Assembly: GCA_963822405.1 (NCBI GenBank)
Contig: CAWGHH010000001.1
Coordinates: forward strand, 293,373-357,372
Source: Candidatus Uhrbacteria bacterium
GTDB taxonomy: Bacteria > Patescibacteriota > Patescibacteriia > UBA9934
Direction: 5' to 3'
Length of the DNA stretch: 64,000 nt
In this document: piece by piece, positions 1-64,000 of the stretch
How positions within the stretch are numbered: position 1 is the first letter of the stretch
How the letters are laid out: each line of letters opens with the position of its first letter
Notes under the pieces: model-generated
Seen by the model: the letters and a program-made list of their open reading frames with translations, nothing else
What the model was told of the DNA's origin: nothing
The model's database searches: none
Translations under genes and position numbers: made by a program

Positions 1-1
1 G

Positions 2-1225
2 CTATTTTAGTCTAAGCGAGTTGAGTCGGCCGGATGCGTCAGAGAAAAATAGCATGTCAAGGGCGGGGGAGACAGAAAGGCTCGACATCTGGGTGTTTAC
101 AGCTGGAGTAGCTACAAGTGACGTTTTAAGTGTGCTCAAATCAACTTTGTACAAGTTGTCGAAGGCCGTAATGAGTGATGGTGCAGAACCGCCGCCGGCT
201 GGCATGGATGTTGGCACGGCGCAGTAGAGGAAATCACTGGTGGCAAACGTACATTTTGAGGCGAGTGTCATGAGTGGAATCTGTTTGCGGGTAGCTGTTT
301 TTTGATCGCCATCTTTATCTGCGTACCAAAGTGTTGCTTTATAGTCTTGGCCAGCGTCTGCGACCGAGTAAATCAAGTGAGCCGAATCCGGTGCCCACTT
401 AGGTGAAAAGTTCGAGCCAGTTACAAAGAGCACGCCGGCGTCTTTGCCGTCTTTGCCAATGAGATACACGCTGTTCTGGCCAAAGGTACTTGAGGCAGTT
501 GATCCTGTGGCTGAGAAGCCAACTATGTTCCCGTCAGGCGACATGTTCACGCTCACTTTATCCTGGTTCGTCCCAAGCGCGGCAATTGGGGTAGCCGATG
601 AACCGTCGGCCGAGGTAATGACTAGAGCACGAGCGGAAGGATCAGTAGCGATGCTTTTAGTTGCAATAGTGCTGCCGTCTTGGGAGAAGGAGAATCCTTC
701 CCAGTGCGCCGGTAGAGTTGATTGGGTAGCTGTATCAAAGTTATAGACCACGTTTGAACCGTCTGGAAACTCGATAGCGGCAATCGTTCCAGCGGCATCA
801 AAGGTTACGCCCGAGGCAGATGGAAACTTAGCGTCAGACATGGCTTTAGCGTTCCCGTTCGCGTCGATTGTGTAGAATTTCCCGTCGCCTGGATCGTAAT
901 ATGAAACGTTGCCGTTAGCCGTGACTGTTGGTGACTTAACTGCGCTCGTGGTCAGCGTAGTTGTCGAAGTAACTCCGCCTTGAGCAATTGCGGAGATCGG
1001 CAATCCACCTGGTCCAGTTGGCGTAGTCACGCTACCTGGGACAAACGGAGTCCCGGCGCCAGCACTTGGCAGGCCGCCGGCAACTTGTGTTGGACCAGGT
1101 TCTTGGCTAATAGGCACTACGCTTGGCTTGGCTCTAAAAAATAGGAAGTACATTCCAGCGCCAATGGCTATAGTTACTACCCCAAGGAGTAGGAGTCTGA
1201 CGATCATTTGATTGCGTTCGTTCAT
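2..1225 (-). CDS. membrane-anchored TolB/PD40-like beta-propeller repeat protein (C-terminus beyond window start; partial)
   Basis: 407-aa ORF. N-terminal hydrophobic helix (LLLLGVVTIAIGAGMYFLFF), Pro/Gly-rich linker, then repeated blade-like segments (SPDGNIVGF, APDSAHLIYS, SQDGSTIA). No stop before coordinate 2. Confidence 0.45.
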   Translation of the reverse strand: MNERNQMIVRLLLLGVVTIAIGAGMYFLFFRAKPSVVPISQEPGPTQVAGGLPSAGAGTPFVPGSVTTPTGPGGLPISAIAQGGVTSTTTLTTSAVKSPTVTANGNVSYYDPGDGKFYTIDANGNAKAMSDAKFPSASGVTFDAAGTIAAIEFPDGSNVVYNFDTATQSTLPAHWEGFSFSQDGSTIATKSIATDPSARALVITSADGSSATPIAALGTNQDKVSVNMSPDGNIVGFSATGSTASSTFGQNSVYLIGKDGKDAGVLFVTGSNFSPKWAPDSAHLIYSVADAGQDYKATLWYADKDGDQKTATRKQIPLMTLASKCTFATSDFLYCAVPTSMPAGGGSAPSLITAFDNLYKVDLSTLKTSLVATPAVNTQMSSLSVSPALDMLFFSDASGRLNSLRLK

Positions 1226-1246
1226 AGGAGATTTGGTGGCGGTTTA

Positions 1247-2170
1247 TCAACCGAATAGAGCAAAAATCGAACCTGAATAGTAGATGCCGTAGGCTAGAGC
1301 CGTGAGGAGGATGAAACCAAGGGCGCCTATAGTAATAAAAACCGGTACTGTAACAAGAAGCGTAAATGCGAGATCGGCGGTATCAACAATTTGTGAGATT
1401 GTGCCGAAAAGTACATACGGAGGAAGTGCGATATCAATTGCCTTGTTGGCCGTGTAGCTCGCCGCATCACCAGCTGACGTTCCTACGTTGGTAGCCGGAG
1501 GAATTAGTATGGTTCGTCCAAAGCGTGCGTACTTATAAGCAATGTCTGTTGCTGTCCCGATGCCTAAATCAGTTTCTAGGGCAGCTCCTTCGGTAACATC
1601 GGCCAGTGCGCCGGCTCCATCAGCACCCCATCTGACAGCAAATTGCATTGCTTCGGTTTTTGCTTTTTCCGCTAGCGCGTTTGCAGCTTTGTCGGCCATT
1701 TTTTGTTTGGCGCCACGAATGGGACCGAGTTGGGAAACGTCAGTGTCTAGGCTTTGTTGTCTCAGCTGATCCTCGGCCAATCTGTATGTCATGTCTTGTT
1801 CGCGTGCTTCTTCACTTGAGCCGTATTCTCTAAAAGTATCGCGACTAGTAGCGCTTTGGATCATCCGCTGACGTTCGGCCGCTGCCCACCCGGCTTGATC
1901 TGAAAGCCCAGCCATATGCGAGCCTCCGCCCCCTCCGCCCGCCTCTTCTATTTGATCTCCCTCAATGTCTTCGAGCTCTGCTCCTCGGGAGAATGTGCTG
2001 TCTGCCATTAGTGAAGCGCCCAGCATAGCTGCTCGAACATTTTTTGTGGCAGCGCCGGACATTTTGCTTAATATGGATGGCTCTGCGCGTTTTGCGGCAT
2101 TTTTATCTTGACGCAAATTAGCCGCGGCATTTTGCGGATTAAAAGTTTGCGCTGTGGCAGTGGCTGCCAT
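1247..2170 (-). CDS. hypothetical membrane protein (Gly-rich middle, C-terminal TM helices)
   Basis: 307-aa ORF. GGGGGGS stretch. Two C-terminal hydrophobic helices (LLVTVPVFITIGALGFILLTALAYGIYY). Tightly spaced with neighbouring minus-strand genes. Confidence 0.35.
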   Translation of the reverse strand: MAATATAQTFNPQNAAANLRQDKNAAKRAEPSILSKMSGAATKNVRAAMLGASLMADSTFSRGAELEDIEGDQIEEAGGGGGGSHMAGLSDQAGWAAAERQRMIQSATSRDTFREYGSSEEAREQDMTYRLAEDQLRQQSLDTDVSQLGPIRGAKQKMADKAANALAEKAKTEAMQFAVRWGADGAGALADVTEGAALETDLGIGTATDIAYKYARFGRTILIPPATNVGTSAGDAASYTANKAIDIALPPYVLFGTISQIVDTADLAFTLLVTVPVFITIGALGFILLTALAYGIYYSGSIFALFG

Positions 2171-2193
2171 ATGCGCTTAAGTATACCAGAAAC

Positions 2194-4491
2194 CTACAGC
2201 ACCTCTACGCTTTTCTTCCCGGCACGAACTCGATAATTTCTTGTCTTCTTTCCAATATTGCTTAGCACTTTGTCAGCCAATGGTCGTTCAATAGATTCGG
2301 CGATAACTCGTCTAACATCACGTGCGCCAAATTTAGGGTTTACGGATTTGACCAGTTGTTCAAGCGCTTTTGTATCAGCTTTTAGTGAGATTCCGCGGTT
2401 TTTTAGGCGAGCCTCCAGTTCCTTGATTTCGCGGACGGCAATCTTCTGCATGTCGACGAGCGTCAGAGAGCTGAACAGACAGACGCGATCAATGCGGTTC
2501 AAGAATTCGGCTTTGAAGCTATCTTCAAGAACCGCGCGCATGTCAGTTTTTTCTTTGATAGCTTTGCCAGTGAAGCCTACGGCGCCACGCTCGAATAATT
2601 CTCGACCAGCATTTGAGGTCATGATGATGACAGTATTGCGGAAGTTCACGGGTGTTCCTGTGGCATCGGTAATTGTTCCTTCGTCGAGTATCTGAAGTAG
2701 GAGATGATGAATATCGGCGTGAGCTTTTTCAAGCTCGTCAAATAAAACCACGGAATATGGCCTGGCTTTGACCGCGTCAGTTAATCGCGCGGTTTCGCGG
2801 TAACCAATATAGCCAGGGGGAGAGCCAATAAGTTTGCTGGCACTAAAGCTTTCCGTATATTCGCCCATGTCTAATCTGATCAAGGCCTTTTCATCTTCAA
2901 AAACTTCTGCCGCCACTGCTTTGGCCATTTCGGTTTTACCAACTCCGGAGGGGCCGACGAACATGAATGACGCCAGCGGTCTATCAGTTCTTTGAAAACC
3001 AAGCTTAGCGCGAATAATACTGGAGGCCACGGCCTCTACTGCCTCGGTCTGTGCAAGGACTCGGTTTGCAAGTCTGGCTTTAAGTGTTTTTAGTTTGTCG
3101 CCATCGTCGGACTCGAGCCGTTCAAGCGGGACGCCGGTAACTGTTGCTGCAACTCGCCGTACATCGTCAGTTGTAATGTCGAGTTTTTTGGTTCGGTACG
3201 CGCTACCAACCTCGTCCAGCAGATCAATCGCTTTGTCTGGAAAAGCTTTGTGCGGGAAATATCGGCCAGAGATTTCGACTATAGTCGCAAAGGCTTCTTT
3301 GGCAAATTTTACGCCGTGATGCTTGGCGTAGGCGGGTGCTAGGCCAGCCAGAATCAGTTTGGTTTCTTCGGCTGATGGTTCACGCACAGTAATGGCGGCA
3401 AACCGGCGGGAAAGTGCGCCGTCATCTTCAATGTGCTTTTTGAACTCTTCGCGCGTGGTTGCGCCAATAACGCGAATCTCACCGCGAGCAAGCGCCGGTT
3501 TCATGATGTTCGCTGCGTCCATAGCGCCACTGCCCGAACCTGCGCCGACCAGCGTATGCAGTTCGTCAATAAACAAAACAGTATTTTTTGCTTCTTTCAA
3601 ATCTTCAATCACGTCATGTAATCGTTCTTCAAAGTCGCCTCTGTACATGGCACCGGCCAGCAAAGCCGCCATGTCTAGCATGTAAATTTTTGTGTCTTTG
3701 AGTGCGGTCGGAGCGGTGCCGTCAACAATTCGCTTGGCTAGTCCCTCGACAATAGCTGTTTTGCCAACCCCCGGGTCACCAAGCAAGAGGGGATTATTTT
3801 TTGATTTGCGGGATAAGATGCGAGCGAGTCTATCAATCTCGATGTCGCGACCAATCAATGCGTCGATTTTTTTGACGTGGTCGGCGTGAGTGAGCTCGAC
3901 GCTAAAAAACTGGAGAGCGTTTTGTTCATTTTTCGGCACTTCGTCATGAACATGTCCACATTCTGCGCACGGTTTGGACGCCTCTTTTTGTGCCTCTCTT
4001 GTGCCAATTGGTCTAGTTTCGGCGGGCAAAGCAGGGGCGCGAGTTTGTCTGAAAATATCCGCCAACGCTTCTTCGATTGACGCTGTTTCTACACCAGCTT
4101 GGTCGAGTAATGTGGTGATTGTATGCGGTCGAAGGGCAAGAATTCCGTAAAGCAAATGTTCCGTACTGACAATTTGATGATCGTGCAGATTTGCAGTCAG
4201 CATCGCTTTTTCCATGGCCGCTTTCGCCTCGATTGATAAAAATGGACGTTTTGCTTTGTCTGGTATGCCGAAGGCTGAAGTTCTGCTTGGCTTTTTGAGT
4301 GACTCGATAACTTCTACGTCCAGCCCAGACTTTTTTAGAAGTTCCGCGCCTAAACAGCCTTCTTCCGTGCCAATCGCCCAAAACAAATGCTCAGGCGTAA
4401 TTGCTTCGCTTCCTTCCTCTATAACAAGCGTCAACGCTCTAGTGAGCGCTGCGTTTAGATGAGGCGAAAATTTATCTACAAGTTCAGGCAT
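2194..4491 (-). CDS. clpC: ClpC/ClpA-family AAA+ chaperone ATPase (two nucleotide-binding domains, Clp_N repeats)
   Basis: 765 aa. N-terminal Clp_N-like repeat (PEHLFWAI...). First Walker [19 protein letters not shown], second Walker [20 protein letters not shown]. No long ClpB middle coiled coil. Confidence 0.85.
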
Positions 4492-4494
4492 AGG

Positions 4495-5361
4495 CTAACC
4501 TCCCATTTCTCTTAGGCGTTTAACTCTTTCGGCGACCGGTGGGTGAGTGGCGAACAAGGCTGATACTTTATTGCCAAACGGATTAGCGATGAACAAGTGA
4601 GCGGTAGCTCGATTGGCCTTTTCCATTGGGATGTTTGCACCGGAGATTTTTTCGAGCGCACTCGCGAGTCCTTCTGGGAATCTCGTAAGTAGCGCACCGG
4701 ACGCGTCGGCGAGATACTCGCGTTGTCGTGAAACTGCGAGCTGGATGATCTGTGCGAGGATCGGCGAGAGAATTGAGAGCACAATGCCGATAATTATAAA
4801 GGCAATCATTCCGTCATTTTTCTTGCCACCAAATCTGGCGTGCAAGAAGATATTACTCATGAGCATGATGGCGCCGACGAGCACAACGACAATCGTCATC
4901 ACGCGCAAATCATAGTTTTTGACGTGCGAGAGTTCATGCGCCGCTACGCCTTCTAGTTCTTGCTTGTCGAGAATAGCGAGGAGACCTGTTGTGAACGCAA
5001 TCGACGCTGTCTTTGGATCACGACCAGTCGCAAACGCGTTCGGCGAGGCTTCGTCCATGATGTAGACCTTTGGCATCGGTACGCCGTCTGCTATACAGAG
5101 GTTTTCGACAATGTTCCAAATCTCCGGCGCATCACTTTTCTGAATTTGCTTAGCGCCGTTTACCGCTAGCGCAATCTTGTCAGAAAAGTAATAGCTAAAG
5201 AGGGAATAGAAAGTAGCAAACACCGTCCCAATGACAATCGACGATCCCGCATCAACGTCATTCGCGGCTCCAAAGACTACACTCAAAAGCACGATCACCG
5301 CGCAGGCGATGGCAATCAGAAGCCAAGTTTTTCGCTTGTTCGCGGTGATTTGTGAATACAT
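4495..5361 (-). CDS. htpX: HtpX-like M48 zinc metalloprotease
   Basis: 288 aa. HEXXH motif AAHELSHVKNYD. Multiple TM helices. Typical HtpX layout. Confidence 0.8.
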   Translation of the reverse strand: MYSQITANKRKTWLLIAIACAVIVLLSVVFGAANDVDAGSSIVIGTVFATFYSLFSYYFSDKIALAVNGAKQIQKSDAPEIWNIVENLCIADGVPMPKVYIMDEASPNAFATGRDPKTASIAFTTGLLAILDKQELEGVAAHELSHVKNYDLRVMTIVVVLVGAIMLMSNIFLHARFGGKKNDGMIAFIIIGIVLSILSPILAQIIQLAVSRQREYLADASGALLTRFPEGLASALEKISGANIPMEKANRATAHLFIANPFGNKVSALFATHPPVAERVKRLREMGG

Positions 5362-5362
5362 A

Positions 5363-5977
5363 CTAGAATTTTACTTCAGGAACAGCATTCGCCTCATCTG
5401 GTGCATCGTAGAAATCGTATTTCTTGAAGCCGAGGGAATTGGCAATCATGTTGTTTGGGAAAACGGCGATCTTTATGTTGAAATCCCGAACCTGGCCATT
5501 GTAGAAACGGCGGGAGGCCTGGATCTTGTCTTCGGTGTCGACGAGCTCGGTCTGTAACTGGCGGAAATTGTCATTAGCCTTCAAATCTGGATAGCTTTCA
5601 GCTACGGCGAACAAGGACTTCAAGGTGTTCGTCAGCATGCCTTCAGCCTTAGCGTGTTCCGCTGGGGTTGAAGCTTGCATGGCCTGTGAACGAGCCTCTG
5701 TTACTTTAGTGAAAACAGAATCTTCATGTTGAGCGTAGCCTTTGACGGTATTTACGAGGTTCGGGATCAAGTCATAGCGACGCTTGAGCTGAACTTCAAT
5801 GTCCCCAAGTGCTTCTTCAACTCTCGTTTTGAGCGTGATCAAACCGTTATACACGGCCATTAGCCAAAAACCGATCGCTACGAGCACCAAGACGATGATA
5901 GGTAAGAACATCATATCTTTGCTTTGAAGATTAAAGAGTATTAGCATTACTGTAGTATCCTTTGACCATCTATGCAA
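5363..5977 (-). CDS. lemA: LemA family protein
   Basis: 204 aa. N-terminal TM helix followed by YNGLITLKTRVEEALGDIEVQLKRRYDLIPNLV, a classic LemA signature. 2-bp spacing to htpX downstream. Confidence 0.8.
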   Translation of the reverse strand: MHRWSKDTTVMLILFNLQSKDMMFLPIIVLVLVAIGFWLMAVYNGLITLKTRVEEALGDIEVQLKRRYDLIPNLVNTVKGYAQHEDSVFTKVTEARSQAMQASTPAEHAKAEGMLTNTLKSLFAVAESYPDLKANDNFRQLQTELVDTEDKIQASRRFYNGQVRDFNIKIAVFPNNMIANSLGFKKYDFYDAPDEANAVPEVKF

Positions 5978-7306
5978 CTACCAGAACATATTTTCAAGGC
6001 TAACGATATTCGCGGTTTGCTTGAGGAGGTAACGCCGGAGATTGCTTATCTAGCTGGGCGAGCAATTGTGCGTAAGACTGGCGCAAAAACGGTCGTAGTT
6101 GGTCGCGACATGCGGTCGACGAGTGAATCTTTGCAGTCTGAGGCTATTCGAGGCATTAAAAGCATGGGTGCGAACGTCATTAACATCGGTTTGACGACTA
6201 CGAGCGTGTTCAATTTTGCAACGTCGAGCATGGGCAAGGTCGATGCCGGCCTAATGGTGACCGCTTCGCATAATCCTGCGGAGTATAACGGTATAAAATT
6301 TGCTGACGGCACTGGTTTGCCGATTCCTGGACCGGCAATTCTCGACGAAATCAACAAAGATAATGAAAAAGTGCACGCCGAGGGCTTAGTGACGGATCAC
6401 GACATTATTGAGGAGTATGTCGAGTTCTGTGTTCGTAACGCGCACTTGTCAGACGTGAAAGGAATGAAGATCGCTGTTGATTACGGAAACGGCATGGGTT
6501 CTATCGCGCTTCGGCCTCTAGCATTTAGGCTCGGCATTGAGCTCACCGAACTTTACGCAGATCCTGACGCACGGTTTCCGAATCATGAAGCGAACCCGAA
6601 CAAGCGCGAGACATTAGCTGACATCGAGAGACTCCTCGCTGGCGGTGAATTTGCATTCGGGGTTGCGCTTGACGGTGACGCTGACCGAATCGGATTCCTC
6701 GATAACATCGGTGCGCCATTGCGAGGTGACGAGGTGCTCGCGCTATTCGCCGCCGACGAACTTGAAAGAAATCCCGGCGCAACAATTATTTATCAACCAA
6801 ACCACACCTGGGCCACGCTCGACGCCATTAATGAACACGGCGGAAAAGGCGTTTTGCGACAAATCGGTCGTACTCGTGTGGTCGAGGGTATGCGTACGGA
6901 ACACGCCCGCTTGGGCGGGGAAGTCTCCAGTCATTTCTTCTTCGCCGAAACCGCTGGCCTCGAGTCTGTCGATTTCGCGTTTTGTAGAATGATCTCAATC
7001 ATTGCGAAAGCAAAAAAACCACTCCACGAAATCTCTGCTCCTCTTCGTAAATATTCAAACAGTTGGGAAGTGAATTTCGAGGTTCACGACAAAGTCGCAG
7101 TGACAAAGCGTGTCGAAGACGCTTTTCTCTCTCAGGCCACGAGCGTCAACAGACTCGACGGCATCCGTTGCGAGTTCGGTCGCGACTGGTGGTTCATCCT
7201 CCGCGCCTCAAACACTGAGCCATTATTGCGTCTCATCGTCGAAGCGACGAGCAGAGAACTGATGGAGAGTAAGAGGGACGAATTAGCTCGAATCATCGCT
7301 ATCTAG
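5972..7306 (+). CDS. phosphomannomutase/phosphoglucomutase family (alpha-D-phosphohexomutase)
   Basis: 444 aa. Active-site phosphoserine loop TASHNPAEYNGIKF. Metal-binding loop DGDADR. Confidence 0.8.
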   Translation: MQLPEHIFKANDIRGLLEEVTPEIAYLAGRAIVRKTGAKTVVVGRDMRSTSESLQSEAIRGIKSMGANVINIGLTTTSVFNFATSSMGKVDAGLMVTASHNPAEYNGIKFADGTGLPIPGPAILDEINKDNEKVHAEGLVTDHDIIEEYVEFCVRNAHLSDVKGMKIAVDYGNGMGSIALRPLAFRLGIELTELYADPDARFPNHEANPNKRETLADIERLLAGGEFAFGVALDGDADRIGFLDNIGAPLRGDEVLALFAADELERNPGATIIYQPNHTWATLDAINEHGGKGVLRQIGRTRVVEGMRTEHARLGGEVSSHFFFAETAGLESVDFAFCRMISIIAKAKKPLHEISAPLRKYSNSWEVNFEVHDKVAVTKRVEDAFLSQATSVNRLDGIRCEFGRDWWFILRASNTEPLLRLIVEATSRELMESKRDELARIIAI

Positions 7307-7321
7307 TACAATCTCTCCATT

Positions 7322-8404
7322 ATGTTGCTCACCATTTTTATTTTTCTTTTAGTTCTTTCTTTGCTTGTTGTTGTTCATGAGCTTGGCCACTATATTGCGG
7401 CGCGGCAGATGGGGATGGATGTGGAGGAGTTTGGGTTTGGTTTTCCGCCACGGTTGTTTGGGCGGAAGGATAAGAATGGCATGATGTGGAGCGTAAACTT
7501 GATTCCGCTTGGTGGTTTTGTGAAGCTAAAGGGTGAGAATGGCGAGAACAGACATGAGACTGGAGCCTTTGCACATAAGAGCATTCCGGCACGTCTGTAT
7601 GTTTTGTTCGCTGGCGTAATCATGAACTTTTTGTTAGCCTGGGTTTTATTCTCGGCCGGTTTTTTGTTCGGCCTCCCGTCAATTATTGAGGGAATAAATT
7701 TTAAGTCGGCCATTATTTCTAATCGCGCCGTGAACGTGATGCAGGTTCTCCCGGATTCGCCAGCGGCTCAAGCGGGAATTGCTGAGGGGGATCAGCTAGT
7801 TACAGTCGACGGCCAAATTTATTCTACCGGTGAAGAAACTCGCACAGCCTTGGCGCCACATGCGGACGGTTCGCCGATTGCCATCACTTTCAAGCATGAC
7901 GGAAAACTTGTTCGCGCTGACATGGTTCCAGAATTTAATGCAGAGGCTGACAAGGCAATCATCGGCGTCGCTTTAGTTGAAACCGGAACCGTTCGCTTTC
8001 CGTTTTACATCGCGCCAATCAAAGGACTTGAGACAACAGCTGGCATGAGTTATGACGTAGTTGGCGCTTTTGCTGGCTTGATTGCCGGCGTATTCCAGCA
8101 TAAGAACGTGGCAGCCGAACTATCTGGTCCAATTGGTATTGCTAATTTAACTGGTCAAGTCGCTCGCCTGGGCTTCTGGCATTTGGTCCAGTTTGCAGCC
8201 ATGTTGTCAGTAAACCTCATGGTTTTGAACGCCTTACCGTTCCCCGCGCTTGATGGTGGCCGAGCCCTGTTTGTCGCCATTGAAGGCATCCGCCGAAAGC
8301 CAAACAGCCTTCAGTTTGAACAAGCTGCCCACACTATTGGCTTTGCGTTGTTGATCTTGCTGGTATTGTTTGTTACATATAAAGATATTGTGAAGTTATT
8401 TTAG
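7322..8404 (+). CDS. rseP: RseP-like site-2 protease (M50 family, PDZ domain)
   Basis: 360 aa. HEXXH in the first TM segment (VVVHELGHYIAARQMG). PDZ-like middle segment. C-terminal TM helices. Confidence 0.8.
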   Translation: MLLTIFIFLLVLSLLVVVHELGHYIAARQMGMDVEEFGFGFPPRLFGRKDKNGMMWSVNLIPLGGFVKLKGENGENRHETGAFAHKSIPARLYVLFAGVIMNFLLAWVLFSAGFLFGLPSIIEGINFKSAIISNRAVNVMQVLPDSPAAQAGIAEGDQLVTVDGQIYSTGEETRTALAPHADGSPIAITFKHDGKLVRADMVPEFNAEADKAIIGVALVETGTVRFPFYIAPIKGLETTAGMSYDVVGAFAGLIAGVFQHKNVAAELSGPIGIANLTGQVARLGFWHLVQFAAMLSVNLMVLNALPFPALDGGRALFVAIEGIRRKPNSLQFEQAAHTIGFALLILLVLFVTYKDIVKLF

Positions 8405-8427
8405 GGTGTAGGGTGTAGCGTGTAGGA
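8402..8427. repeat. left inverted repeat of GT-rich element (TAGGGTGTAGGGTGTAGCGTGTAGG); TAG stops in all three frames; includes the rseP stop codon
   Basis: The reverse complement CCTACACGCTACACCCTA is an exact 18-mer match to the right-end copy at 12841-12858. TAG occurs at offsets 0, 7, 14 and 21. Confidence 0.7.
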
Positions 8428-8437
8428 AGAAGGGAGT

Positions 8438-8848
8438 ATGAAAATACAATCGTACGAAGATCTTGAAGTGTGGAAAAAGTCGATGGATCTCGTCGAGAAG
8501 ATTTATTTGATTACTAAGATGTTTCCGACGGATGAGCGGTTTGGGTTGATCTCGCAGATGCAACGAGCCGCCGTTTCAATTCCAAGTAACATTGCTGAAG
8601 GTTATCGACGTCGAGGAAGAGGGGACTATCTTAAATTTCTTGGGTACGCATATGGTTCGGGAGCTGAGCTAGAAACGCAACTCGAAATTTCCTTTAGATT
8701 GAAGTACTGTATGGAGGCTCGATACACAGAGACAAAATCTTTGCTAACAGAAGTCATGAAAATGTTTAATGTCATGATGTGGCGTCTTGAATCCACCCGC
8801 CCATCTGCGACACCCTACACCCCACGCCCTACCCCCTATGATAAATAA
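8438..8848 (+). CDS. four-helix-bundle protein (TIGR02436 / 23S rRNA intervening-sequence protein family)
   Basis: 136 aa. LEVWKKSMDLVEKIYLITKMFPTDERFGLISQMQRAAVSIPSNIAEGYRRRGRGDYLKFLGYAYGSGAELETQL is the hallmark of the IVS-type four-helix-bundle family. Flanked by inverted GT-rich repeats. Confidence 0.8.
   Translation: MKIQSYEDLEVWKKSMDLVEKIYLITKMFPTDERFGLISQMQRAAVSIPSNIAEGYRRRGRGDYLKFLGYAYGSGAELETQLEISFRLKYCMEARYTETKSLLTEVMKMFNVMMWRLESTRPSATPYTPRPTPYDK
8812..8840. repeat. right inverted repeat of GT-rich element (CGACACCCTACACCCCACGCCCTACCCCCTATG), ending in the pheS ATG
   Basis: CA-rich complement of the left repeat. Near-identical copies at 12828-12860 and 38426-38459. The terminal ATG at 8838-8840 starts pheS. 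Confidence 0.7.
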
Positions 8849-9908
8849 ATTACAAGAACTTGAAACCGAATGTCTCAAAGCCTTCTCGACTATCTCGACG
8901 GCGGCCGAACTTGAAACTACTCGCGTAGCTTTTCTTGGTCGAAAGGGCCGGCTCGCCGACATCATGGCTGACTTGCCAACTTTGTCGCCGGACGAAAAAC
9001 GGGCTGCTGGTCAGAAGGCTAATGAAGTGAAGTCCGCAATAGAAGGCGCGTTTGAAGCTGCAAAAGCCAGACTCGACGCGGCTGAATCTGCATCACGTGC
9101 TGAAAAAGAATGGCTCGACATCTCACTTCCTGGAACCGAACCAGCCGTTGGCCATCTTCACATTACAAGTCAGGCGATAGAAGACATTTCCGATATTTTT
9201 TCGCGCATCGGTTTCGTCAGAGCTCGACATCCAGAAATCGATTGGGATTATTACGCGTTCGAATCTCTCAACATGCCAAAGGATCATCCAGCGCGTGATG
9301 ATTGGGAAACTTTTTTCGTCGAGGGTGAAAATGGGAAGGTTGCGGAAGGCGAAAAGGGTAAAATCGTTCTTACCCCTCATACCAGCAATGCCCAGGTGCG
9401 AGAAATGGAAAAGGGTCAGTTGCCAATCCGCATGATTAACATCGGTAAATGCTACCGCCGACAATCTGATACTCGACATCTTTCCATGTTCCACCAATTC
9501 GAAGGTTTAGTGATCGACAAGACCGCGACTGTGGTCGAGCTCAAGGGCGTTTGCGACTACTTCGCAAAGCAATTTTTCGGTGAAGGCAGGGTAACCCGCC
9601 TACGTCCGTATCATTTCCGTTTCACCGAACCCAGTTTCGAACTCGACATCTCCTGCGGCATGTGCGCGGGAACCGGTTTGGTCGCTGGTGTGAAATGCAA
9701 ACTCTGCAAAGCCGGTTGGCTTGAACTCGGCGGGGCCGGCATGGTGCATCCGAACGTTCTCAAGGCTGGCGGACTTGATCCAAAAGAATACCAAGGCTTC
9801 GCCTTCGGCTGGGGCGTCGAGCGTACCGCTATGATGCGTTCCGGTTTGAACATCGACGATATCCGCATTATGTATAGAAATGACCTGAAGTTCCTTGAAC
9901 AGTTTTAA
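8838..9908 (+). CDS. pheS: phenylalanine--tRNA ligase alpha subunit
   Basis: ORF-track 8787-9908. The likely true start is MINKLQELE at 8838, with the upstream extension lying in the repeat. Class II synthetase core (FRFTEPSFE, GWGVERTAMM, MYRNDLKFL). Confidence 0.85.
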   Translation: MINKLQELETECLKAFSTISTAAELETTRVAFLGRKGRLADIMADLPTLSPDEKRAAGQKANEVKSAIEGAFEAAKARLDAAESASRAEKEWLDISLPGTEPAVGHLHITSQAIEDISDIFSRIGFVRARHPEIDWDYYAFESLNMPKDHPARDDWETFFVEGENGKVAEGEKGKIVLTPHTSNAQVREMEKGQLPIRMINIGKCYRRQSDTRHLSMFHQFEGLVIDKTATVVELKGVCDYFAKQFFGEGRVTRLRPYHFRFTEPSFELDISCGMCAGTGLVAGVKCKLCKAGWLELGGAGMVHPNVLKAGGLDPKEYQGFAFGWGVERTAMMRSGLNIDDIRIMYRNDLKFLEQF

Positions 9909-9910
9909 AT

Positions 9911-10294
9911 GTGGAAAAGGACTTTGATAAATGGAATGTAGTGAAGCAAACACTTCATCATCGACGGCATAAAATGTTTGTAAAAGAACGAGAAGTTTGG
10001 TGGTGTTCGATCGGCGTCAATGTAGGACATGAGGAAAATGGAAAAAATGAGACCTACGAAAGACCGGTGTTGATTCTCAGAAAGATGCAACCGGAACTAT
10101 TCCTCGCGGTTCCATTGTCGACAAAACTCAGAGAATCAATATCACGATTCGAACACCGGAGAAAAGAAAAAAATGAAGCGGTACTCTTGGGTCAGCTGCG
10201 TATACTAAGTACGAGCAGACTTCAGCGCAGAATGTGGCGAATGGCTGAGGGAGAATTTGAGGAAATCAAGAAACAGCTAAAAGATCTCATATAA
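9911..10294 (+). CDS. MazF/PemK-family endoribonuclease toxin-like protein
   Basis: 127 aa. KEREVWWCSIGVNVGHEENGK...RPVLILRK...AVPLSTK...LGQLRILSTSRL follows the MazF/PemK fold pattern (RGD-V..-D-G.E..K.RP.LV...P.TS...QIR..D..RL). Starts 3 nt after the pheS stop. Confidence 0.55.
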   Translation: MEKDFDKWNVVKQTLHHRRHKMFVKEREVWWCSIGVNVGHEENGKNETYERPVLILRKMQPELFLAVPLSTKLRESISRFEHRRKEKNEAVLLGQLRILSTSRLQRRMWRMAEGEFEEIKKQLKDLI

Positions 10295-10383
10295 AATCGA
10301 AACGCGCCCGTATGGGCGCGAATCTCGGGGGCCTTACGGCCATGTGTAATCGCAGTATATCATAGTTTCTGAAAAGTACAAAT

Positions 10384-12810
10384 ATGAACATTCTCGCTTC
10401 GTACAACTGGATTAGAGAGTACCTCAACACGACTTTATCAGCCGACGAGTTCGCAAAAGAGCTGTCACTCAAATCCATGTCCGTTGAAAAAATCGACGCT
10501 CTTTGGGGTAAGTTTGAACACATGGTAGTCGGCGTCATTAAGGAAATCAAAGCGCATCCAAATGCGAATAAACTTCGTATTGCGGTAACCGACATTGGCG
10601 ACAAGACCGTCGAGATCGTCTGCGGAGGATCGAATCTAGAAGTCGGCCAGCGCGTATTTGTCGCACTTCCTGGTGCGAAAGTTAAGTGGCACGGCGAAGG
10701 TGAACTGGTCACGCTCGCTGAAGTAGAAATTCGCGGTGTCAAAAGCATTGGCATGATTTGCGCGCCAGCCGAAGTCGGGTTCGACAAAATTCCTGCGGGC
10801 GATCATGAGATTTGGGACTTGTCGAAAATCACGGACGCAAAAGCTGGCACATTAATCGTTGACGCGCTCGAACTCCAGGACACGATTTTTGACATCGAGG
10901 TCACAACAAACCGCCCAGACTGCATGAGCATTATGGGTCTTGCAAGTGAAGGCGCTGCAGCTGTAGACGGTCATTTCGGTTTCGCTCCTCCCCCTCCACG
11001 CAGTGGAGGGGGTAAGGGGGGAGGACAAACCATTAGCGTGTCGATCGAGTCAAAGAAGTGTTCGCGCTACATGGCGGCCGTAGTTAAGAACGTCAAAGTC
11101 GGTCCATCACCTTGGTGGCTCCAAAAGAAGTTGCTTCTCGCCGGTCATCGTCCAATTAACAACATTGTCGACATCACTAATTTGGTTTTACACGAACTTG
11201 GCCAACCCCTGCATGCATTCGACGCGTCGAAAATTCGCGGTAATCAAATTATTGTTCGTGATGCAAAGAAGGGCGAGAAGATGAAAGCTCTGGACAACAA
11301 AGAATACACGCTCTCAAAGTCTAATTTGGTAATTGCTGACGCCGAAGGGCCAATGGCTGTTGCTGGCGTAATGGGCGGGGAAGTGAGTTCGACAACTAAC
11401 GAAACAACCACAGTCGTCTTTGAAGCAGCGACATTTGATGCCGTATCGGTTCGTCGTACGGCTCGTGATCTGAACTTGTATTCTGACTCGCAACTTGTTT
11501 TTGAAAAAGGTTTATCTACCCAGGCTGTACCAATTGCCATGGCGCGAGCGCTTGAGCTGGTCGAGCAACTAGCCGGGGGAGTTGTCGAGGGTTTGACTGA
11601 TGTTCAACCGAAGGCTTATAAGCCGCTTGTTTTCAAGACCTCGACCAAGAAAATCCGTTCTAGAATTGGCGTTGATGTTTCTGATGAGCAAATTCAAAAG
11701 ATTCTAACAAAGCTCGGCTTCATGCTTGAGGTCAAGGGCTCGACCATCACGGCAACGATTCCTTTCTGGCGCGATCATGACATTGAATCGGAGGTCGACC
11801 TGACCGAAGAAGTCGCTCGCATGTACGGCTATCACAACATGCCGTCGATTCTTCCTGCCGTTACTCCGCCTCCAGCTGTCGACGATATTGCTGTAGTTTG
11901 GGAACGCAAACTTAAGCGCTTACTCGCCTCACTCGGTTACACTGAATTCTTCGGAACGTCGCTCATTGACGGTCGGGATCTTGAGCGTTTCGGTATCACG
12001 CCGCTCGACGCTGTCAAAATCTTGAACCCGCTGGCCGAGGACTTGGCCTACATGCGCCCGACGCTCATTCCGTCGATCTTACGTGACATCGAAAAGAATC
12101 AGGCAACTACCGGCTCGGCCAATATTTTCGAATTATCTCGTGTGCATCTCCCCGACACCCTACACGCTACCCCCTACGCCCTTCCTCTCGAACAGTATCG
12201 CTTAGCTATCGCCGACTATGGCTATGACAACTCCGAAGCCGCTTTTATGGGTCTCAAGGGCACGCTTGAACGACTCGGCAAAGAAACTGGCATTACTTTC
12301 TCTCTTACTCGCGTGAACGAGGCGCCACGTTTCCATCCTGGTCGGGCGGCTGATATTCACGCTGAACTAAACGGCGTTCGAACTCTCGCTGGCATGATGG
12401 GGGAGATTTCACCGGCCGTAGAAAGTGCTTTTGGTCTAGAGAAGCAAGTATTCTTGATCGATCTCAACCTTGAGGCACTTCTTCCGCACCTCAAAAAGTC
12501 TTTGCGCTACGAGCCTCTCACGTCTTTCCCCGTTTCTCGTCGCGATATCTCGTTTGTTGTTAATGAACGCATCGCCTTTGAGGACCTAACATCAGTAATT
12601 GGTGCCTCAACAACTTTACAACTCCACAACTCCATAACTCTCGTCGACATCTACCGCGGTGCCGGCGTAGACAATGGCAAAAAGTCTTTGACGCTATCCT
12701 TAACCTTCTCCGCGGCCGATAGAACCCTAACCAGCGATGAGGTCGAATCCGAAATTAAACGCATTACCACAGCTCTCGAGGGCAAATTCGGCGCAACCAT
12801 GCGTGGGTAG
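10384..12810 (+). CDS. pheT: phenylalanine--tRNA ligase beta subunit
   Basis: 808 aa. N-terminal tRNA-binding (OB) domain (EIVCGGSNLEVGQRVFVALPG). B3/B4 and B5 domains. FELSRVHLP motif. C-terminal FDX-like domain. Confidence 0.85.
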   Translation: MNILASYNWIREYLNTTLSADEFAKELSLKSMSVEKIDALWGKFEHMVVGVIKEIKAHPNANKLRIAVTDIGDKTVEIVCGGSNLEVGQRVFVALPGAKVKWHGEGELVTLAEVEIRGVKSIGMICAPAEVGFDKIPAGDHEIWDLSKITDAKAGTLIVDALELQDTIFDIEVTTNRPDCMSIMGLASEGAAAVDGHFGFAPPPPRSGGGKGGGQTISVSIESKKCSRYMAAVVKNVKVGPSPWWLQKKLLLAGHRPINNIVDITNLVLHELGQPLHAFDASKIRGNQIIVRDAKKGEKMKALDNKEYTLSKSNLVIADAEGPMAVAGVMGGEVSSTTNETTTVVFEAATFDAVSVRRTARDLNLYSDSQLVFEKGLSTQAVPIAMARALELVEQLAGGVVEGLTDVQPKAYKPLVFKTSTKKIRSRIGVDVSDEQIQKILTKLGFMLEVKGSTITATIPFWRDHDIESEVDLTEEVARMYGYHNMPSILPAVTPPPAVDDIAVVWERKLKRLLASLGYTEFFGTSLIDGRDLERFGITPLDAVKILNPLAEDLAYMRPTLIPSILRDIEKNQATTGSANIFELSRVHLPDTLHATPYALPLEQYRLAIADYGYDNSEAAFMGLKGTLERLGKETGITFSLTRVNEAPRFHPGRAADIHAELNGVRTLAGMMGEISPAVESAFGLEKQVFLIDLNLEALLPHLKKSLRYEPLTSFPVSRRDISFVVNERIAFEDLTSVIGASTTLQLHNSITLVDIYRGAGVDNGKKSLTLSLTFSAADRTLTSDEVESEIKRITTALEGKFGATMRG
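12152..12182. repeat. in-frame copy of the GT/CA-rich repeat inside pheT (CCGACACCCTACACGCTACCCCCTACGCC)
   Basis: Shares CGACACCCTAC and ACGCTACNCCCTA with the right-end repeats at 8812 and 12828. Encodes PDTLHATPYALP in PheT. Confidence 0.55.
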
Positions 12811-12827
12811 TGGTATTATTTAGTAAA

Positions 12828-12860
12828 CGACACCCTACTCCCTACACGCTACACCCTATG
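12828..12860. repeat. solo right-end repeat (CGACACCCTACTCCCTACACGCTACACCCTATG) after the pheT stop, ending in the ATG of the next gene
   Basis: Near-identical to 8812-8840 and 38426-38459. A degenerate TAG-containing stretch (GGGTAGTGGTATTATTTAGTAAA) immediately precedes it. Confidence 0.65.
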
Positions 12861-13172
12861 TTAGGAACCCAAGACATTCTCTTCATCGTTCTCGCCTTCT
12901 GCGCTCTCTGGTTCACGGCCTTCCTCTGTTGGCTACTCTTTCAAGCCGCTGGACTTCTTAAGCGCTTGCATGGATTAGTCGACGAACTCAAGACTAAGCT
13001 CGACAACCTAGAAGCCAACATCTCCGGGATGAAAAGAAAATTCGACGGCAACATTGCACTCATAACTGGAATTGCTGATGGAGTACGAAGAATTATCGAG
13101 GCTATGAAGGGAAGAGATGGGTTTACTTCAACCAAAAAAACGTATAAGGGAGATGATGAAGAGATGCTCTAG
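12858..13172 (+). CDS. small membrane protein (N-terminal TM helix, coiled-coil tail), hypothetical
   Basis: ORF-track 12810-13172. Likely start MLGTQDIL at 12858, with the first 16 codons lying in the repeat. One TM helix (IVLAFCALWFTAFLCWLLF). Immediately upstream of the zeta-toxin gene. Confidence 0.4.
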   Translation: MLGTQDILFIVLAFCALWFTAFLCWLLFQAAGLLKRLHGLVDELKTKLDNLEANISGMKRKFDGNIALITGIADGVRRIIEAMKGRDGFTSTKKTYKGDDEEML

Positions 13173-13193
13173 GAAGCGCATATATGATCGAAC

Positions 13194-13910
13194 ATGTTGC
13201 TTTCGGTTGATGAGATCGCAATTAAGGAACGGGCGGACGCGCAAGCGCGAGAGATGAAGACTCGGATCGCGAAAGAAATGACGGATAAGACTATCTATTT
13301 ACCCGACGAATTTCCTGTTTCGGTTTTTATGGCCGGCTCTCCGGGTGCGGGGAAGACCGAGTCATCTCGAAACCTTATTGCGAGGTTGACTGGTGACGGT
13401 CGTGCGGTTCTGAGGATAGATACCGATGAGTTGCGTTCGTTGTTTTCGGAGTATAACGGCCATAACTCACATCTCTTCATGAGCGCAACTTCTTTTCTCG
13501 CAGACAAGATTCACGATCTTGCTTTGAAGAACGGACAGAGCTTTGTTTTTGACGGAACTCTTTCGAACATAAAACGCTCTCGCGAGAATATTGAGCGATC
13601 TCTATCGCGGATAAGGTTTGTCCAGATCGTGTATGTGTATCAAGATCCCTTATTGGCTTGGAGTTTTGTAAAGGCTCGCGAGGCAAAAGATGGGAGGGCT
13701 ATTCCAAAGAGTGATTTTATAGCGAAGTTCTTTGCCGCAAGAGAGAATGTAGATGCTTTAAAGAAGGAGTTTGGTGATAAAATCCGAGTAGATATGGTCG
13801 TGAAGAATATTGATGGTTCTGACTATAGTTACAGCGAAAATATCGACGTTGTTGACAGTCAGATTTTTGAAAAGTACACTAAAATTCAACTTGAAGGTTT
13901 GATTGACTAA
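13194..13910 (+). CDS. zeta-toxin family P-loop kinase
   Basis: 238 aa. Walker A FMAGSPGAGKTE. Conserved FVFDGTLSN (xxEGT/DGT motif of zeta/PezT UDP-GlcNAc kinases). Confidence 0.6.
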   Translation: MLLSVDEIAIKERADAQAREMKTRIAKEMTDKTIYLPDEFPVSVFMAGSPGAGKTESSRNLIARLTGDGRAVLRIDTDELRSLFSEYNGHNSHLFMSATSFLADKIHDLALKNGQSFVFDGTLSNIKRSRENIERSLSRIRFVQIVYVYQDPLLAWSFVKAREAKDGRAIPKSDFIAKFFAARENVDALKKEFGDKIRVDMVVKNIDGSDYSYSENIDVVDSQIFEKYTKIQLEGLID

Positions 13911-13915
13911 TTGCT

Positions 13916-14086
13916 ATGTCTACAGGAATTATTGCCGCTTTACGGTCTGGAGGCTCTGACCGCTCGAGCGCATTTTCAAAGTTTTTTCGCGAGGCATCTT
14001 CAACTGAAAAGAAGAAGGTTTTTCTGGATGTTGCAAAAAAAGCCAGTCAAGATCAGCGCGATGTCATGAAAGCACTTCGTCCATAG
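13916..14086 (+). CDS. small hypothetical ORF (56 aa) downstream of the zeta-toxin gene
   Basis: ATG at 13916 to TAG at 14084-14086 (MSTGIIAALRSGGSDRSS...VMKALRP). Below the ORF-track length cutoff. No recognisable motif. Confidence 0.2.
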   Translation: MSTGIIAALRSGGSDRSSAFSKFFREASSTEKKKVFLDVAKKASQDQRDVMKALRP

Positions 14087-14440
14087 AAATAAAAGGAGTC
14101 CCTGTCGGCAATGGCGGGGATTTTTGTTTTGTAAGGCTTATTACCGGAGCCGGTAAAAAGTATTCAGGATAGTTAGAGGTATTTTGCTGTAACAAAAAAA
14201 CCGATCAAATGATCGGGTGCTTTGTAGAAGTCGCGTCTCAAGAAGTCGTCCTCTTCAGCTTAGACCCGAGGAGCCCCCCGGGGAACACTGAAGCGCTTCA
14301 AGAGGTATTATTGCAACTTCGCCTCAAATATATCTCAAAATATCGGCTCCGTAAACTTACCCACAATGTACCTAATGAGCAATCTATATTACTTCATCGT
14401 CGGCAGGAACGAGAGTTGAGGAATATTCCGTTTACGCTAC

Positions 14441-14482
14441 TTGACTAGTGTAAACAAAAGTATATAATCTGTTTATACTAGC
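14441..14482 (+). promoter_or_regulatory. sigma70-like promoter (TTGACT-N16-TATAAT) with palindromic operator flanking the -10, upstream of the Fic gene
   Basis: TTGACT at 14441-14446 and TATAAT at 14463-14468. Inverted repeat TAGTGTAAACA (14446-14456) / TGTTTATACTA (14470-14480) brackets the -10. Confidence 0.45.
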
Positions 14483-14486
14483 TATT

Positions 14487-15650
14487 TTGCATAAACAAAA
14501 AAATTATATGCCAAAAAACATATTGGGTAATTTGAAGAAACATAAGAGCGGGTATCAATACCTTTCACTTTCGGCATTCCCGCCTGAGTTAAAGGAGGTG
14601 CTTTCTGGTGCATTATTAGAGAAGGCTGATTATGCACAATTTTGCTTGGGCAAGCTTTCCGGTATTACTCACCTTCTTCCGGATGTAGATTTTTTCATTT
14701 CTTCGTATATAACTAAAGACGCTACCTCTTCTTCGCAGATCGAGGGAACAAAAGCCACTATGGCCGACGCCTTTGAATATGCGGCAAATCCCAACGACGA
14801 TAATTCTGATGCCGATGATATTTCGCATTATATTTCCGCACTTCATTACGGTCTTAAGCGACTAGGCGGAGATAATTTCCCCTTCGCTTTGCGTTTTATC
14901 AAGGAGCTTCATAAAGAATTAATGAAGAATGCAAGGTCGACTCATTTTTCCGATCCAGGTGAGTTTCGCACGTCTCAAAACTGGATTGGTGGCACTACTC
15001 CAACCAATGCTAGTTTTGTGCCTCCTGCGCCGGAAGAACTCACTCGACCATTAAAAGATCTTGAGAGCTTCATACACGTCAGACACTTTCATCCGGTACT
15101 TCAAGCCGGCTTGCTTCATGCACAGTTCGAAACCATTCACCCATTTTTGGACGGTAACGGAAGAACGGGCCGGTTATTGATTACATTCTATTTGATTCAG
15201 CAAAGACTTCTTGAGAGACCGGTGCTGTTTTTGTCTTCTTACTTTAAGAAGCATCAGAAGCTCTACTATCAGAGGCTTTCCGGATACCACCATGGTGAAA
15301 TCGGTCCATGGCTTGATTTCTTTCTTGATGGAATTATCGAGACTGCAGAGCAGGCTATTTCGGTATCTATCGCCGTTACTGCCTTGAGAGATAAGGATTT
15401 AAAAACGGTAGCGACTCTCGGAAAATCAGTCTCTGAAGTTTCTTCGAATATTCTTCAGCGCTTATACCAGAATCCGATCGTGTCTACAGCGCTAATAGAA
15501 CAGTGGACCGGTTACACTAGACCAGGTGTTATCAAAATCATTGATAAGTTGATGAAAGTGGGAATTCTAGAACTTTATCGCAAGGGGGAGGGTACGAAAC
15601 CGTCTGTGTATATTCATCGTGAATATGTAAACTTGTTTGCTGAAAAGTAG
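14487..15650 (+). CDS. Fic family protein (AMPylase/phosphocholine-transferase fold) with C-terminal winged-helix domain
   Basis: 387 aa. Fic motif HPFLDGNGRTGRLLITFYL. The start may be the second ATG at 14508 (MPKNILG). Confidence 0.8.
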   Translation: MHKQKNYMPKNILGNLKKHKSGYQYLSLSAFPPELKEVLSGALLEKADYAQFCLGKLSGITHLLPDVDFFISSYITKDATSSSQIEGTKATMADAFEYAANPNDDNSDADDISHYISALHYGLKRLGGDNFPFALRFIKELHKELMKNARSTHFSDPGEFRTSQNWIGGTTPTNASFVPPAPEELTRPLKDLESFIHVRHFHPVLQAGLLHAQFETIHPFLDGNGRTGRLLITFYLIQQRLLERPVLFLSSYFKKHQKLYYQRLSGYHHGEIGPWLDFFLDGIIETAEQAISVSIAVTALRDKDLKTVATLGKSVSEVSSNILQRLYQNPIVSTALIEQWTGYTRPGVIKIIDKLMKVGILELYRKGEGTKPSVYIHREYVNLFAEK

Positions 15651-15710
15651 GAATGTGCAATTAGTGCACATTCTAAGCAAACAATCCGATCTTCCGACCG
15701 GATTTTTGTT

Positions 15711-16244
15711 TTAAGGTGAATTCCGAATTTTCGCCCTAATTTGTTTATGGTTTGGGATTGTTTGTTCAACCAGTTTCCAAAACCTCACCGAGTGATTCAT
15801 CTGCGCCAAATGACACAGTTCATGGACGACAATATAGTCCACTTGTTCCTGTGTCAGATGAACAATCCGATAATTAAAACTCAGCGTTCCCGTACTGGTA
15901 CAACTACCCCAACGAGTTTTCTGATTTCTGATAGATACTTTCTTCCAGGACAACTTATAGAATTTATTGAAATAGTCGAGTCTCGACTCCACAAGTTCAA
16001 GCGCCCTATCTTTTAGCCGACCATAATCAGCCCTCGTCCCGCCACGTAGTAGACTTGGCGGTCGAGCCTTGGCTTTGGCGACGTGTTCAACTATCCACGC
16101 CGACTTCTGTTCGACGAACTGATTGATCATCCATGCTGGCACGCGCTTGTGTGCGGTGACCGTACACGCCCCATCCGCGCCAATGCGAATACGTATCCCA
16201 CGCGAGCGGGGGTGGCGTTTTAGTGCGAACTCGACGGAGGGCAT
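15711..16244 (-). CDS. DUF45/YgjP-like HExxH metal-dependent hydrolase
   Basis: 177 aa. VVHELCHLAQMNHSVRFWKLV matches the DUF45 signature. Divergent from hsdM. Confidence 0.65.
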   Translation of the reverse strand: MPSVEFALKRHPRSRGIRIRIGADGACTVTAHKRVPAWMINQFVEQKSAWIVEHVAKAKARPPSLLRGGTRADYGRLKDRALELVESRLDYFNKFYKLSWKKVSIRNQKTRWGSCTSTGTLSFNYRIVHLTQEQVDYIVVHELCHLAQMNHSVRFWKLVEQTIPNHKQIRAKIRNSP

Positions 16245-16361
16245 AGCGTGGACATGGTATCAGTAAGGCGATTAAAATTGAACCTCGATTTCTTGCGTCA
16301 TATGTGGGAGAATGGCGTACAGTGCGGATATCCATTCGCGTAGCATATAAACAGTCCAGAT

Positions 16362-17921
16362 ATGACCAAAGAACAAGAACGTTCAGAGCTGCACCGTGCC
16401 ATTTGGCAAATTGCTAATGATCTTCGAGGAAGCGTGGATGGGTGGGATTTTAAGCAATATGTGCTTGGAATGCTTTTTTATCGGTTTATCAGCGAGAATT
16501 TAACGAATTACATTAATTCCGAGGAGCGTCGCACGGGAAAGAAGGATTTTGATTACGCCACACTTTCAGATAAGGAGGCTGAATTTGGTCGAGCCGATAC
16601 GGTGCAGGAGAAAGGTTTTTATATTCCGCCGAGGGATCTTTTTGTTAACGTTCGCAGTAAAGCTAGAAATAACCCCAATCTCAACGAATCACTGGTAAAT
16701 GTTTTTCGAGATATTGAGAGTTCCGCTAAGGGATTTGAAAGTGAAGACGATATTAAGGGATTATTTCAGGATCTCGACGTTAACTCAGCCAAGCTTGGTA
16801 ATACTGTAGAACAACGAAATCAAAAGCTTGTAAAGCTTCTTGAGGCTATTGGCGACCTTCGGCTTGGTAACTATTCGGACAATAGTATTGATGCTTTCGG
16901 CGACGCATATGAGTTCCTCATGACCATGTATGCATCGAGTGCAGGAAAGTCCGGGGGAGAGTTCTATACCCCGCAGGAAGTGAGCGAGCTTCTTGCCGAA
17001 ATTACCACTGTCGGCAAAAAAGAAGTAAATAAAGTGTATGACCCAGCGTGCGGATCTGGTTCTTTGCTTTTGAAGTTTGCCAAGGTGCTCGGAAAAGAAA
17101 ATGTTCGACAAGGTTTCTATGGTCAGGAGATTAATCTCACCACCTATAACCTCTGTCGTATCAACATGTTCTTGCACGACATTAACTACAATAATTTTGA
17201 CATTGCTCTTGGCGACACGTTGACCGATCCAAAGCATTGGGACGAAGAACCTTTTGACGCCATTGTTTCTAACCCGCCTTACTCAATTAACTGGGAAGGC
17301 GACGCTAATCCGCTCCTCATTAATGATCCTCGATTTGCGCCCGCCGGTGTACTCGCGCCAAAGAGTAAGGCTGATCTCGCGTTTACCATGCACATGCTTT
17401 CATGGCTTTCTACGAGTGGCACCGCTGCGATTGTTGAGTTCCCTGGTGTTCTCTATCGTGGTGGTGCAGAGCAGAAAATCAGAAAATATCTTGTAGACAA
17501 TAACTACGTTGATGCCGTTATTCAGCTTCCGCCTGATTTGTTCTTTGGTACTACTATTGCTACCTGTATTATCGTAATCAAGAAGAGCAAGAAAGATAAT
17601 AAAGTGCTATTTATTGATGCTTCAGCTGAATTTGCGAGAGGCGGGAACAAAAATAAGCTGTCAGATGTTAATCGAAAGAAAATATTGGACGCTTTCATTT
17701 CTCGTCAGGACGCTGAATATTTCGCAAAACTCGTCGACAACCAGGTAGTAACAGAAAACGATTACAACATCGCCGTATCAAGTTATGTGGTAGCGGAGGA
17801 TACACGGGAGGTCATCGATATCACAGAGCTCAATAAGAAAATTACCGGCATTGTTGCGCGCGAGAATGAGTTGCGCATTGCAATTGACGAGATTGTGGCG
17901 GATATTGAGGGAGTGAAATAG
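16362..17921 (+). CDS. hsdM: type I restriction-modification system DNA methyltransferase subunit
   Basis: 519 aa. N-terminal HsdM_N. Motif I DPACGSGSLL. Motif IV SNPPYS (N6-adenine MTase). Confidence 0.9.
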   Translation: MTKEQERSELHRAIWQIANDLRGSVDGWDFKQYVLGMLFYRFISENLTNYINSEERRTGKKDFDYATLSDKEAEFGRADTVQEKGFYIPPRDLFVNVRSKARNNPNLNESLVNVFRDIESSAKGFESEDDIKGLFQDLDVNSAKLGNTVEQRNQKLVKLLEAIGDLRLGNYSDNSIDAFGDAYEFLMTMYASSAGKSGGEFYTPQEVSELLAEITTVGKKEVNKVYDPACGSGSLLLKFAKVLGKENVRQGFYGQEINLTTYNLCRINMFLHDINYNNFDIALGDTLTDPKHWDEEPFDAIVSNPPYSINWEGDANPLLINDPRFAPAGVLAPKSKADLAFTMHMLSWLSTSGTAAIVEFPGVLYRGGAEQKIRKYLVDNNYVDAVIQLPPDLFFGTTIATCIIVIKKSKKDNKVLFIDASAEFARGGNKNKLSDVNRKKILDAFISRQDAEYFAKLVDNQVVTENDYNIAVSSYVVAEDTREVIDITELNKKITGIVARENELRIAIDEIVADIEGVK

Positions 17922-17924
17922 CCT

Positions 17925-18419
17925 ATGGAAGATCAACCAAACAATGAAATCGTTATCTATACCGGGGACGGCGGTCAACCCGTTATTCAGGTGCGTATTG
18001 TGGGGGAGACAGTCTGGCTAACTCAGGCGCAGCTGGCTGAGCTTTTCGGCACAACCAAGCAGAATATTAGCCTTCACATACAAAATATTTTTGAGGAGGG
18101 CGAGCTGGCTCCCCGAGCAACTGTCAAGGAATACTTGATAGTTCAAACAGAGGGAAATAGAGAGGTTTCCCGCCAAATAGATCATTACAATCTCGACCTC
18201 ATTATATCCGTTGGATATCGAATAAAATCCCAAATTGCGACACATTTTAGACAATGGGCCACGGCGCGGCTTCGGGAATATATTGTCAAAGGATTTACGA
18301 TGGATGACGAGCGTTTGGAAAACACTGGTGGCCAGTTGCGCAGATTCCTATATAAGTATAACTTCGAGCTAATCACCCATTTTTTTCAATGTTTTCCACG
18401 CCTTCTTCGTTGTGGATAA
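17925..18419 (+). CDS. RhuM-family virulence-protein N-terminal fragment (truncated paralog of the 29947-30912 RhuM-Doc protein)
   Basis: 164 aa. DLIISVGYRIKSQIATHFRQWATARLREYIVKGFTMDDERL aligns with AIISVGYRVNSVTATKFRQWATKTLRQHITKGYTINPKVI at 29947+. Lacks the C-terminal half. Confidence 0.5.
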   Translation: MEDQPNNEIVIYTGDGGQPVIQVRIVGETVWLTQAQLAELFGTTKQNISLHIQNIFEEGELAPRATVKEYLIVQTEGNREVSRQIDHYNLDLIISVGYRIKSQIATHFRQWATARLREYIVKGFTMDDERLENTGGQLRRFLYKYNFELITHFFQCFPRLLRCG

Positions 18420-18443
18420 CCTAAGCCGGGTATAATTATAGAT

Positions 18444-19787
18444 ATGGCTCTCGACTGGCAACAGTTTGGATTAAAGAGAAACCCCTTCGATACACTCCCT
18501 TTAGTTGAGGGAGGAGATTTACCTATCGAGAAGGCCTTCGTCGGCAGAATGGATGAAAGAGATATGATTGATTCGTTATTCGAACAGGAAACGCACTTGT
18601 GTCTAATTGTCGCTGGCGAGGTGGGGGTTGGAAAGACTAGCTTGGTGAATTTCCAAAAATTCATTTGGAAATATAATAAATCAAAATTGCTATTCTCTTC
18701 GAGACGCGAAATTGAAGCTAGCAAGTACTTGTTAGATAAGAGAAACTTTTTACTTGAGATCATCGGTTCGGTACTTCGAGAGCTCCAATTGTTAGACCTA
18801 AATCTTTTGAAGGACCCCCTTCTCCAAAAAATAAAAACTGTTGTCGAAGTCAGTCAAAGCATAGCTATTTCTGGGGGCGCAAGCGCATTCGGATTTGGTC
18901 TGGATGCCAGCCACTCAAAAGAATTCACAGCACCTGTGGAACTGACCGTTTCTACACTTGAAGGATATTTACGGGATCTGGTAGGTTTTATAAAAGAGAC
19001 ACGGATAGGTGAATATAAGTATTCTGGACTCATCGTGCACGTTAATAATTTTGATGTTGTACTGAAGTCGGATGAGGGTGGCGTGAGAGAGTTTTTTGAC
19101 GAAATACGAGATATCTTACAGACCCCCGACGTGTTTTTCATATTTATTGGCCCATCAAACTTTTATGAAAAAGTGCTTGTACCTCTGCAGCGTGTGAGAG
19201 GCATTTTTTATCATCTTCCGCTCATAATTAAACCTATGAGCAAAACTGATCTTCGCACAGCGCTTGACGATCGAATGGAATTGCTCAAATCAGAGAACGT
19301 GTCAGTTTATGTAAAACCTTTTGAAGAGAAGCTGGTCTTTGAACTTTATGATTTATACGAGGGCGATGTTCGTTCTATCTTGAACGCACTTGTTTCCATC
19401 CTTCACGAATATAGCGACCGCCTCGCGAAGCCTCTTACAGTTAAGGAAGGCTTGCTGCTTTTGTGCCGTGAATTATGGAGAACGATTGAAAAGAACGCTT
19501 CGCCTACCGATGAACAAAAACAGATTCTACGGTTCATAGCGAATCAAAAAAATCCCGTCTCGAATAAAGAGATCGCTGATGCTCTCGGCAAGCAAGAAAG
19601 CAATATGTCAGCATATTATTTGAAGCCGTTAAAAGACGCCGGAATTATTGAGCTGAAAGAGCAGGTCGGCACTCGCAAGCTCTGGGGAATCTCCCAGCGA
19701 TATAGTATTCTTTCGAGATTTAGTGAGCTGCAGGATGGGGCTGTGACAGATTCGTCGAAGGATGTAGCACAGCTGCGCTTAATATAG
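18444..19787 (+). CDS. ORC/Cdc6-like AAA+ ATPase with C-terminal winged-helix domain
   Basis: 447 aa. FVGRMDERDMI (arch-ATPase FVGRxxE). Walker A AGEVGVGKTSL. Walker B-like LIVHVNNFD. Sensor FIFIGPSNF. C-terminal wHTH (ILRFIANQKNPVSNKEIADALG...). Confidence 0.55.
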   Translation: MALDWQQFGLKRNPFDTLPLVEGGDLPIEKAFVGRMDERDMIDSLFEQETHLCLIVAGEVGVGKTSLVNFQKFIWKYNKSKLLFSSRREIEASKYLLDKRNFLLEIIGSVLRELQLLDLNLLKDPLLQKIKTVVEVSQSIAISGGASAFGFGLDASHSKEFTAPVELTVSTLEGYLRDLVGFIKETRIGEYKYSGLIVHVNNFDVVLKSDEGGVREFFDEIRDILQTPDVFFIFIGPSNFYEKVLVPLQRVRGIFYHLPLIIKPMSKTDLRTALDDRMELLKSENVSVYVKPFEEKLVFELYDLYEGDVRSILNALVSILHEYSDRLAKPLTVKEGLLLLCRELWRTIEKNASPTDEQKQILRFIANQKNPVSNKEIADALGKQESNMSAYYLKPLKDAGIIELKEQVGTRKLWGISQRYSILSRFSELQDGAVTDSSKDVAQLRLI

Positions 19788-19916
19788 AATTTTAATTAAG
19801 ACAGACATTGTGCCTAGCCATCAAAATAGAATCGAAAAATTGATTGTCACCAAATACAATTAACCCCGCGCCACGATTGACGAGACCACGGTGGACATTG
19901 GGATAAACTACATAAT

Positions 19917-20474
19917 ATGTTTGAAAATATTTCGACTTGGTTTGTTGCGTTGCCGATTGGCGCTTGTTTAGGGTGGGTAGCCGATAGATTGCTTGGTCCA
20001 ACTGCGGATGCATTTGGTGCAGGATTACTTAATGTTTTTTCACGATGGTGGAATAAAAAAAGCGAGGCGATTACCGACTATCATAAACTCGAAGACTTGG
20101 TGCGTAAAAATCATATGTCTAATGGACATGGTCGATTCAATGAGCAAAAAACATACATGCACGATCGAGAAATAAATTTAACGTTACTAAAATACGGTTC
20201 ATTTATTCGTCGAGCTATAAAAGAAGCATGGATTGAGAGTGCTACAATAAATAACTATGATGAGAGTGATATATTTTTTGCGGGGATGAATTTGCTTTTC
20301 CCGCAACTTGGCAAGAGTGACATATCAACCATTTATGAAAAGTTTAAGGATAACAACCAGGCATCCTTGCGGTGGTGGCTTGAGCAGATGGAAGAACGAA
20401 AGCCGAAATTTCTGTCACTCGATGTTTTAAAATATTTGCGAACAGAACAAGAGGAACGGAACAAAATAATATGA
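19917..20474 (+). CDS. hypothetical protein with N-terminal TM helix
   Basis: 185 aa. WFVALPIGACLGWVADRLL hydrophobic segment. Very AT-rich. 4-bp overlap with the downstream nuclease gene. Confidence 0.35.
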   Translation: MFENISTWFVALPIGACLGWVADRLLGPTADAFGAGLLNVFSRWWNKKSEAITDYHKLEDLVRKNHMSNGHGRFNEQKTYMHDREINLTLLKYGSFIRRAIKEAWIESATINNYDESDIFFAGMNLLFPQLGKSDISTIYEKFKDNNQASLRWWLEQMEERKPKFLSLDVLKYLRTEQEERNKII

Positions 20475-21532
20475 ATCAAGCAATAACTACAAAATCGATA
20501 GGAAGAGGAATTGCTGAAGTAGGTGCAATTGTTTTGGAGGAAAAACCTTTATCAAAACTTATATTTAAGCCACAAATTCATAATCGTGGAATAAGAGGCT
20601 TTATAATTAGACAAAAAAGAAGTAATAAAAGTGAAGAATGGAAAGATGAACAATCAATAAAACTGAAAGATCTCGCTGATGTTGATGGAGTAAATTTTGA
20701 AATACCAACAGAAGGAATATTGAACTTATTTATTGGAATAAAGAAACTCGCTGTTATTTTAAGAGAAAATGGTGTTGAATACGGAGAAAATCATTATGAA
20801 ATTGTAGATCCTAATTCTGTTATTATAACAGATGAAAATAAAGCTCAGTTTATAAAGAAAATACTTGAAGCGGGATATGAAGAAGAAACTTGGGAAAGCA
20901 TTGTTGAATTAAATCCTGATTTAGCAACAAAACTTTCCTATGCAAGAATTCAAATCGAGAGGAAAAAAGTTTTAGATGAACTTCAAGAAAGATTTAAAAA
21001 TGATTATTCTGAAACAAAAGGAGATGATTCGTGGCAAAATTGGATTTCAAAAAATAATTGGCTTTTTGGTGTGAATTACAGACAACCGATAGAAAAAGCA
21101 AAAATAAATTTATTTGGAATAATGCCAGATTTCTTATATCCGACCATTGATGGTTTTGTTGATGTTTTAGAAATAAAACTTCCTAAAGATGAGGTTTTAA
21201 TGGAAGATGTAGGCCATAAAGGATCATGGAAATGGACACCTGAAACAAATAGTGCAATCGGACAGGTGGTAAATTATTTAACAGAAATTGATAGATTAAG
21301 ATTTGAGAACGAAAATACAATTCGCAACGAAACAACTGATAAAGTTTTGTTTCTAAAACCACGCGCCTTTATTCTTATTGGAAATAGCCAAGAGTGGGAT
21401 GATCAAAAAAAAGAAGCGTTAAGAAAATTAAATTATTATTTACATAATATCGAAGTGCTTACTTATAAAGATTTATTAGATAGAGGAAATCAATTTTTAA
21501 ATAGTCGTAATTTATCCATTAATAAATTATGA
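20471..21532 (+). CDS. PD-(D/E)xK nuclease-fold protein, possibly DUF4263/Shedu(SduA)-like
   Basis: 353 aa. NWLFGVNYRQ...GIMPDFLYPTIDGFVDVLEIKLPKD gives PD...D...E-I-K core motifs. Very AT-rich. 4-bp overlaps with both neighbours (ATGA at both junctions). Confidence 0.45.
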   Translation: MNQAITTKSIGRGIAEVGAIVLEEKPLSKLIFKPQIHNRGIRGFIIRQKRSNKSEEWKDEQSIKLKDLADVDGVNFEIPTEGILNLFIGIKKLAVILRENGVEYGENHYEIVDPNSVIITDENKAQFIKKILEAGYEEETWESIVELNPDLATKLSYARIQIERKKVLDELQERFKNDYSETKGDDSWQNWISKNNWLFGVNYRQPIEKAKINLFGIMPDFLYPTIDGFVDVLEIKLPKDEVLMEDVGHKGSWKWTPETNSAIGQVVNYLTEIDRLRFENENTIRNETTDKVLFLKPRAFILIGNSQEWDDQKKEALRKLNYYLHNIEVLTYKDLLDRGNQFLNSRNLSINKL

Positions 21533-22776
21533 CAAACAATCGATCAAAAATCGAAAAATTAATTTCTGAACTCTGCCCGAACGGGGTGGAGTTTAAGGAG
21601 TTGGGTGAACTTGGTGATTTTTATGGAGGACTTACTGGAAAAAGTAAAGAGGATTTTAGCAATGGCAACGCAAAATTTATCACTTACATGAATATTTTTT
21701 CTAATATTGCCGTTGATACTGATGTAAATATTTTTGTAAAAATGGAGCAGGAGGAAAAGCAAAATAGAATTCAATACGGCGACGTTTTGTTTACAGGTTC
21801 GTCAGAAACACCGGACGAGTGTGGAATGTCCTCTGTTTTAACAAAGAAAATTGATGAGCCGCTGTATCTAAACAGTTTCTGTTTCGGCTTTCGCCCGAAT
21901 GACAAGAATTTGTTGTTGCCCGAGTTTTCTAAATATTTGTTTAGAGATGAACAGATGAGAAAACAGATTGCGAAAACTGCCAGTGGAGTGACGAGATTTA
22001 ATGTCTCAAAAAAGCGTTTTGCAAAAATGACAATCCCTCTCCCACCCCTTGCAATCCAAAAAGAAATCGTCCGTGTGCTAGACTCTTTCACGGAGCTTGA
22101 GGCGGAGCTTGAGGCGGAGCTTGAGGCGGAGCTTGAGGCAAGGAAGAGTCAATATGAACACTATCGTACTGAGCTTTTGACGTTTGGGGTTGGGGTTGAG
22201 CTTAAGGAGCTGGGTGATGTAGCGGGTTATTCCAAGCTTCGAATAGGTGCCACCGAATTAAATTGCGATAATTTTGTAGGTGTAGATAATTTACTTACCA
22301 ACAAACAGGGAAAGACAGTTTCAAGTTATGTACCAACAGCTGGTAAACTGACTCGTTTCGAAACAGGTGACATTCTGCTCGGAAATATTCGTCCATACCT
22401 GAAGAAGATTTGGCTGGCAACGAATGAGGGAGGGGCGAGTGGCGATGTTTTGGTTGTTAGTATCAAGGACGAGAAAAGAAAATACTTGCTATCGGAGTTT
22501 TTGTATTACATGCTTTCTTCGGATAATTTTTTCAATTACGACATGCAGCATGCGAAAGGTGCAAAAATGCCACGTGGAAATAAGGATGCTATTCTACAGT
22601 TTAAAGTCCCAATTCCGTCGATGGCGGAGCAAGAACGTATCGTGTCGATCCTCGACAAATTCGATGCTTTGGTGAACGATATCTCTGTTGGTCTGCCGGC
22701 GGAGATTAGGGCCAGAAGACAGCAGTATGAGTATTATCGGAATAAGCTATTGAGCTTTAGGGAGAAAACTAAATAG
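21529..22776 (+). CDS. hsdS: type I restriction-modification system specificity subunit (two TRDs)
   Basis: 415 aa. Central conserved LPPLAIQKEIVRVLDSFTELEA...RKSQYEHYRTELL and C-terminal IPSMAEQERIVSILDKFDALVNDISVGLPAEIRARRQQYEYYRNKLLSF, the standard HsdS coiled-coil conserved regions. Confidence 0.85.
   Translation: MTNNRSKIEKLISELCPNGVEFKELGELGDFYGGLTGKSKEDFSNGNAKFITYMNIFSNIAVDTDVNIFVKMEQEEKQNRIQYGDVLFTGSSETPDECGMSSVLTKKIDEPLYLNSFCFGFRPNDKNLLLPEFSKYLFRDEQMRKQIAKTASGVTRFNVSKKRFAKMTIPLPPLAIQKEIVRVLDSFTELEAELEAELEAELEARKSQYEHYRTELLTFGVGVELKELGDVAGYSKLRIGATELNCDNFVGVDNLLTNKQGKTVSSYVPTAGKLTRFETGDILLGNIRPYLKKIWLATNEGGASGDVLVVSIKDEKRKYLLSEFLYYMLSSDNFFNYDMQHAKGAKMPRGNKDAILQFKVPIPSMAEQERIVSILDKFDALVNDISVGLPAEIRARRQQYEYYRNKLLSFREKTK
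22093..22140. repeat. perfect 12-bp tandem repeat x4 (GAGCTTGAGGCG; last copy ends GCA) in the central spacer of hsdS, encoding (ELEA)4
   Basis: Read directly: gagcttgaggcg gagcttgaggcg gagcttgaggcg gagcttgaggca. Confidence 0.85.
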
Positions 22777-22845
22777 AATACCCATAGGACGTATTTTGAC
22801 CGAAACACGTTCTACGGGGTACGAAAGAAAGCTTAGATAGCAATT

Positions 22846-25800
22846 ATGAAAATGAAAAAATATAACCTTGTCGCTGAGGGCGCGCAGAGTACTGTTGTTT
22901 CGGAATATACGCCGGATAATAAGAGGGCTTCGCATTACCAGAGTGAGGCGGAGCTTGAGCGGGCGTTTGTGAAGCAGCTTGAGGGGCAGGCGTATGAATA
23001 TGTCACCATTACTTCGGAGGAGGATCTCGTTATTAATTTGAGAAAACAGCTCGAGAAGCTAAATGATTTTTCGTTTACAGATGCGGAGTGGGATAGATTT
23101 TTTAAGAACGAGATTGCCAATCCCAATCAGAGTATCGAGGAGAAAACGAAGACCATTCAGGAGGATCATGTGAAGATACTTACACGTGATGACGGAGCGG
23201 TGAAGAATATTTATCTTCTGAAGAAAGATAACATTCACAACAATTCACTCCAGGTCATCAATCAATACGCTACTGACGAGGGGCAGCGAAGTAATCGGTA
23301 TGATGTAACGGTCTTGGTGAACGGGCTACCGATGGTGCATATTGAGCTGAAGCGTCGTGGAGTGGCCATTCAGGAGGCGTTCAATCAGATTAATCGGTAT
23401 CACCGTGAAAGTTTTTGGGCCGCAGCTGGACTTTTTGAATATGTGCAGCTGTTTGTTATTTCTAACGGTACGCACACAAAGTATTACAGTAACACTACTC
23501 GCGCTCAGCATGTAAAAGATAGTGTCGGGGGTGCGGCAAAGAAAGGAAAAAGGACAAGTAATAGTTTTGAATTTACCAGCTGGTGGGCAGACGCCACTAA
23601 TCGTCCCATCACCGATTTAATGGACTTCGCCAAAACCTTTTTTGCAAAGCACGCGTTGCTGAATATCTTGACTCGATATTGTGTCTTCACGAGTGACCAC
23701 TTGTTGCTAGTAATGCGTCCATACCAAATTGTCGCGACCGAACGCATTCTTAGCCGCATTGAAATCAGCACGAATTATAGGAAGCTGGGAACCGTTGAGG
23801 CTGGTGGCTATGTTTGGCACACCACCGGATCAGGAAAGACTTTAACAAGCTTTAAGACGGCTCAGTTGGCAAGCAAACTGCCTCATGTAGACAAAGTGCT
23901 TTTCGTGGTAGACCGCAAAGATTTGGATTACCAAACCATGCAGGAGTATGACAAGTTTGAGAAGGGGGCGGCGAATAGCAACGCGAGCACCGCGATTCTT
24001 AAGCGTCAGATGGAAGATGCGAATTCGCGCATCATCGTGACCACTATTCAGAAGCTTGATCGCTTCATCGGCCGAAATTCTAAACACGAAATCTTTGATG
24101 GCCACGTCGTGATTATTTTTGACGAATGTCACCGTTCACAGTTTGGTGATATGCATACCGCAATCACGAAGGCATTTAAGAATTACCATCTCTTCGGTTT
24201 TACTGGCACGCCAATCTTTGCGGCCAACGCTTCTGCCGGTGGTCATCCTGATTTGAGGACAACAGAACAGGCCTTTGGCGAGAAACTTCATACCTACACC
24301 ATCGTCGATGCTATTGCGGATAAAAATGTTTTGCCATTTAAGGTTGATTACGTTTCTACGGTTCGTGAAGCTGAGAACATTGAGGATAAAGCAGTGAACG
24401 ATATTGACCGTGAGGCCGTTTTGTCCGCACCGGAACGATTATCGAATATTGTCGAGTATATTCGGGAACATTTCGACCAGAAAACAAAGCGAAACAGCTT
24501 CTATCAGTTGAAAGACAGGCGATTGGCTGGGTTTAATTCGATCTTTGCTGTTTCTTCTATTGAAATGGCCAAGAGATACTACGCTGAGTTCAAGAAGCAA
24601 CTCGCTGGTGTCCCAGGTGACAAGCAATTAAAAATCGCAACTATCTTTAGTTTTGGAGTGAATGATGAAGATGCTGATGGGATGATCGATGAAAATTCGG
24701 AAGACACGAGCGGTCTAGATGTGAGCTCACGTGATTTCTTGGAGAATGCGATCAAAGATTACAATGTCATGTTCGGAGCCTCGTACGACACCTCTTCTGA
24801 TAAATTTCAGAACTACTATAAGGACGTGAGTCAACGCGTGAAAAATCGAGAGATAGATGTACTCATCGTGGTGAACATGTTCTTGACCGGTTTTGATGCG
24901 ACAACGTTGAACACTTTGTGGGTTGATAAGAATCTTCGATTGCATGGATTGGTTCAGGCGTTTTCGCGCACGAACCGCATTCTTAATAGCGTTAAGACGT
25001 TCGGAAACATCGTTTGTTTCCGTAACCTAGAGAAGGCGACGAATGAGGCGATTGCGTTATTTGGTGACAAAGAAGCTAGCGGTATCGTTCTTCTTAAGGC
25101 GTACGCTGATTATTACAATGGCTATAAGAATGACGGCACAGAGGTGCGCGGTTACGAAAGTCTGGTAAAGGAATTGCAGGAAAAGTTCCCCGTTGGCGAG
25201 AGAATTCTTGGTGAACAGGATCGGAAGGACTTTATTAGGTTATATGGTGCGATTTTGCGTGTTCGGAATATCCTCACCACATTCGATGAATTTGTGGGTA
25301 ATGAGATTCTGACCGAGCGCGACGTGCAGGACTATCACAGTGCATATATTGATCTATACAATGAATTCCGCAAGCAAGTGGAGGGGGAGAAGGAGAACGT
25401 GAATGATGATGTAGTTTTTGAAATGGAGTTGATTAAACAAATCGAGATCAATATTGATTATGTGATCGGACTCATTAAAAAGTATCACGAAGGTCACACG
25501 AAGGATCGAGAGCTACTCGTTGATATTAACAAGGCGATTGATTCTAGTGTTGAATTACGTAATAAAAAAGATCTTATCAATCAATTCATCACCAGACTTG
25601 ATGTTCATTCTGTCGTTGAAGATGACTGGCAGAAGTTTGTGGATGAGAAGAAAGTTGAGGAGCTGGATCAGATTATCTCCAATGAAGGGCTCGACCACGA
25701 CGCAACGTATAAATTTGTGCAAAATGCGTTCCGTAACGGGGATATCGTCGGTACCGGAACCGCAATCGCCAAAATAATACCGCCGGTAACACGTTTTTCT

Positions 25801-25902
25801 CCGGGCGGTGAACGTACAAAGAAGCGCGAGAGCGTATTGGGGAAATTAACACATTTCTTTGAGCGATTCTTTGATATTTCGGGTGGTAAGTTTTCAGATT
25901 GA
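22846..25902 (+). CDS. hsdR: type I restriction enzyme R subunit (helicase/endonuclease)
   Basis: 1018 aa. N-terminal PD-(D/E)xK region (VLVNGLPMVHIELK). Walker A HTTGSGKTLTS. DEAH-like VIIFDECHRSQ. Helicase C domain. Confidence 0.9.
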   Translation: MKMKKYNLVAEGAQSTVVSEYTPDNKRASHYQSEAELERAFVKQLEGQAYEYVTITSEEDLVINLRKQLEKLNDFSFTDAEWDRFFKNEIANPNQSIEEKTKTIQEDHVKILTRDDGAVKNIYLLKKDNIHNNSLQVINQYATDEGQRSNRYDVTVLVNGLPMVHIELKRRGVAIQEAFNQINRYHRESFWAAAGLFEYVQLFVISNGTHTKYYSNTTRAQHVKDSVGGAAKKGKRTSNSFEFTSWWADATNRPITDLMDFAKTFFAKHALLNILTRYCVFTSDHLLLVMRPYQIVATERILSRIEISTNYRKLGTVEAGGYVWHTTGSGKTLTSFKTAQLASKLPHVDKVLFVVDRKDLDYQTMQEYDKFEKGAANSNASTAILKRQMEDANSRIIVTTIQKLDRFIGRNSKHEIFDGHVVIIFDECHRSQFGDMHTAITKAFKNYHLFGFTGTPIFAANASAGGHPDLRTTEQAFGEKLHTYTIVDAIADKNVLPFKVDYVSTVREAENIEDKAVNDIDREAVLSAPERLSNIVEYIREHFDQKTKRNSFYQLKDRRLAGFNSIFAVSSIEMAKRYYAEFKKQLAGVPGDKQLKIATIFSFGVNDEDADGMIDENSEDTSGLDVSSRDFLENAIKDYNVMFGASYDTSSDKFQNYYKDVSQRVKNREIDVLIVVNMFLTGFDATTLNTLWVDKNLRLHGLVQAFSRTNRILNSVKTFGNIVCFRNLEKATNEAIALFGDKEASGIVLLKAYADYYNGYKNDGTEVRGYESLVKELQEKFPVGERILGEQDRKDFIRLYGAILRVRNILTTFDEFVGNEILTERDVQDYHSAYIDLYNEFRKQVEGEKENVNDDVVFEMELIKQIEINIDYVIGLIKKYHEGHTKDRELLVDINKAIDSSVELRNKKDLINQFITRLDVHSVVEDDWQKFVDEKKVEELDQIISNEGLDHDATYKFVQNAFRNGDIVGTGTAIAKIIPPVTRFSPGGERTKKRESVLGKLTHFFERFFDISGGKFSD

Positions 25903-25995
25903 TCGCGGGATAGATTAGTATCGGCTTCACAGTCTAGTTAGCAGTCATTAGTGATGAGTGCTAGTATGAATATGTAATTCAATAATTATGTATTT

Positions 25996-26532
25996 ATGAC
26001 AAATTACGAACCAATCACAATTATTATATATTTATGTCAGGTTGTATTAGGATTGATTACAATTTTGTTGATGCTATATGGTTTGCGCAAGATTCAAAAG
26101 GTTTTTCCGATGATTGAAACTGTATATACGGCAAAAACACGATCTAATGGTCAGAATGGTCCGATTGTTTCTGATGCCCTTGGAAGTATTATGGTTACAT
26201 TGGCTACTCAAATTGCCGGTGAAGATTTGAATAATGGAGTAATGAGAATAATGACAAAGGGAACGTACTCGCCTCCTATCGTTTCCAGTGGCCTGGTGAA
26301 AAGTGGTCCCGGTTATCTCTTAGGTTTTGTGATAAACTCAGTAATCTCAGGCGCTACATTGAGAATCCTGGATGGTGCCGATAATTCCGGTGCAGCTATT
26401 TTTGATACGATGACTTTTACAGCAATGTTTAATGGGCCCAAAGTAATTTCGTTGCCTGCGGCGGTAGAATTTAATAATGGATGTTATTTTTGTGTCGATG
26501 GTACAATTTCAATTACTCCAATATTGAGTTAG
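25996..26532 (+). CDS. hypothetical membrane-anchored protein (island cargo)
   Basis: 178 aa. N-terminal TM (IIIYLCQVVLGLITILLMLYGL). AT-rich. No recognisable motif. Confidence 0.3.
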   Translation: MTNYEPITIIIYLCQVVLGLITILLMLYGLRKIQKVFPMIETVYTAKTRSNGQNGPIVSDALGSIMVTLATQIAGEDLNNGVMRIMTKGTYSPPIVSSGLVKSGPGYLLGFVINSVISGATLRILDGADNSGAAIFDTMTFTAMFNGPKVISLPAAVEFNNGCYFCVDGTISITPILS

Positions 26533-26634
26533 TCTAAAATTTATTTTGTAAGAGTTGTATAACCCAAAAAACAAAACTCCTTTTATATTAAAATCAATAA
26601 AGTGAAAAGAGAGGAAATGGTTGCTACATAACAT

Positions 26635-27228
26635 ATGCCCGAAATAATCTACATCCTCATCAATGAAGCCATGCCTGGTTATGTGAAGATAGGCATGACA
26701 ACTAATCTAGAACAGCGAATTCGTTCGCTTGATACAACTGGTGTTCCGTTGCCGTTTGAATGTTTTTACGCGTGTACGGTGAAGGATTGTACGTTTGTTG
26801 AGCGTCAGTTGCATGATGCATTTTTGGATCATCGAGTGCGCTCTAGCAGAGAATTCTTTGAGATATCACCCGAACGTGCCGTCGCAGCCCTGAAGCTTGC
26901 CGAAATAGAGAACATTACGCCAAAGAAGGACTTTGTGGAGACGCAGGAGGATCAGCAGGCGCTTAACGAAGCTAGAACAAGACGAGCGGTGTTTAATTTT
27001 GGCTTGGTAAATATTCCGGTTGGCGCAGAGCTAACGTTTAGTCGGGATGATAATCAGAAAGTAACCGTTATAGACAATAGGTCAGTCATGTTTAACGGAG
27101 AAATCACTAGTTTGTCAGCTTCGGCGCAAGAGTTACTTGGGTACCCGTACCAAGTACAGGGAACGGTTTATTGGTTGTATGAAGGGGAAACACTCGATGA
27201 AAGAAGGAAAAGATTTGAAAGCGGGTAG
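26635..27228 (+). CDS. T5orf172 (GIY-YIG-like) domain protein
   Basis: 197 aa. IYILINEAMPGYVKIGMTTNLEQRIRSL...ERQLHDAF...REFFEIS matches the T5orf172 pattern. Confidence 0.6.
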   Translation: MPEIIYILINEAMPGYVKIGMTTNLEQRIRSLDTTGVPLPFECFYACTVKDCTFVERQLHDAFLDHRVRSSREFFEISPERAVAALKLAEIENITPKKDFVETQEDQQALNEARTRRAVFNFGLVNIPVGAELTFSRDDNQKVTVIDNRSVMFNGEITSLSASAQELLGYPYQVQGTVYWLYEGETLDERRKRFESG

Positions 27229-27492
27229 ATGATCGCTAAACTTATTGAGGCTCGAGATGAAGATGCTTGGCGGATTAAGCTTGCTGATCTCACGGATAAC
27301 TTGAGGCAGTGTCACGGCCTATCGCTCGATAACCGACGATTCATGATTGAAGTGAAAGCCACGCTGATGCTTCGCCTAGCTAAGACTATGCCATTTAGTC
27401 GAATGATCACGGAGGAACCGCCATTTGTTCAGCCGAGCATCCTTGCTCTCCAGACAGAGATGGAAAAACAACGGGCGGGGTTGGGTCAATAA
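27229..27492 (+). CDS. small hypothetical protein
   Basis: 87-aa ORF overlapping the upstream stop codon (ATGA). No motif. Confidence 0.25.
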   Translation: MIAKLIEARDEDAWRIKLADLTDNLRQCHGLSLDNRRFMIEVKATLMLRLAKTMPFSRMITEEPPFVQPSILALQTEMEKQRAGLGQ

Positions 27493-27514
27493 ATTGATTT
27501 TATTCACGCTTATA

Positions 27515-27650
27515 GCCCCAAAACCGTGAAAAAGTAGTAAAAAATGGCATTCTGTCACGGTTATGGCTCGTAAATCGTGACAAAAGTGCATTTTATTGCA
27601 TTCTGTCACGGTTATGTTGCCAAAACCGTGACAGTAGTGTATAATGCTGA
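27515..27650 (+). promoter_or_regulatory. promoter (TTGCCA-N17-TATAAT) with multiple CGTGACA-core operator-like repeats upstream of the second Fic gene
   Basis: 19-mer GCATTCTGTCACGGTTATG occurs exactly twice (27547-27565 and 27599-27617). Inverted partner AAAACCGTGACAG (27622-27634) sits in the spacer. A further half-site AAATCGTGACAAAAG lies at 27573-27587. TATAAT at 27640-27645. Confidence 0.45.
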
Positions 27651-27653
27651 TAT

Positions 27654-28538
27654 ATGGCAAAAACGTTGGGTTCTTATAAAAAGATCAGTATATTGCGCGA
27701 ACGGTACTATCAGGTAGCAACGGGTAAAGATGCACTTTTGAAGCTTATTGCTGAGGTGGAAGTGGCGGAGCAGGTTTATAACTCAAATGCTATTGAGAAT
27801 AGCACTCTTAGTCTTGAAGAGACGGAAAAGATTCTTTTGCAAATTGATCTGGATCGGTACGTGGAAGGACGGGAGATTTTTGAGGCTAAGAACTTGGCGC
27901 GTGTTGTGGGCTATATTGATCACAAGGCGAAAGAGCAGGAATTGACGCTTGATGTCATGTTGTCACTTCATCAGATGCTGATCTTGAATATTCAAGATGA
28001 TATTGCTGGTAGATTCAGGAACGAAAAAGAATTTGTTCGCGTGGGCAGCTATATCGCGCCTAACCCGAAAGAAGTGGTTGGGCTTCTTGAAAAGATGCTC
28101 GCCGAATACAATGCTTCAAGTCACGAGAATATTATTAAGCGTATCGCTCGCCTACATTTAACATTTGAGCATATCCATCCATTTGTTGACGGGAATGGTC
28201 GCATCGGTCGAGTAATCAGTAATTATCTTCTTCTCCGAGAAGGCTTCGTGCCGATCAATATTAAGTTTATCGATCGGGACATGTACTATGAAGCATTTAA
28301 GGAATTCGATACTAAAGGAGAGACTAGGGTGATGGAGGAAATTGTTGGAAAGGCGTTGACTAATAGTTATCACAAACGACTTGCGTATCTAGAGGGGGCG
28401 GAAATAATGACACTAACTGAATACGGAAAAAAGAATAAGATTTCACGGACGAATTTAGTGAATAAAGCTAGCCGTCAAACAATCGAGGCGTTTTTGGAAA
28501 AAGGTATTTGGAAAATCGGAGTCAAACATGGCGTATAG
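27654..28538 (+). CDS. Fic family protein
   Basis: 294 aa. Fic motif HPFVDGNGRIGRVISNYLL. Confidence 0.8.
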   Translation: MAKTLGSYKKISILRERYYQVATGKDALLKLIAEVEVAEQVYNSNAIENSTLSLEETEKILLQIDLDRYVEGREIFEAKNLARVVGYIDHKAKEQELTLDVMLSLHQMLILNIQDDIAGRFRNEKEFVRVGSYIAPNPKEVVGLLEKMLAEYNASSHENIIKRIARLHLTFEHIHPFVDGNGRIGRVISNYLLLREGFVPINIKFIDRDMYYEAFKEFDTKGETRVMEEIVGKALTNSYHKRLAYLEGAEIMTLTEYGKKNKISRTNLVNKASRQTIEAFLEKGIWKIGVKHGV

Positions 28539-28551
28539 TGTTGGTTAGCCT

Positions 28552-29916
28552 ATGCTCTCCAAATCCTCTTTCATGCAGTTTCTCCGGTGTAGTTGCGAGC
28601 TGTGGCTGTATAAGCAACGGCCGGATTTGGCGCCGGAGTTTGATGAGGCGACCTTGAGAGTTTTTGCGACGGGTAATGAGGTAGACAGCTGGGCGCAGAA
28701 GCTGTACCCCAAGGCGGTGAATGTGATGGGGTTTGGGAAGAGGGGAGCGGAGGATATGAAGAAGGCGATTGCTCTTGGCGCAAAGGCGTTATTACAGCCG
28801 ACTTTTATTGTGAATGCGTTTGGGGGAGAGATTACCTGTAGAGCTGACATCATGAAGAAAAATAGTGACGATTCTTGGGATCTTCTAGAGGTAAAAAGCA
28901 CCACGGAGGTGAAGAAAGAGCACATCATGGATATGGCGTTTCAACGTATAGTCCTTGAGGAAGCCGGATTGAAGATTCGAAAGACTCTTCACGTCCACAT
29001 CGACAATCAATATGTTCGAGCGGGAGAAATTGAGCCAGAGAAGTTGTTCGCGCGTACAGATGTAACTCATGAGGTTGAGGAGCTATTGCCATTGTGTCGA
29101 AAAGAAATTCCGCGTGCGCTCTCTGTGCTCGATTGGGGGAAGGAACCGAACCTCGACATCATCAATAACTGTACTGACCCGGAGAAATGCGAATTCCGAG
29201 CATGTATTTTACAGGCGATGGGGGAGGAGGACGAGACGTACAGGATTAGTCCTGCCAACCCAAATTTGAAGATTGATAAGACGGCCATTAAAGAAGAGCT
29301 CGACAGCCTAACTTATCCTCTCTACTTTTTAGATTACGAAACATGGAATCCTGCTATTCCGGCTTTTGATGGCTACAAGCCGTATCAGCAGTGCGTGTTT
29401 CAATATTCAATCCATATTTTGAAATCACCAAAGGCCAAGCTAGAACACGTTGAGGTTTTGGTTGACGAGTTAGTTGATCCGGCGCCGATTATTGCAAAAG
29501 CGCTGGCCGAGCATATCGGTCCGACGGGCAGTGTCATTTCTTGGAACATGATTTTCGAGGCTTCTCGAAATGAAGAACTCGGCGACCTCGTTCCTGAATA
29601 TGCTGATCAACTACGAAGCATTAACGAACGGATGTTCGACCTCATGATGATCGTGAAAAAGGGTTACTACAAAGACGCACGCTTTGGGGGCAGTGCATCC
29701 TTGAAAAAAGTTCTCCCAGTTCTGTGTCCCGAACTTTCTTACGACTCTCTGGCTATCCATGAAGGTGGCACCGCCTCCGCCAGCTGGCCTGTCCTCACGA
29801 ACCCGTCGACCACGCCTGCCGACAAAGCTCAACTCCGCAAAGACATGCTCGCTTATTGCGAACTAGATACATTGGCGATGGTGGAAATTTATAAGAAGTT
29901 TTTAACGATTGTGTAA
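28552..29916 (+). CDS. DUF2779-like protein: N-terminal Cas4/RecB-type PD-(D/E)xK nuclease fused to C-terminal DEDDy-type 3'-5' exonuclease-like domain
   Basis: 454 aa. Cys-rich N-terminus. RADIMKKNSDDSWDLLEVKST (D...E-V-K). C-terminal LYFLDYETWNP (Exo I-like D-x-E) and YCELDTLAMVEIY (Y-x3-D). Confidence 0.45.
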   Translation: MLSKSSFMQFLRCSCELWLYKQRPDLAPEFDEATLRVFATGNEVDSWAQKLYPKAVNVMGFGKRGAEDMKKAIALGAKALLQPTFIVNAFGGEITCRADIMKKNSDDSWDLLEVKSTTEVKKEHIMDMAFQRIVLEEAGLKIRKTLHVHIDNQYVRAGEIEPEKLFARTDVTHEVEELLPLCRKEIPRALSVLDWGKEPNLDIINNCTDPEKCEFRACILQAMGEEDETYRISPANPNLKIDKTAIKEELDSLTYPLYFLDYETWNPAIPAFDGYKPYQQCVFQYSIHILKSPKAKLEHVEVLVDELVDPAPIIAKALAEHIGPTGSVISWNMIFEASRNEELGDLVPEYADQLRSINERMFDLMMIVKKGYYKDARFGGSASLKKVLPVLCPELSYDSLAIHEGGTASASWPVLTNPSTTPADKAQLRKDMLAYCELDTLAMVEIYKKFLTIV

Positions 29917-29946
29917 GTTTTGAGTTTTGGTATATTGATCCTTGAT

Positions 29947-30912
29947 ATGAAAAAGAAAACCGGATTGGTTGTATATCAGACAAAGACCGGAGCGATCGAG
30001 CTTCGGGGCGATGCTGAAAAACAGACTCTCTGGGCAACTCTCGATCAGATTGCTGATGTTTTTGGACGTGATAAATCTGTGATTTCGCGCCATTTTTCGA
30101 GTATTTTCAAAGAAAAAGAGCTTGACCGAAATTCAGTTGTTGCAAAAAATGCAACAACTGCCGCTGATGGCAAAACCTATCAAGTAGCGTTTTATAATTT
30201 GGACGCGATTATCTCGGTTGGATACCGTGTTAATTCGGTTACTGCCACGAAATTCCGTCAGTGGGCAACGAAAACTTTACGTCAACACATTACTAAAGGA
30301 TACACTATAAACCCAAAGGTAATTAAGAATAACTACGCCGAATTCCAGAGGGCTATTGCGGGAATTAGGCATCTTTTGCCTGAGGGGTCGCCGATTGATC
30401 ATGCGAGCGTACTCGAGCTCATTTCCGCTTTTGCTGATACTTGGTTGTCGCTCGATGCTTATGACAAGGAGAATCTCGTAACAAAAGGGGCGACGAAAAA
30501 GTCCGTTACTTTAACGGCCGAACAACTTTCGGCAGCGCTTTCGGATTTTAAGACGGAACTCGTAAAGAAAGGCGAGGCGACTGAATTGTTCGGCATCGAA
30601 CGGAATGCTGGGAATGTGCAGGGTATTGTCGGGAATGTCATGCAGTCTTTTGGTGGAAAGGCGATGTATGCCACCATTGAGGAGAAGGCGGCGCATCTTC
30701 TATATTTCATTATCAAAAATCATCCATTTACGGACGGGAATAAGCGCAGCGGCGCCTATGCCTTTATTTGGTTCTTGCACCGTGCGGGCACCCTTGATCG
30801 CTCAAGAATCACTCCGCCAGCTCTCACCGCTTTAACGTTGTTTATCGCTGAAAGTGATCCTAAGAATAAAGAGCAGATGACTAAACTTGTTTTGCAGTTG
30901 CTGAAAAAATAG
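29947..30912 (+). CDS. RhuM-family N-terminal domain fused to Doc/Fic-type (death-on-curing) domain
   Basis: ORF-track 29920-30912. Likely start MKKKTGL at 29947. RhuM block AIISVGYRVNSVTATKFRQWATKTL. Doc motif HPFTDGNKRSGAYAF. Confidence 0.65.
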   Translation: MKKKTGLVVYQTKTGAIELRGDAEKQTLWATLDQIADVFGRDKSVISRHFSSIFKEKELDRNSVVAKNATTAADGKTYQVAFYNLDAIISVGYRVNSVTATKFRQWATKTLRQHITKGYTINPKVIKNNYAEFQRAIAGIRHLLPEGSPIDHASVLELISAFADTWLSLDAYDKENLVTKGATKKSVTLTAEQLSAALSDFKTELVKKGEATELFGIERNAGNVQGIVGNVMQSFGGKAMYATIEEKAAHLLYFIIKNHPFTDGNKRSGAYAFIWFLHRAGTLDRSRITPPALTALTLFIAESDPKNKEQMTKLVLQLLKK

Positions 30913-30929
30913 CCGCTATAGAGTTCGAT

Positions 30930-31015
30930 TCCGCAAAGGCGTGCTCGTCTATTGTGAGTTCGACACGCTAGCGATGGTGGAGATTTATAGGAAGTTTCAC
31001 TTAGTAATTCTATAG
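30930..31015 (+). pseudogene. 3' remnant of a second DUF2779-family gene (encodes ...KGVLVYCEFDTLAMVEIYRKFHLVIL*)
   Basis: About 80% nucleotide identity over roughly 70 nt to 29855-29916, the C-terminus YCELDTLAMVEIYKKFLTIV* of the 28552-29916 gene. In-frame with its own stop. No upstream reading frame. Confidence 0.5.
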
Positions 31016-31073
31016 CCAGCACAACAAATTGACCCTTTTATATCCAGTTGTTAATCTCTTAGTAGGAGGCATC

Positions 31074-31316
31074 ATGGCACTTACACCGAAGCTCCACCTT
31101 TCGCGAATTGAGAATCAAGGCGTTGAGCTGTGCGAGATGCGCCTCGACGAGGCGATTCGTGATAAGTATCCCGGAAGCGGCAAATTGATCGTGGACGTGT
31201 CGCTCGGCCAGGAGTACCTTACCTGGCGGGTTCAGTCCGTGATCCGTCAGCGTTTTCTTTCGGCCGGCTGGCGCGAAGTCAGCTTCTATTTCGAGAGGGT
31301 TACACTGTCCGTTTAG
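31074..31316 (+). CDS. small hypothetical protein (80 aa) in GC-rich cassette
   Basis: AGGAGG 8 nt upstream of the ATG at 31074. ORF-track 31029-31316. Confidence 0.35.
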   Translation: MALTPKLHLSRIENQGVELCEMRLDEAIRDKYPGSGKLIVDVSLGQEYLTWRVQSVIRQRFLSAGWREVSFYFERVTLSV

Positions 31317-31372
31317 CGGGCGGGCGTTATCGAGTAGAGAATTCCAATCATAGGCAACCCAGGGAGGACGAC

Positions 31373-31570
31373 ATGCTTAGTAAGGAATTGATCGAAGAAA
31401 CCAGACGTCATATTGACGAAGTCGGGGCGGGGCCAGCCGTCAACGGCGTGTTTCCGCTCCTGCCCGGATACGACCATGATGGCAACCCGCTTTCTCCGAA
31501 TGAGAGCGCTCGCCTACAGGGACTGTCTCGCCGTGCGAAACGTCTCGGTCTGTCCAGCATCAGCGGCTGA
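31373..31570 (+). CDS. small hypothetical protein (65 aa) in GC-rich cassette
   Basis: GGGAGG before the ATG at 31373. Followed by an intrinsic terminator. Confidence 0.35.
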   Translation: MLSKELIEETRRHIDEVGAGPAVNGVFPLLPGYDHDGNPLSPNESARLQGLSRRAKRLGLSSISG

Positions 31571-31585
31571 AGCCGTGTGCATCTC

Positions 31586-31616
31586 GAGGCCTCCCACCGG
31601 AGGCCTTTTGCTTTTG
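31586..31616 (+). terminator. rho-independent terminator (AGGCCTCC-CACC-GGAGGCCT + TTTGCTTTTG)
   Basis: 8-bp GC stem plus T-tract, read directly. Confidence 0.5.
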
Positions 31617-31668
31617 ACCTTTTCGTACTGGTGTGATGTCATGTCCACGCCCTTGTTTTGGAGGTCTC

Positions 31669-32001
31669 ATGTTCCAGGTCACCAACGCGAACGAGCTCAT
31701 GGAGCTTGTGGCGTATCTGAACTTTGTGCTGACAATGACGGTAATCGGTATGCTGTTGCTCTCTGTCTGCTGGGGTGGGAGCAACGATATCTTCACTCGA
31801 AGTATGGAGAACAGGGAGCGTTGGAAGACAACAGCACTATTCACCTTCGGTATAATCGGCTTCAGCTATTGGACGACGTTCGGTCGTACTGTCGTTGGCC
31901 TCTTGGAGGCGTGCGCATTCGCTGTGACGATGGTCAGTATCGCAAGCGGTATCATCGCCTTCAGCGTCTATTGCATCCGTCCCGTTCCTTCGTCTGAATA
32001 A
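31669..32001 (+). CDS. small membrane protein (about 110 aa, 3-4 TM helices) in GC-rich cassette
   Basis: GGAGG before the ATG at 31669 (MFQVTNANE...). ORF-track 31633-32001. Hydrophobic segments throughout. Confidence 0.4.
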   Translation: MFQVTNANELMELVAYLNFVLTMTVIGMLLLSVCWGGSNDIFTRSMENRERWKTTALFTFGIIGFSYWTTFGRTVVGLLEACAFAVTMVSIASGIIAFSVYCIRPVPSSE

Positions 32002-32015
32002 TCGGCAACTCGTAC

Positions 32016-32050
32016 GAGGTCTCCATTCGGAGGCCTTTCGCTTTTTATCG
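32016..32050 (+). terminator. rho-independent terminator (GAGGTCTCC-ATTC-GGAGGCCT + TTCGCTTTTTAT), near-duplicate of the one at 31586
   Basis: 8-bp stem with one G-U pair, plus T-tract. Confidence 0.45.
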
Positions 32051-32069
32051 GAGATCCTTCGGCAAGAAA

Positions 32070-33026
32070 CTAATCCCGGCGAGTAATGGGGTGATGTCTT
32101 CTTGGTTTTCGTTTTGCGCAGAGCATAACCGGTTCCGCTTTTCCGATTGCATATGCGACGCTTATCAGGCACTCGTGCGCCTTGCCGGACCTCACGATGT
32201 CGACAGCGACTTCGCGGGCTTTGCGGGCGGCTGAGCGGTCGACCTTCGTCATGTCTTTGCCGGCCGTAGCTCCGCCTCCGTGAGCAACGATTCCACCGTA
32301 TGAATCGACAGCTAATTTTCGACCAGTGAGTCCAGTGTCGGCCGCGAATCCACCGATGACGAATTTGCCGGTTGGGTTTGTAAGAATCTCCATGTTTGGC
32401 GCGCGGAATTCCTCGGGGATAACGGGGAAGATTACTTTTTCAATGAGCGTTTTTCGAATCTCTTCTTGAGAAACGTTCTCGTCATGCTGGGTACTAATGA
32501 GAACGACGGTGACCTTTCCGTTCTCCATGGTGATTTGGGCTTTGCCGTCGGGGCGGAGCCAGGAGATAGGGCCGACATTGAAGTCGGCCCGTACTTCGCC
32601 CCGTCGGAGTTCGGTGAGTTTATCGGTTAATTGGCGAACAAAGACCAATCCCCGAGGCAGAAATTCCGGTGTTTCATCCGTCGCAAAGCCGTACATGATA
32701 CCTTGATCTCCTGCGCCACCGGTGTCGACACCCTGGGCGATGTCGGGGGATTGCGTAGTAATATGCTCGATAACTTTCAAAGTATCGTCGTAGCCAATAT
32801 CGTGATAGACCTTGAGCGCGACGGCTGAATAGTCGACTTTGGCCTTAGTAGTAATCTCGCCACCAAGGACAAGGAGACCGTGACTGCCGAAGGTTTCAAT
32901 GGCGACTCGACTATCCTTATCTTGCGCAACACACGCATCCAAAATTGCATCGGAAATCTGATCGCAGACTTTATCTGGGTGACCAATAGTGACGGATTCG
33001 ACTGTGTAGAGACGGGGAGTGAACAT
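32070..33026 (-). CDS. metK: S-adenosylmethionine synthetase, apparently C-terminally truncated (318 aa)
   Basis: GHPDKVCDQISDAILD. GGGAFSGKD-equivalent HGGGATAGKDMTKVDRSAA. Ends about 16 aa after AIGKAEPVML, whereas E. coli MetK continues about 75 aa beyond the equivalent AIGVAEPTSI. Confidence 0.8.
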   Translation of the reverse strand: MFTPRLYTVESVTIGHPDKVCDQISDAILDACVAQDKDSRVAIETFGSHGLLVLGGEITTKAKVDYSAVALKVYHDIGYDDTLKVIEHITTQSPDIAQGVDTGGAGDQGIMYGFATDETPEFLPRGLVFVRQLTDKLTELRRGEVRADFNVGPISWLRPDGKAQITMENGKVTVVLISTQHDENVSQEEIRKTLIEKVIFPVIPEEFRAPNMEILTNPTGKFVIGGFAADTGLTGRKLAVDSYGGIVAHGGGATAGKDMTKVDRSAARKAREVAVDIVRSGKAHECLISVAYAIGKAEPVMLCAKRKPRRHHPITRRD

Positions 33027-33160
33027 AAAAATAACGCCTCTTTGGGCGTCTAATAATAATTATCTGCCCCTTTCGGGCTGGAGTTAGCACCTTCTCGAGA
33101 GAGGGTTGCTGCCGTGTCATTGGGCCAGGACCCTCGACGGACTCTTGATATATTCAATTG
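33027..33160 (-). promoter_or_regulatory. SAM-I (S-box) riboswitch in the metK leader
   Basis: Minus-strand transcript reads UAUCAAGAGUCCGUCGAGGGUCCUGGCCCAAUGACACGGCAGCAACC...GAAGGUGCUAACUCCAGCCCGAAAGGGGCAGAUAA. This matches the S-box consensus elements: UCAAGAG, GAGGGA-like, UGGCCC, AUGA, GCAACC, GGUGCUAA, AGAUAA. A hairpin GACGCC-CAAA-GAGGCGU plus U-tract abuts the AUG and sequesters a GAGG Shine-Dalgarno. Confidence 0.7.
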
Positions 33161-33272
33161 TCGAACGGGAAGTAGTTTAGCACATGTGTTCTTGAGTACA
33201 ACTAAAACCAAATTCCCCTCAGCCTTTTGAGCATTGGGGAATCTGTGGTCCCGGGCCTGGGATTTTCTCCTA

Positions 33273-33348
33273 TGGACCCAACGGGATTCGAACCCGTAAT
33301 TTCTGGATGACAATCCGGACAAGGTTAACCAATTACCTCCATAGGCCC
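33273..33348 (-). tRNA. tRNA gene or pseudo-tRNA (canonical acceptor, D and T arms; anticodon arm non-canonical; identity undetermined)
   Basis: Minus-strand read GGGCCUA-UG-GAGG-UAAUUGGUUAA-CCUU-G-UCCGGAUUGUCAUCCAG-AAAUU-ACGGG-UUCGAAU-CCCGU-UGGGUCC-A. The 7-bp acceptor has two G-U pairs. T-loop is GGUUCGAAUCC. The anticodon region does not form a 5-bp stem with a 7-nt loop; its best fold is GGAU/AUCC around a 4-nt loop. Confidence 0.5.
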
Positions 33349-33361
33349 CAATGGCCCGGGG

Positions 33362-33407
33362 TAAAAAACAATACAAACCCCGCCAGTAAAGGGGAGTTTG
33401 TATTGTT
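33362..33407 (-). terminator. long hairpin (12-bp AACAATACAAAC/GTTTGTATTGTT stem) followed by a T-tract on the minus strand, just upstream of the tRNA
   Basis: Read directly. On the plus strand there is no T-tract after it. Confidence 0.35.
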
Positions 33408-33566
33408 GTCATCCATTTGGAAGGTATTGCTACCTCGCCCGGATATATACATTTCACCATATCCCCGAGCGCTTAGTCAATCTCCTGTGGATAACGTGCG
33501 GATAGCTAGAGAAACATAGCACTTCCATGCTATCGGCTAAGTGGGGGATTTGGTAAGCTCTGGGAC

Positions 33567-36500
33567 ATGGAATCCAAGGACTTCGTCTATCTTCATAATC
33601 ACTCCCACTATTCATTGCTTGAGGCTCTTCCTAAGCCAAAAGCAATTGTTAAGCGTGCTAAAGAATTGGGGATGAATGCTGTTGCACTCACTGATAACGC
33701 GAACCTTTATGGGGCGGTTGAGTTTTTCAAAGCGTGTAAGGACGCGGAGATGAAGCCGATTTTGGGTGTCGACATGTACGTAGCACAGCACCGCATGACG
33801 GACAAGCGAGCGCGCGTGGATGATCGACCTTACCGGTTAGTTCTTTTGATCGAGAATGAGGAAGGCTATAGAAACATTTGTAAAATTGTGACCGCGGGAT
33901 TCCTTGAAGGTTTCTACTACAAGCCTCGTGTCGATAAGGAATATTTGCGCGCGCACTCGAAAGGCCTGATTGCACTTTCAGGTGCTGTCGCGGGGGAGGT
34001 GCCGAATGCGGCGAGTAACGGTGACATGGAGAAAGCAAAAACGTTAATTGCTGAGTACCAGGATATTTTTGGCAAAGAAAACTTTTTTCTTGAGATGATC
34101 CATCACCCGGACATGCCCCGGCAGGTGGAGGTGAACGAGGCTTTTAGAAAGTTATCGGCCGAAACTGGCGCGCCGTTAGTGGTTACTCGAAATACTTTCT
34201 ACCTCGATACTGAGGATCGCGAAGGTTACGAGGCACAGTTGTGTATTCAGCGTGGCCGAACGCTTGAAGAATATCGCCGAACTAGTACAGAAGAGATTGA
34301 TCTTTCTTTTGGCGAGCCAGCCGAAATGTTTGAGGCCTTTGCAGATACTCCCGAGGCGTTTGAGAACACTCGAAAGATCGCTGATCGCATTAATTTTCAA
34401 ATGGAGCTCGGTAAAAACTTTTTGCCGAATTTTCCGTTACCAGAAGGAAAAACTGACGCCGACGTTCTGCACGAATTATGTATCAAGGGGCTGAAGTTCC
34501 GTTACGCTGACCCGATTCCGCCTCACGTGATGGAGCGCTTCGAGTTCGAGTATTCAACGATCGTGAAAATGGGTTTTCCATCTTACTTCTTGATCGTGCA
34601 GGATTATATTGTTTGGGCTAAGGATCATGGCGTGCTGGTTGGTCCTGGTCGTGGTTCGGCCGCCGGTTCAATCGTCGCCTACGCCCTCAAGATTACGGAC
34701 ATTGATCCGCTCGCTTACGGCCTACTTTTCGAGCGTTTCTTGAACCCTGACCGTATCAGCTTGCCGGATATCGATACTGACTTCGCGGACACTGGTCGCG
34801 GTAAGGTTCTTGAGTATGTAACGCAAAAGTACGGCGCTGATCACGTGGCCGGCATCATCACTTTTGGAACGCTCATGCCCCGGGCGGCTATTCGTGATGC
34901 GTCACGCGTTCTTGGTTTGTCATTCCAGGAGGCTGACGTGATTGCTAAGGTTGTGCCCCCGCCGGTTCAGGGTAAGCAGACGCCACTAAAAGTTGCGATT
35001 GTCGAGTCGCCCGATCTGCACATGATGTACGAAGGGAATCCAATGGCTCGGCGAGTGCTTGATCTGGCCATGAAGCTGGAAGGCAATCCGCGCCACGCGT
35101 CCCAGCACGCTTGTGGAATTGTTATTGGTGACCGGCCTTTGGTCGAGCGTGCCCCACTTCAAGGTGGTCAGCATGAGGACATGGCGCTCATCACGCAGTA
35201 TTCACTTAACTCGTCGGAAGCAGCGGGACTAGTCAAAATGGACTTCCTTGGTTTGTCGAACTTGACCGTCATTGAAGACGCGATGGCGATTATTAAGGCG
35301 GTAACTGGCGACGTGATCGACATAGACACGATTAACTTAAAAGATCCAAAAGTGTTTGCCTTGCTCGGTCGAGCCGAAACTACCGGTGTGTTCCAGCTCG
35401 AGTCCGACGGCATGAAGCGTTACATCAAAGAGCTGCAACCGTCGGCGTTCGAAGATATCATCGCTATGGTGTCGCTTTATCGCCCTGGTCCGATGCAGTT
35501 TATTGATAGTTACATTCGCCGAAAGCACGGACTTGAAAGAGTAGTTTACGAGCACCCGCTCATGGAAAATGCGTTTAAAGAAACGTACGGTATTCCGGTT
35601 TACCAGGAGCAGGTTATGCAGGTCTCGAAAGACCTTGCCGGTTTTACTGGGGGAGAAGCTGACAGTTTGCGTAAAGCCATGGGTAAGAAAATTGCGGAGC
35701 TGATGGCGAAGATGAAGGTTAAATTTGTTGAAGGTGCGATGAAAAATGGCGTGAAGGAGCAGGTTGCGGTCAAGATTTTTCAGAAACTCGAAGACTTTGC
35801 GGCTTACGGTTTTAACAAGTCGCATGCTGCTTGTTACGCCATGATTGCGTACAGAACTGCGTATCTTAAGGCGTACTATCCCGAATGTTTCATGGCCGCG
35901 CTCATGAATTCGGACGCGGGGAACATTGACCGTATTACGATCGAGGTCGACGAGTGTACGCGTATGGGCATGAAGGTGCTGCCCCCAGATGTGAACGAAT
36001 CGTTCGCCGGTTTTGCGGTGGTGAAGGGGACACGCAATATTCGTTGGGGACTGATGGCGATTAAGAACGTAGGAACTGAAGTCGCCGAGTTGATTGTTAA
36101 AGAACGAAAAACTAACGGGGACTTTAAAGACTTGCCGGACTTTTTGGCTAGAGTAAATTCGCGTGCGTTTAACAAGAAGACGCTCGAAGCGCTCTTGAAG
36201 ACCGGCGCGTTCGACAAGTTCGGGGACCGCATCACGCTCGTGACTAACCTCGACAGTTTAGTGATGTACAACAAACAAGTGAACGAGGAACGGGAGCGCA
36301 ATCAATCGTCGTTGTTCGAGCTGACGCCAGAGATGAATGCGAAGAAATTGATTCTGCGCCCAGCTGATCCGTTGCCAAAGAGCGCCATGCTCGCCTGGGA
36401 AAAAGAATTGCTTGGTTTGTATGTGTCGAGTCACCCGGCTGGTTTGTTTTTCGACCAGTTTTCAAGGTTCGTCGTGCCGACTAAGAAAATAAACGAGCTG

Positions 36501-37106
36501 CCGGACAAGACACTGATCAAAGTATGCGGTGTCATCGCAGCTGTTAAACAGATTTATACTAAGGCCAAGAACGAGCCGATGGCCTTTGTTCGCATCGAGG
36601 ATCCGAGCGGGGGAGTAGAATGCGTAGTCTTCCCAAAAACCTACGTCATTGTCCGCGAAAAGCTGAATCCCGACACTTTCGTCGTCATAACCGGCAAGGT
36701 CTCCGTTCGCAAACGCGAAGAATCCGATATCGAAGAGCATTCAATTCTGGTCGACGGCGTCATTTCATTCACGGAGGCCGAAATCCCTGAAATCGCCGGG
36801 ATGCTCGGGGCTGGCGGATTTGATGCAGAGCGGCCCGCGGCGCAGCGTAGGGATTTGGCGGCGCCAAATCCGTACACCGCGGTCGTGTCCGCATTCACCA
36901 TCAAAGTCCCCGATCGCCCCTCAAATGAAATGATCATGAAATTGCGCGACATCTTCCGCGCCTCTCCCGGCACCGTTCGCGTACATCTCGAAGTCATGAG
37001 CGCCGGCGAACCCAAGAAAATCGCTACCGAGTACTGCATTTCCGCCACTCGCGAAGTCGCCCGCAAGGTCGGAGAGATAGTGGGGGAGGAAAACGTGAAA
37101 TATTAG
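33567..37106 (+). CDS. dnaE: DNA polymerase III alpha subunit
   Basis: 1179 aa. N-terminal PHP domain (FVYLHNHSHYSLLEA). Pol III alpha core. C-terminal OB fold. Confidence 0.9.
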   Translation: MESKDFVYLHNHSHYSLLEALPKPKAIVKRAKELGMNAVALTDNANLYGAVEFFKACKDAEMKPILGVDMYVAQHRMTDKRARVDDRPYRLVLLIENEEGYRNICKIVTAGFLEGFYYKPRVDKEYLRAHSKGLIALSGAVAGEVPNAASNGDMEKAKTLIAEYQDIFGKENFFLEMIHHPDMPRQVEVNEAFRKLSAETGAPLVVTRNTFYLDTEDREGYEAQLCIQRGRTLEEYRRTSTEEIDLSFGEPAEMFEAFADTPEAFENTRKIADRINFQMELGKNFLPNFPLPEGKTDADVLHELCIKGLKFRYADPIPPHVMERFEFEYSTIVKMGFPSYFLIVQDYIVWAKDHGVLVGPGRGSAAGSIVAYALKITDIDPLAYGLLFERFLNPDRISLPDIDTDFADTGRGKVLEYVTQKYGADHVAGIITFGTLMPRAAIRDASRVLGLSFQEADVIAKVVPPPVQGKQTPLKVAIVESPDLHMMYEGNPMARRVLDLAMKLEGNPRHASQHACGIVIGDRPLVERAPLQGGQHEDMALITQYSLNSSEAAGLVKMDFLGLSNLTVIEDAMAIIKAVTGDVIDIDTINLKDPKVFALLGRAETTGVFQLESDGMKRYIKELQPSAFEDIIAMVSLYRPGPMQFIDSYIRRKHGLERVVYEHPLMENAFKETYGIPVYQEQVMQVSKDLAGFTGGEADSLRKAMGKKIAELMAKMKVKFVEGAMKNGVKEQVAVKIFQKLEDFAAYGFNKSHAACYAMIAYRTAYLKAYYPECFMAALMNSDAGNIDRITIEVDECTRMGMKVLPPDVNESFAGFAVVKGTRNIRWGLMAIKNVGTEVAELIVKERKTNGDFKDLPDFLARVNSRAFNKKTLEALLKTGAFDKFGDRITLVTNLDSLVMYNKQVNEERERNQSSLFELTPEMNAKKLILRPADPLPKSAMLAWEKELLGLYVSSHPAGLFFDQFSRFVVPTKKINELPDKTLIKVCGVIAAVKQIYTKAKNEPMAFVRIEDPSGGVECVVFPKTYVIVREKLNPDTFVVITGKVSVRKREESDIEEHSILVDGVISFTEAEIPEIAGMLGAGGFDAERPAAQRRDLAAPNPYTAVVSAFTIKVPDRPSNEMIMKLRDIFRASPGTVRVHLEVMSAGEPKKIATEYCISATREVARKVGEIVGEENVKY

Positions 37107-37124
37107 TGATATAATCACGTTACT

Positions 37125-38345
37125 ATGACCGCCTCTCCTCTGAAACGTCCACCAGCTCCGCCACCTCCACCTTCCACTAGGTACGGCGGTGCAAAGTTCG
37201 TAAACGCCGGTAAAAAGCCTTTATCTCGCTCGCTAAGACTCTATCAACGCATTGCGGTTGTCTTTGTTGGCGTCACTTTTCTTCTCCTTTTGTCAGTACT
37301 TTATTTGTCGGTTTCCAGGGCAACTATCAAGATTACTGCAAATCCAAAGTTAATCACCGTAAACGCCGTGGCTGACGTGGTGGCTAATCCAACTATTGAT
37401 GGCCAGATTGCTGGCGCAGTTAAAGAAAAAACGTTTACTGGTTCTAAAACTTTTACTTTGCCAAGCGAGGGTTCACAGGCTGTTGAAGCTAAGGCAACTG
37501 GAACAGTGACGATTACGAACACAACCACGAGCAATCAATTACTTGTGGCGACTACTCGAGTTTTGTCTGACACTGGCGTGTTGTTTAGACTCGACAAGGC
37601 TACAACTGTTCCAGCTAATGGCAAAGTAGACGTTATTGTTCATGCTGACGCTGCTGGAAAGAACGGGGAAATTGCCCCAGCCAAGTTTACTATCCCAGGC
37701 TTGAATGCCACGCTCCAAAAGCAAATTACTGGTTCGAGCGTTGCTCCAATGATTGGTGGCGTGGTGTATGTTCGATCATTGACTGATAAAGACATTGCAG
37801 ACGCTGTTTCAGCTTTGTCTACTGATCTAGTTAAGCAGGCCGGCGACGAATTTAGCCAAGGACTCGACGCTTCATTAAATGGCGTTTCCTTGAAGTCGAG
37901 CATCCTCGACCAAAAAACTGATGTTCCAGTTGGCACACAGACTGGCTCGTTTACTTTGACGTTATCAATGGATGTGACCGGCGTTTACTACCAGGGCGAC
38001 CTTGTGAAAACCTATGCGCAAAACTTATTCGAGAAGCGCATTCCAGAGGGCTACGAGGCGACTAAGATTAACCTAGATGGCATGCAAGCTAAAGTAGAAG
38101 CTTCAGACGCTAAGGTAGGCGAGGCACGCATTACAATCTACCTAGACGGCAACGCTCGTCTTTCTCTCGAATCTTCCGCCCTCAGTAAAGACCGCTTCAC
38201 TGGCCGCTCGCCAAACGAGGTTTTGACCCTTCTAAAATCAAACGAAGGCATCCGTGAAGTCACCGTATCTTTCACTCCATTCTGGCTGAAACGCGTACCG
38301 ACTTTGAAGGATCATATAAAGATTGAGATTGTTGATCCTAAATAG
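37125..38345 (+). CDS. hypothetical membrane-anchored extracytoplasmic protein (Pro-rich N-terminus, one TM helix, Thr/Val-rich beta-rich body)
   Basis: 406 aa. PPAPPPPPS. TM helix VVFVGVTFLLLLSVLYLSV. No catalytic motif. Its stop TAG is the first TAG of the following repeat. Confidence 0.35.
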   Translation: MTASPLKRPPAPPPPPSTRYGGAKFVNAGKKPLSRSLRLYQRIAVVFVGVTFLLLLSVLYLSVSRATIKITANPKLITVNAVADVVANPTIDGQIAGAVKEKTFTGSKTFTLPSEGSQAVEAKATGTVTITNTTTSNQLLVATTRVLSDTGVLFRLDKATTVPANGKVDVIVHADAAGKNGEIAPAKFTIPGLNATLQKQITGSSVAPMIGGVVYVRSLTDKDIADAVSALSTDLVKQAGDEFSQGLDASLNGVSLKSSILDQKTDVPVGTQTGSFTLTLSMDVTGVYYQGDLVKTYAQNLFEKRIPEGYEATKINLDGMQAKVEASDAKVGEARITIYLDGNARLSLESSALSKDRFTGRSPNEVLTLLKSNEGIREVTVSFTPFWLKRVPTLKDHIKIEIVDPK

Positions 38346-38372
38346 GGTGTAGGAAGTAGGGTGTGGGGTGTA
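38343..38372. repeat. left inverted repeat copy (TAGGGTGTAGGAAGTAGGGTGTGGGGTGTA)
   Basis: Same GGGTGTAGG family as 8402-8427. Contains multiple TAGs. Confidence 0.6.
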
Positions 38373-38425
38373 TCAGAACCATACACCTCACATTCTTTTC
38401 TTTTCACTCGCTTTTTGCTACCTTT

Positions 38426-38459
38426 CATACACCCTACTCCCTATACGCTACCCCCTATG
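38426..38459. repeat. right inverted repeat copy (CATACACCCTACTCCCTATACGCTACCCCCTATG), ending in the thrS ATG
   Basis: Near-identical to 12828-12860. Separated from the left copy by only about 53 bp. Confidence 0.65.
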
Positions 38460-40200
38460 TCCCCCCAAGAACTCGAGCATCGCCGACACTCACTTGCTCA
38501 CTTGCTTGCAGCTGCAGTCCTCGAGCTGTACCCAGATGCAAAGCGTACGATTGGCCCAGCGATCGACGATGGTTTTTATTATGATTTCCAGTTTTCGACG
38601 CCTATCTCGGAAACGGATTTGCCAGCCATTCAGAAGCAGATGCGCAAGATGTTGACCATGTTTAAGTCGTTCGATCGAACCGAGATCACTCGCGAAGAAG
38701 CTGAGAAATTGTTCGTCGATAATCCTTTCAAACTAGAGCTCATTCGTGAGTTCGCAACAGAGGGGCAGACTTTGTCGCTTTACACCTCCGGAACGTACGT
38801 CGACCTCTGTCGCGGCGGACATGATGAGGATCTGTCACATATTGATGTGAACTCGTTCAAGTTGTCTAAGCTCGCCGGCGCGTACTGGAGAGGTGACGAG
38901 AAGAACGCGCAGCTGACCCGCATTTACGGACTCGCGTTTGGTTCGGCCAAAGAACTTGAGGCTTATGAGAAGATGCAGGAAGAGGCTAAAAAGCGTGATC
39001 ACCGTAAGCTTGGCGTTGAGCTTGATCTCTTTGCGTTCTCACCACTCGTTGGTCCTGGTTTGCCGCTGTTCACTCCTCGAGGAACTCTCTTGCGCGAGGG
39101 ACTGACTAACTTCGTTTGGGCGCTCATGAAGCCATATGGCTATCAGAAAGTGAACATCCCACACATGGCTAAGGCTGATCTTTATAAGACTTCCGGCCAC
39201 TGGGATAAATTTGCGGACGACATCTTCCATGTTTCGAGCAAAAAAACAGATGAAATTTTCGTGTTGAAGCCAATGAACTGTCCGCACCACACCCAAATTT
39301 ACGCGTCAAAGCCTCGCAGCTATCGAGATCTTCCACTTCGGTTCTCCGAAGTTACGACTGTGTATCGCGACGAGAACACTGGCCAGCTCCAGGGCTTATC
39401 GAGAGTACGCTCGATCACGCAGGATGACGCTCACGTGTTCTGCCGAATGGATCAGGTCAAAGACGAGGCTAGAGCCATCTACGAGATCATCACGAAGTTC
39501 TATAAGGCGTTCGACATGCCACTCAAGATTCGGTTGTCGACTAATGATCCAGCCAAGCCAGAAGCATATCTTGGTGGTCCAGAAGTTTGGGAGAAGGCCG
39601 TTGGTACGCTCAAAGAATTGTTGACCGATCTCGGTCGCGAATACTTCATCGGGGTAGGGGAGGCGGCATTCTACTGGGCCGAAGCTCGACTTCATCGCTA
39701 CAGACGCAATCGGTCGTGAATGGCAGTTGGCTACAGTTCAGCTCGACTTTAATCTTCCGGAGCGTTTTGAGCTCGAGTACACAGATTCCGACAACACCAA
39801 GAAGCGTCCAGTCATGGTTCACCGCGCTATTCTTGGCTCCGTAGAGCGTTTCATCGGCATCATGATTGAGCACTACGCCGGCGCCTTCCCATTTTGGCTC
39901 GCCCCTGAACAGGTTCGCCTAGCCACAGTGAACGAAGCCTTCGCACCATTCGCCGTCGAACTCAGAAATGAGCTTGACGCCGCCGGTATCCGCGTTATGT
40001 TAGACGACTCCTCAGAAAAACTCGGCAAAAAAATCCGCGACGCCGCCATTGTCAAAGTCCCTTGGACGATCGTCATTGGCGAAAAAGAAGCTCAAGGTGG
40101 CGACTTCCAGGTGAAAGTCTTTGGATCAGAAAATCCGCTCAGCATCAGCCAAGCGGATCTCCTGACGCACGTAACCGACCTCTCTAAACTCCCTGTTTAA
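38457..40200 (+). CDS. thrS: threonine--tRNA ligase lacking the N-terminal TGS domain; reading frame interrupted by a +1 frameshift near 39675
   Basis: ORF-track 38361-39719 plus 39727-40200. Likely start MSPQELEHRRHS at 38457 (HxxxH zinc motif of the N2 domain). Class II motifs (NCPHHTQIY, QDDAHVF). After ...EAAFY the 0 frame reads WAEARLHRYRRNRS*, while the +1 frame reads GPKLDFIATDAIGREWQLATVQLDFNLPERFELEY, the conserved ThrRS sequence continuing into the anticodon-binding domain. Confidence 0.8.
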
Positions 40201-40549
40201 GCATTGCTACTTCCGCCTTCTCAATACTCTTAGCTGCCTTGTTCGTAATCTTCACTATCTTTTCAGTGGCTTCATTAGCGGCCTTCAGGTACGTGTCAGC
40301 GGCTTTTGCCACAGCTGACGAGTACATGTTGACCGCTTTTTGAATTTCAATGTCATCGTCTTCGTCTACCGTAATTCCTGTTCGACCAAAAGCATCATTT
40401 TCAAGTGCTCTCATGGCGCTTTTAATGCTCTCGATTAAAATCGGCGTCACGCCTTCTCTCTCTAATCTAGTTTTATAGTATTTTCGCATCTGTTCCGGCA
40501 ACGGCGCCCGATCCAGAATAGCCTGAATTTTTTCTTTTGCGGTTTCCAT
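40184..40549 (-). CDS. hypothetical protein (helical, 121 aa)
   Basis: ORF only. First gene of a three-gene minus-strand cluster. Confidence 0.3.
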   Translation of the reverse strand: METAKEKIQAILDRAPLPEQMRKYYKTRLEREGVTPILIESIKSAMRALENDAFGRTGITVDEDDDIEIQKAVNMYSSAVAKAADTYLKAANEATEKIVKITNKAAKSIEKAEVAMLKQGV

Positions 40550-40557
40550 AGTATGTA

Positions 40558-41931
40558 TTAGGCGGCGGCTGGTTCTTTTGTCTCTGCAACAACTTGATCA
40601 AGTTCTTCTTGGGCATCTTGCCATTTTTGAGCTTCGAGAAGAGCTTTCTGTTTCTTTTCTAGCGCAGTTTTTTCTGCTTTAGCTTGTTCGGTGTCTGACC
40701 TCAACCCATTGATGCCAGCTTCGATTCGTTTATTGAGAGCATGAAGTCCTGCCAGAGTGGACATGCGTCTACCACTCTTTATTTGTTCTCGTTTCGCTAG
40801 GTCTTTTGCTAGTTGAGCCTTTTCTGCCTGACTAACATCACTTTCTTCGTTATTCACAACTGTTTCGACGGAGGTTTCGTTTGGCTGGTCAAAATCGGAT
40901 GACTCGCCATTACCCGCGAATAACTTGGAGAACATTTCTTCGGCGGCTGTGACGTTTTGTTGACGAACAACTTTTGCTAATTTTGCATTTTCTTTCGTCA
41001 TCTTTTCGACCATTCCCTCATGTGCTTTTCGTATACTTTCGGCTGTACCGAAAATTTCTTCGCCATCGGCCAGTTCAGCGACCACCATCTCGATAATTTG
41101 AGGTTTTTCTGGTGTGACTGCTGGTTCGGTTTCGCTGGCTGGTTTTTCGATGATCTCGGCGGGGATGACTACTTCTGGTCCCAACGCGTTGGCCCAATCA
41201 ACGCCTTTCTCTTGTCCGGTCAGAATATTTTTCAACCAAACCATTTCTTCTCCGGCGCGTTTGATAGTGGCGCTGATTGTTTCTTTTGGCAGCTGGAACG
41301 GAATCCGTAACTCTTTTATCTCTGCAAGGCTCGGAGCCTGTTCTTCTTCGGCGTCGGATCCGCCCGCGATGTCATTAGCAAAAAGCCTGGCTCGTTCTGT
41401 GACTTGCGTGCCAGCTCCAAGTGCCTTTGTGAGGAATTTTGTAGTTCGTCCTGAGAAAAGTTTTCCTGCTTTGACTACTTTATCTGCAAGTAATTTATTC
41501 GTCGCTTCCACGGCCGCGAGGGTATCGCCTAAAAATCTTTCGCCGCGTTGTTCTGGACTCTCGGTAAGTTTTACTTCAGCTTGTTCGGCTAGCTCCTGTT
41601 TGAGGGCACTGGTTTCGATTGATTCTGCTACCAGTTGTGGCACTCCCTCTTTATCTATCGCGTATGCCATTTCTGTTACACCATCATCACCAGCTTCAAG
41701 AACAGTCGCCTCGCGTTTTCCTCCACTTCTCTCAATTGATAATCGGGCACCTTCTTCGATTTTTTGAGCACGTATTTCCGCCGTTTCCGTGGCTCGTCGC
41801 GCCAATTCGGCTTTGGCTTTGGCTACGGTTCCTTCACCTTCTGGAACTCCAGTTTTGGAATTATATTCTCGAGGAGGCGCTCCAGCTATCCCGTCAAAAC
41901 CATTCGGATATTTGTACATTCTCATAAGCAT
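40558..41931 (-). CDS. hypothetical highly charged Ala/Glu/Lys-rich coiled-coil protein (457 aa)
   Basis: ORF only. No TM helices and no catalytic motif. Confidence 0.35.
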   Translation of the reverse strand: MLMRMYKYPNGFDGIAGAPPREYNSKTGVPEGEGTVAKAKAELARRATETAEIRAQKIEEGARLSIERSGGKREATVLEAGDDGVTEMAYAIDKEGVPQLVAESIETSALKQELAEQAEVKLTESPEQRGERFLGDTLAAVEATNKLLADKVVKAGKLFSGRTTKFLTKALGAGTQVTERARLFANDIAGGSDAEEEQAPSLAEIKELRIPFQLPKETISATIKRAGEEMVWLKNILTGQEKGVDWANALGPEVVIPAEIIEKPASETEPAVTPEKPQIIEMVVAELADGEEIFGTAESIRKAHEGMVEKMTKENAKLAKVVRQQNVTAAEEMFSKLFAGNGESSDFDQPNETSVETVVNNEESDVSQAEKAQLAKDLAKREQIKSGRRMSTLAGLHALNKRIEAGINGLRSDTEQAKAEKTALEKKQKALLEAQKWQDAQEELDQVVAETKEPAAA

Positions 41932-41939
41932 TGTTAATT

Positions 41940-43685
41940 CTAAAACGTATTATCTACTTCAACACCGATCGCAGTCCAAAATTTGTTAATTAATTTTCTG
42001 AGTGGATTGCGCTTTAATGCCTCTTCTGACGCGCCACTTGAGCCACCTCCTGTTCTCGCCTCCGCTTTCATTGCTGATCTAGTGGTAGCCATGGTTTTGG
42101 CTGGAGTTGGTTTTACTTCTGGTTTCGTTGGTTGCGCTTCTCGAGCAGGGGCAAGATCTGGATGCATCGCAGCCAGCTGTTCTGGAGTTATGTTTGATTT
42201 TATAGCGCGAGGCATCTCGATTTTGTTAGCGGCGGTCCTTCTCTCACTAGCAAGAATCGCGTCCGACACGATTTTGGTTTCGGCTTGTTTTTTTGTAACT
42301 TCTCGTCGAGCTCGAATTTTCCGTGCACGGGCTTCAACTATACCCAGTTTTTCCTCAGATTTTTTTAGTCGAGCCGCACCTTCTTCTGGGGTAATGTCTG
42401 ATGTGACCTCATCTTCAATTGCCTCTGGCATGTTTGCCAGCTGCTGCTTGATAGTTCTTGGGGCGACAGGAGTTATATTTGCGTCTGGGTTGTATTGACG
42501 GGTGACCTGTTCATGGAACGAACTTGGCTTATCTATTGTTTCTACTACCTCCGGAGTGTTATTGACGTCATATTCCTCAATCATAACCGGGATCGGTGTG
42601 GCGAGGCTCTTTTTCTTTGCTTGAGCCTTGGCTGACTTGGCTTTGAATTCTTGCCAGGCTGGGCCAACATCGTTTGTGGCTTGTAGTACCGCGTCTCGTT
42701 CTGCGTTACGTAATGCGTTAAGATCATCAAGGAGAATTTGTTCGTTAAATTGCAATTCTTTAATTGACAGCGGAACGTTATCTATATAGGAAGTCGCAAA
42801 GTAAAGATCATGCAGAAAATTACTCTGGATGGTTTCTAGGGAAAGTTTCTTGCTAGTTTTTGCGGATGAAACGGTGGTCTCTCCATGGACAAGAATGTTC
42901 CATATTCTTTCGTTACTGACCATTGACGCGGTTACTGGAATTGTAGCTGTTATTATCTCGGTTGGTTTCGTGCCACCAAATTGAACCGCTTTGAAACCGG
43001 CATTAATCACTTTTTCACATTCTTTTCTGGCTACAGCTTGAGAGTCTTCAGTTCCTCGCTCATACATTAGATGATCTCTCGTTACTTCATTTAGTGCTCT
43101 AGCAATAGTCGAGTAATCAATCTCGAAATAGTCTTTTCCTATGTCTTTTAAGGCTACGGCCTTTACCTCGCTTTTTGCCAGTTGCGCCGCTGCCTCATAG
43201 GAGAGCTTCTCATCTCTATGCATGAGAGCGGCAAATTCTAAAATACGGCCTTTATTTTCTTTTAGATATTTATCGAGCTTGGTGTATTCCTCTGATTCTT
43301 CCTTGTGTTCGACGAGTAGAGAGGTGATAATGTCCCAGGCTTTTCCTTTGCTAAATTTTTCTGTAGCCTCGAATAAAGCTTTTTCAGCCTCGTATTCTGC
43401 TTTAGTGAATGGGGTTGCTCCACGTCGTCCGTCTCCAGAGCTGACCAAGAAAACTTTATCGCCTTTTTTTAGACGTCCAGAAACGTCTTCTTCTAGGGTG
43501 ACTGGAACAGCTGTCCAGGTTTCTGTTTCCCCATTGTTTCCAAGCCTTTTAAAGTCAGGCAGTTTTGGCTCTGAGGGTTCGGGAGACTTAATGGTTTCTG
43601 GGGTTGGAGCCTCTATTCTTGATTGAGGAGTAGGACGGGGAAATTTCTCTGTAACCTCAGCTTTTTTTTGTTGTTCGTTGGCCAT
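41940..43685 (-). CDS. hypothetical protein (581 aa)
   Basis: ORF only. Charged termini and a globular middle. 9-bp spacing to the downstream gene. Confidence 0.35.
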   Translation of the reverse strand: MANEQQKKAEVTEKFPRPTPQSRIEAPTPETIKSPEPSEPKLPDFKRLGNNGETETWTAVPVTLEEDVSGRLKKGDKVFLVSSGDGRRGATPFTKAEYEAEKALFEATEKFSKGKAWDIITSLLVEHKEESEEYTKLDKYLKENKGRILEFAALMHRDEKLSYEAAAQLAKSEVKAVALKDIGKDYFEIDYSTIARALNEVTRDHLMYERGTEDSQAVARKECEKVINAGFKAVQFGGTKPTEIITATIPVTASMVSNERIWNILVHGETTVSSAKTSKKLSLETIQSNFLHDLYFATSYIDNVPLSIKELQFNEQILLDDLNALRNAERDAVLQATNDVGPAWQEFKAKSAKAQAKKKSLATPIPVMIEEYDVNNTPEVVETIDKPSSFHEQVTRQYNPDANITPVAPRTIKQQLANMPEAIEDEVTSDITPEEGAARLKKSEEKLGIVEARARKIRARREVTKKQAETKIVSDAILASERRTAANKIEMPRAIKSNITPEQLAAMHPDLAPAREAQPTKPEVKPTPAKTMATTRSAMKAEARTGGGSSGASEEALKRNPLRKLINKFWTAIGVEVDNTF

Positions 43686-43775
43686 AGCAAAATATTGGCG
43701 AGTAATTACTTATAGTATACATCAGTTGACAAAATGCTACTTTTCTGCTAGTTTTAGCCACATGCAGGAGGATGC

Positions 43776-44438
43776 ATGTCACAGAATCCGAACTTCAAAT
43801 TACTAGATTTCAATGGAAAATGTACGCACCGACCCGCCGGAATCAAGGATCAACCGGCCGAAGTCATCAATTTTGAGGATCGTTTGATCGCACGGGCAAC
43901 CAAGCGGGTCATGGCGGGCTCGATCAAGGAGCGACCCATTCCGGAGAAACTGACTCCGGCCCACAGGGCCAACATCCGCGCTCACGAATTCCAGCGGAAC
44001 TGGCCAAACATTGGTCCGTTCCTGACAGATCTCGTGCGGACGCGCGTGGAGGCGGGGAGGCTGACGGAAGAAGAGTCTGAGTCGCTTGTCTCGGCTGTGG
44101 AAGCCAGGCTTGCTGCCCAGGGATCAGACATTCGTGACCCGATCAAGGACAAGGTCATCGCCGCTCAGGCTGAACTGGCAGAAACCGGATTCACTGATGA
44201 TGGCGAGCGGTCGTTGATCGTTGCTCTCGGCGTCGGTAGCGAACGCCACTACTTCAACCTCACCTTTCGGGACAACTGCCTCTCGGAACTCCTTCCAAAG
44301 GACATGAAGCGCGCCATGTTCGAGGTCAGCACACAGTGGTGCGTCAATTACGAGCCGGTCATCGTCGCGGTCTACCGCTGCGTTCAGGACCAGGTCAGTG
44401 CCAGCTTCAACAAGCGAAAGTCACCATCTTCATGGTGA
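43776..44438 (+). CDS. hypothetical protein (220 aa, relatively GC-rich)
   Basis: ORF followed by a strong GC-rich intrinsic terminator. Confidence 0.35.
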   Translation: MSQNPNFKLLDFNGKCTHRPAGIKDQPAEVINFEDRLIARATKRVMAGSIKERPIPEKLTPAHRANIRAHEFQRNWPNIGPFLTDLVRTRVEAGRLTEEESESLVSAVEARLAAQGSDIRDPIKDKVIAAQAELAETGFTDDGERSLIVALGVGSERHYFNLTFRDNCLSELLPKDMKRAMFEVSTQWCVNYEPVIVAVYRCVQDQVSASFNKRKSPSSW

Positions 44439-44440
44439 CG

Positions 44441-44482
44441 AAAAACGCGGGCTTCCCAGTGGGAAGGCCGCGTTCTTTTTTA
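44441..44482. terminator. bidirectional rho-independent terminator (CGCGGGCTTCCC-AGT-GGGAAGGCCGCG flanked by AAAAA and TTCTTTTTT)
   Basis: 12-bp stem with one mismatch. A-tract upstream and T-tract downstream. Lies between convergent genes. Confidence 0.5.
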
Positions 44483-44860
44483 GGCAGCTTTTTTGAGCTT
44501 CTCAGTTCCGGCTGGGGCTGTCCCTACTTGGCCGTCATATGCATTGATAGCCATTTCTTTGAGCATTTGTAACCTATCTCCGGCTGTTCTTTTTCTTTCT
44601 TCCATTTCCGTTTTTCGTGTTTGCTCGGCGTCTCTTTCGGCTTGAATCGTACTAATGTTCACGGGCTCGTCATCTATAAGCTCAATGTTCGCACCTTCAG
44701 GGAATACTGGTTTTTCTCGAGTAAGAACCATTGGTGCTTCTTCTGCGTCTTCCATAACGGCTTCTGCAGATTTATTTTTGCTTTTTTCTACAGCCGCTTT
44801 ATACACAGCCTCTGCCCTCGCGGCATCTTCTGGTGATGGTCTCGGAATCTCTCTGTTCAT
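44480..44860 (-). CDS. hypothetical charged protein (126 aa)
   Basis: ORF only. Confidence 0.3.
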   Translation of the reverse strand: MNREIPRPSPEDAARAEAVYKAAVEKSKNKSAEAVMEDAEEAPMVLTREKPVFPEGANIELIDDEPVNISTIQAERDAEQTRKTEMEERKRTAGDRLQMLKEMAINAYDGQVGTAPAGTEKLKKAA

Positions 44861-45013
44861 ATGGCCCCATGGTACTTTATGGTTTTTTTGTTATATAGTG
44901 GGATGTACACAGGAGGAGGGGAAAGAGGTATCAGGTTTTGGAGTCTGACCAAAGAATCCAATTCAGTAATTCCCCAACCTTAACCTGACACCTTTGGTTC
45001 TTAGCATTTCATT

Positions 45014-45967
45014 ATGCTTCAACGTCTTATAGTTATTCTCGGTTCCACAGCTTCCGGCAAAACGGATGCTGGTATTGCGGTTGCGCGAGCCGTAGACGGG
45101 GAAGTGATCTGTGCCGATTCACGAACTATTTATAAGGGCATGGACATCGGCACCGCTAAACCTGAAGGGCAACGAAACTGGGGTGTCGGGGTCGACTTCA
45201 ATGTCGACCCACCTAGACTCGGTTCAGAGCGTCCTCTCATGGTGGATGGCGTCCCTCACTGGGGCCTCGACTTGGCTGATCCCGACGAGGTTTACACTGT
45301 TTCCGAGTTTCAGGCCTACGCCGATAAGAAAATCAAGGACATCGTAAAGCGCGGCAAGATGCCAATTTTAGTTGGTGGCACAGGTTTGTATATTCGCGCA
45401 GTAATCGACAGACCGACTTTTGCTGAGGTTCCGCCTAATCCAAATTTCCGCGCCGAGGTCGCAACTTTGAGTGATGCCGAGTTATTCGACGCTGTGGCCG
45501 AGCTTGATCCTGACGGAGCGGCAACACTCGACGAAAAGAACCGCCGACGAGTTGAGCGTGCGCTTGAGATTCTTCGAGGCACTGGAAAAACGCTCGCCGA
45601 GTCACGTTCGTGGGGCGAGAAGATTTATGAGCCGGTGATGATCGGCATGTCTGTGCCTCGAGAGACGTTATTCGATAGACTCGACACACGTGTAGATATT
45701 ATGGTCGCCAAGGGCTTGATCGACGAAGTCCGTAAGCTCCGCGCTAAATATGGCAGCGACGCGCCGGGGATGACCGGCATTGGCTACCGGCAAATTTGCG
45801 AGTTCTTGGACGCCAAGGCTACTCTTAAAGACGCAATAACGCGCATCAAGATTGATACGCGTCATTACGCCAAACGCCAGGAAACTTGGTTCAAACACGA
45901 TTCACGGATTACGTGGGTGACGAGCACGAAAGAAGCGGTGGTCGAGGCTATCCGAGCACGTTCTTAA
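45014..45967 (+). CDS. miaA: tRNA dimethylallyltransferase
   Basis: 317 aa. P-loop ILGSTASGKT. ADSRTIYKGMDIGTAKP (MiaA signature ADSMQVYxGMDIGTAKP). Confidence 0.8.
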   Translation: MLQRLIVILGSTASGKTDAGIAVARAVDGEVICADSRTIYKGMDIGTAKPEGQRNWGVGVDFNVDPPRLGSERPLMVDGVPHWGLDLADPDEVYTVSEFQAYADKKIKDIVKRGKMPILVGGTGLYIRAVIDRPTFAEVPPNPNFRAEVATLSDAELFDAVAELDPDGAATLDEKNRRRVERALEILRGTGKTLAESRSWGEKIYEPVMIGMSVPRETLFDRLDTRVDIMVAKGLIDEVRKLRAKYGSDAPGMTGIGYRQICEFLDAKATLKDAITRIKIDTRHYAKRQETWFKHDSRITWVTSTKEAVVEAIRARS

Positions 45968-47471
45968 TCACACTCGCGGTTTTTTCTGGATCGGCATTTC
46001 CCTTGGTCGCCTTCATCACTTGGCCAACTAGGAATTGGATGAGTTTCACTTCGCCGGCTTTGTAGCGGGTTACTTCTTTTGGATTTTCTTCGACAACCGT
46101 TTCTACGATAGTTTGCAGCGCGGCCATATCGTCCATTCTGGTGGCGCCGAGCTCGTCGACAACGTGTGATGGGTCAGAGCCGTCGTCTAGCATCTTGCCG
46201 AGGACTTCGAGACCCTTCGGTCCGGTGATCCGACCATCGGCGAGTAGCGTTATGAACTCGGCAAAGTTTTCTGGAGTGAGTTTCATGATGCGAACGTCGA
46301 TTTTGCGTTCCTCGAGTAGCCCCATGAGTTTCGACAATAACCAGCCAGAAAATAGTCTGGTGAGTTTTTTGCGTTCGTCCTCCATCTGTTCCGGCGTTGT
46401 ATCTGGTCTAGCCTGAAGCCACGCGCCAAGTTCACTCATGGCGTTTTCCGTGAAGTTCGCAAGGGCTGGGTCGTCCACGATCTGTTTAATGTCGTCATCC
46501 TTAAAACCGTATTCGCGCTTTAGGCGAAGGCGTTTTGCAGCTGGGAGTTCTGGCATTTTGAACCGTATTTCTTTGGTGAGGCTTTCGAGCTCAAGAGGTG
46601 GGATGTCCGGTTCTGGGAAATATCTATAGTCAGCCGAATCTTCTTTCTCGCGCTGACCTTCCGTGATCTGTTTCGCATCATTCCAACCACGAGTAATGGT
46701 GATCTTTGGCGCGTCACCAGCTTGCCAAAGTTCGGTTTGGCGTTTTATCTCGTAGGCAATGGCGCGTTCGATAGCTCTGAACGAGTTAATGTTCTTGATT
46801 TCAGTCTTCGGCGACAGATCCGGTGAAAGTGGCTTGCCGTTTTCGTCGATTTCGCGCATTGAGATGTTCACGTCGCAACGCAAATGACCCTTTTCAAGGT
46901 CGCCCTCGCTAATTCCAAGCGTGCGGACGATTAGACGAATCTCTTGTACATACGCTTTCGCTTCCGCGGCTGTTCGAAAGTCTGGTCGAGTGACGATTTC
47001 GCACAGAGGCGTGCCTCCGCGGTTAAAGTCGACGTAGGTTTTTCCGTTTTCGCCGTGGATATTTTTCGCCGCGTCTTCCTCAAGGTGCATGCGTTCAATG
47101 CGAATGCGGGCTGTTCGACCTTCTGCTGGAATTTCCACATCAAGTTTGCCCTCGCTCATGATTGGCAAGTCGAACTGCGAAATTTGATACGCCTTTGGCA
47201 AGTCTGGGTAGAAATAGTTTTTTCTATCAAATTTGCTCTTTGGTGTAATGCGACCCTCAAGGGCGAGTCCAAGCATGACCGCCCAAGAAACCGCTTGGCG
47301 GTTAGGAGTTGGCAATGTGCCCGGGTGACCAGTGCAGACCGGACAAACGTGCGTATTCGGGGCGGCGTCATCTATATGCGCTGAGCAAGAACAAAAGAGT
47401 TTTGTCTTTGTGTTCAGCTGAACGTGGGTTTCAAGTCCGATGATGGCTTCGAGTTTCATATCAGTTAACAC
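45948..47471 (-). CDS. gatB: Asp-tRNA(Asn)/Glu-tRNA(Gln) amidotransferase subunit B
   Basis: 507 aa. EAIIGLETHVQLNTKTKLFCSC. C-terminal GatB/YqeY domain. Confidence 0.9.
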   Translation of the reverse strand: MLTDMKLEAIIGLETHVQLNTKTKLFCSCSAHIDDAAPNTHVCPVCTGHPGTLPTPNRQAVSWAVMLGLALEGRITPKSKFDRKNYFYPDLPKAYQISQFDLPIMSEGKLDVEIPAEGRTARIRIERMHLEEDAAKNIHGENGKTYVDFNRGGTPLCEIVTRPDFRTAAEAKAYVQEIRLIVRTLGISEGDLEKGHLRCDVNISMREIDENGKPLSPDLSPKTEIKNINSFRAIERAIAYEIKRQTELWQAGDAPKITITRGWNDAKQITEGQREKEDSADYRYFPEPDIPPLELESLTKEIRFKMPELPAAKRLRLKREYGFKDDDIKQIVDDPALANFTENAMSELGAWLQARPDTTPEQMEDERKKLTRLFSGWLLSKLMGLLEERKIDVRIMKLTPENFAEFITLLADGRITGPKGLEVLGKMLDDGSDPSHVVDELGATRMDDMAALQTIVETVVEENPKEVTRYKAGEVKLIQFLVGQVMKATKGNADPEKTASVIKNVLG

Positions 47472-47472
47472 C

Positions 47473-48216
47473 TTACGATTTTCTGAGGCTAAAGTAAAGA
47501 AGCAGTTCGTAGGTCAAAATAAGGGGCATGAAGAGAATTTCTATGATGCTAAGGAGGGCGTTTATCCAGGCTGGGGGAGTGGTGATGATAGTCATTGGGT
47601 CAGTGATGCCGGAGAGGGCAAGAATCGGCCAGAGAATCAAAGAGACGGTTAGAGTTAGCAAAAATGAGAAAGCAAACATTCGCCAAAGGACTGGGAAGAA
47701 ATGACCTTTTACCCGCTCGCGGCTTTGTTCTAGGGCCGAGAACGTGCCAACACCGGTTAAAATAGCTTCTGTTTCAGCAAAGGCAAACCAGACGGTGAAG
47801 ATGATGCCGGGAACTATGAGGAGCAGAAAACCAAACATTTGGAGCACGCCCACTAAGAGTCCTACCCAAAGCAGTGTTGGAGCTCTGCGCCAGGCCAGTT
47901 CACTCACGCTTGTAGCCGCGTCTTTAGGCGCGAGATCCGGTCTAATCGTGCTTGTAACTACGATAGTGATGGCGGCGGTAGCCCAGAGCGAGAGAGCGAA
48001 AAGAGTGATGCCGGACAGAAGATCGACTATCTCGCCAACTTGAGGATCAAGAAAAGATGATGCTAGGCTAGTAAGAACTGGAATAAGTAACCACCCGGCA
48101 AAACCAAGGAGAACAGAAAAATTTGGGGGAGTGGCTAGGAACTTGTACGAAGATTTGAGAAGATCATTAACTCCGGGAAGTGACGATTTAGGCTCGGGTG
48201 TTTCTGAGGCTGTCAT
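47473..48216 (-). CDS. polytopic membrane protein, hypothetical
   Basis: 247 aa with about 6 TM helices. Similar architecture to the upstream gene. Stop and start overlap. Confidence 0.4.
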   Translation of the reverse strand: MTASETPEPKSSLPGVNDLLKSSYKFLATPPNFSVLLGFAGWLLIPVLTSLASSFLDPQVGEIVDLLSGITLFALSLWATAAITIVVTSTIRPDLAPKDAATSVSELAWRRAPTLLWVGLLVGVLQMFGFLLLIVPGIIFTVWFAFAETEAILTGVGTFSALEQSRERVKGHFFPVLWRMFAFSFLLTLTVSLILWPILALSGITDPMTIITTPPAWINALLSIIEILFMPLILTYELLLYFSLRKS

Positions 48217-49048
48217 AAATATAGAAATCCGTTACGGCTAGAAGCGGAACAGAGAGGGCGGTTATGATGGAACTTAGAATAAACCAGGTAGCGTTGCCGA
48301 TTCCTTGGTACAGAGAGCTGTCTGTAAAAATTATCATGAGGATGATGGCCAGCGCCGCTAACAGTAGGAAGTTAAGCACAAAAACCACCAGAGCGTAAAT
48401 AAGCTTCGGGATAACAAAACGGAAGAACGTATCCCACCATCGGCCAGAAACAAGAGAGGCTGAATGTTGGAGCGCTTTGACGCCATGTTCCTTGTTCAAA
48501 ACAAGAGAATACGGAGCAAAGCCGTACTGAATGCTGTATTTGACGAGTAGGACGAAGGAGATGAAGGCACCAACCAGGAGGAGTACTCCGCCAATAGACG
48601 AGAGAACTGAGGAGGTATTCCTAGCGCCGTCAATGAGGATGAGGATTATGCCGAGGAATGGAGGAACTAAGATGGCGGCCACAACCAGACCCACTAAGAC
48701 CGAGATCCAGACATAAGAAAAGAACAGTTTCCAGGCACGCTTGCCTTCAGCTTTTTGATCTCTGGTGGCGCCTGATGCTTGCTCGCCAACCGCAATGATG
48801 ATGCTGAGTAAGGCCCAGGTACTAACTACGGCCAACAAAATAGCCCCAGAATAATTTAGCACTAGAGTGAAAATGTGGAGCGGGGTTGGCTCTGTGTCTA
48901 CCGTGTATGGTTGAAGCAATTTAGCTAGAGCCGCCGGTATTGAGGCGATAACTATCCATGCCGTAATGCTCAAAAGTTCAACAAAATGTTTCCTGTAGTG
49001 AGCAATTGTTTTGTCGATAACTTGCCCAAGAGAGATGAGAGAAGCCAT
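48188..49048 (-). CDS. polytopic membrane protein, hypothetical (tandem paralog-like)
   Basis: 286 aa with about 6 TM helices. Confidence 0.4.
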   Translation of the reverse strand: MASLISLGQVIDKTIAHYRKHFVELLSITAWIVIASIPAALAKLLQPYTVDTEPTPLHIFTLVLNYSGAILLAVVSTWALLSIIIAVGEQASGATRDQKAEGKRAWKLFFSYVWISVLVGLVVAAILVPPFLGIILILIDGARNTSSVLSSIGGVLLLVGAFISFVLLVKYSIQYGFAPYSLVLNKEHGVKALQHSASLVSGRWWDTFFRFVIPKLIYALVVFVLNFLLLAALAIILMIIFTDSSLYQGIGNATWFILSSIITALSVPLLAVTDFYIYDSLRNTRA

Positions 49049-49062
49049 ATGACGGAATTATA

Positions 49063-49485
49063 TCATCCCGTTGTCCCGAATGCCCCTCGGTTCTTCGCGT
49101 TCATTTCGCCATCGATGAGTTCCGGTCTAACAATCGGCACGATCACTCCCTGGACAATACGTTCTCCCTTCTCGATTTTATAAGCTTCCTGGCCGAAATT
49201 ATGCATAAAAGCAAAAATTTCGTCTTCTGGACCACAGTAGTCCATATCGACTACTCCCGTTCCGTTTGCAATGCGAATTCCTTTTTTGGCATTGCTTCCT
49301 CTGGGAAAGAGTAGAAGAACATGGCCTTCTGGAACTTGGACTACTAGACCGGTACGGATTTTCTTTCGTTCTCCAGGTAAAAGGACCACTTCTTCAATGC
49401 TCGCAATATCAAATCCACAGGCACCTTCAGTTTTGTACTCAGGCATTGGGACATCCGGGGTAAGTCTTCGAATAGTGACTTGCAT
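49063..49485 (-). CDS. dut: dUTP diphosphatase
   Basis: ORF-track 49063-49509. Likely start MQVTIRRL (codon 9). ACGFDIAS, LFPRGSNAKKG and VVDMDYCGPEDE match dUTPase motifs. Confidence 0.75.
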   Translation of the reverse strand: MQVTIRRLTPDVPMPEYKTEGACGFDIASIEEVVLLPGERKKIRTGLVVQVPEGHVLLLFPRGSNAKKGIRIANGTGVVDMDYCGPEDEIFAFMHNFGQEAYKIEKGERIVQGVIVPIVRPELIDGEMNAKNRGAFGTTG

Positions 49486-49561
49486 AGAAATAGGAAAGCC
49501 GACGTACAAGCATGGGGTGCGTCGGCTTCAGAGCCGAATGTGCCATCACCCGGGAAACAAA

Positions 49562-50088
49562 TCAACGAGGAGATGTGGACAGATGCGTTGTGAACCGTAA
49601 AAGGGCACTTGTTTCGCCTAACTTTTCCGCACTTAAGAGTTTGAAGGAAAAATCTCTTTGTAGAATTTGGGCGAGTGGGACGCCGGAAAAGAATAATTGA
49701 GCTTCTACGGTAAGGGCGAGCTCGTCCACTAGATCAGCATTCAAGAATTGAGAGTACACGCTTGATCCGCCAGCGATTACTACTGATGTAAAGCCACGTG
49801 TTTCTAGGTTTTGCAGAATAATTCGTAGATTACCCGAAGCAGTTTCTACACTTCCTGGAACCGTTTGCACATCGACTGGGTTTTCTGTCAGTACGATGAT
49901 CAGCCTGCCTGGTAGTGGTTTGCCAATAGTGGCAAAAGTTGTCCGGCCCATGATCATGACGCCAGCTTTTTTAGTTTCTTCGACAAAGAATTTCTTGTCT
50001 TCCTTACTGGTCCAATCCGCCAGTTCATTAGTATTTCGAGCAATAAATCCGTTGGCGGTAATAGCGGCGAGGAGAATGACATGCATAG
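49562..50088 (-). CDS. folA: dihydrofolate reductase (FolA type)
   Basis: ORF-track 49562-50446. The likely real start is MHVILLAAITANGFIA (codon 121); the upstream extension overlaps the HIT gene on the other strand. IMGRTTFATIGKPLPGRLIIVLT and GGSSVYSQFL match DHFR. Confidence 0.7.
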
Positions 50089-50175
50089 GAATTTTTTCAA
50101 GAGTATGCGCGAGGAGTTCGGTCTTGTCTATGTATTGAAACGTTGATAATCTCCTCTGGCTAATTAGGAGGCCGA

Positions 50176-50682
50176 ATGTCCGACGATACGACGAGGGACG
50201 AGAAAGAGTTGCCGGCTTGGATGTTGAGCCCCGTGGCCAACACGGACTATGCCAAACGCAGTCCGGCGTACTACGCTCAATTGCTTGAGTCTGAGCGAAC
50301 CGGTCAGTGCATCTTCTGTGCTCCGGGATTCCCGAATGATCAGCGGATCGTTTGGGAGGGGCACGGATGGGTGCTGTGTGAATGCCGGCCGCGCCGGAGA
50401 GACAAAGAGGGCGTTGAGGTGGAGGATCACCTCTTGTTCTATCCACGCGCTCACGGCGAGGGCATGAACAGTGAGGACTGGGCTGCGCTTGGCGCTGCGT
50501 ACGAGTTCATCACGACTGTGCTCGGGTGGACGGGCGGTGGGCTTGGTTGGCGGTTTGGGGATCCCGCGATCTCTGGGCGAACGATCGTTCATCGCCACAT
50601 GCACTTCCTCCGCCCGCGACAGAAGTTCCACGAAGACCCCGGGGTGACCCGCGCCGTAGCGGTGGACTTCCCGATCGGTTAG
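50176..50682 (+). CDS. HIT-superfamily protein with CxxC (GC-rich)
   Basis: 168 aa. CIFCAPGF. Histidine triad VHRHMHFLRP. GGAGG before the ATG. Overlapped by a longer, presumably spurious antisense ORF (50164-50871). Confidence 0.55.
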   Translation: MSDDTTRDEKELPAWMLSPVANTDYAKRSPAYYAQLLESERTGQCIFCAPGFPNDQRIVWEGHGWVLCECRPRRRDKEGVEVEDHLLFYPRAHGEGMNSEDWAALGAAYEFITTVLGWTGGGLGWRFGDPAISGRTIVHRHMHFLRPRQKFHEDPGVTRAVAVDFPIG

Positions 50683-50706
50683 AGCGTACGCCACGTTTCT
50701 CCTTTT

Positions 50707-50746
50707 GACCCGTTGCGTTATGCGCAACGGGTCTTTGTATTGGTTT
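50707..50746 (+). terminator. rho-independent terminator (GACCCGTTGCG-TTATG-CGCAACGGGTC + TTTGTATTGGTTT)
   Basis: Perfect 11-bp stem plus T-rich tail, read directly. Confidence 0.5.
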
Positions 50747-50826
50747 GGGTTATCCCCATGTGCATGTAGGGGTCGACCCGTGCGTCGACCCTTGCTAATA
50801 TGCGGTAAGAATGAATTTTCGCCAAT

Positions 50827-51720
50827 ATGATGAAGCCTTACGGTGAACGCACGCCAGACCGTCAGTATCACGATCTCCTTGAGCGCATTATGCGTGAAGG
50901 GGTAGAGGTTTCGCCTATCCAGGGGGAGAAGTCAAAGATGGTACTTGGTCATCAGATGCGTTTTGCTTTTTCGAATGGTTTCCCGATGATTACGGAGCGC
51001 GACTTGTCCGGTAAGTTCATGGTCGGCGCGTTGGCCGAGCATATTGCGTTCCTGCACGGCGCTCGCACGCAAGCTGAGCTGACGGAGTGGGGTTGTGCCT
51101 GGTGGAAGCGCTGGGTCACTAAAGAGCGTTGCGATATTTTCGGCTTGCCTGAGGGTGACCTTGGTCCCGGTTCTTATGGTTCAGCTTGGACGGCGTTTCC
51201 AACGGCGGAAGGCATGCCATTTAATCAGATCAAAGAAGTCGTTCAGCAGATCAAAGACAAGCCGAACTTACGCACTCATATTATTTCTCCTTGGATTCCG
51301 CAGTATTGTATTCAGAACTCGACGCTCCCGCCCCGCAAAGTTGTTGTCGCTCCGTGCCACGGCTATTTGCATATTCTTGTTTACCCGGAGACGAAGGAAA
51401 TTTCGGTTCATCACTTTCAGCGTTCCGGCGACATTCCAGTTGGCGTTGTATTTAACATGATCCAGTACGCTTCTTTCCTGATGATGATCGGTCAAGTCAC
51501 TGGTTACACGCCAAAAGAACTCGTCTATACGATCAGCGACGCGCATATCTATGAGAGCCAGTACGAGAAAGTGAAGGAGCTACTCGCCCGCGAGCCAAAG
51601 CCATTCCCGACCATGACCATGGATTCTTCTATCACCGATATTTTCGCTTTTAGACCAGAACATTTCGTTGTCAGTGAGTACGAGGCGCATCCAGCCATGG
51701 TAATTCCGACGCCAGTATGA
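50827..51720 (+). CDS. thyA: thymidylate synthase (ThyA, folate-dependent)
   Basis: 297 aa. Active-site VVAPCHGYLHILVY (PCH motif). dUMP-binding residues. Confidence 0.85.
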   Translation: MMKPYGERTPDRQYHDLLERIMREGVEVSPIQGEKSKMVLGHQMRFAFSNGFPMITERDLSGKFMVGALAEHIAFLHGARTQAELTEWGCAWWKRWVTKERCDIFGLPEGDLGPGSYGSAWTAFPTAEGMPFNQIKEVVQQIKDKPNLRTHIISPWIPQYCIQNSTLPPRKVVVAPCHGYLHILVYPETKEISVHHFQRSGDIPVGVVFNMIQYASFLMMIGQVTGYTPKELVYTISDAHIYESQYEKVKELLAREPKPFPTMTMDSSITDIFAFRPEHFVVSEYEAHPAMVIPTPV

Positions 51721-52157
51721 GCTTTGTGAATCCGAATAACTCAAAGCGCGGCGACTACGCAAAAGTAATTGACGACATAGCCAAAGAAAAAATCTGTCCT
51801 TTTTGTGCTGAACATATTCATCGAATTCATCCGAATCCAATTGTTGAAAAGACTTACTGGCTAGTGACAGATAATGCGTATCCGTATAAACCGGTAAAAC
51901 AGCACATTCTTCTGGTGTACAGAGCGCACATTGAACACGTCAGTGAATTGTCGAAGGAGGCCTGGAGTGAGTTGCAGGATATTATTGTCGAGCTATCTGT
52001 GGCCAGGGGTATTCTCGGCGGGGCTTTGATGATGCGTTTCGGTGAAACTAAATACACCGGAGCTTCCGTCACGCACCTACACGCCCAGCTCGTCCAAGGA
52101 GATCCTGAGAGTCCTGAATACGATCCGACGAAGGGAGTCATGTGTAGAATCGGTTAG
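51717..52157 (+). CDS. HIT-like superfamily protein (paralog of 50176-50682)
   Basis: 146 aa. ICPFCAE. HLHAQLVQG (variant triad). 4-bp overlap with the thyA stop. Confidence 0.45.
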   Translation: MSFVNPNNSKRGDYAKVIDDIAKEKICPFCAEHIHRIHPNPIVEKTYWLVTDNAYPYKPVKQHILLVYRAHIEHVSELSKEAWSELQDIIVELSVARGILGGALMMRFGETKYTGASVTHLHAQLVQGDPESPEYDPTKGVMCRIG

Positions 52158-52519
52158 GTGAATATCCATACTGACCTGATTCTTCTATTTAAGAGGGGGT
52201 AGACCCTGACGCCAGGAAGGGTCTAGAGGTGATGCTATTGGAATGTGCATTTCTCGGCGGGGAGGGTCCTTGATGGCACGAGAAACTTCTATCTGAAAAC
52301 ATTGAGCTGTGTTAAATGCCGCGGGTCTCCTCGATGAGATACAAAGAAAAGGATGCTGATGCGTTTAGTGACTTCAAGATACAGATTTTCTTTTCTGCAA
52401 ACCGTCCTCCAGGTGTACACTTGCGGTACACCAGATTCGAGTGCTCCAACAGAACAATACCTACCCCGACACTCTACAAAAAATCACTCACGCCCTTCTT
52501 CCTTTAAAAGAATCTCCTC

Positions 52520-53377
52520 TTATTGCACTAGTACGATCTCGACATTGAACGCTTTAAAGATTTGCTCAGCATCTACTCTTGAATATCCCTTCTCATAATA
52601 AACTTTCGAAATTCCTGCTTCGCAAATCAAACGGGCGCAGTTGGGGCAGGGGAAGACCGTTGAATAGAGAGACGAGCCTTGAAGGGCGATGCCGTCACGA
52701 GCGGCTTGAGCAATGGCGCTTGCTTCGGCGTGAATTGCCGTGCAGATGTCCAGGTTAGTTCCGGCGTCAAAATTGCTTCGTGGGTCACTGTGCGCTGCCA
52801 GGTGATAGTCCGTTGGCAGATGTCGGTTATGCGCCTTCGCTACCATCATGCCGTCCCGGACAATCACTACGCCAACTTGCCGCCACCAGTCGGCGCTCTT
52901 TGCAGATTCGTCGGTTGCCAGGTGAATGAAATGATTGTGCAGTTCTTCGTGCGTGATAACTCGATTAGGGTCAACGACATGTTCGGCCGTAGTAATCTGC
53001 TTGTCCCAGCGCAAGAACACAGGTTCAAAAATCACTTCAGCATTTGGAAAATACTGCGCATGAATTGCGTGCGAAACGTCGTCTTCTGGCATGATGAGTG
53101 ACTGCCCGTCGAGCGTCTCGAGGCTCGATTTATTCATGACGAACACCTCATCAAAAAGCTCCAGTGCAAAAACAGCTTTACGCATCTCGGCCGGATCAAT
53201 CACTCGCAGATCCCTTGTGAGCGAAGTGAAATCCGCAATGACATCAGCGCCAAGAATCCCGAGTTGCCCCGGATATTTTCTGAATAGCTCTACATAGCCT
53301 TTATGAAGCACCGGCACGAACGCGATGAGCATATTCTTACTCGCCAATTTGCTGGAGAAATTTAGCAATAAGCTCAT
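52520..53377 (-). CDS. dCMP/cytidine deaminase family protein with N-terminal extension
   Basis: 285 aa. Zinc ligands HAEASAI...PCPNCARLI (CDA fold HAE/PCxxC). Confidence 0.7.
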   Translation of the reverse strand: MSLLLNFSSKLASKNMLIAFVPVLHKGYVELFRKYPGQLGILGADVIADFTSLTRDLRVIDPAEMRKAVFALELFDEVFVMNKSSLETLDGQSLIMPEDDVSHAIHAQYFPNAEVIFEPVFLRWDKQITTAEHVVDPNRVITHEELHNHFIHLATDESAKSADWWRQVGVVIVRDGMMVAKAHNRHLPTDYHLAAHSDPRSNFDAGTNLDICTAIHAEASAIAQAARDGIALQGSSLYSTVFPCPNCARLICEAGISKVYYEKGYSRVDAEQIFKAFNVEIVLVQ

Positions 53378-53906
53378 TCACTTCTTTGGCGAGCTTTTCA
53401 GCCCCTTCGATTGTTAGGTTTCTAATTCGCGCAGTCGTCGTTGTTGTTGCTTGTGCTGGAAGAACTACGATTTCACCACAGCAATCTTTATACTCGTTTA
53501 TGTGCTCTTGACTCACGTCTTTAGTCGAGCCAGAGAAGACCATGACATCAGGTCGAATATTATTAATAACATCACCCAGCCCCTCGCTTGCTTCTTTGAT
53601 GGTCACAATATCAACATGGCGCAGATGCAATAGCATGTTCACGCGTTCGTTTTGTGGGACGATCGGGCGCTTTGGTCCTTTGCGCATGCGCGTCAGCTCG
53701 TCAGAATCAACAGCTACAATTAAAACATCGCCCAGTGCCTTTGCCTTTTCGAGGTACAGCGCGTGCCCCTCGTGGATAAGGTCATAAACGCCTTGAGTGA
53801 GGACTACTTTCATCCCCAAATTCTTCATGCTTTGCACGATTTTTTGCAGTTCAGCCTTATCCGTAATATAGCGTTGGGGGATGTTCATACGCACACACCT
53901 TAGCAA
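53337..53906 (-). CDS. HIGH-motif nucleotidyltransferase (NMN/heptose-phosphate adenylyltransferase or cytidylyltransferase-like)
   Basis: 189 aa. LTQGVYDLIHEGHALYL ((H/T)xGH motif). Rossmann-like fold. Confidence 0.6.
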   Translation of the reverse strand: MLRCVRMNIPQRYITDKAELQKIVQSMKNLGMKVVLTQGVYDLIHEGHALYLEKAKALGDVLIVAVDSDELTRMRKGPKRPIVPQNERVNMLLHLRHVDIVTIKEASEGLGDVINNIRPDVMVFSGSTKDVSQEHINEYKDCCGEIVVLPAQATTTTTARIRNLTIEGAEKLAKEVNELIAKFLQQIGE

Positions 53907-53912
53907 GTCAGA

Positions 53913-54899
53913 TTATGGGGGAGAAGGGCGGGTGTGCATGAGTTTTTCCCGGGCGTCAGCTTGGTAATCAATAATATTTGAAGCGTAAAGAGGATTAGCT
54001 GTTTTCCAGTCTTGGCCATTGTAGAAACTGGCAAACTCGTCAGCATGTTTCTCAAGTGGCAGAATAGAGCGCAGTTTCGCGTCAGAATTTCCACTTTTCT
54101 CTATAAGAAAAGCTAGGCACAGTTTTGCGGCATTTACTGGATTATACGTTTGACCTCTAGTCAGCTGAAGTTTTTGTCTGGCCTCTAATCCCTCGCCTTC
54201 GTCGAGTATATGAAAATACGAATATGAGAACGCGTGGTGAGTTGGCTGATAGAGATGTTGTTCAAAATCTCCAATATGCTCTTTTCCTGATTCTTGCTTG
54301 GCAATGGCTGCCAGTGAGGCAATTAGGTCTTTTTCGGAGATAATCTTCAAGATGTGATTGATGCCATCTCGGTATTCTGGATTTAGTTTCATTTCATGAA
54401 TCGCTCGACGAGCATATTCTGAAAAATCCTCATCACTAATTATTCTCTCGGCATTTTTTTGGGGAATTGGAATCTCTCTTGCGTCCAGCAAATCTTTATC
54501 ATCGATATTGAACGAGACGAGCCGGCGATTTTGTTTTTTTAAGTAAGAATACTGTGGGTATTTGGTTAGCTTTTCTTTAATGCTTGCTACAGTGTCTCCT
54601 GGTACGACCTCGTAAAAATCAAGTCCGATATCATGAAAAATTACCTCGCCATGTTCTAGCGTTTCCGTTCGAAGCCTTCGTTCCTCCTCAGAGAATTCGC
54701 CATTTTCGACTTCACGAAATGCATCGTCATCAAGCGCAATCACGTCGAATTTTCCTGGATGAGAATCGGGGATGGACTCGTCTTTTATTGGATTCATCCC
54801 GAGCGTACCGAGTAATGCAAAGTTACGCGCTGTTCTTTGCCAGCGGGCTATTCGGGTTGGTTCTTCGATATATGGTTTTCCTCGACCGACTTCTAACAT
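53913..54899 (-). CDS. hypothetical protein with a LysM-like segment
   Basis: 328 aa. YEVVPGDTVASIKEKL resembles the LysM core. The rest is uncharacterised. Confidence 0.35.
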   Translation of the reverse strand: MLEVGRGKPYIEEPTRIARWQRTARNFALLGTLGMNPIKDESIPDSHPGKFDVIALDDDAFREVENGEFSEEERRLRTETLEHGEVIFHDIGLDFYEVVPGDTVASIKEKLTKYPQYSYLKKQNRRLVSFNIDDKDLLDAREIPIPQKNAERIISDEDFSEYARRAIHEMKLNPEYRDGINHILKIISEKDLIASLAAIAKQESGKEHIGDFEQHLYQPTHHAFSYSYFHILDEGEGLEARQKLQLTRGQTYNPVNAAKLCLAFLIEKSGNSDAKLRSILPLEKHADEFASFYNGQDWKTANPLYASNIIDYQADAREKLMHTRPSPP

Positions 54900-54979
54900 A
54901 TATGAGCAGTATAAACTAAAAGACCCAAGGACCGTATTTTGGTTCTTGGATCTTTTTCTCCTTTTTGCTTGATTCTGTT

Positions 54980-55666
54980 TTACAGTCCAGCAACTTCCAA
55001 ACGAACTGCAGGGCCCATGGTGGACGTCATAGTGACGGACTTCATGAAGATACCCTTTGAGCTCTGTGGCTTGGAACGGCTGATAGCGTCAATAGCTGCG
55101 TTAGCATTTGAAACTAGCTTCTCTGCGTCAAACGAAGCCTTGCCAATGATCATGTGAACGTTGGCAGTGTTGTCGTTCTTGAAGGAGAGCTTACCGGCCT
55201 TCTGTTCCTCAATCATCTTGCTGATGTTTGGGCCAACAGTGTCAGTCTTTGGGTTAGGCATGAGTCCGCGAGGTCCAAGGATCTTAGCGGCGCGGGCGAG
55301 CTTAGGCATCATGCTAGGAACGGCAACCGCGACTTCGAAGTCGATTTTGCCAGTCTTAACTAGGTTCTCAAGATACTCTTCAGTACCAATGATATCTGCG
55401 CCAGCGGCCTTAGCAGCGGCTTCGTTAGCTGCGTCAACGAAGGCAATAACCTTCTTGCTCTTGCCCGTCCCGTGTGGGAGGGTGATCGTACCGCGGATGA
55501 GCTGGTCGCCCATCTTTGGATCAATACCGAGGTTGAAGTGCAATTCTACGGTTTCGTCGAATTTTGCAGTTGCATCCTTTTTCACTAGCTCAACCGCGTC
55601 CTTAATGGCGTAGGCTTTGCTCTTTTCTACTGTAGCTTTTAATTCTGAGAAGCGTTTACCGTGCAT
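54980..55666 (-). CDS. rplA: 50S ribosomal protein L1
   Basis: 228 aa. FDETVELHFNLGIDPK...RGTITLPHGTGKS. Confidence 0.9.
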   Translation of the reverse strand: MHGKRFSELKATVEKSKAYAIKDAVELVKKDATAKFDETVELHFNLGIDPKMGDQLIRGTITLPHGTGKSKKVIAFVDAANEAAAKAAGADIIGTEEYLENLVKTGKIDFEVAVAVPSMMPKLARAAKILGPRGLMPNPKTDTVGPNISKMIEEQKAGKLSFKNDNTANVHMIIGKASFDAEKLVSNANAAIDAISRSKPQSSKGIFMKSVTMTSTMGPAVRLEVAGL

Positions 55667-55732
55667 ATGTTTGGTGTGGTATTAGTGCTCTTTTGGAGCT
55701 CCCACGATGGACGTGGCAAGCCACGTCCTTAC

Positions 55733-56149
55733 TTATTTAGATTCTTTTCTTTCCTCTAACCAATCCTTATACACAAACCGGAAGTGAAGTCCGAACAGAG
55801 GCAGGGCAATGATGATTAGAGCGATGTCATGGATGGCGTTCGTTGCTTTCATGCGACGATAGTTTTCCACGTTCGTTACATTTCGCGCTTCACAGTCTTT
55901 GCGCAGGGCCGCTTCGTCTGGCTTCACATAGTCTTTAGTCATCGGCACAGGTGCGGCCGGATAGCCCATGAGAACGTTAGAACAGTTCTCAAGGTAATCC
56001 GGAACGTCAGCCACTTTGAAGATATAACTCTTCAGGCCGAGTGACACAAGATCAATCGCTCCAAACATTAGCGTGACGAGCGTGATCGCCGAGATGACGG
56101 CGAAGTACAAACGTAGAATCCATGATGAGCCTTTGGTCATAGGCCTCAA
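55733..56149 (-). CDS. hypothetical membrane protein inserted between rplK and rplA
   Basis: 138 aa with 3 hydrophobic helices. Confidence 0.35.
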   Translation of the reverse strand: MRPMTKGSSWILRLYFAVISAITLVTLMFGAIDLVSLGLKSYIFKVADVPDYLENCSNVLMGYPAAPVPMTKDYVKPDEAALRKDCEARNVTNVENYRRMKATNAIHDIALIIIALPLFGLHFRFVYKDWLEERKESK

Positions 56150-56157
56150 GTATACGC

Positions 56158-56583
56158 CTAGGCCTCTACATCAACTCCCATCTGTCGTGCAGTACCAGCA
56201 ATGATCTTCATAGCTGCGTCTACATCTTTTGTGTTCAAGTCTGGCATCTTGCGTTCAGCAATGTCACGGAGCTGGGCCTTAGTGAGCTTGCCAACTTTTT
56301 CCGTGAGTGGCTTGCCGGAACCTGCTTTGAGGTTCAGCATCTTCTTAATCATGTCAGAGGCTGGAGCCGTCTTCAGGATGAAAGAGAATGAACGATCTTC
56401 GAAAATGGTGATAACAGCTGGTACGGTTTCTCCACGGCGATCCTGCGTTTTCGCATTGAACTCCATGACGAAGGCCTGGATGTTAATACCTTGCTGACCG
56501 AGCACCGGACCAAGTGGTGGTGCTGGTGTAGCCGCACCTCCAATTGCTTGCACTTTGATGATAGCCTTGATTTTCTTGGCCAT
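56158..56583 (-). CDS. rplK: 50S ribosomal protein L11
   Basis: ORF-track 56158-56709. Likely start MAKKIKAIIK (codon 43). PPLGPVLGQQGINI hallmark. Confidence 0.9.
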   Translation of the reverse strand: MAKKIKAIIKVQAIGGAATPAPPLGPVLGQQGINIQAFVMEFNAKTQDRRGETVPAVITIFEDRSFSFILKTAPASDMIKKMLNLKAGSGKPLTEKVGKLTKAQLRDIAERKMPDLNTKDVDAAMKIIAGTARQMGVDVEA

Positions 56584-56746
56584 ACGAGTGTTTTTATTAG
56601 TAGATTCCCAGGAATTTACCTGAGCGACTACCTCGTGAATTACGGCCGGATTGTGCCGTTTTTGCGAAGTAATGTCAAATACGACAGAGATGGGGGTGTA
56701 CACTGTCACTGTTGCCTAGCTAATTTTGATCGTAAAGTATTTCATT

Positions 56747-57166
56747 ATGGAAAAGACGTTTATTTGGACGAACGAGTATTCGGTGCACGTAGCTGAAATT
56801 GATGAACAACATAAAGAGTTTTTGAATATCTGTAATGGTTTGGTCGAATTGTCCAAGGATCCATCTTTTACGCAGGAAGAGGCCTTGAAGAGAGTCGCTA
56901 AGCTTGGAGATTACGCTTTTTATCACTTGGCTTTTGAAGAAGAATTATTCGTGAAGACAGGCTATCCAGACGGTCCATTGCATACTGAAGTCCATGACAA
57001 ATTTAGAGAGAAAGCGAAGAGTGTTATTGATCTGGCTCGGCAGGGTGGTATCGAGACTAAAGAACTGACAGACATTGCAGATTTTGCTGTGAGTTGGATC
57101 TTGGGACATATCTTGCATATGGATAAGAAGTATTCTGATTACTTTAATGCCCACGGGATCAAGTAG
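56747..57166 (+). CDS. hemerythrin-like (bacteriohemerythrin) protein
   Basis: ORF-track 56726-57166. Likely start MEKTFIW. W-x-x-YSVHVAEIDEQHKEF and H-x-x-x-E / HILHMD iron ligands. Confidence 0.65.
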   Translation: MEKTFIWTNEYSVHVAEIDEQHKEFLNICNGLVELSKDPSFTQEEALKRVAKLGDYAFYHLAFEEELFVKTGYPDGPLHTEVHDKFREKAKSVIDLARQGGIETKELTDIADFAVSWILGHILHMDKKYSDYFNAHGIK

Positions 57167-57182
57167 TTTGTAGATCAAAAAC

Positions 57183-57212
57183 AAAACGAGCTCCGCGAGG
57201 GGCTCGTTTTGT
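57183..57212. terminator. bidirectional intrinsic terminator (AAAA-CGAGC-TCCGCGAGGG-GCTCG-TTTT) between convergent hemerythrin and nusG
   Basis: Read directly. Confidence 0.5.
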
Positions 57213-57217
57213 GCTTT

Positions 57218-57763
57218 TTAAACCTTTTTGACTTGAAGGAAATCCAGTTCAAGTGGTGTTTCACGGCCGAACATAGAGACCATGACTTTGATCTTGCCAC
57301 GGGCTTCATCCACCTCCTCGACCTTGCCCTGTTGGGCTTTGAATGGACCGTCAGTGATGGCCACGATGTCGCCTTTAGTGACGTCAATCTTGAATTCTGG
57401 TTCTGAGACGCCTACGCGCTTCATGAGGGCGTCGACTTCTTCTTGAGCAATTGGGGTAGGGGTGTTACCGGTTCCAATGAAGCCGGTGACGTTTGGGGTG
57501 TTGCGAACAACGTACCAAGAATCATCCGTTACGATCATCTCGACTAGCACATAGCCAGGGAAGATCTTCTCTTCTATTACTTTACGAGCGCCGTTCTTGA
57601 TTTTGATCTTCTTTTCTTTTGGCACAATAACCGCGAAGATTTTCTCCGACATGTCCATGGTGTCAATGCGCTGTTTTAAGCTCTCCGTCACGTTCTCCTC
57701 ATATCCGGAGTAGGTGTGGATAGCGTACCAGCGTCGGCCGTAATTGGCTGTTTGTTTTGCCAT
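57218..57763 (-). CDS. nusG: transcription termination/antitermination factor NusG
   Basis: 181 aa. RRWYAIHTYSGYE. C-terminal KOW domain (GDIVAITDGPFKAQQGKV). Confidence 0.9.
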   Translation of the reverse strand: MAKQTANYGRRWYAIHTYSGYEENVTESLKQRIDTMDMSEKIFAVIVPKEKKIKIKNGARKVIEEKIFPGYVLVEMIVTDDSWYVVRNTPNVTGFIGTGNTPTPIAQEEVDALMKRVGVSEPEFKIDVTKGDIVAITDGPFKAQQGKVEEVDEARGKIKVMVSMFGRETPLELDFLQVKKV

Positions 57764-57768
57764 AAAAA

Positions 57769-57981
57769 TTATTTGCCTGAAGTGAGCTGTACCAAAGCCT
57801 TAAGGCCAACTGTGAATAGCTCGTCAATTACCCCAAAGTAAGTGGCAAGGACGAAGCAGACACCAACCACTACACTAGAGTATAGCAAGGCCTGTTTTTG
57901 GGTGGGCCAGGTCACTTTTTTGAGTTCGTCCCGCGCTTCCAGGAAGTACCGGACAGCTGGGTTCTTTGTCAGACTAAACAT
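57769..57981 (-). CDS. secE: preprotein translocase subunit SecE
   Basis: ORF-track 57769-58053. Likely start MFSLTKNP. ELKKVTWPTQKQ plus a single C-terminal TM helix. Confidence 0.7.
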   Translation of the reverse strand: MFSLTKNPAVRYFLEARDELKKVTWPTQKQALLYSSVVVGVCFVLATYFGVIDELFTVGLKALVQLTSGK

Positions 57982-58133
57982 ATAAGTTTTTAAAAAACCC
58001 CTACCCGGGGAATTTCTTAGCGCGATGATACCAAGTATTAAATGGCTTGGCAAGACCTTTGCACACGTCTAGCCCAGAAAAGTGCGGTATACTTCATGAA
58101 GAATTAACAGGGGGTATTTTTTGTCTGTATATT

Positions 58134-58517
58134 ATGAAGAAGAACGCTGGTTTGAAGAAAGTGCTTATTGCGGAGGACGAAAAGCCATTGGGACGAGCCT
58201 TGGAGTTGAAGCTTACTAACTCGGGCTACGAGGTTATTGTGTCCGCAAACGGCCAGGAAGCCATTGACCAACTCAAGAAAGGCGGTTTTGCTGTTTTACT
58301 TTTAGATCTCATGATGCCCAAGGTGGATGGTTTTGGTGTTCTTGAGTTTATGAAGAAGAGCGGTGACAAGACGCCGGTGATCGTACTTACTAATTTGAGC
58401 CAGCCTGAAGATGAAAAACGTGTGAAGGACTTGGGTGCTAAGGAATTTTTTGTTAAATCCGATACCCCAATTTCTACCATCGTCACCCAGGTTAAGCATC
58501 TCCTAGGAGATGTATGA
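58134..58517 (+). CDS. single-domain response regulator (CheY-like receiver)
   Basis: ORF-track 58047-58517. Likely start MKKNAG at 58134. KVLIAEDE. Phospho-acceptor LLLDLMMP. VIVLT. K at the conserved position. Confidence 0.75.
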   Translation: MKKNAGLKKVLIAEDEKPLGRALELKLTNSGYEVIVSANGQEAIDQLKKGGFAVLLLDLMMPKVDGFGVLEFMKKSGDKTPVIVLTNLSQPEDEKRVKDLGAKEFFVKSDTPISTIVTQVKHLLGDV

Positions 58518-60196
58518 TGATTTTTGATGATGACATATTAAAAAAAATACTCCTTGACGGAAGCTACGTCACGGCAGAAATTTTATCAAAGGCGGATGCT
58601 TATGTCAGTAAGCATAAGATGCCACTTATTGATCATCTAATAGCTAAAGAATACGTCACTAAGAATCTGCTCGGTCAGGCTATTGCCGAGCACTTGAAAA
58701 TTTCTTTTTCTGATCTCAAGGCTCATCCGCCTTCTAAAGCGCAGGTACTAAAGATTCCAGAGGCGATAGCGAAGAAATTACGAATTGTTGTTTTTGCTGA
58801 AGATAAAAAGAAAGTCGTCGTCACTTCAGATAACCCCGCCGAAGCCAGGATTCGTCGGGCCGTACAGGGAATTTTTCCAAATCGCGAGTTAGTTATTTCG
58901 TACTCTCTTCCGGAGGATATTGACGTTTGTTTTATTAATTATCAGACTTCACTCGCGACTCGCTTTTCCGAAATTATTAAGAGTCAGCATCAGGTGGCGC
59001 CGGAACTTTTCAATGCGATTATTTCTGATGCTCTCATGTTTCGTGCGTCTGATATTCACTTCGAGCCCTTGCCGAATGAGGTGGTGGTTCGTTTCCGTGT
59101 AGACGGTGCTTTGCGCGAGGCTGGGAAAATTCCCAAAGAATATTACGAAAACTTGTTAAACAGGATAAAGATTCAGGGGCGCATGCGGATTGATGAGCAC
59201 TTTGCGGCCCAGGATGGTTCGATGCGTTCTGAGCAGGGGAATAAGGTTGTGGATCTTCGCGCTTCTATTGTCCCTACGATCGAGGGGGAGAAGATCGTGT
59301 TGCGTTTGTTGACGTCGTATGTCCAGGGTTTTTCGTTGGCGAATTTGGGACTACTCGACCGCGAACAGGAAATTTTGGCCAAAGCCGCCAAGAAACCGTT
59401 CGGCATGATCCTGGTGGCTGGTCCAACTGGTTCCGGTAAGACGACCACGCTGTACGCCGTTCTTAAGATGCTACATCAACCGGATGTGAACATTACGACG
59501 ATTGAAGATCCCGTCGAGTATAAAGTTGAAGGCATTAACCAGATCCAGGTGAATTTACAGACCGGCTTAACTTTTGCTAAGGGTTTACGTTCCGTTGTTC
59601 GCCAAGATCCAGACATTATTTTGGTGGGAGAAATTCGTGATAAAGAAACGGCTGAAATCGCCGTGAATGCCGCATTGACCGGACATCTTTTGTTGTCGAC
59701 ATTTCACGCTAACGACGCTACCACTGCCATTCCTCGTCTACTCGACATGGGTATTGAGCCATTCTTGTTGGCTTCGACCTTGAATGTGGTCATTGCTCAG
59801 CGACTTGTGCGCAAAATTTGTGATAGCTGCAAACATAGCATCGAGGTACCGTTGAAAGACATGCCTCTAAAACATGCCGAGCGATTCTTTGGTAAAGGTA
59901 AGGCGACCGTGTATGAGGGTAAGACCTGCGCAGCCTGTAATTTTACGGGCTTCAAAGGACGCTTGGCGATTGTTGAGATTATCGAGGCAACTCCAGAACT
60001 TCAAGCATTGGTTTTATCTAACCCTTCTTCGCAACAGGTTTGGGCGCTTGCTCAAAAGCAAGGCTCGCATTCTTTGTTTGAAGACGGCATAGAAAAAGTA
60101 AAAAATGGCATGACTACTTTGGCTGAACTTTTGCGTGTAGCTGAGCCACCCTCGGGCGTAGTCCGTCCTACGGGCGAGCCGGCGGATTCTCGTTAA
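58514..60196 (+). CDS. pilB: type IV pilus assembly ATPase PilB (GspE family)
   Basis: 560 aa. N-terminal GSPII_E_N domain. Walker A VAGPTGSGKTTT. C-terminal tetracysteine (CDSCK...CAACNFTG). Confidence 0.85.
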   Translation: MMIFDDDILKKILLDGSYVTAEILSKADAYVSKHKMPLIDHLIAKEYVTKNLLGQAIAEHLKISFSDLKAHPPSKAQVLKIPEAIAKKLRIVVFAEDKKKVVVTSDNPAEARIRRAVQGIFPNRELVISYSLPEDIDVCFINYQTSLATRFSEIIKSQHQVAPELFNAIISDALMFRASDIHFEPLPNEVVVRFRVDGALREAGKIPKEYYENLLNRIKIQGRMRIDEHFAAQDGSMRSEQGNKVVDLRASIVPTIEGEKIVLRLLTSYVQGFSLANLGLLDREQEILAKAAKKPFGMILVAGPTGSGKTTTLYAVLKMLHQPDVNITTIEDPVEYKVEGINQIQVNLQTGLTFAKGLRSVVRQDPDIILVGEIRDKETAEIAVNAALTGHLLLSTFHANDATTAIPRLLDMGIEPFLLASTLNVVIAQRLVRKICDSCKHSIEVPLKDMPLKHAERFFGKGKATVYEGKTCAACNFTGFKGRLAIVEIIEATPELQALVLSNPSSQQVWALAQKQGSHSLFEDGIEKVKNGMTTLAELLRVAEPPSGVVRPTGEPADSR

Positions 60197-60199
60197 GTT

Positions 60200-61315
60200 A
60201 TGCCTACCCTAATATCCTATCTCGCCCAGATAAAAACTTATCTTGAGAGTATTCATTTTGGTCTTGGCAAGGACAAGGAATATTTTATTGAAAATTTGAG
60301 TTTGCTCGCTTCTTCTGGTATGGGCGTGGGGCAATCGATCGACTCTATCATGGCCGAAGTTCGTTCAAAAGAAATGCGTGCCATTCTTCTCAAGATGAAA
60401 GATGATGTCGAGTCTGGATCGTCGCTTTGGCGGGCGCTCGAAAAGACTGGTTTGTTCCCGGAGCATACGATTTCGCTTTTAAGGATCGGTGAGGAGTCGG
60501 GAAAGCTCGTGCAGAATCTAAAGGTTATTGGTGCCCAAGAAGAAAAAGAGCGAGTGTTTCGCGGACAGTTACAAGCGGCCATGCTTTATCCGATGTTCGT
60601 TCTCACCTTTACTATTGTTATTGGCGTGGGCGTAGCTTGGTTCATCTTGCCGAAACTATCCACAGTGTTTACTTCGATGAAAGTAGAGCTGCCTTTGATT
60701 ACAAAAATTTTAATGGCAGTTGGTAGCTTGTTGGCCGGACAGGGAATAATTATTGTTCCGTTATTTCTTGGAACTATAGCCGTCTTGTTGTTTGTTGTAT
60801 TTTTCTATCCGCCGACTAGATTCTTGGGTCGAAACTTAATGAGCTCGTTACCTGGCATTGGTCGACTAATCCAGGAACTCGAGATTGCTCGCTTCTCCTA
60901 TCTTCTAGGTACTTTGTTAGAAGCCGGTATTCCGGTGACTCACTCGCTCGATTTGCTCGAGAAGGCAACTTCCTTTCCGTATTACCAAAAACATTATCGT
61001 CATCTTCGATTGCATCTAGACGAAGGTTATTCTTTTCAAAAAAGTTTTGCGTCATATCCAAAAGCATCTCATTGGATTCCGGCGCCAGTTCAACAGCTAG
61101 TAGTGGCGGGGGAGCAGTCGGGGAACTTAACTGAAATCCTCGCCAAGATCAGTGCGTCTTATGAGGAGAAGACTTCTTTGACGACGAAGAATTTAACGGT
61201 CATTCTTGAGCCTATTCTATTGGTTATTGTTTGGCTTGGAGTGCTCGGCGTCGCACTTTCCGTGATTCTGCCGATCTATGGTTTGATTGGTGGGTTTAAT
61301 TCGCAAAGTATCTAG
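60200..61315 (+). CDS. pilC: type IV pilus platform protein PilC (GspF family)
   Basis: 371 aa. Two GspF repeats. 3 TM helices. Confidence 0.85.
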   Translation: MPTLISYLAQIKTYLESIHFGLGKDKEYFIENLSLLASSGMGVGQSIDSIMAEVRSKEMRAILLKMKDDVESGSSLWRALEKTGLFPEHTISLLRIGEESGKLVQNLKVIGAQEEKERVFRGQLQAAMLYPMFVLTFTIVIGVGVAWFILPKLSTVFTSMKVELPLITKILMAVGSLLAGQGIIIVPLFLGTIAVLLFVVFFYPPTRFLGRNLMSSLPGIGRLIQELEIARFSYLLGTLLEAGIPVTHSLDLLEKATSFPYYQKHYRHLRLHLDEGYSFQKSFASYPKASHWIPAPVQQLVVAGEQSGNLTEILAKISASYEEKTSLTTKNLTVILEPILLVIVWLGVLGVALSVILPIYGLIGGFNSQSI

Positions 61316-61320
61316 CTGAT

Positions 61321-61761
61321 ATGATCACCGCGCCAAAGGGATTCACTCTCCTCGAGTTGCTACTCTCCATGGCGATCATTGCCATTTTGGCCGCTATTGC
61401 TATTCCGTTTTATTCGTCATATCAGACTAAGAATGATTTTCATATTGCCCTTGAAACCACGGTTCAGTCGCTTCGTCATGCTCAGGTGCTTGCTCAAGCG
61501 GTCGACGGCGATACCTCGTGGGGCGTTCATGTTGAATCTGGAAGTATCGTCTTGTTTCAAGGGGTTGATTACGCTTCGCGGAACGTCGAGCTCGATGAAT
61601 CCTCGACCATGCCAGGAACTATTTCAGTAGCTGGTTTGTCAGATGTTGTATTCGCAAAATTTACCGGTCTTCCGTCAGCTACTGGAACGATGACGTTCAC
61701 TTCGGCTCCCAGCAACTCAGCGAGCGTAACTGTGAACGCAACGGGAATGGTCGATTACTAA
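61321..61761 (+). CDS. prepilin-type N-terminal cleavage/methylation domain protein (pilin-like)
   Basis: MITAPKGFTLLELLLSMAIIAILAAIAIPFY (class III signal peptide G/FTLxE). Confidence 0.65.
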   Translation: MITAPKGFTLLELLLSMAIIAILAAIAIPFYSSYQTKNDFHIALETTVQSLRHAQVLAQAVDGDTSWGVHVESGSIVLFQGVDYASRNVELDESSTMPGTISVAGLSDVVFAKFTGLPSATGTMTFTSAPSNSASVTVNATGMVDY

Positions 61762-61762
61762 T

Positions 61763-62203
61763 ATGAAACACCAACCCGCCGGATTCGTTTTAGTGGAAGT
61801 CATGTTAGCGTCATTTCTTTTTTTATTACTCGTGGTAGCTCTCGGCAGTGCGTTGTTGTATGGGCAGGAGTCCACGGTTTTGGCTGGCAATCGGGCGCGC
61901 GCCATATTTTTAGCCGAGGAAGGGCTGGAGGCTGTGCGAAATATTCGTGACGAGGATTACACTTTGTTGACGAACGGCGTTTATGGATTGGCAGACGCAA
62001 CGGGAACATGGACTCTCTCGGGATCGAGTGACGTCAGTGGCGAATTCACACGAACTATTACTATCTCGGACGCTGGGGTCGGGGCAAAAGAAATATCGTC
62101 TGAGGTCACGTGGACGCAGACCGCTCGAAGACTCGGCGATGTGATTTTGGTCACGCATTTATCCGATTGGACTGTGCCTCCTCCGCCACCGCCAGCACCG
62201 TAA
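61763..62203 (+). CDS. pilin-like protein (minor pilin candidate)
   Basis: MKHQPAGFVLVEVMLASFLFLLLVVAL (G-F-x-L-x-E plus a hydrophobic helix). Confidence 0.5.
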   Translation: MKHQPAGFVLVEVMLASFLFLLLVVALGSALLYGQESTVLAGNRARAIFLAEEGLEAVRNIRDEDYTLLTNGVYGLADATGTWTLSGSSDVSGEFTRTITISDAGVGAKEISSEVTWTQTARRLGDVILVTHLSDWTVPPPPPPAP

Positions 62204-62207
62204 GAAT

Positions 62208-62708
62208 ATGCATAATCAAAAGGGTTTTACGCTAATTGAGCTACTACTATATATAGGTATTTCTGGCATTGTATTATTTTCGTTGTCAGTCTTCTTCTCG
62301 GTTCTGCTTAACTCGCGAATCAAAAGTGAGACTGTGGCCGAAGTAGACGGGCAAGGCATGGCGATTATGAGCTTAATGACTCAATCAATTAGAAATGCAG
62401 ACAGCATTTCTCTACCGGTAGCTGGCGCATCAGGTTCGTCGTTGACTCTACTGATCGACGACGTTGCTTCGAGTCCAATGATCTATTCTGTTGTCGACAA
62501 TACATTAATGATGACGAGCGGTTTAGATGCTCCAGTGGCGCTCACAAATGGAAATGTGCAGGTTACTGGATTTCAAATTGAGAACACTTCGCGAGTAGGC
62601 ACGCGGGGTAACGTGAGAATTACTTTTACGCTGTCTCGTCTTAATCTCTCGGGAGGAAACGAGTATGATTACGCTCAGACATTTGAAGGATCGGCTAGTT
62701 TGCGGTAG
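62208..62708 (+). CDS. prepilin-type pilin-like protein
   Basis: MHNQKGFTLIELLLYIGISGIVLFSL. Confidence 0.65.
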   Translation: MHNQKGFTLIELLLYIGISGIVLFSLSVFFSVLLNSRIKSETVAEVDGQGMAIMSLMTQSIRNADSISLPVAGASGSSLTLLIDDVASSPMIYSVVDNTLMMTSGLDAPVALTNGNVQVTGFQIENTSRVGTRGNVRITFTLSRLNLSGGNEYDYAQTFEGSASLR

Positions 62709-62725
62709 CAAAAATTCTCTTTCTT

Positions 62726-63151
62726 ATGGACAAATTTTCACGGACGCCAGAAAGGCTATATACTACATCTCGTGGCGGGTATATTACGCTCATTAGCGTA
62801 CTCGTAGTTGGAGCTGTAGGAGTATCAGTTACCGTTTCGCTTTTGCTCCTTGGGATTGGCGCGACCAGAGTTAGTTCAGTGGTCGAGGAATCGGCACTAG
62901 CGAGGGGTTTTGCGGACGCCTGCGCAGAAGATGCGCTTGGGGAAATTCACAGTTCTGCAGTTTGCGCTGGCGGCGGAGTTCGAACGTTTGTTCGCGGGTC
63001 TTGCGCTTCGACCGTCTCGAGCGCAGGGGCTACGTGCGTGATCGCTTCGGCGGGAACTGTTGGCACAGTGGTGAGGCGTACGAAGGTTATATTGTCCAGT
63101 GTTACTCCAGCGCCGGTAGTGCTGTCCTGGCGGGAGGTGGCAGATTTTTAA
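62726..63151 (+). CDS. pilin-like/PilX-like protein with N-terminal hydrophobic helix
   Basis: 141 aa. GGYITLISVLVVGAVGVSVTVSLLLLG. Confidence 0.35.
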   Translation: MDKFSRTPERLYTTSRGGYITLISVLVVGAVGVSVTVSLLLLGIGATRVSSVVEESALARGFADACAEDALGEIHSSAVCAGGGVRTFVRGSCASTVSSAGATCVIASAGTVGTVVRRTKVILSSVTPAPVVLSWREVADF

Positions 63152-63189
63152 AAGCTAGAATTCACGAGATATTTTTATACATAACCTGT

Positions 63190-63663
63190 ATGGGCATAAG
63201 ACTGACGCCAATTAAAGAAAAGCATAAAATAGCTGGATTCACTCTCCTTGAAATGCTTCTCGTGGTCGCACTTATCGCAATTTTGGCGAGCATAGTTATT
63301 TTAGCTATTAACCCAGGAAAACAGTTGGCCGAGGCGCGTAATGCTCAGAGACGATCAGATGTGAATACTATTCTGAACGCCGTTTACCAGTACGCCATTG
63401 ATCATAATGGTCTTTTGCCAGCGAGCATTTCTTCTGGGACGGAGTCGCCAATTTGTAAGGAAGGAGTGGTGGATTGTGGTTTGAACGCGGATTTTACTGT
63501 TTTAACTACTGACGCCACTTACATTACCGCCATACCTCAGGATCCAAATGCGTCATGCGAGACCGGTAGTTCGTGCTATACGGTTTTTCAATCATTAACT
63601 GGCCGGGTAACTATTGCCGCTCCTTACGCGGAAAACGGAGCAATCATAAGTGTGACACGGTAA
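63190..63663 (+). CDS. type IV pilin (prepilin with class III signal peptide)
   Basis: ORF-track 62962-63663. Likely start MGIRLTPIKEKHKIAGFTLLEMLLVVALIAILASIVI at 63190. Confidence 0.65.
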   Translation: MGIRLTPIKEKHKIAGFTLLEMLLVVALIAILASIVILAINPGKQLAEARNAQRRSDVNTILNAVYQYAIDHNGLLPASISSGTESPICKEGVVDCGLNADFTVLTTDATYITAIPQDPNASCETGSSCYTVFQSLTGRVTIAAPYAENGAIISVTR

Positions 63664-63675
63664 TACATTGCCGTT

Positions 63676-64000
63676 GTGAACAGGCCCAAAAAATACCTTT
63701 CAATTAGAACTAAAGTTGTCGGATTGGTTATTTTAAGTGCAGTTAGCTTTACTGTGCTTGTATATTATATTTCTTCACAGATTTTATTAGGAAGCTATTT
63801 GAAAATTGAAAGCGATAGCACAATAGCTAATGTTCATCGGGCTAATGACGCTTTGGAGAACATGATTAATAAACTAGACGTTAAACTAGTTGATTGGGCT
63901 TTTTGGGATGATACTTATCAGTTCGCGATCGATCAAAATTCAGCCTATGCTGATTCGAATTTGGGGATGATCTCGCTGTCGAACCTTGAGATAAATGGAT
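63676..64000 (+). CDS. N-terminal part of a membrane-anchored protein (possible sensor; runs off window end)
   Basis: GTG at 63676. Open to the end of the window. TM helix VVGLVILSAVSFTVLVYYI, then ...KLVDWAFWDDTYQF. Confidence 0.3.
   Translation, partial: MNRPKKYLSIRTKVVGLVILSAVSFTVLVYYISSQILLGSYLKIESDSTIANVHRANDALENMINKLDVKLVDWAFWDDTYQFAIDQNSAYADSNLGMISLSNLEING

Follow-up and report, generated by a model that had tools for sequence, protein, structure and literature searches.

An open reading frame of 353 codons lies at positions 20471-21532 of the forward strand (ATG start at 20471, stop codon at 21530-21532) in the stretch analysed here, a window of 64,000 nucleotides from a Candidatus Uhrbacteria bacterium, and it is embedded in an operon for a Type I restriction-modification (R-M) system. 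An earlier reading of the sequence alone had identified this frame correctly and had proposed that its product is a Shedu-like (DUF4263) PD-(D/E)xK nuclease. The locus raises the question of whether the protein is an intact Shedu (SduA) defence nuclease, and whether it would act by itself or together with the R-M system that surrounds it. The reading that we prefer, at a probability of about 85%, is that sduA encodes a functional, autoinhibited, single-protein nuclease of Type 1A, similar to that of B. cereus, and that it is cargo independent of the R-M system.

An intact Shedu gene and its nuclease domain

Two Pfam families together span most of the protein. PF14082 (SduA_C/DUF4263) matches residues 186-336 with 74.3 bits (E 1.7e-20; profile positions 5-159 of 159) and PF21407 (SduA_N) matches residues 12-105 with 37.4 bits (3e-9), the curated cut-off being 27 bits in both cases. 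The hmmscan against PF14082 proposed in the sequence-only reading, which had named the lack of any PD-(D/E)xK family match as counter-evidence, therefore returned a match above the cut-off, and SduA_N in addition. Seventeen SduA models of PADLOC also match, the best of which, PDLC00390 (1.7e-95), covers residues 1-344 with profile positions 1-335 of 339; no NCBIfam model matches the protein. A single-sequence search of the PDB aligned residues 10-339 with residues 12-373 of B. cereus SduA (8TI8, E 4.4e-9), a match that improves to 1.6e-19 when a profile of 25 sequences is used. E. coli SduA (8PS4) was also found, at E 1e-4 and for the nuclease domain only, its alignments being confined to query residues 159-343 in the single-sequence search and 184-346 in the profile search. 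An identical protein is present in public collections, where both Pfam domains are precomputed, and homologues at 57-61% identity (P0050, P0053, P0072) are named [quoted passage not shown].

The 353 residues make up a complete anti-phage nuclease of the Shedu (SduA) family and of the B. cereus type, and Pfam, PADLOC, the PDB sequence searches and the Foldseek comparison described below all agree with the family call of the sequence-only reading. The kind of gene is already known, as Pfam, PADLOC and NCBI naming all recognise sduA. The protein is an ordinary family member, which belongs to the subfamily of PDLC00390 and the NCBI-named homologues and shows no substantive difference from them. 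The evidence for a complete protein of Type 1/Type 1A architecture comprises the reading frame, the Pfam and PADLOC matches, the alignment with 8TI8 and the dN/dS values given below.

The DUF4263 (SduA_C) nuclease domain, residues 186-336, is encoded at 21026-21478 of the forward strand. NWLFGVNYRQ (residues 196-205) and GIMPDFLYPTIDGFVDVLEIKLPKD (residues 216-240), the stretches from which the sequence-only reading had recognised the nuclease motif, both lie in the C-terminal half, and the order of residues that it described is present: P219-D220 (21125-21130) is followed by D227 and D231, and then by E234-I-K236. Sequence alignments with 8TI8, whose PDB chain numbering equals that of Gu et al. 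plus 2 (checked on V248/D249/Y252 and E264/K266), pair B. cereus D249 with D220 in motif II (codon 21128-21130), E264/K266 with E234/K236 in motif III (21170-21178, with the two codons at 21170-21172 and 21176-21178) and Q295 with Q265 in motif IV (21263-21265), all on the forward strand and with the codons checked. The motif II loop (21095-21130, forward strand) carries K209 and K211 besides the catalytic D220; K209 corresponds to K238 of the B. cereus DNA-binding loop and is kept in at least 90% of the 25 aligned sequences, and K211 adjoins the position of K241. D220, E234, K236 and Q265 are invariant across these 25 homologues (55-86% identity), which, together with a PF14082 score of 74 bits against a cut-off of 27, shows that the pattern is not due to chance. 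Motif I is ambiguous. An acidic residue is present there; HMMER pairs B. cereus E204 with the variable D185, and the invariant E181 is found four residues upstream.

The alphaC-helix tyrosines by which the activating octamer of B. cereus is built are not conserved in the alignments with 8TI8, where Y312 falls on E281 or a gap and Y315 on I284. Octamer-dependent activation is doubtful here because these interface tyrosines are missing, and it may not apply to the SduA of the window. Gu et al. leave open which Shedu families use octamers (10.1101/2023.08.10.552793), and the tyrosines are a trait of the B. cereus mechanism rather than a criterion of Shedu membership.

The full-length AlphaFold2 model, built with the 25 homologues as input, has a mean pLDDT of 69.6, corresponding to moderate confidence, with values of 80-91 in the nuclease core. 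The loop of residues 209-228 is poorly defined (pLDDT below 50 at 209-217 and 226-228), as would be expected because the motif II loop is mobile in B. cereus (10.1101/2023.08.10.552793). In the model, the nuclease domain consists of a helix (188-199), four strands (221-224, 230-235, 243-245 and 253-255), a second helix (257-288) and a last strand (299-302). Foldseek returned nine matches with E of 0.001 or lower, all of them to Shedu chains (8PS4, 8PS5, 8TI8 and 8TI9) with a probability of 1.00. The E. coli structures 8PS4 and 8PS5 come first with E 3.6e-7, and 8TI9, the nuclease-domain octamer, gives a TM score of 0.64-0.66 normalised to the target; after the Shedu chains follow weak matches to the PD-(D/E)xK enzymes N.BspD6I and FokI. 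The predicted fold is of the restriction-endonuclease-like alpha-beta-beta-beta-alpha-beta type and is closest to the solved Shedu structures. The sequence-only reading had made its case depend on this core, and a structure search of the kind that it suggested for an AlphaFold model gave confident matches to Shedu alone.

The gene is under purifying selection throughout. Compared with three homologues of about 80-84% nucleotide identity, dN/dS (Nei-Gojobori) is 0.10-0.20 overall; the N-terminal domain gives 0.09-0.34, the linker 0.06-0.23 and the nuclease domain 0.06-0.13. The length of 353 residues is typical of the family (345-367 aa in 120 listed homologues). These values bear on the idea that sduA is in decay or has no part in defence, being perhaps a housekeeping repair nuclease like NucS/EndoMS or an incipient pseudogene. 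The adjacent rhuM gene is truncated and the locus has thus undergone rearrangement, which would fit a remnant of this kind, as would the fact that, outside Shedu, EndoMS is the structure most closely related to the fold (10.1101/2023.08.10.552793). Set against an intact frame of family-typical length, invariant motifs II-IV, a dN/dS of 0.1-0.2, a foreign base composition and a defence island whose other genes include those for Fic, zeta toxin, RhuM and the Type I R-M system, this explanation is very improbable.

The N-terminal domain and the proposed sensing step

SduA_N, the putative regulatory or sensor domain with a predicted PC4/Whirly/PUR-like fold, comprises residues 1-105 (20471-20785, forward strand). 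Residues 1-112 were also modelled alone (pLDDT 68.9), and the model contains four strands (20-25, 28-37, 40-49 and 58-64) and a helix (80-99), a beta-beta-beta-beta-alpha topology that equals one PC4/Whirly repeat unit. The best Foldseek neighbours of this model are all PC4, PUR or Whirly proteins: the phage T5 PC4 homologue 4bg7 (probability 0.94) and human PURA, with PC4 itself, a Burkholderia PC4 homologue, MoSub1 and Arabidopsis WHY2 among the others. No match of the N-terminal domain reaches an E below 0.001 (best E 0.033, TM 0.3-0.45), so that the fold evidence taken alone is weak. It is the SduA_N match, together with the predicted topology and neighbours, that assigns the protein to Type 1A, the largest class of Gu et al. 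with 1,684 of 7,687 proteins (10.1101/2023.08.10.552793). We also note that K29 corresponds to B. cereus R29, which is described as essential and lies on the putative nucleic-acid-binding face, and that position 29 is lysine or arginine in all 25 sequences. Both K29 and the loop lysines K209/K211, whose counterparts B. cereus SduA requires, are conserved.

The description of this part in the sequence-only reading, as a low-complexity, AT-rich half typical of a variable sensor region, has to be revised. Over 12-residue windows the entropy never drops under 2.36 bits, and it amounts to 3.94 and 4.05 bits for the two protein halves; with the PF21407 match, the scan rejects a low-complexity N-terminus and points instead to a conserved, folded SduA_N domain of four strands and a helix. 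Nor is AT-richness specific to the N-terminal half, as GC is 0.292 in each half and the AT-richness extends over the whole gene.

A predicted helical linker (about residues 106-185; 20786-21025, forward strand) follows, with helices at 124-133, 138-147 and 149-176 and low pLDDT at residues 103-137. It aligns with B. cereus residues ~118-204 and is the likely equivalent of the linker domain described for that protein (10.1101/2023.08.10.552793). B. cereus B4264 SduA (8TI8/8TI9; Gu et al., 10.1101/2023.08.10.552793, Mol Cell 2025) has the same SduA_N-linker-DUF4263 architecture, and its motifs II-IV, loop lysine and N-terminal basic residue are all present in the window protein. The two differ in that the window protein is ~30 residues shorter, does not conserve Y312/Y315, has a shifted or ambiguous motif I (E181 or D185) and has its gene within a Type I R-M operon. 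Any transfer of mechanism from B. cereus we infer at a structural-alignment identity of only 16-18%.

By homology with B. cereus SduA, the protein would form a homotetramer built through its nuclease domains, with D220 kept away from the active site on the mobile loop and with dimerised N-terminal PC4/Whirly-like domains holding the enzyme inactive. Removal of the N-terminal domain renders the B. cereus enzyme toxic and active (Gu et al.). The trigger would be an infection-specific nucleic acid bound by the N-terminal domains, most likely single-stranded DNA or the linear end of an injected or replicating phage genome. On binding, the D220 loop would swing into the active site, and the active enzyme would nick or cut DNA without sequence specificity and so stop phage replication.

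E. coli SduA (Loeff et al., 8PS4/8PS5, Cell 2025) offers another model for the sensing step, an end-clamp mechanism with neither allosteric release nor an octamer. It has the DUF4263 nuclease domain in common with the window protein, by sequence and by fold, and in the scheme of Loeff et al. both proteins are of Type I with a long N-terminal region. In favour of an E. coli-like mechanism are the first rank of 8PS4/8PS5 among the Foldseek matches and the lack of the B. cereus octamer tyrosines, and end sensing was also proposed by Gu et al. as the trigger in B. cereus. The sequence similarity to E. coli SduA, however, covers the nuclease domain only and begins at residue 159 or later, whereas B. 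cereus SduA aligns from residue 10 and shares SduA_N, and the model of the N-terminal domain resembles the single-strand binders PC4 and PUR. Because the N-terminal regions have no detectable homology, the E. coli end-clamp cannot be assumed here. We consider an E. coli-like mechanism unlikely, at something like one chance in five, but where sensing is concerned it is a live alternative despite the lack of homology between the N-terminal domains.

The restriction-modification operon around sduA

The operon reads hsdM, a rhuM fragment, a gene for a 447-aa ATPase, orf185, sduA, hsdS and hsdR. The hsdM gene (16362-17921, forward strand) encodes HsdM_N and N6_Mtase domains (4e-114), and is followed by an N-terminal fragment of RhuM (164 aa, 17925-18419) and a P-loop and winged-helix protein (447 aa, 18444-19787). 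The 447-aa ATPase was considered as PDC-S27 and dropped, as its PADLOC matches are weak and partial (2.5e-5 for the wHTH part and 0.011 for the P-loop part). Next on the forward strand are orf185 (185 aa, 19917-20474), sduA, hsdS (21529-22776; Methylase_S, 1.9e-36) and hsdR (22846-25902; HSDR_N, SWI2_SNF2, T1R_D3-like and EcoR124_C). ATGA overlaps occur at both ends of sduA, between the orf185 stop and the sduA start and between the sduA stop and the hsdS start. Scans of the operon for promoters and terminators gave no more sites than shuffled sequence did, and no convincing terminator was seen there; sduA is probably co-transcribed with the R-M operon. The operon itself lies within a lower-GC island that extends from pheT to ~31 kb and also encodes a zeta toxin, two Fic proteins, a YgjP-like peptidase, a T5orf172 protein, a DUF2779/Cas4-like protein and a full-length RhuM-Fic.

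The small gene that overlaps the start of sduA recalls KELShedu (PMC12577705), in which the DUF4263 nuclease is likewise preceded by a tightly joined small gene, whose product KELA (12.6 kDa) binds the nuclease; orf185 is unrelated to KELA in size. We considered orf185 as a partner of this kind and rejected it. The gene is absent at all 33 of the other sduA loci, and its homologues, which account for only three of the 5.8 billion protein clusters searched, occur without sduA in Type I R-M systems of the order hsdM-orf183-hsdS-hsdR or hsdM-hsdS-orf187-hsdR. Thus, orf185 is a gene of the R-M backbone, accessory to this Type I R-M lineage, and not a Shedu partner; the locus is not of the two-gene KELShedu type.

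Related backbones that are free of sduA (L035-L039) match hsdM, orf185 and hsdR of the window with 72-76% DNA identity (blastn), and reveal how sduA arrived. In direct alignment, the backbone homology ends exactly at the sduA start codon. Downstream of this codon the window follows other sduA genes (L030 and L033); upstream of it, these two loci have no sequence relationship with the window. On the other side, the homology to L033 and L001 continues from sduA for ~60-80 bases into hsdS, and the N-terminus of the window HsdS is conserved with the hsdS products of L038 and L035. The break at the start codon, taken with the homology on the hsdS side, shows that sduA was inserted seamlessly between orf185 and hsdS together with a short piece of the conserved hsdS start. 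In blastn, a run-on to 20549 made the sduA 5' end look homologous to that of the L038 hsdS; after alignment this was rejected as a chance extension of AT-rich sequence past the start codon.

Composition is in line with such a history. The GC content of sduA is 0.292 (GC3 0.158), compared with 0.41-0.45 in the flanking hsd genes and 0.47 in the window. Of 22 related loci, 21 likewise have an sduA that is poorer in GC than the flanking sequence, which is the pattern expected of a gene that travels from genome to genome. Judged from these alignments and base frequencies, sduA is a recently acquired, horizontally transferred, AT-rich cargo gene in a Type I R-M operon.

Relatives, their contexts and possible coupling to restriction

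The subfamily is widespread and strongly conserved. A search gave 434 matches, from Bacteroidota, Ignavibacteria, Planctomycetota, Patescibacteria, Gammaproteobacteria and one Heimdallarchaeota bin, and the mean column identity among the 25 aligned sequences is 68%. An hsdM, hsdS or hsdR gene directly adjoins sduA in at least 11 of 28 reference-genome loci, a lower bound, as several contigs are short. The three distinct close relatives with flanks read (five loci, protein identity 79-83%) have hsd genes beside sduA in all cases. With these three and the window added to the 11 reference-genome loci, hsd adjacency is found in 15 of 32 distinct loci (~47%), in comparison with 602 of 5,499 Shedu genes (~11%) that Gu et al. 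found inside R-M systems of any type (10.1101/2023.08.10.552793). At the remaining loci, about half, the neighbours are GmrSD, AbiEii, AlwI or unrelated genes. Within the hsd operons the slot of sduA varies: the gene precedes hsdS in the window, L014 and L033 and follows it in L030, L032, L008 and L010. The host HsdR families differ as well (EcoR124_C or T1RH-like_C).

This enrichment might be taken to mean that the Shedu protein is coupled to the surrounding R-M system, as PrrC is in EcoprrI. PrrC is an anticodon nuclease that is physically regulated by the R-M complex, and the order of the prr locus is prrA-prrB-prrC-prrD. In one variant, SduA would be latent in the Hsd complex and set free once a phage anti-restriction protein acts on it; in the other, it would be triggered by DNA ends or single strands made by HsdR. 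The location of sduA within an hsd operon, the overlaps for translational coupling at both of its ends and an hsd adjacency far above the proportion given by Gu et al. are consistent with coupling, and the order hsdM-hsdS-sduA-hsdR in L030 and L032 matches that of the prr locus. The comparisons made here gave no sign that SduA is regulated by the R-M complex in the way that PrrC is. The differing slots and HsdR families argue against coupling, as do the half of the relatives that lie outside any hsd operon, and the characterised Shedu proteins act alone. Embedding is, moreover, a generic theme of defence genes, since unrelated genes occupy the same slots. As the slots and R-M families vary and many relatives stand alone, hitch-hiking for co-expression or co-transfer is a more economical explanation, and coupling appears improbable.

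Type I R-M slots are known to hold defence genes in other genomes. TgvAB is so placed in VPI-2 of V. cholerae (PMC12409362), and embedding in Type I R-M operons has been used generically to find defence genes, giving the “guilt-by-embedding” candidates of PADLOC (PMC12988326). PrrC, TgvAB and these candidates resemble sduA in being defence genes between hsdM, hsdS and hsdR. We also observe that the genes found in the same R-M slots include those for RhuM, the 447-aa ATPase and orf185 besides TgvAB.

A single-protein nuclease independent of R-M is thus the reading that we retain. About half of the relatives lie outside hsd operons, and the B. cereus protein needs no partner when it is placed in a heterologous host (10.1101/2023.08.10.552793); on these grounds, sduA would form an independent second layer of defence beside the host Type I R-M system. 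A further proposal concerns the subfamily as a whole, namely that PDLC00390-type proteins of ~350 aa have adapted to Type I R-M operons as a backup that senses R-M failure or its by-products, for instance an anti-restriction attack or the DNA ends and single strands that HsdR leaves, and not phage DNA by itself. We rate this as a long shot, a little below coupling in the window; if true, it would provide a Shedu counterpart of the PrrC-EcoprrI arrangement.

As a Shedu protein, the window SduA adds little: it is a further intact example from a family that already had its structure and mechanism described in papers of 2023-2025. In the literature searched, no experimental study of a PDLC00390-type member was found. 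The locus is of modest use as a clean natural case in which a Type I R-M operon has taken up a defence gene and the sduA-free backbone is available for comparison, and the PDLC00390-type subfamily, given its frequency in hsd operons, is a reasonable choice for asking if defence genes and the R-M systems that house them cooperate.

Genes embedded in the Type I R-M operon

Directly after hsdM, a RhuM N-terminal fragment of 164 aa is encoded on the plus strand (17925-18419), which covers positions 1-73 of 252 in the RhuM profile and positions about 4-136 of 336 in the PADLOC model PDC-S05, and is devoid of the C-terminal Fic-like half. A complete second copy, the 330-aa RhuM-Fic (29920-30912, plus strand), is situated 11.5 kb downstream. 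The missing half of the fragment was perhaps displaced upon arrival of the 447-aa gene (18444-19787, plus strand). The product of this gene combines a weak N-terminal P-loop of the AAA_16/nSTAND1-like type with a C-terminal winged helix that is similar to the Csa3/CARF3 wHTH. Its family is large (270 hits), steady in length at about 450 aa, and annotated throughout as “hypothetical”; against the PADLOC model PDC-S27 there are only weak and partial matches. In three loci (L042-L044), a family member (X) is embedded in the order hsdM-hsdS-X-hsdR-YgjP; in other places, members occur alone. A paralogue, P0233, with 49% identity, is encoded elsewhere in the same genome. The 447-aa protein may be a candidate for a single-gene defence system that is as yet uncharacterised.

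The ORF directly upstream of the Shedu nuclease gene sduA, orf185 (19917-20474, plus strand), has no match among Pfam, PADLOC and NCBIfam profiles. Only three homologous clusters were found among 5.8 billion, and in all three the gene is flanked by those of a single Type I R-M lineage; orf185 is therefore a rare gene embedded in R-M.

The lower-GC island and nearby RNA elements

The operon is placed in a lower-GC island following pheT, in which the flanking segments (13194-16244 and 25996-30912) encode a zeta toxin (13194-13910), two Fic proteins (14487-15650 and 27654-28538), a YgjP-like metallopeptidase (15711-16244, minus strand), a T5orf172/GIY-YIG-like protein (26635-27228) and a DUF2779/Cas4-like protein (28552-29916). 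The island also contains a DUF3800-V RNA motif (14226-14321, minus strand; Rfam, 55.4 bits against a gathering score of 37.4), which is situated between the genes for the zeta toxin and Fic.

A SAM riboswitch (33058-33154, minus strand; 59.3 bits) is located upstream of the minus-strand gene at 32070-33026. The “tRNA-???” with a two-base anticodon that ARAGORN reports ~120 bases further upstream (33273-33348, minus strand) is probably a false positive.

A relative with split hsdS

In an 82%-identical relative (L033 and L034), the hsdS following sduA (1527-2760 in L033; 1520-2753 in L034) is broken into two ORFs of 235 and 128 aa, and two further genes, one Bro-N-like and one of the DUF559 type, are situated between the split hsdS and hsdR. 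This gene arrangement suggests that the host R-M system may have been inactivated there while sduA is still intact.

What the first reader, a model, noticed from the sequence alone, without database searches (positions are those of the whole stretch)
22093..22140. 12-bp x4 perfect tandem repeat in the hsdS central coiled-coil spacer, a potential specificity-switching site
GAGCTTGAGGCG is repeated four times in frame, giving (ELEA)4 between the two target-recognition domains. In the EcoR124I/EcoR124II pair, changing a 12-bp TAEL repeat from 2 to 3 copies lengthens the non-specific spacer of the bipartite recognition sequence by 1 bp. A perfect 4-copy array is prone to slipped-strand or unequal-crossover copy-number change, so this system may vary its recognition-sequence spacing in the population.
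Basis: partly seen in the sequence, partly recalled or inferred. Interest (0 to 1): 0.6.

Follow-up and report, generated by a model that had tools for sequence, protein, structure and literature searches.

The report
Spacer-length repeat in a restriction specificity gene
The 12-base repeat is real and is the well-known "ruler" of type IC restriction enzymes, which sets the gap in the DNA site the enzyme recognises; it is an ordinary new example in an uncultured bacterium, and whether it varies within this population could not be tested.

Summary
A perfect period-12 tract lies at 22091-22139. It is in frame in a 415-aa HsdS (21529-22776) and encodes T(ELEA)4 inside a predicted 44-residue central helix.

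The operon is type IC: its HsdR carries the EcoR124_C domain. It sits in a defence island of a Patescibacteria (CPR) genome.

One correction matters. Between the conserved anchors LDxF and RKxQYxxYR the linker is 17 aa. That is 4 aa more than the EcoR124 HsdS in the PDB (13 aa, two TAEL). So "4 copies" equals the three-TAEL class of EcoR124II, EcoDXXI and EcoPrrI (N7 spacer). It is not a new, longer state.

The array is a family feature:
- Linkers in about 170 homologues are strictly quantised: 5, 9, 13 or 17 aa.
- Metagenomes hold arrays of 5-10 units.
- Units are homogenised within genes (76% identical DNA) but not between genes (8%).
- Near-identical genes differ only in unit number (P0084/P0094; L096/L099).

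Heterogeneity at this locus is untested: only one sample holds it, and no close relative was found. This is a new member of a known kind, of low interest.

The parts
22091..22139 (+). Perfect period-12 tract (49 nt, 4.1 copies).
   Evidence: TRF 100% matches, score 98; sequence read.
22093..22140 (+). Four codon-register units: GAGCTTGAGGCG x3 then GAGCTTGAGGCA, encoding (ELEA)4, residues 189-204.
   Evidence: The last unit differs at its final base, as edge units do in many relatives.
21529..22776 (+). hsdS (415 aa), the specificity subunit.
   Evidence: Pfam Methylase_S x2, E 1.9e-36. Best solved relative is the EcoR124 HsdS 7bst_A, E 7.7e-31. AF2 pLDDT 93 and HsdS fold matches.
21529..22047 (+). 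TRD1 (N-terminal target-recognition domain, residues 1-173).
   Evidence: AF2 secondary structure. About 96% DNA identity to the TRD1 of another system (L120) up to 22071, after which identity collapses.
22048..22179 (+). Central conserved helix (D1/CR1, residues 174-217, 44 aa), which holds the repeat.
   Evidence: AF2 helix H174-217. Aligns to EcoR124 HsdS residues 151-199.
22180..22620 (+). TRD2 (C-terminal target-recognition domain, residues 218-364).
   Evidence: At most 68% identity to any TRD2 among the 120 homologues.
22621..22749 (+). Distal conserved helix (D2/CR2, residues 365-407, 43 aa), inferred to be the antiparallel partner of the central helix.
   Evidence: AF2 helix H365-407. 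64.7-bit match to the EcoR124 HsdS C-terminus. Its LDKF-to-RRQQY linker is a constant 17 aa in the family.
16362..17921 (+). hsdM (519 aa).
   Evidence: Pfam N6_Mtase E 4e-114 and HsdM_N.
22846..25902 (+). hsdR (1018 aa), type IC.
   Evidence: Pfam HSDR_N, SWI2_SNF2, T1R_D3-like and EcoR124_C, E 5.3e-67.
17925..21532 (+). Four genes inserted between hsdM and hsdS: a RhuM-like gene (17925-18419), an AAA ATPase with a winged helix (18444-19787), an unknown gene (19917-20474) and Shedu SduA (20471-21532, whose end overlaps the hsdS start).
   Evidence: Pfam and PADLOC: SduA E 1.7e-95, PDC-S05 E 5e-59.

Best explanation
The tract is the length-setting repeat, or "molecular ruler", of the central dimerisation helix of a type IC HsdS. 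The helix (residues 174-217) pairs antiparallel with the C-terminal helix (365-407) and fixes the distance and twist between the two target-recognition domains. That in turn fixes the gap of the bipartite methylation and restriction site.

Four 12-nt units give a 17-aa linker, the same length as in EcoR124II, EcoDXXI and EcoPrrI. The predicted target therefore has adenines 8 nt apart, which is an N7 gap for 3 + 4 bp half-sites.

The array arose by recent duplication of a 12-nt unit. Like its relatives, it can gain or lose whole units, always in frame, by slipped-strand mispairing or unequal crossing-over. Each step should change the gap by 1 bp. I expect this to act mainly between strains, as rare events, rather than as fast phase variation.

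Shown here: the tract, its reading frame, its position in the helix, the type IC context, the length class, and unit-number change in relatives. Inferred: the N7 prediction and any switching at this locus.
For: Tract and frame.

Type IC context: HsdR carries EcoR124_C and HsdS is closest to EcoR124 HsdS.

Helix: AF2 at pLDDT 93 gives H174-217 and H365-407; fold matches include 1yf2, 5ybb_D (TM 0.73) and 7bst_A.

Length class: the query has FT-ELEAELEAELEAELEA-RK (17 aa) against FT-ALTAELTAELNM-RK (13 aa) in 7bst_A.

Quantised linkers: 9, 13 or 17 aa in 110 protein homologues (5, 91 and 14, query included) and 5, 9, 13 or 17 aa in 63 genomic loci (3, 1, 31 and 28). Arrays of 5-10 units occur in hsdS genes of metagenomes.

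Turnover: unit pairs coding the same amino acids are identical in DNA in 76% of within-gene comparisons and 8% of between-gene comparisons. There are 30 different ELEA-coding units in 63 genes, and this window's unit is unique to it.

Same-gene pairs that differ in unit number: P0084/P0094, TRDs 100% identical, 17 vs 13 aa; L096/L099, 600/600 nt identical on both flanks, 6 vs 5 units; L083/L106, 10 vs 5 units.

Literature: two TAEL give N6 and three give N7, and the change occurs by unequal crossing-over (PMC3874165). In NgoAV, one LEAT gives GACN6TGC and two give GACN7TGC by SMRT sequencing (PMC6789123). The 12-bp hsdS repeats of M. pneumoniae vary among strains and passages (PMC4537597).
Against: There is no direct evidence at this locus. 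The gene was found in one sample only (ERR12037365). The closest HsdS among 5.8 billion proteins is 76% identical. No exact DNA match exists in metagenome contigs. The short-read k=31 assembly cannot resolve the copy number.

A 12-nt unit in four copies is a far weaker slippage substrate than the 1-5-nt repeats of classical contingency loci.

The N7 prediction assumes that the TRD geometry matches that of the E. coli enzymes.

Copy numbers taken from short-read metagenome assemblies of relatives (L083-L119) could include assembly errors.
Confidence: 0.85

Rival explanations
1. The array is an active contingency locus. Within the living population it switches often among 3, 4 and 5 units, giving mixed methylomes and restriction specificities.
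For: The 49-nt tract is perfect, and DNA-level homogenisation implies recent unit gain. Relatives show strain-level differences. M. pneumoniae hsdS repeats change between laboratory passages (PMC4537597).
Against: No reads were available. There is one sample only. The assembly that gave the window reports a single allele. Other 17-aa-class genes carry the same four perfect units in distant phyla, which shows that four units can be a stable state. The window lacks the poly-G or (GA)n tracts that accompany fast switching in some relatives.
Confidence: 0.2
2. The array is a fixed structural sequence. The repeat is simply how this coiled-coil helix is encoded, the copy number is frozen in this lineage, and the repeat has no switching role.
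For: 17 aa makes the central helix (44 aa) match the distal helix (43 aa). The review calls three TAEL the apparent optimum (PMC3874165). 13 and 17 aa dominate the family.
Against: Synonymous sites are identical among units within genes but differ between genes (76% vs 8%). That pattern needs continuing duplication and loss, not ancient frozen units. Near-identical genes differ by whole units.
Confidence: 0.3
3. The conserved central region serves mainly as a homologous-recombination junction for swapping whole TRDs between hsdS alleles. The repeat is then a by-product.
For: TRD1 DNA is about 96% identical to L120 from 21529 to 22071. Identity collapses from 22072, which is 20 nt before the tract, and TRD2 is unrelated. 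L087 and L118 share the upstream flank and the array but diverge 32 nt after it.
Against: The breakpoint seen here lies upstream of the tract, not in it. TRD swapping does not explain the quantised lengths or within-array homogenisation. The two processes are not mutually exclusive.
Confidence: 0.25
4. The copy number in the window is an assembly artefact.
For: A k=31 assembly cannot traverse the tract.
Against: 48 nt is well within a single read length. The de Bruijn break itself requires a perfect periodic tract of at least 43 nt, that is four or more units. Four perfect units are common in relatives.
Confidence: 0.05

Closest known systems
EcoR124I / EcoR124II (type IC) HsdS TAEL repeat
   Same: The position is the same: the first dimerisation helix, between LDxF and RKxQYxxYR. 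Both have a 12-nt, 4-aa unit with Leu every fourth residue, an HsdR with the EcoR124_C domain, and a conserved distal helix. Linker length equals the EcoR124II class (17 aa).
   Different: The unit is ELEA, not TAEL. Four perfect DNA units fill the whole linker, whereas EcoR124II has three perfect units plus degenerate edges. The TRDs are unrelated in specificity. The host is a CPR bacterium, and four defence genes are inserted between hsdM and hsdS.
NgoAV (Neisseria gonorrhoeae, type IC) LEAT repeats
   Same: The central repeat of four amino acids is Glu/Leu/Ala-rich. Among strains, the number of units correlates with an N6 or N7 motif by SMRT sequencing (PMC6789123).
   Different: NgoAV also has a poly-G tract that truncates HsdS. 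The window has no such tract, although some metagenomic relatives do (L083/L106, L104/L107).
Mycoplasma pneumoniae hsdS 12-bp AELS/TELS repeats
   Same: A 12-bp in-frame tandem repeat in the first dimerisation helix. Copy number varies among strains and passages (PMC4537597).
   Different: Arrays there reach 33 copies, in orphan hsdS genes. The family and the unit sequence are different.
EcoDXXI and EcoPrrI (type IC, three TAEL, N7)
   Same: They belong to the same length class that is predicted for this protein (PMC3874165).
   Different: Their sequences were not compared directly here. The specificity of the window's TRDs is unknown.

Membership tests
Type IC restriction-modification system (EcoR124 family) | HsdR with the family-specific C-terminal domain (Pfam EcoR124_C) | tested here: met
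   PF12008 E 5.3e-67, residues 748-1008.
Type IC restriction-modification system (EcoR124 family) | HsdS with two TRDs and with central and C-terminal conserved regions similar to EcoR124 HsdS | tested here: met
   phmmer against the PDB gives 7bst_A at E 7.7e-31, matching residues 170-222 and 319-411. Methylase_S x2. AF2 model plus Foldseek matches.
Type IC restriction-modification system (EcoR124 family) | A tandem tetra-amino-acid repeat in the central conserved region | tested here: met
   (ELEA)4, residues 189-204.
Type IC restriction-modification system (EcoR124 family) | Gene order hsdM, hsdS, hsdR | tested here: met
   The order is kept: 16362-17921, 21529-22776, 22846-25902. Four extra genes lie between hsdM and hsdS.
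Type IC restriction-modification system (EcoR124 family) | Subunit complementation or antibody cross-reaction with EcoR124, the original definition of the family | not testable with these tools
   Needs genetics or biochemistry.
Spacer-length switch by repeat-number change (EcoR124I/II type) | Unit number changes between otherwise identical genes | tested here: inconclusive
   Met in relatives: P0084/P0094, L096/L099 and L083/L106. No variant of this gene exists in the collections searched.
Spacer-length switch by repeat-number change (EcoR124I/II type) | The recognition gap changes by 1 bp per unit | not testable with these tools
   Needs a methylome or restriction assays. Known for EcoR124I/II and NgoAV from the literature.
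Phase-variable (contingency) locus | Length heterogeneity of the repeat within one clonal population | not testable with these tools
   No read data. The Logan k=31 contigs break in the tract and cannot count units.
Phase-variable hsdS by invertible or shuffling extra hsdS copies | Additional partial hsdS copies or inverted repeats near the locus | tested here: not met
   tblastn of HsdS against the window finds only the gene itself.

The most novel reading that the evidence does not exclude
In this CPR (Patescibacteria) bacterium the ELEA array is a working contingency switch. Cells in the population carry 3, 4 or 5 units and hence N6, N7 or N8 methylomes and restriction barriers. This would diversify defence in an organism with a tiny genome, from within an operon that also carries Shedu and other defence genes. 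More broadly, the within-gene homogenisation seen across phyla would mean that the type IC ruler turns over continuously everywhere, including arrays of 5-10 units whose target geometry is unknown.
Probability: 0.15. Interest if true: 0.4.

Novelty: new member of a known kind. Interest (0 to 1): 0.2.

Why it matters
It matters little as a discovery, because the mechanism has been known since EcoR124I/II (1987-1989) and has been seen again in Neisseria and Mycoplasma.

It is still useful in three ways:
- It lets the recognition-site gap of an uncultured CPR bacterium's type I system be predicted as the N7 class.
- It shows that counting DNA copies alone misleads. The length class must be measured between conserved anchors.
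- The family survey made here gives a clean comparative signature of ongoing unit gain and loss that could be used to flag such rulers automatically. The signature consists of quantised linkers of 5 to 41 aa, within-gene homogenisation of synonymous sites, and identical genes that differ only by units.

Tried and rejected
1. Strain-level variants of this gene. The protein search found nothing closer than 76% identity. The scan of one genome per species found no same-species locus. An exact-DNA scan of metagenome contigs with the left flank plus one unit gave 0 hits. The exact HsdS protein is not in the 15-billion-protein collection, although HsdM and HsdR of the same contig are. This route was a dead end.

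2. Independent assembly. The Logan contigs of ERR12037365 carry the flanks but break inside the tract. A k=31 graph makes 3, 4 and 5 units indistinguishable, so I reject this as evidence either for or against heterogeneity.

3. Shufflon or inversion-type hsdS switching. There is no second hsdS fragment in the window. Rejected.

4. A poly-G or (GA)n frameshift switch after the central region, as in relatives L083/L106 and L104/L107. The window has only two G4 runs at 22184-22198. Rejected.

5. The 16-nt identity between the repeat and hsdR 22944-22959. It is explained by the same EAELE peptide motif and is probably coincidence.

6. Primary papers on engineered repeat numbers (Gubler and Bickle 1991, PMC452739; Youell and Firman 2008, PMC2415743). 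They are not held in the library, so I make no claim about what four or more TAEL units do.

7. Measuring TRD displacement from the AF2 model. Coordinates are not returned, so only secondary structure was used.

Full report
**1. Observation.**
The sequence at 22060-22150 reads ...GACTCTTTCACG GAGCTTGAGGCG GAGCTTGAGGCG GAGCTTGAGGCG GAGCTTGAGGCA AGGAAG.... Tandem Repeats Finder reports 22091-22139, period 12, 4.1 copies, 100% matches and score 98. This is the strongest perfect repeat in the window. The perfect periodicity begins two bases earlier, in the Thr codon.

The tract is in frame in ORF 21529-22776 (415 aa). It encodes ...LDSF-T-ELEA-ELEA-ELEA-ELEA-RKSQYEHYR.... Given that peptide and the codon usage of 19 long ORFs of the window, the chance that the units share the same codons is about 1e-5. 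The DNA identity therefore reflects recent duplication and is not only protein-level periodicity.

**2. What the gene is.**
The ORF has two Pfam Methylase_S stretches (E 1.9e-36). Upstream lies hsdM (16362-17921; N6_Mtase E 4e-114). Downstream lies hsdR (22846-25902), which carries HSDR_N, SWI2_SNF2, T1R_D3-like and the family-specific EcoR124_C domain (E 5.3e-67). The best solved relative of the S subunit is the EcoR124 HsdS (7bst_A, E 7.7e-31). The matches fall on the central and C-terminal conserved regions.

An AlphaFold2 model built on 62 sequences has mean pLDDT 93.1. It shows one continuous helix at residues 174-217 (44 aa), which contains the repeat at residues 189-204. A second helix lies at residues 365-407 (43 aa). 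Foldseek finds the HsdS structures 1yf2_A, 5ybb_D (TM 0.73) and 7bst_A.

The host is chromosomal DNA (PheT, DnaE, ThrRS and GatB in the window) of a Patescibacteria/CPR bacterium near Uhrbacteria (named GatB relatives).

**3. Length class, the main correction.**
I measured the linker between the invariant anchors LDxF and R-K-x-Q-Y-x-x-Y-R. Here it is TELEAELEAELEAELEA, 17 aa. The EcoR124 HsdS in the PDB has TALTAELTAELNM, 13 aa, which is the two-TAEL form. The window protein is therefore one unit longer than EcoR124I (GAA N6 RTCG). It has the same length as the three-TAEL enzymes EcoR124II, EcoDXXI and EcoPrrI, which are all N7 with methylated adenines 8 nt apart (review PMC3874165).

With 17 aa, the central helix (44 aa) and the distal helix (43 aa) are nearly equal. 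This fits the review's remark that three repeats look optimal. The predicted target, by inference, is a bipartite m6A site of the N7 class.

**4. The array is a family feature and it turns over.**
- **Linker classes in proteins.** Among the 120 best protein homologues plus the query, the central linker could be located in 110, query included. It was 9 aa in 5, 13 aa in 91 and 17 aa in 14, and never any other length. The distal linker is a constant 17 aa.
- **Linker classes in genomes.** Among 63 hsdS loci recovered from one genome per species, the classes were 5, 9, 13 and 17 aa (3, 1, 31 and 28 loci). Nine genes, in phyla as distant as Doudnabacteria, Vampirovibrionales, Rhodobacteraceae and Bacilli, carry four identical 12-nt units.
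- **Homogenisation.** Different genes use different synonymous versions of the unit, with 30 distinct ELEA-coding 12-mers. The window's GAGCTTGAGGCG is seen nowhere else. Within a gene the units are nearly always identical. Unit pairs coding the same amino acids are identical in DNA in 76% of within-gene comparisons (mean 0.25 differences) and in 8% of between-gene comparisons (mean 2.1 differences). Deviating units are typically at the array edge, as in the window. This is the signature of continuing gain and loss of units (concerted evolution).
- **Longer arrays.** A metagenome scan for five or more ELEA-coding units found 37 loci. About 27 of them are in clear hsdS context, with 5, 6, 7, 8 and 10 units.
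- **Identical genes with different unit numbers.** P0084 and P0094 (the latter named as E. coli) have both TRDs 100% identical but linkers of 17 and 13 aa. P0040 and P0043, and P0026 against P0039 and P0045, are further pairs. L096 and L099 are identical over 600 of 600 nt on each flank but have 6 and 5 units. L083 and L106 are identical for more than 1.4 kb upstream but have 10 and 5 units. One caveat applies: copy numbers in short-read metagenome assemblies can be wrong.

**5. Literature.**
- The mechanism was established for EcoR124I/II as unequal crossing-over at a 12-bp repeat. [quoted passage not shown]
- In N. gonorrhoeae NgoAV, strains carry 0-3 LEAT units. SMRT sequencing shows GACN6TGC with one unit and GACN7TGC with two (PMC6789123).
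- In M. pneumoniae, 12-bp AELS/TELS repeats in the first dimerisation helix of seven hsdS genes vary among strains and between passages of one strain (PMC4537597. See also PMC8836594).
- Atack et al. discuss the TAEL coiled coil in their survey of phase-variable type I systems (PMC7383803).

**6. What could not be shown.**
No variant of this particular gene is available.
- The closest HsdS in 5.8 billion proteins is 76% identical (P0001, 13-aa class).
- The exact protein is not in the collection, although HsdM and HsdR of the same contig are.
- An exact-DNA scan of metagenome contigs gave nothing.
- The only other assembly, the Logan contigs of run ERR12037365, carries identical flanks but stops 28 nt into the tract and restarts 31 nt before its end. 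That is expected when a perfect period-12 tract of 43 nt or more closes a cycle in a k=31 graph. It confirms at least four units in the reads but says nothing about heterogeneity.
- The window has no second hsdS fragment for inversion-type switching.
- It also lacks the poly-G or (GA)n tracts that sit just after the central region in some relatives. L083 and L106 differ G7 against G6. L104 and L107 differ (GA)7 against (GA)6, which toggles a truncated against a full-length HsdS.

**7. Module exchange.**
TRD1 of the window (21529-22071) is about 96% identical in DNA to the TRD1 of a different type IC operon (L120, encoding P0036). That operon has other inserted genes and an unrelated TRD2. Identity collapses at 22072, which is 20 nt before the tract. 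So the start of the central conserved region has also served as a recombination junction for TRD reassortment. This is a second known route to new specificities, and it does not compete with the ruler function.

**8. Verdict.**
Four units is the common EcoR124II-equivalent length. Population-level switching is unproven.
- Best explanation (confidence 0.85): this is a type IC ruler repeat of the 17-aa (N7) class, recently homogenised and able to change by whole units on an evolutionary time scale.
- Active switching within the population has a probability of about 0.15-0.2.
- Novelty: a new member of a known kind.
- Interest: 0.2.

Noticed in passing
window 14487-30912: The type IC system sits in a dense defence island. 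SoFic lies upstream (14487-15650). A RhuM-like gene, an AAA ATPase with a winged helix, an unknown gene and Shedu SduA are inserted between hsdM and hsdS, and the SduA stop overlaps the hsdS start at 21529-21532. Downstream lie T5orf172/PDC-S57 (26635-27228), Fic/PDC-S04 (27654-28538), a DUF2779/Cas4-like gene (28552-29916) and RhuM-Fic/PDC-S23 (29920-30912). The relative L120 carries different inserts (SMC_N/AAA_15 and Fic) at the same operon positions.
   Followed up: partly
window 21529-22071 versus L120 5198-5740: TRD1 of hsdS is about 96% identical in DNA to the TRD1 of another type IC system. Identity collapses at 22072, just before the repeat, and TRD2 is unrelated. This indicates recent TRD module exchange, with the junction at the start of the central conserved region.
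   Followed up: yes
L083/L106, L104/L107, L096/L099 (metagenome relatives): Otherwise identical hsdS genes differ in the number of ELEA units (10 vs 5; 6 vs 5). Some also differ in a poly-G (G7/G6) or (GA)7/(GA)6 tract just after the central region, which toggles a full-length against a truncated HsdS. Arrays of up to 10 units exist, and their recognition geometry is unknown.
   Followed up: partly
L081 end and L082 start (Logan contigs of ERR12037365): An independent k=31 assembly of the source run breaks exactly inside the 12-bp array. This may be why the HsdS protein is missing from the Logan part of the protein collection, although it does not explain its absence from the NCBI/ENA record that supplies HsdM and HsdR. 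Perfect coding repeats of 43 nt or more will be lost systematically from such assemblies.
   Followed up: yes
window 8402-8426, 8810-8838, 12151-12182, 12830-12858: Arrays of 7-mers (TAGGGTG on one side, ACACCCT on the other) lie at these four positions. The first two flank a small ORF at about 8438-8790, which I judged by eye to resemble the four-helix 23S-rRNA-IVS protein family; no family search was run on it. A called gene with a 23S_rRNA_IVP hit also occurs in relative L120. This may be a small mobile or repeat-flanked cassette.
   Followed up: no
window 27504-27633: A 51-bp tandem repeat (2.5 copies, 75% matches). Each unit contains the palindrome CACGGTTAT...AACCGTGAC. It lies directly upstream of the Fic gene that starts at 27654 and looks like a set of operator sites.
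   Followed up: no
window 33273-33348 (- strand): ARAGORN calls a tRNA of undetermined identity with an abnormal 2-base anticodon call (gt).
   Followed up: no
window 22944-22959: A 16-nt exact match to the repeat (TGAGGCGGAGCTTGAG) lies in the 5' end of hsdR and encodes the same EAELE motif. It is probably coincidental, but it is a possible substrate for an 850-bp deletion.
   Followed up: partly

Follow-up and report, generated by a model that had tools for sequence, protein, structure and literature searches.

An ORF-less heptamer hairpin as a recent replacement of the thrS control region in a Patescibacterium

The thrS gene in the 64-kb stretch of DNA analyzed here (“the window”) is preceded by a hairpin made of heptamer repeats (positions 38343–38459). 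This ORF-less hairpin is a recent replacement of the thrS control region and probably acts as an intercistronic processing or partial-termination stem. It consists of two inverted arrays of ~4 heptamers each (TAGGGTG in 38343–38372 and CACCCTA in 38426–38459), and it reaches from the TAG that ends the upstream gene as far as the thrS ATG. The two flanking genes lie on the + strand. The upstream gene (37125–38345) encodes a 406-aa protein that matches no Pfam family; it has a TATAAT sequence just 5′ of its ATG and ends with …DPK-TAG, the final TAG being the first bases of the heptamer array. The downstream gene, thrS (38457–40200), begins with MSPQELEHRRHSLAHLL. The hairpin had been described earlier in a reading of the sequence only, which located the inverted-repeat pair and gave its sequences correctly. 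That reading was also right that the upstream gene takes its stop codon from the left repeat and thrS its ATG from the right one.

What does the hairpin contain? The left, G-rich array (38343–38372, + strand; TAGGGTGTAGGAAGTAGGGTGTGGGGTGTA) reads as the units TAGGGTG, TAGGAAG, TAGGGTG, and TGGGGTG followed by TA. Each of its reading frames contains a TAG, the first of which ends the upstream ORF. The right array (38426–38459, + strand; CATACACCCTACTCCCTATACGCTACCCCCTATG) is C-rich and nearly G-free, ends in the thrS ATG, and pairs with the left array; by manual count, the two arms are ~77% complementary. Between them lies a unique, pyrimidine-rich spacer (38373–38425, + strand) with neither an ORF nor a PF05635 remnant, in line with the earlier description of arms separated by about 53 bp without cargo: the spacer is 53 nt. 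It includes a degenerate third arm, a copy of the right arm (CATACACCTCACATTCT) that can pair with the distal half of the left array to form an inner hairpin (38358–38396, + strand). The inner hairpin has 16 pairs, including G-U pairs (6 are G-C), and a 7-nt loop, and it is followed by TTTCTTTTC, such that it looks like a terminator. A scan for terminator-type stem-loops with a U-run found one site, versus 0.8 expected in shuffled sequences. A promoter scan detected no promoter-like site in the 111-nt gap before thrS. The search for other copies of the spacer, proposed in the sequence-only reading, returned only scattered low-complexity 11-mers in the window and ~240 retrieved loci.

The arrays recur within the window. 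Allowing at most one mismatch, TAGGGTGTAGG has 14 matches in six clusters, versus 0.30 expected, and none of 100 shuffled sequences reaches 14; this recurrence is not due to chance. In all six clusters the units have a 7-nt spacing, with 3–5 units per cluster. One family member of 439 nt (8402–8840, + strand) bears an ORF. Its left array (8402–8437) begins at the TAG of an rseP-like gene, its right array (8808–8840) ends in the pheS ATG, and it carries an Avd-like gene for a PF05635 “23S rRNA IVS protein” (8438–8848, + strand; Pfam E 1.4e-38). This element and the thrS hairpin are the two inverted convergent pairs in the window. A solo right array (12828–12860, + strand) ends in the ATG of a 104-aa ORF, bringing to three the genes at which arrays end on ATG (pheS, the 104-aa ORF, and thrS). 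In a relative that lacks the solo array (L229), TGGTATTAT is found 9 nt 5′ of the ATG. Lastly, an array of the right-arm type lies in frame inside pheT (12153–12188, + strand), in a variable loop at approximately codons 590–601. Across the window, TAG occurs in every frame of the left arms, and the right arms are free of stops and contain just 1–2 G.

A related genome (L239) has one filled and one empty pair, both with that genome's own unit variant, and its arms at different loci are identical at 31/36 positions. Filled and empty pairs within a genome have a common unit variant, and this variant differs between genomes with 95% identical PheS, in which the cargo proteins are only 63% identical. 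In the window, the right arms at 12828–12860 and 38426–38459 agree at 29 of their final 31 nt, as counted by eye. The near-identity of these right arms and the unit variant shared by the filled and empty pairs of L239 support the view that the thrS hairpin is a cargo-less copy from the repeat family that surrounds the PF05635 gene at 8402–8840, in line with the sequence-only reading, which called the site an empty copy of the same inverted-repeat pair. The family to which it belongs, as a member with no ORF, is specific to the genome; each of its hairpin elements has two inverted arrays of ~4 heptamers, TAGGGTG on the sense strand after a stop codon and CACCCTA before a start codon.

The family also falls into a known class of intergenic G-rich heptamer repeats. 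These are the GGGAATC and GGGGA(C/T)T repeats of Xanthomonas and Nostoc, whose arrays of ~4 units closely follow or overlap a stop codon when on the coding strand and closely precede a start codon when on the non-coding strand, and which form 70–75 convergent pairs (Rehm et al. 2015; PMC4692102). Placement in that class is defined by a G-rich strand ≤50 nt after a stop or before a start, with co-oriented ORFs (PMC4692102). The window arrays have the same 7-nt unit length, the same ~4 units, the same stop/start placement between co-oriented genes, and convergent inverted pairs. They differ in having a stop codon within the unit (TAGGGTG) and arrays whose ends fall on stop and start codons; most of them cannot form a canonical G-quadruplex. 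An association of arrays with PF05635 is not noted in PMC4692102. Heptanucleotide repeats of cyanobacteria (STRR) were reportedly described by Mazel et al. in 1990. They are likewise dispersed tandem heptamers in intergenic DNA, but with other units and with no described stop/start geometry or cargo.

How old is the thrS hairpin? ThrRS from four relatives is 100% (L201), 96% (L216), 93% (L202), and 92% (L203) identical to that of the window. L201 has the hairpin, with identical sequence, and is the only orthologous copy. The other three have no repeats; their junction is occupied by a terminator, a TTGACA promoter, and a leader that matches the T-box in part (23.9 bits, E 1.3e-3), between the same …DPK-stop and MSPQELEHRRH start. 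In 10/58 more distant CPR thrS loci, a terminator-like inverted repeat comes after the T-box core. The window site has no RF00230 match even at E ≤ 10, and no T-box core motif, whereas relatives have both. The alignment with relatives suggested in the sequence-only reading found the repeats conserved in L201 but absent from L216, L202, and L203, where the stop and start codons are the same. Comparison of these junctions shows the hairpin to be a recent gain that replaced an ancestral control region of 230–300 bp, from stop codon through start codon, with a terminator, a sigma-70-like promoter, and a T-box-like leader. The hairpin occupies the position that the T-box leader (RF00230) has 5′ of thrS in relatives, but it has no core, specifier, or antiterminator; it is a replacement for the T-box rather than a form of it. 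An essential aminoacyl-tRNA synthetase gene has lost its promoter and T-box-like attenuator to a hairpin within <4% protein divergence. Intergenic sites in the window's clade change quickly.

The thrS hairpin is predicted to fold strongly as + strand RNA, at −42.9 kcal/mol versus −27.5 ± 3.5 kcal/mol in shuffled sequences (z −4.4; 0/200 shuffles as good). The − strand fold is less distinctive (z −1.8). The outer stem is imperfect, with ~17–20 predicted pairs; in the ensemble there are ~17 outer-stem pairs and ~9 inner-hairpin pairs. The minimum free energy (MFE) register leaves the last heptamer unpaired. The thrS AUG is ~80% unpaired in the predicted ensemble, so sequestration of the start codon is unsupported at this site. 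In the 8402–8840 element, the MFE and centroid structures both join the two arrays across the 370-nt ORF, and UAG is predicted to pair with the CUA of CUAUG. UAG and CUA are also paired in the empty pair of L239 (fold z = −5.2). The solo array at 12828–12860 is predicted to be unstructured (z +0.6).

What does the hairpin do? Its most likely function, we infer, is that of an intercistronic RNA stem in which the stop and start codons meet at the foot of a single helix, and at which the RNA is processed or transcription ends in part. Specifically, thrS would now be co-transcribed with the upstream gene. A stem of ~20 bp, imperfect and enclosing a terminator-like hairpin, would form in the transcript and would set UAG and AUG at one helix base. 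By analogy with rRNA IVS stems cut by RNase III, this stem may be a site of intercistronic processing or of partial termination. The leader that thrS would then keep would be short and poor in G, and would suit Shine-Dalgarno-independent initiation. Most genes of the organism appear to use Shine-Dalgarno-independent initiation: a simple motif check finds a Shine-Dalgarno-like motif in only ~8/59 genes, and several window genes have TATAAT-like boxes close to the ATG. Among the points against the proposal, an efficient inner terminator-like hairpin would starve an essential gene of transcripts, and the single array at 12828–12860 and the in-frame pheT array at 12153–12188 are unexplained by a pure hairpin function.

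A close precedent for such a stem is the rRNA IVS of Coxiella, Leptospira, and Salmonella. ORF-less forms of the Salmonella rRNA IVS exist. In Coxiella, the IVS of 428 nt combines an S23p ORF with a terminal stem of 28 bp and is cleaved by RNase III (PMC4990558). The window elements resemble these IVSs: inverted repeats at their ends can pair into a long stem, the loop can contain a PF05635/S23p ORF (the ORF-bearing window element is 439 nt, the Coxiella IVS 428 nt), there are ORF-less versions, and their presence among close relatives is sporadic. The terminal stem is predicted at the thrS site as well; the PF05635 ORF in the loop is found only at 8438–8848. In contrast to rRNA IVSs, the arms of the window elements are tandem heptamers, and the elements lie between protein-coding genes rather than in a 23S/16S helix. 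Rfam detects no rRNA in the window, and the thrS element is between protein-coding genes. There is no RNase III gene among the 20 window ORFs scanned.

Two other readings of the hairpin are possible but unlikely, each to a similar degree. In the first, ORF-less pairs are non-autonomous, MITE-like mobile elements that spread by copy-and-paste or gene conversion, possibly in dependence on the resident PF05635 element, and have no function for the host. The near-identity of arms across loci (29/31 over the last 31 nt in the window; 31/36 in L239) is consistent with this, as are the differences in presence among close relatives and the unit variants that match within genomes and differ between them (PheS 95% identical, cargo 63%). 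Like MITEs and REP sequences, the window elements are short, dispersed, intergenic inverted repeats with a presence that varies among strains. Unlike them, they have internally repetitive arms, and they lack a clear target-site duplication, a conserved interior, and a transposase. At the thrS hairpin, a target-site duplication could be at most TA on each side (aaaTA|GGG…CCC|TAtg), which is too short to serve as evidence, and the spacer has only scattered 11-mer matches elsewhere. No transposase or recombinase accompanies the elements, their interiors are not conserved between copies, and solo arms exist. Moreover, array ends that repeatedly coincide with stop and start codons would be hard to obtain by random insertion in the absence of functional selection.

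The second reading, comparably doubtful, is that the arrays are a translation device: the G-rich arm would stop ribosomes in any frame, the G-free, C-rich arm would be an unstructured standby leader, and UAG, set beside AUG by the stem, would couple termination to reinitiation in an organism that seldom relies on Shine-Dalgarno sites. The TAG codons in all three frames of the left arms, the almost G-free right arms, and the arrays that end on ATG at three genes all fit this reading. So do the UAG–CUA pairing (of CUAUG) in the 8402–8840 element and L239, the lack of structure in the solo array (z +0.6), and the TAGCCTATG stop–start junctions, of which there are 3 versus 0.5 expected. There is also a parallel in the TAACTGA repeats of Beggiatoaceae, Cyanobacteria, and Bacteroidetes, which end 1 nt before start codons (MacGregor 2015; PMC4679880). 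The TAACTGA repeats and the window arrays are both tandem heptamers with stop codons in all frames that end within a few nt of starts, in settings poor in Shine-Dalgarno sites, and with a patchy spread across phyla. The TAACTGA repeats differ in being almost always direct (there is a single inverted case) and not G-rich, and in having no described cargo gene. Against a translation device, the MFE register at the thrS site leaves the last heptamer unpaired, and other phyla place such arrays 5′ of ordinary Shine-Dalgarno sites.

The remaining readings fare worse. It is very improbable that the arrays act as G-quadruplex or i-motif elements, in DNA or RNA, that modulate transcription, as has been proposed for GGGAATC repeats. 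The G-rich heptamers, the ~4 units, and the placement are those described by Rehm et al. 2015 (PMC4692102), but this reading fails on the number of G3+ tracts: each thrS-site arm has only three, four are found in only 1/6 window arrays, and the nearby complementary arm favors a duplex. Slightly less probable still is the excision of cargo suggested in the sequence-only reading, by which a PF05635-bearing element was once at the thrS junction and left its arms behind when the cargo was deleted. The thrS arms share a family with the arms flanking the PF05635 gene at 8402–8840, and the fast turnover of intergenic sites in the clade would allow for such an event. However, an excision scar is not supported: the three relatives whose ThrRS is 92%–96% identical carry no filled element at the junction, which is instead taken up by the terminator, promoter, and T-box-like leader. 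In addition, the spacer resembles neither PF05635 nor the filled element's subterminal sequence and has no copy elsewhere in the window or the ~240 loci. A filled element would also have to have been gained and then emptied within <4% protein divergence, which is unparsimonious. Least probable is a thrS-specific attenuator that took over from the T-box, with terminator/antiterminator pairings switched by ligand or tRNA: the nested terminator-like hairpin and the alternative pairing partners of the left arm would suit it, but such arrays also precede pheS and a toxin-antitoxin-like ORF and flank the PF05635 gene, there is no T-box core, and Rfam, at gathering and permissive thresholds, finds nothing at the site beyond generic hairpin-like matches.

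Are heptamer arrays associated with PF05635 genes beyond the window? Flanks of 21 PF05635 genes from Patescibacteria, Cyanobacteria, and Bacteroidota were compared with those of 51 control genes, using ungapped inverted-repeat and period-7 scores; a crude shared-6-mer statistic had a background of ~4. The maximum control score was exceeded by 14/21 PF05635 genes for inverted repeats and by 17/21 for period 7 (p 2e-6 to 1e-9). Degenerate arrays in relatives, which a strict period-7 finder misses, were read by eye. Three more PF05635 genes inspected by eye (in Microcystis, at a high-GC locus, and on a Gemmatimonadota plasmid) also have arrays on their flanks, which form an inverted pair at two of the genes and run in direct orientation at the third. 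XCC0516 (PDB 2gsc) has a GGGAATC array at its gene start, array #15 in the table of Rehm et al. 2015 (PMC4692102). There are many further inverted array pairs in other phyla, and CCCTACA-type arrays are abundant in cyanobacterial genomes. The window cargo, at 39%–41% identity, is no nearer to cyanobacterial proteins flanked by GGGTGTA arrays than an average pair (39%). A cross-phylum Mantel test of cargo similarity against repeat unit gave r 0.35 (p 0.004), but this value is driven by close relatives. Among 120 heptamer-pattern loci and ~86 CPR thrS loci, a PF05635 HMM search found only two (L039 and L119) besides the window copy, which means that most arrays are cargo-less.

These observations raise the tentative and rather unlikely possibility that inverted heptamer arrays belong to a single widespread system with PF05635/Avd-like IVS proteins, in which the protein recognizes its own flanking arrays and ORF-less pairs of the same genome, such as the one at thrS, are its targets in trans. 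If so, there would perhaps be one protein subunit per 7-nt unit; two related PDB entries have five chains each, and the arrays have 4–5 units. A role as trans targets could mean mobilization (transposase-free and MITE-like) or RNA-level control of neighboring genes. If true, the one-system reading would explain at once what the IVS protein family and the bacterial heptamer repeats do. To our knowledge, heptamer repeats (STRR, GGGAATC, and TAACTGA) and PF05635 IVS proteins have both gone without an assigned function for decades and have been treated separately. The window links the two, with arrays that do and do not carry a PF05635 gene and that run from stop to start between essential genes, and arrays are found again beside PF05635 genes of several phyla in the small sample studied. 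The thrS locus and its repeat-free relatives are a natural before/after pair for the effects of a hairpin on transcription, RNA processing, and Shine-Dalgarno-independent translation in Patescibacteria.

The ThrRS itself has N2/SAD (tRNA_SAD), class II core, and anticodon-binding domains, and its domain content bears out the earlier remark that the N-terminal TGS domain is absent. The link drawn between the repeat and the missing domain is refuted, as relatives without the repeat begin ThrRS at an identical MSPQELEHRRH and homologues are TGS-less too; the sequence-only reading had itself named repeat-free orthologues with an unchanged N-terminus as a refutation. TGS loss as a peculiarity of the window thrS was rejected, with none of the 120 best ThrRS homologues listing a TGS Pfam domain; nearly all complete ones are 577–610 aa. 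On this homologue comparison, a TGS-less ThrRS of ~580 aa is the normal enzyme of the lineage (Uhrbacteria-like Patescibacteria) and is unrelated to the repeat. The thrS gene in the window is split by a 1-nt insertion, an extra C at 39674 relative to the otherwise identical contig L201.

The hairpin immediately upstream of thrS (site D, 38343-38459) is built from heptamers in tandem, with TAGGGTG as the + strand unit and CACCCTA as the complementary unit. Its left arm, TAGGGTGTAGGAAGTAGGGTGTGGGGTGTA (38343-38372, + strand), begins on the TAG stop codon of ORF 37125-38345, and the last three bases of its right arm, CATACACCCTACTCCCTATACGCTACCCCCTATG (38426-38459, + strand), are the thrS ATG; 53 nt separate the arms. 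The sequence-only reading had the arm sequences and coordinates, the stop/ATG overlaps and the spacing right. The + strand RNA of 38335-38470 is predicted to fold at −42.9 kcal/mol versus −27.5 ± 3.5 for shuffled sequences (z −4.4), with a weaker signal on the opposite strand (z −1.8). In the predicted ensemble, left and right arrays form an outer stem of ~17 pairs, an inner hairpin has ~9, and the thrS AUG is ~80% unpaired. Thus, the outer stem would bring UAG and AUG together at one helix base while leaving the AUG accessible. The spacer begins with a degenerate right arm, CATACACCTCACATTCT, which is predicted to form a hairpin (16 pairs, 7-nt loop) by pairing to the left array in its distal half; the hairpin is followed by TTTCTTTTC and is the sole terminator-like site of the region. 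A promoter scan of the site D gap found no recognisable promoter-like site.

What might such a stem do? Transcription of thrS would now come from upstream, and the stem may be a site of RNA-level processing or partial termination, by analogy with the RNase III-cut stems of rRNA intervening sequences (IVSs). Processing would leave a short, G-poor leader on thrS. We are highly confident of the identity and history of the element; an RNA-processing role, argued from the IVS analogy, is a tentative proposal, and the two taken together are moderately probable. Alternatively, the stem could be a translation-coupling device that brings the stop codon beside the start codon for reinitiation. This reading is compatible with the processing role, as is that of site D as a selfish, MITE-like copy. 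A left arm contains TAG in each of the three frames; right arms lack stop codons and have just one or two Gs. The stop-start junction TAGCCTATG occurs three times in the window versus 0.5 expected, and Shine-Dalgarno motifs are scarce (~8 of 59 window genes by a simple motif check). Shine-Dalgarno sites are likewise few in genomes with TAACTGA heptamers, repeats that place stops in all frames and usually terminate 1 nt short of a start codon (MacGregor 2015; PMC4679880). Several window genes have TATAAT-like boxes ~6-12 nt before the ATG, which suggests leaderless mRNAs. Examples of these junction and start-site features across the window are at 4492-4500, 17919-17927 and 28546-28554.

Site D belongs to a repeat family. 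With at most one mismatch, TAGGGTGTAGG occurs 14 times in the window versus 0.30 expected, a count reached by none of 100 shuffles. The matches cluster in + orientation at 8402-8437 and 38343-38372, and as the complement at 8808-8840, 12153-12188, 12828-12860 and 38426-38459. At site A (8402-8840), the left array opens with the TAG that stops an RseP-like protease gene, and the right array closes with the pheS ATG; between them lies a 136-aa PF05635 gene (“23S rRNA-intervening sequence protein”; Pfam E 1.4e-38), whose product also has a weak bAvd match. The arrays are predicted to pair over the 370-nt ORF in both the MFE and centroid folds. At site C (12828-12860), ~30 nt of C-rich array, predicted to be unstructured, are inserted directly before an ATG; in L229, a locus of a related genome, TGGTATTAT stands nine nt ahead of the ATG. 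Read by eye, 29 of the last 31 nt of the arms at sites C and D are identical, and arms at different loci of L239 match at 31 of 36. Such near-identity within each genome argues for dispersed family copies with genome-specific alleles rather than independent products of slippage. The 12153-12188 array (HLPDTLHATPYALPLEQ) is read in frame as part of a variable PheT loop; at the same codons, L228 (PheS 92% identical) has another unit (AACCTGC AACCCGC AACCAGC) and equal protein length.

Two known systems invite comparison. First, the 428-nt 23S rRNA IVS of Coxiella, in which an S23p ORF is combined with a terminal stem of 28 bp that RNase III cuts, is built like the 439-nt unit at site A, although the latter sits between protein-coding genes (PMC4990558). 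Second, Rehm et al. (2015) reported heptamer repeats, G-rich and preferably of four units, from Xanthomonas and Nostoc. These lie between aligned ORFs: those on the coding strand overlap a stop codon or are no more than 50 bp from it, and those on the non-coding strand precede a start codon by at most 50 bp. There were 70-75 convergent inverted pairs, and neither a function nor an association with mobile elements was found (PMC4692102). Site D agrees with that class in every positional respect. However, each of its arms has only three G3 tracts, where a G-quadruplex would take four, which speaks against a G-quadruplex element. Site D can be described as an inverted pair of heptamer repeats whose architecture is IVS-like and whose setting is an mRNA. 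No paper found by full-text literature search ties such repeats to PF05635 genes or to an architecture like that of IVSs.

A search with a pattern fitting the four right arms matched at least 120 loci, and those listed include Cyanobacteria, Planctomycetota, Acidobacteriota, Bacteroidota, Nitrospirota, Armatimonadota and CPR lineages. Many are short, gene-less inverted pairs with 20-40 nt loops. Since only 2 of the 120 listed have a PF05635 gene, most arrays carry no cargo. Viewed from the PF05635 side, the association is strong, and it is the most interesting lead. PF05635 flanks were inspected in the window, CPR contigs, Microcystis, a high-GC MAG and 18 plasmid loci (Cyanobacteria, Gemmatimonadota, Bacteroidota), and short tandem arrays stand on at least one side of every gene except one CPR copy, severed by a contig end, where just short complementary motifs were seen. 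The arrays are mostly inverted, purine-rich upstream and pyrimidine-rich downstream, and their units vary by lineage (TAGGGTG, TAGGGAG, GGGAACA, CAGGAGT, AGGTGAC, GGGGTCG, TAGTGAG and others). Against 51 window genes away from arrays, the control maximum was exceeded by 14 of 21 scored PF05635 genes for inverted repeats (p about 2e-6), 14 for upstream period-7 signal (p about 6e-8) and 17 for downstream period-7 signal (p about 1e-9). In the table of Rehm et al., GGGAATC array #15 lies six nt from bccP and overlaps the annotated start of XCC0516 (PMC4692102); XCC0516 belongs to PF05635 and is the protein in PDB entry 2gsc. The plasmid genes lie, as in the window, between co-oriented operon genes (for example, cas6-cas4 and cas10-cmr3). 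Array-flanked copies sit inside CRISPR-Cas operons in Anabaena, Picosynechococcus and Pseudanabaena (L220, L222, L223), a placement that fits insertion between co-transcribed genes with the operon unbroken.

Both pheS and pheT are bordered by hot-spot junctions. L204 (PheS 91% by alignment, 88% as listed) has a filled element at site A, as in the window, with cargo 91% identical. At rseP-pheS, L239, the closest (PheS 95%), has PF05635 cargo 63% identical to that of the window, in an element (379-774) whose arrays have a variant unit, TAGGGAG/CTCCCTA, yet also extend from the stop codon to the ATG. Its empty pair (1841-1911), from the pheS TAG to the pheT ATG, has this same unit type, so the unit changes together in filled and empty pairs; the predicted fold (z = −5.2) pairs UAG with the CUA of CUAUG. 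The rseP-pheS junctions of L228 (92%) and L229/L230 (89%) have no gene, and short unrelated hairpins are found there. The pheS-pheT junction of the window (9911-10294) has a MazF/PemK-like toxin gene in place of an array pair. Unrelated hairpin families at pheS/pheT junctions of relatives include a GTCATTCTGAGCGGAGCGAAGAATC-type palindrome and arrays of the 9-mer AGTTAAAAA (L228, 5893-6000 and 7084-7184; L229, 5924-6000 and 7072-7207). After the window pheT, the stretch 12858-13910 has a 104-aa ORF and then a zeta-toxin gene.

The thrS junction bears on the history of site D. In L201 (ThrRS 100%), the hairpin is identical. In L216 (96%), the junction instead spans 230-300 bp, with a GC-rich terminator, a TTGACA-type promoter and a ~170-nt leader; L202 (93%) shares this layout, as does L203 (92%), with an additional 141-aa ORF on the opposite strand, and L217 (86%) has an unrelated 42-nt spacer. 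The leaders (L216, ~505-726; L202 and L203, ~2790-3000) have a common T-box-like core, GGGTGGAACCACC, and in L202 the 3' half, followed by a terminator, aligns to positions 157-216 of the T-box model RF00230 (E 1.3e-3) at 23.9 bits, far under the Rfam gathering score of 93. The upstream protein still ends in ...DPK-stop in these three relatives and the ThrRS start codon is as in the window, which indicates that the hairpin recently replaced the whole intergenic region from stop to start. The comparison thus shows site D to be a recent replacement of a T-box-type control region. A thrS-specific attenuator is an unlikely reading: a terminator-like hairpin is nested at thrS, but arrays of this family also stand before pheS and at site C. 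The sequence-only reading had proposed an empty copy, left by excision or a cargo-less variant. Family membership stands, given the shared heptamer arrays, but a scar of lost cargo is very unlikely in view of the T-box-like leaders of L216, L202 and L203.

Among 58 more distant CPR loci, 10 (L127, L130, L132, L146, L147, L149, L153, L154, L172, L176) have the core GGTGGAACCGCG ahead of thrS and, after it, a terminator-like inverted repeat; the core is missing from the window, L201 and L217. The compact Patescibacteria leaders have the core GG(G)TGGAACC(A/G)C(C/G), then a terminator or terminator-like inverted repeat. A gathering-threshold Rfam scan of 17 loci, including L216, L202, L203, L127 and L130, found no T-box. 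These leaders may be a divergent short T-box class missed by standard annotation.

Any link between the repeat and the missing TGS domain of ThrRS fails because relatives without any repeat begin at the identical MSPQELEHRRH, an outcome that the sequence-only reading had itself named as a refutation. The TGS Pfam domain is listed for none of the 120 best homologues, and almost all complete proteins among them have 577-610 aa; hence, lack of TGS is the lineage norm and, by these homologues, an ordinary feature. The closest homologues named are annotated as Candidatus Uhrbacteria or Patescibacteria. The window thrS (38457-40200) is split into ORFs 38457-39719 and 39727-40200 by an extra C at 39674 (TTCTA-C-TGGGCC) relative to another sample's contig, which agrees at every other base across 1961 nt and encodes an intact 580-aa ThrRS. 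The extra C reflects either a mistake in assembly or a frameshift, private to the strain, in an essential gene.

Elsewhere in the window, three 51-nt direct repeats (27493-27634), each with an inverted TCACGGTTATGG...CCGTGACA motif, adjoin the upstream side of a Fic/DOC-family gene (27654-28538) and could be an operator or iteron-like array. Gathering-level Rfam matches on the − strand are a SAM riboswitch (33058-33154, 59.3 bits) upstream of the 32070-33026 gene and a DUF3800-V RNA (14226-14321, 55.4 bits); an ARAGORN “tRNA-???” with a two-base anticodon (33273-33348, − strand) is probably spurious. Tandem 12-nt repeats (GGCGGAGCTTGA) lie ~820 nt apart, at 22074-22150, where ORF 21529-22776 ends, and at 22932-22996, where ORF 22846-25902 begins.
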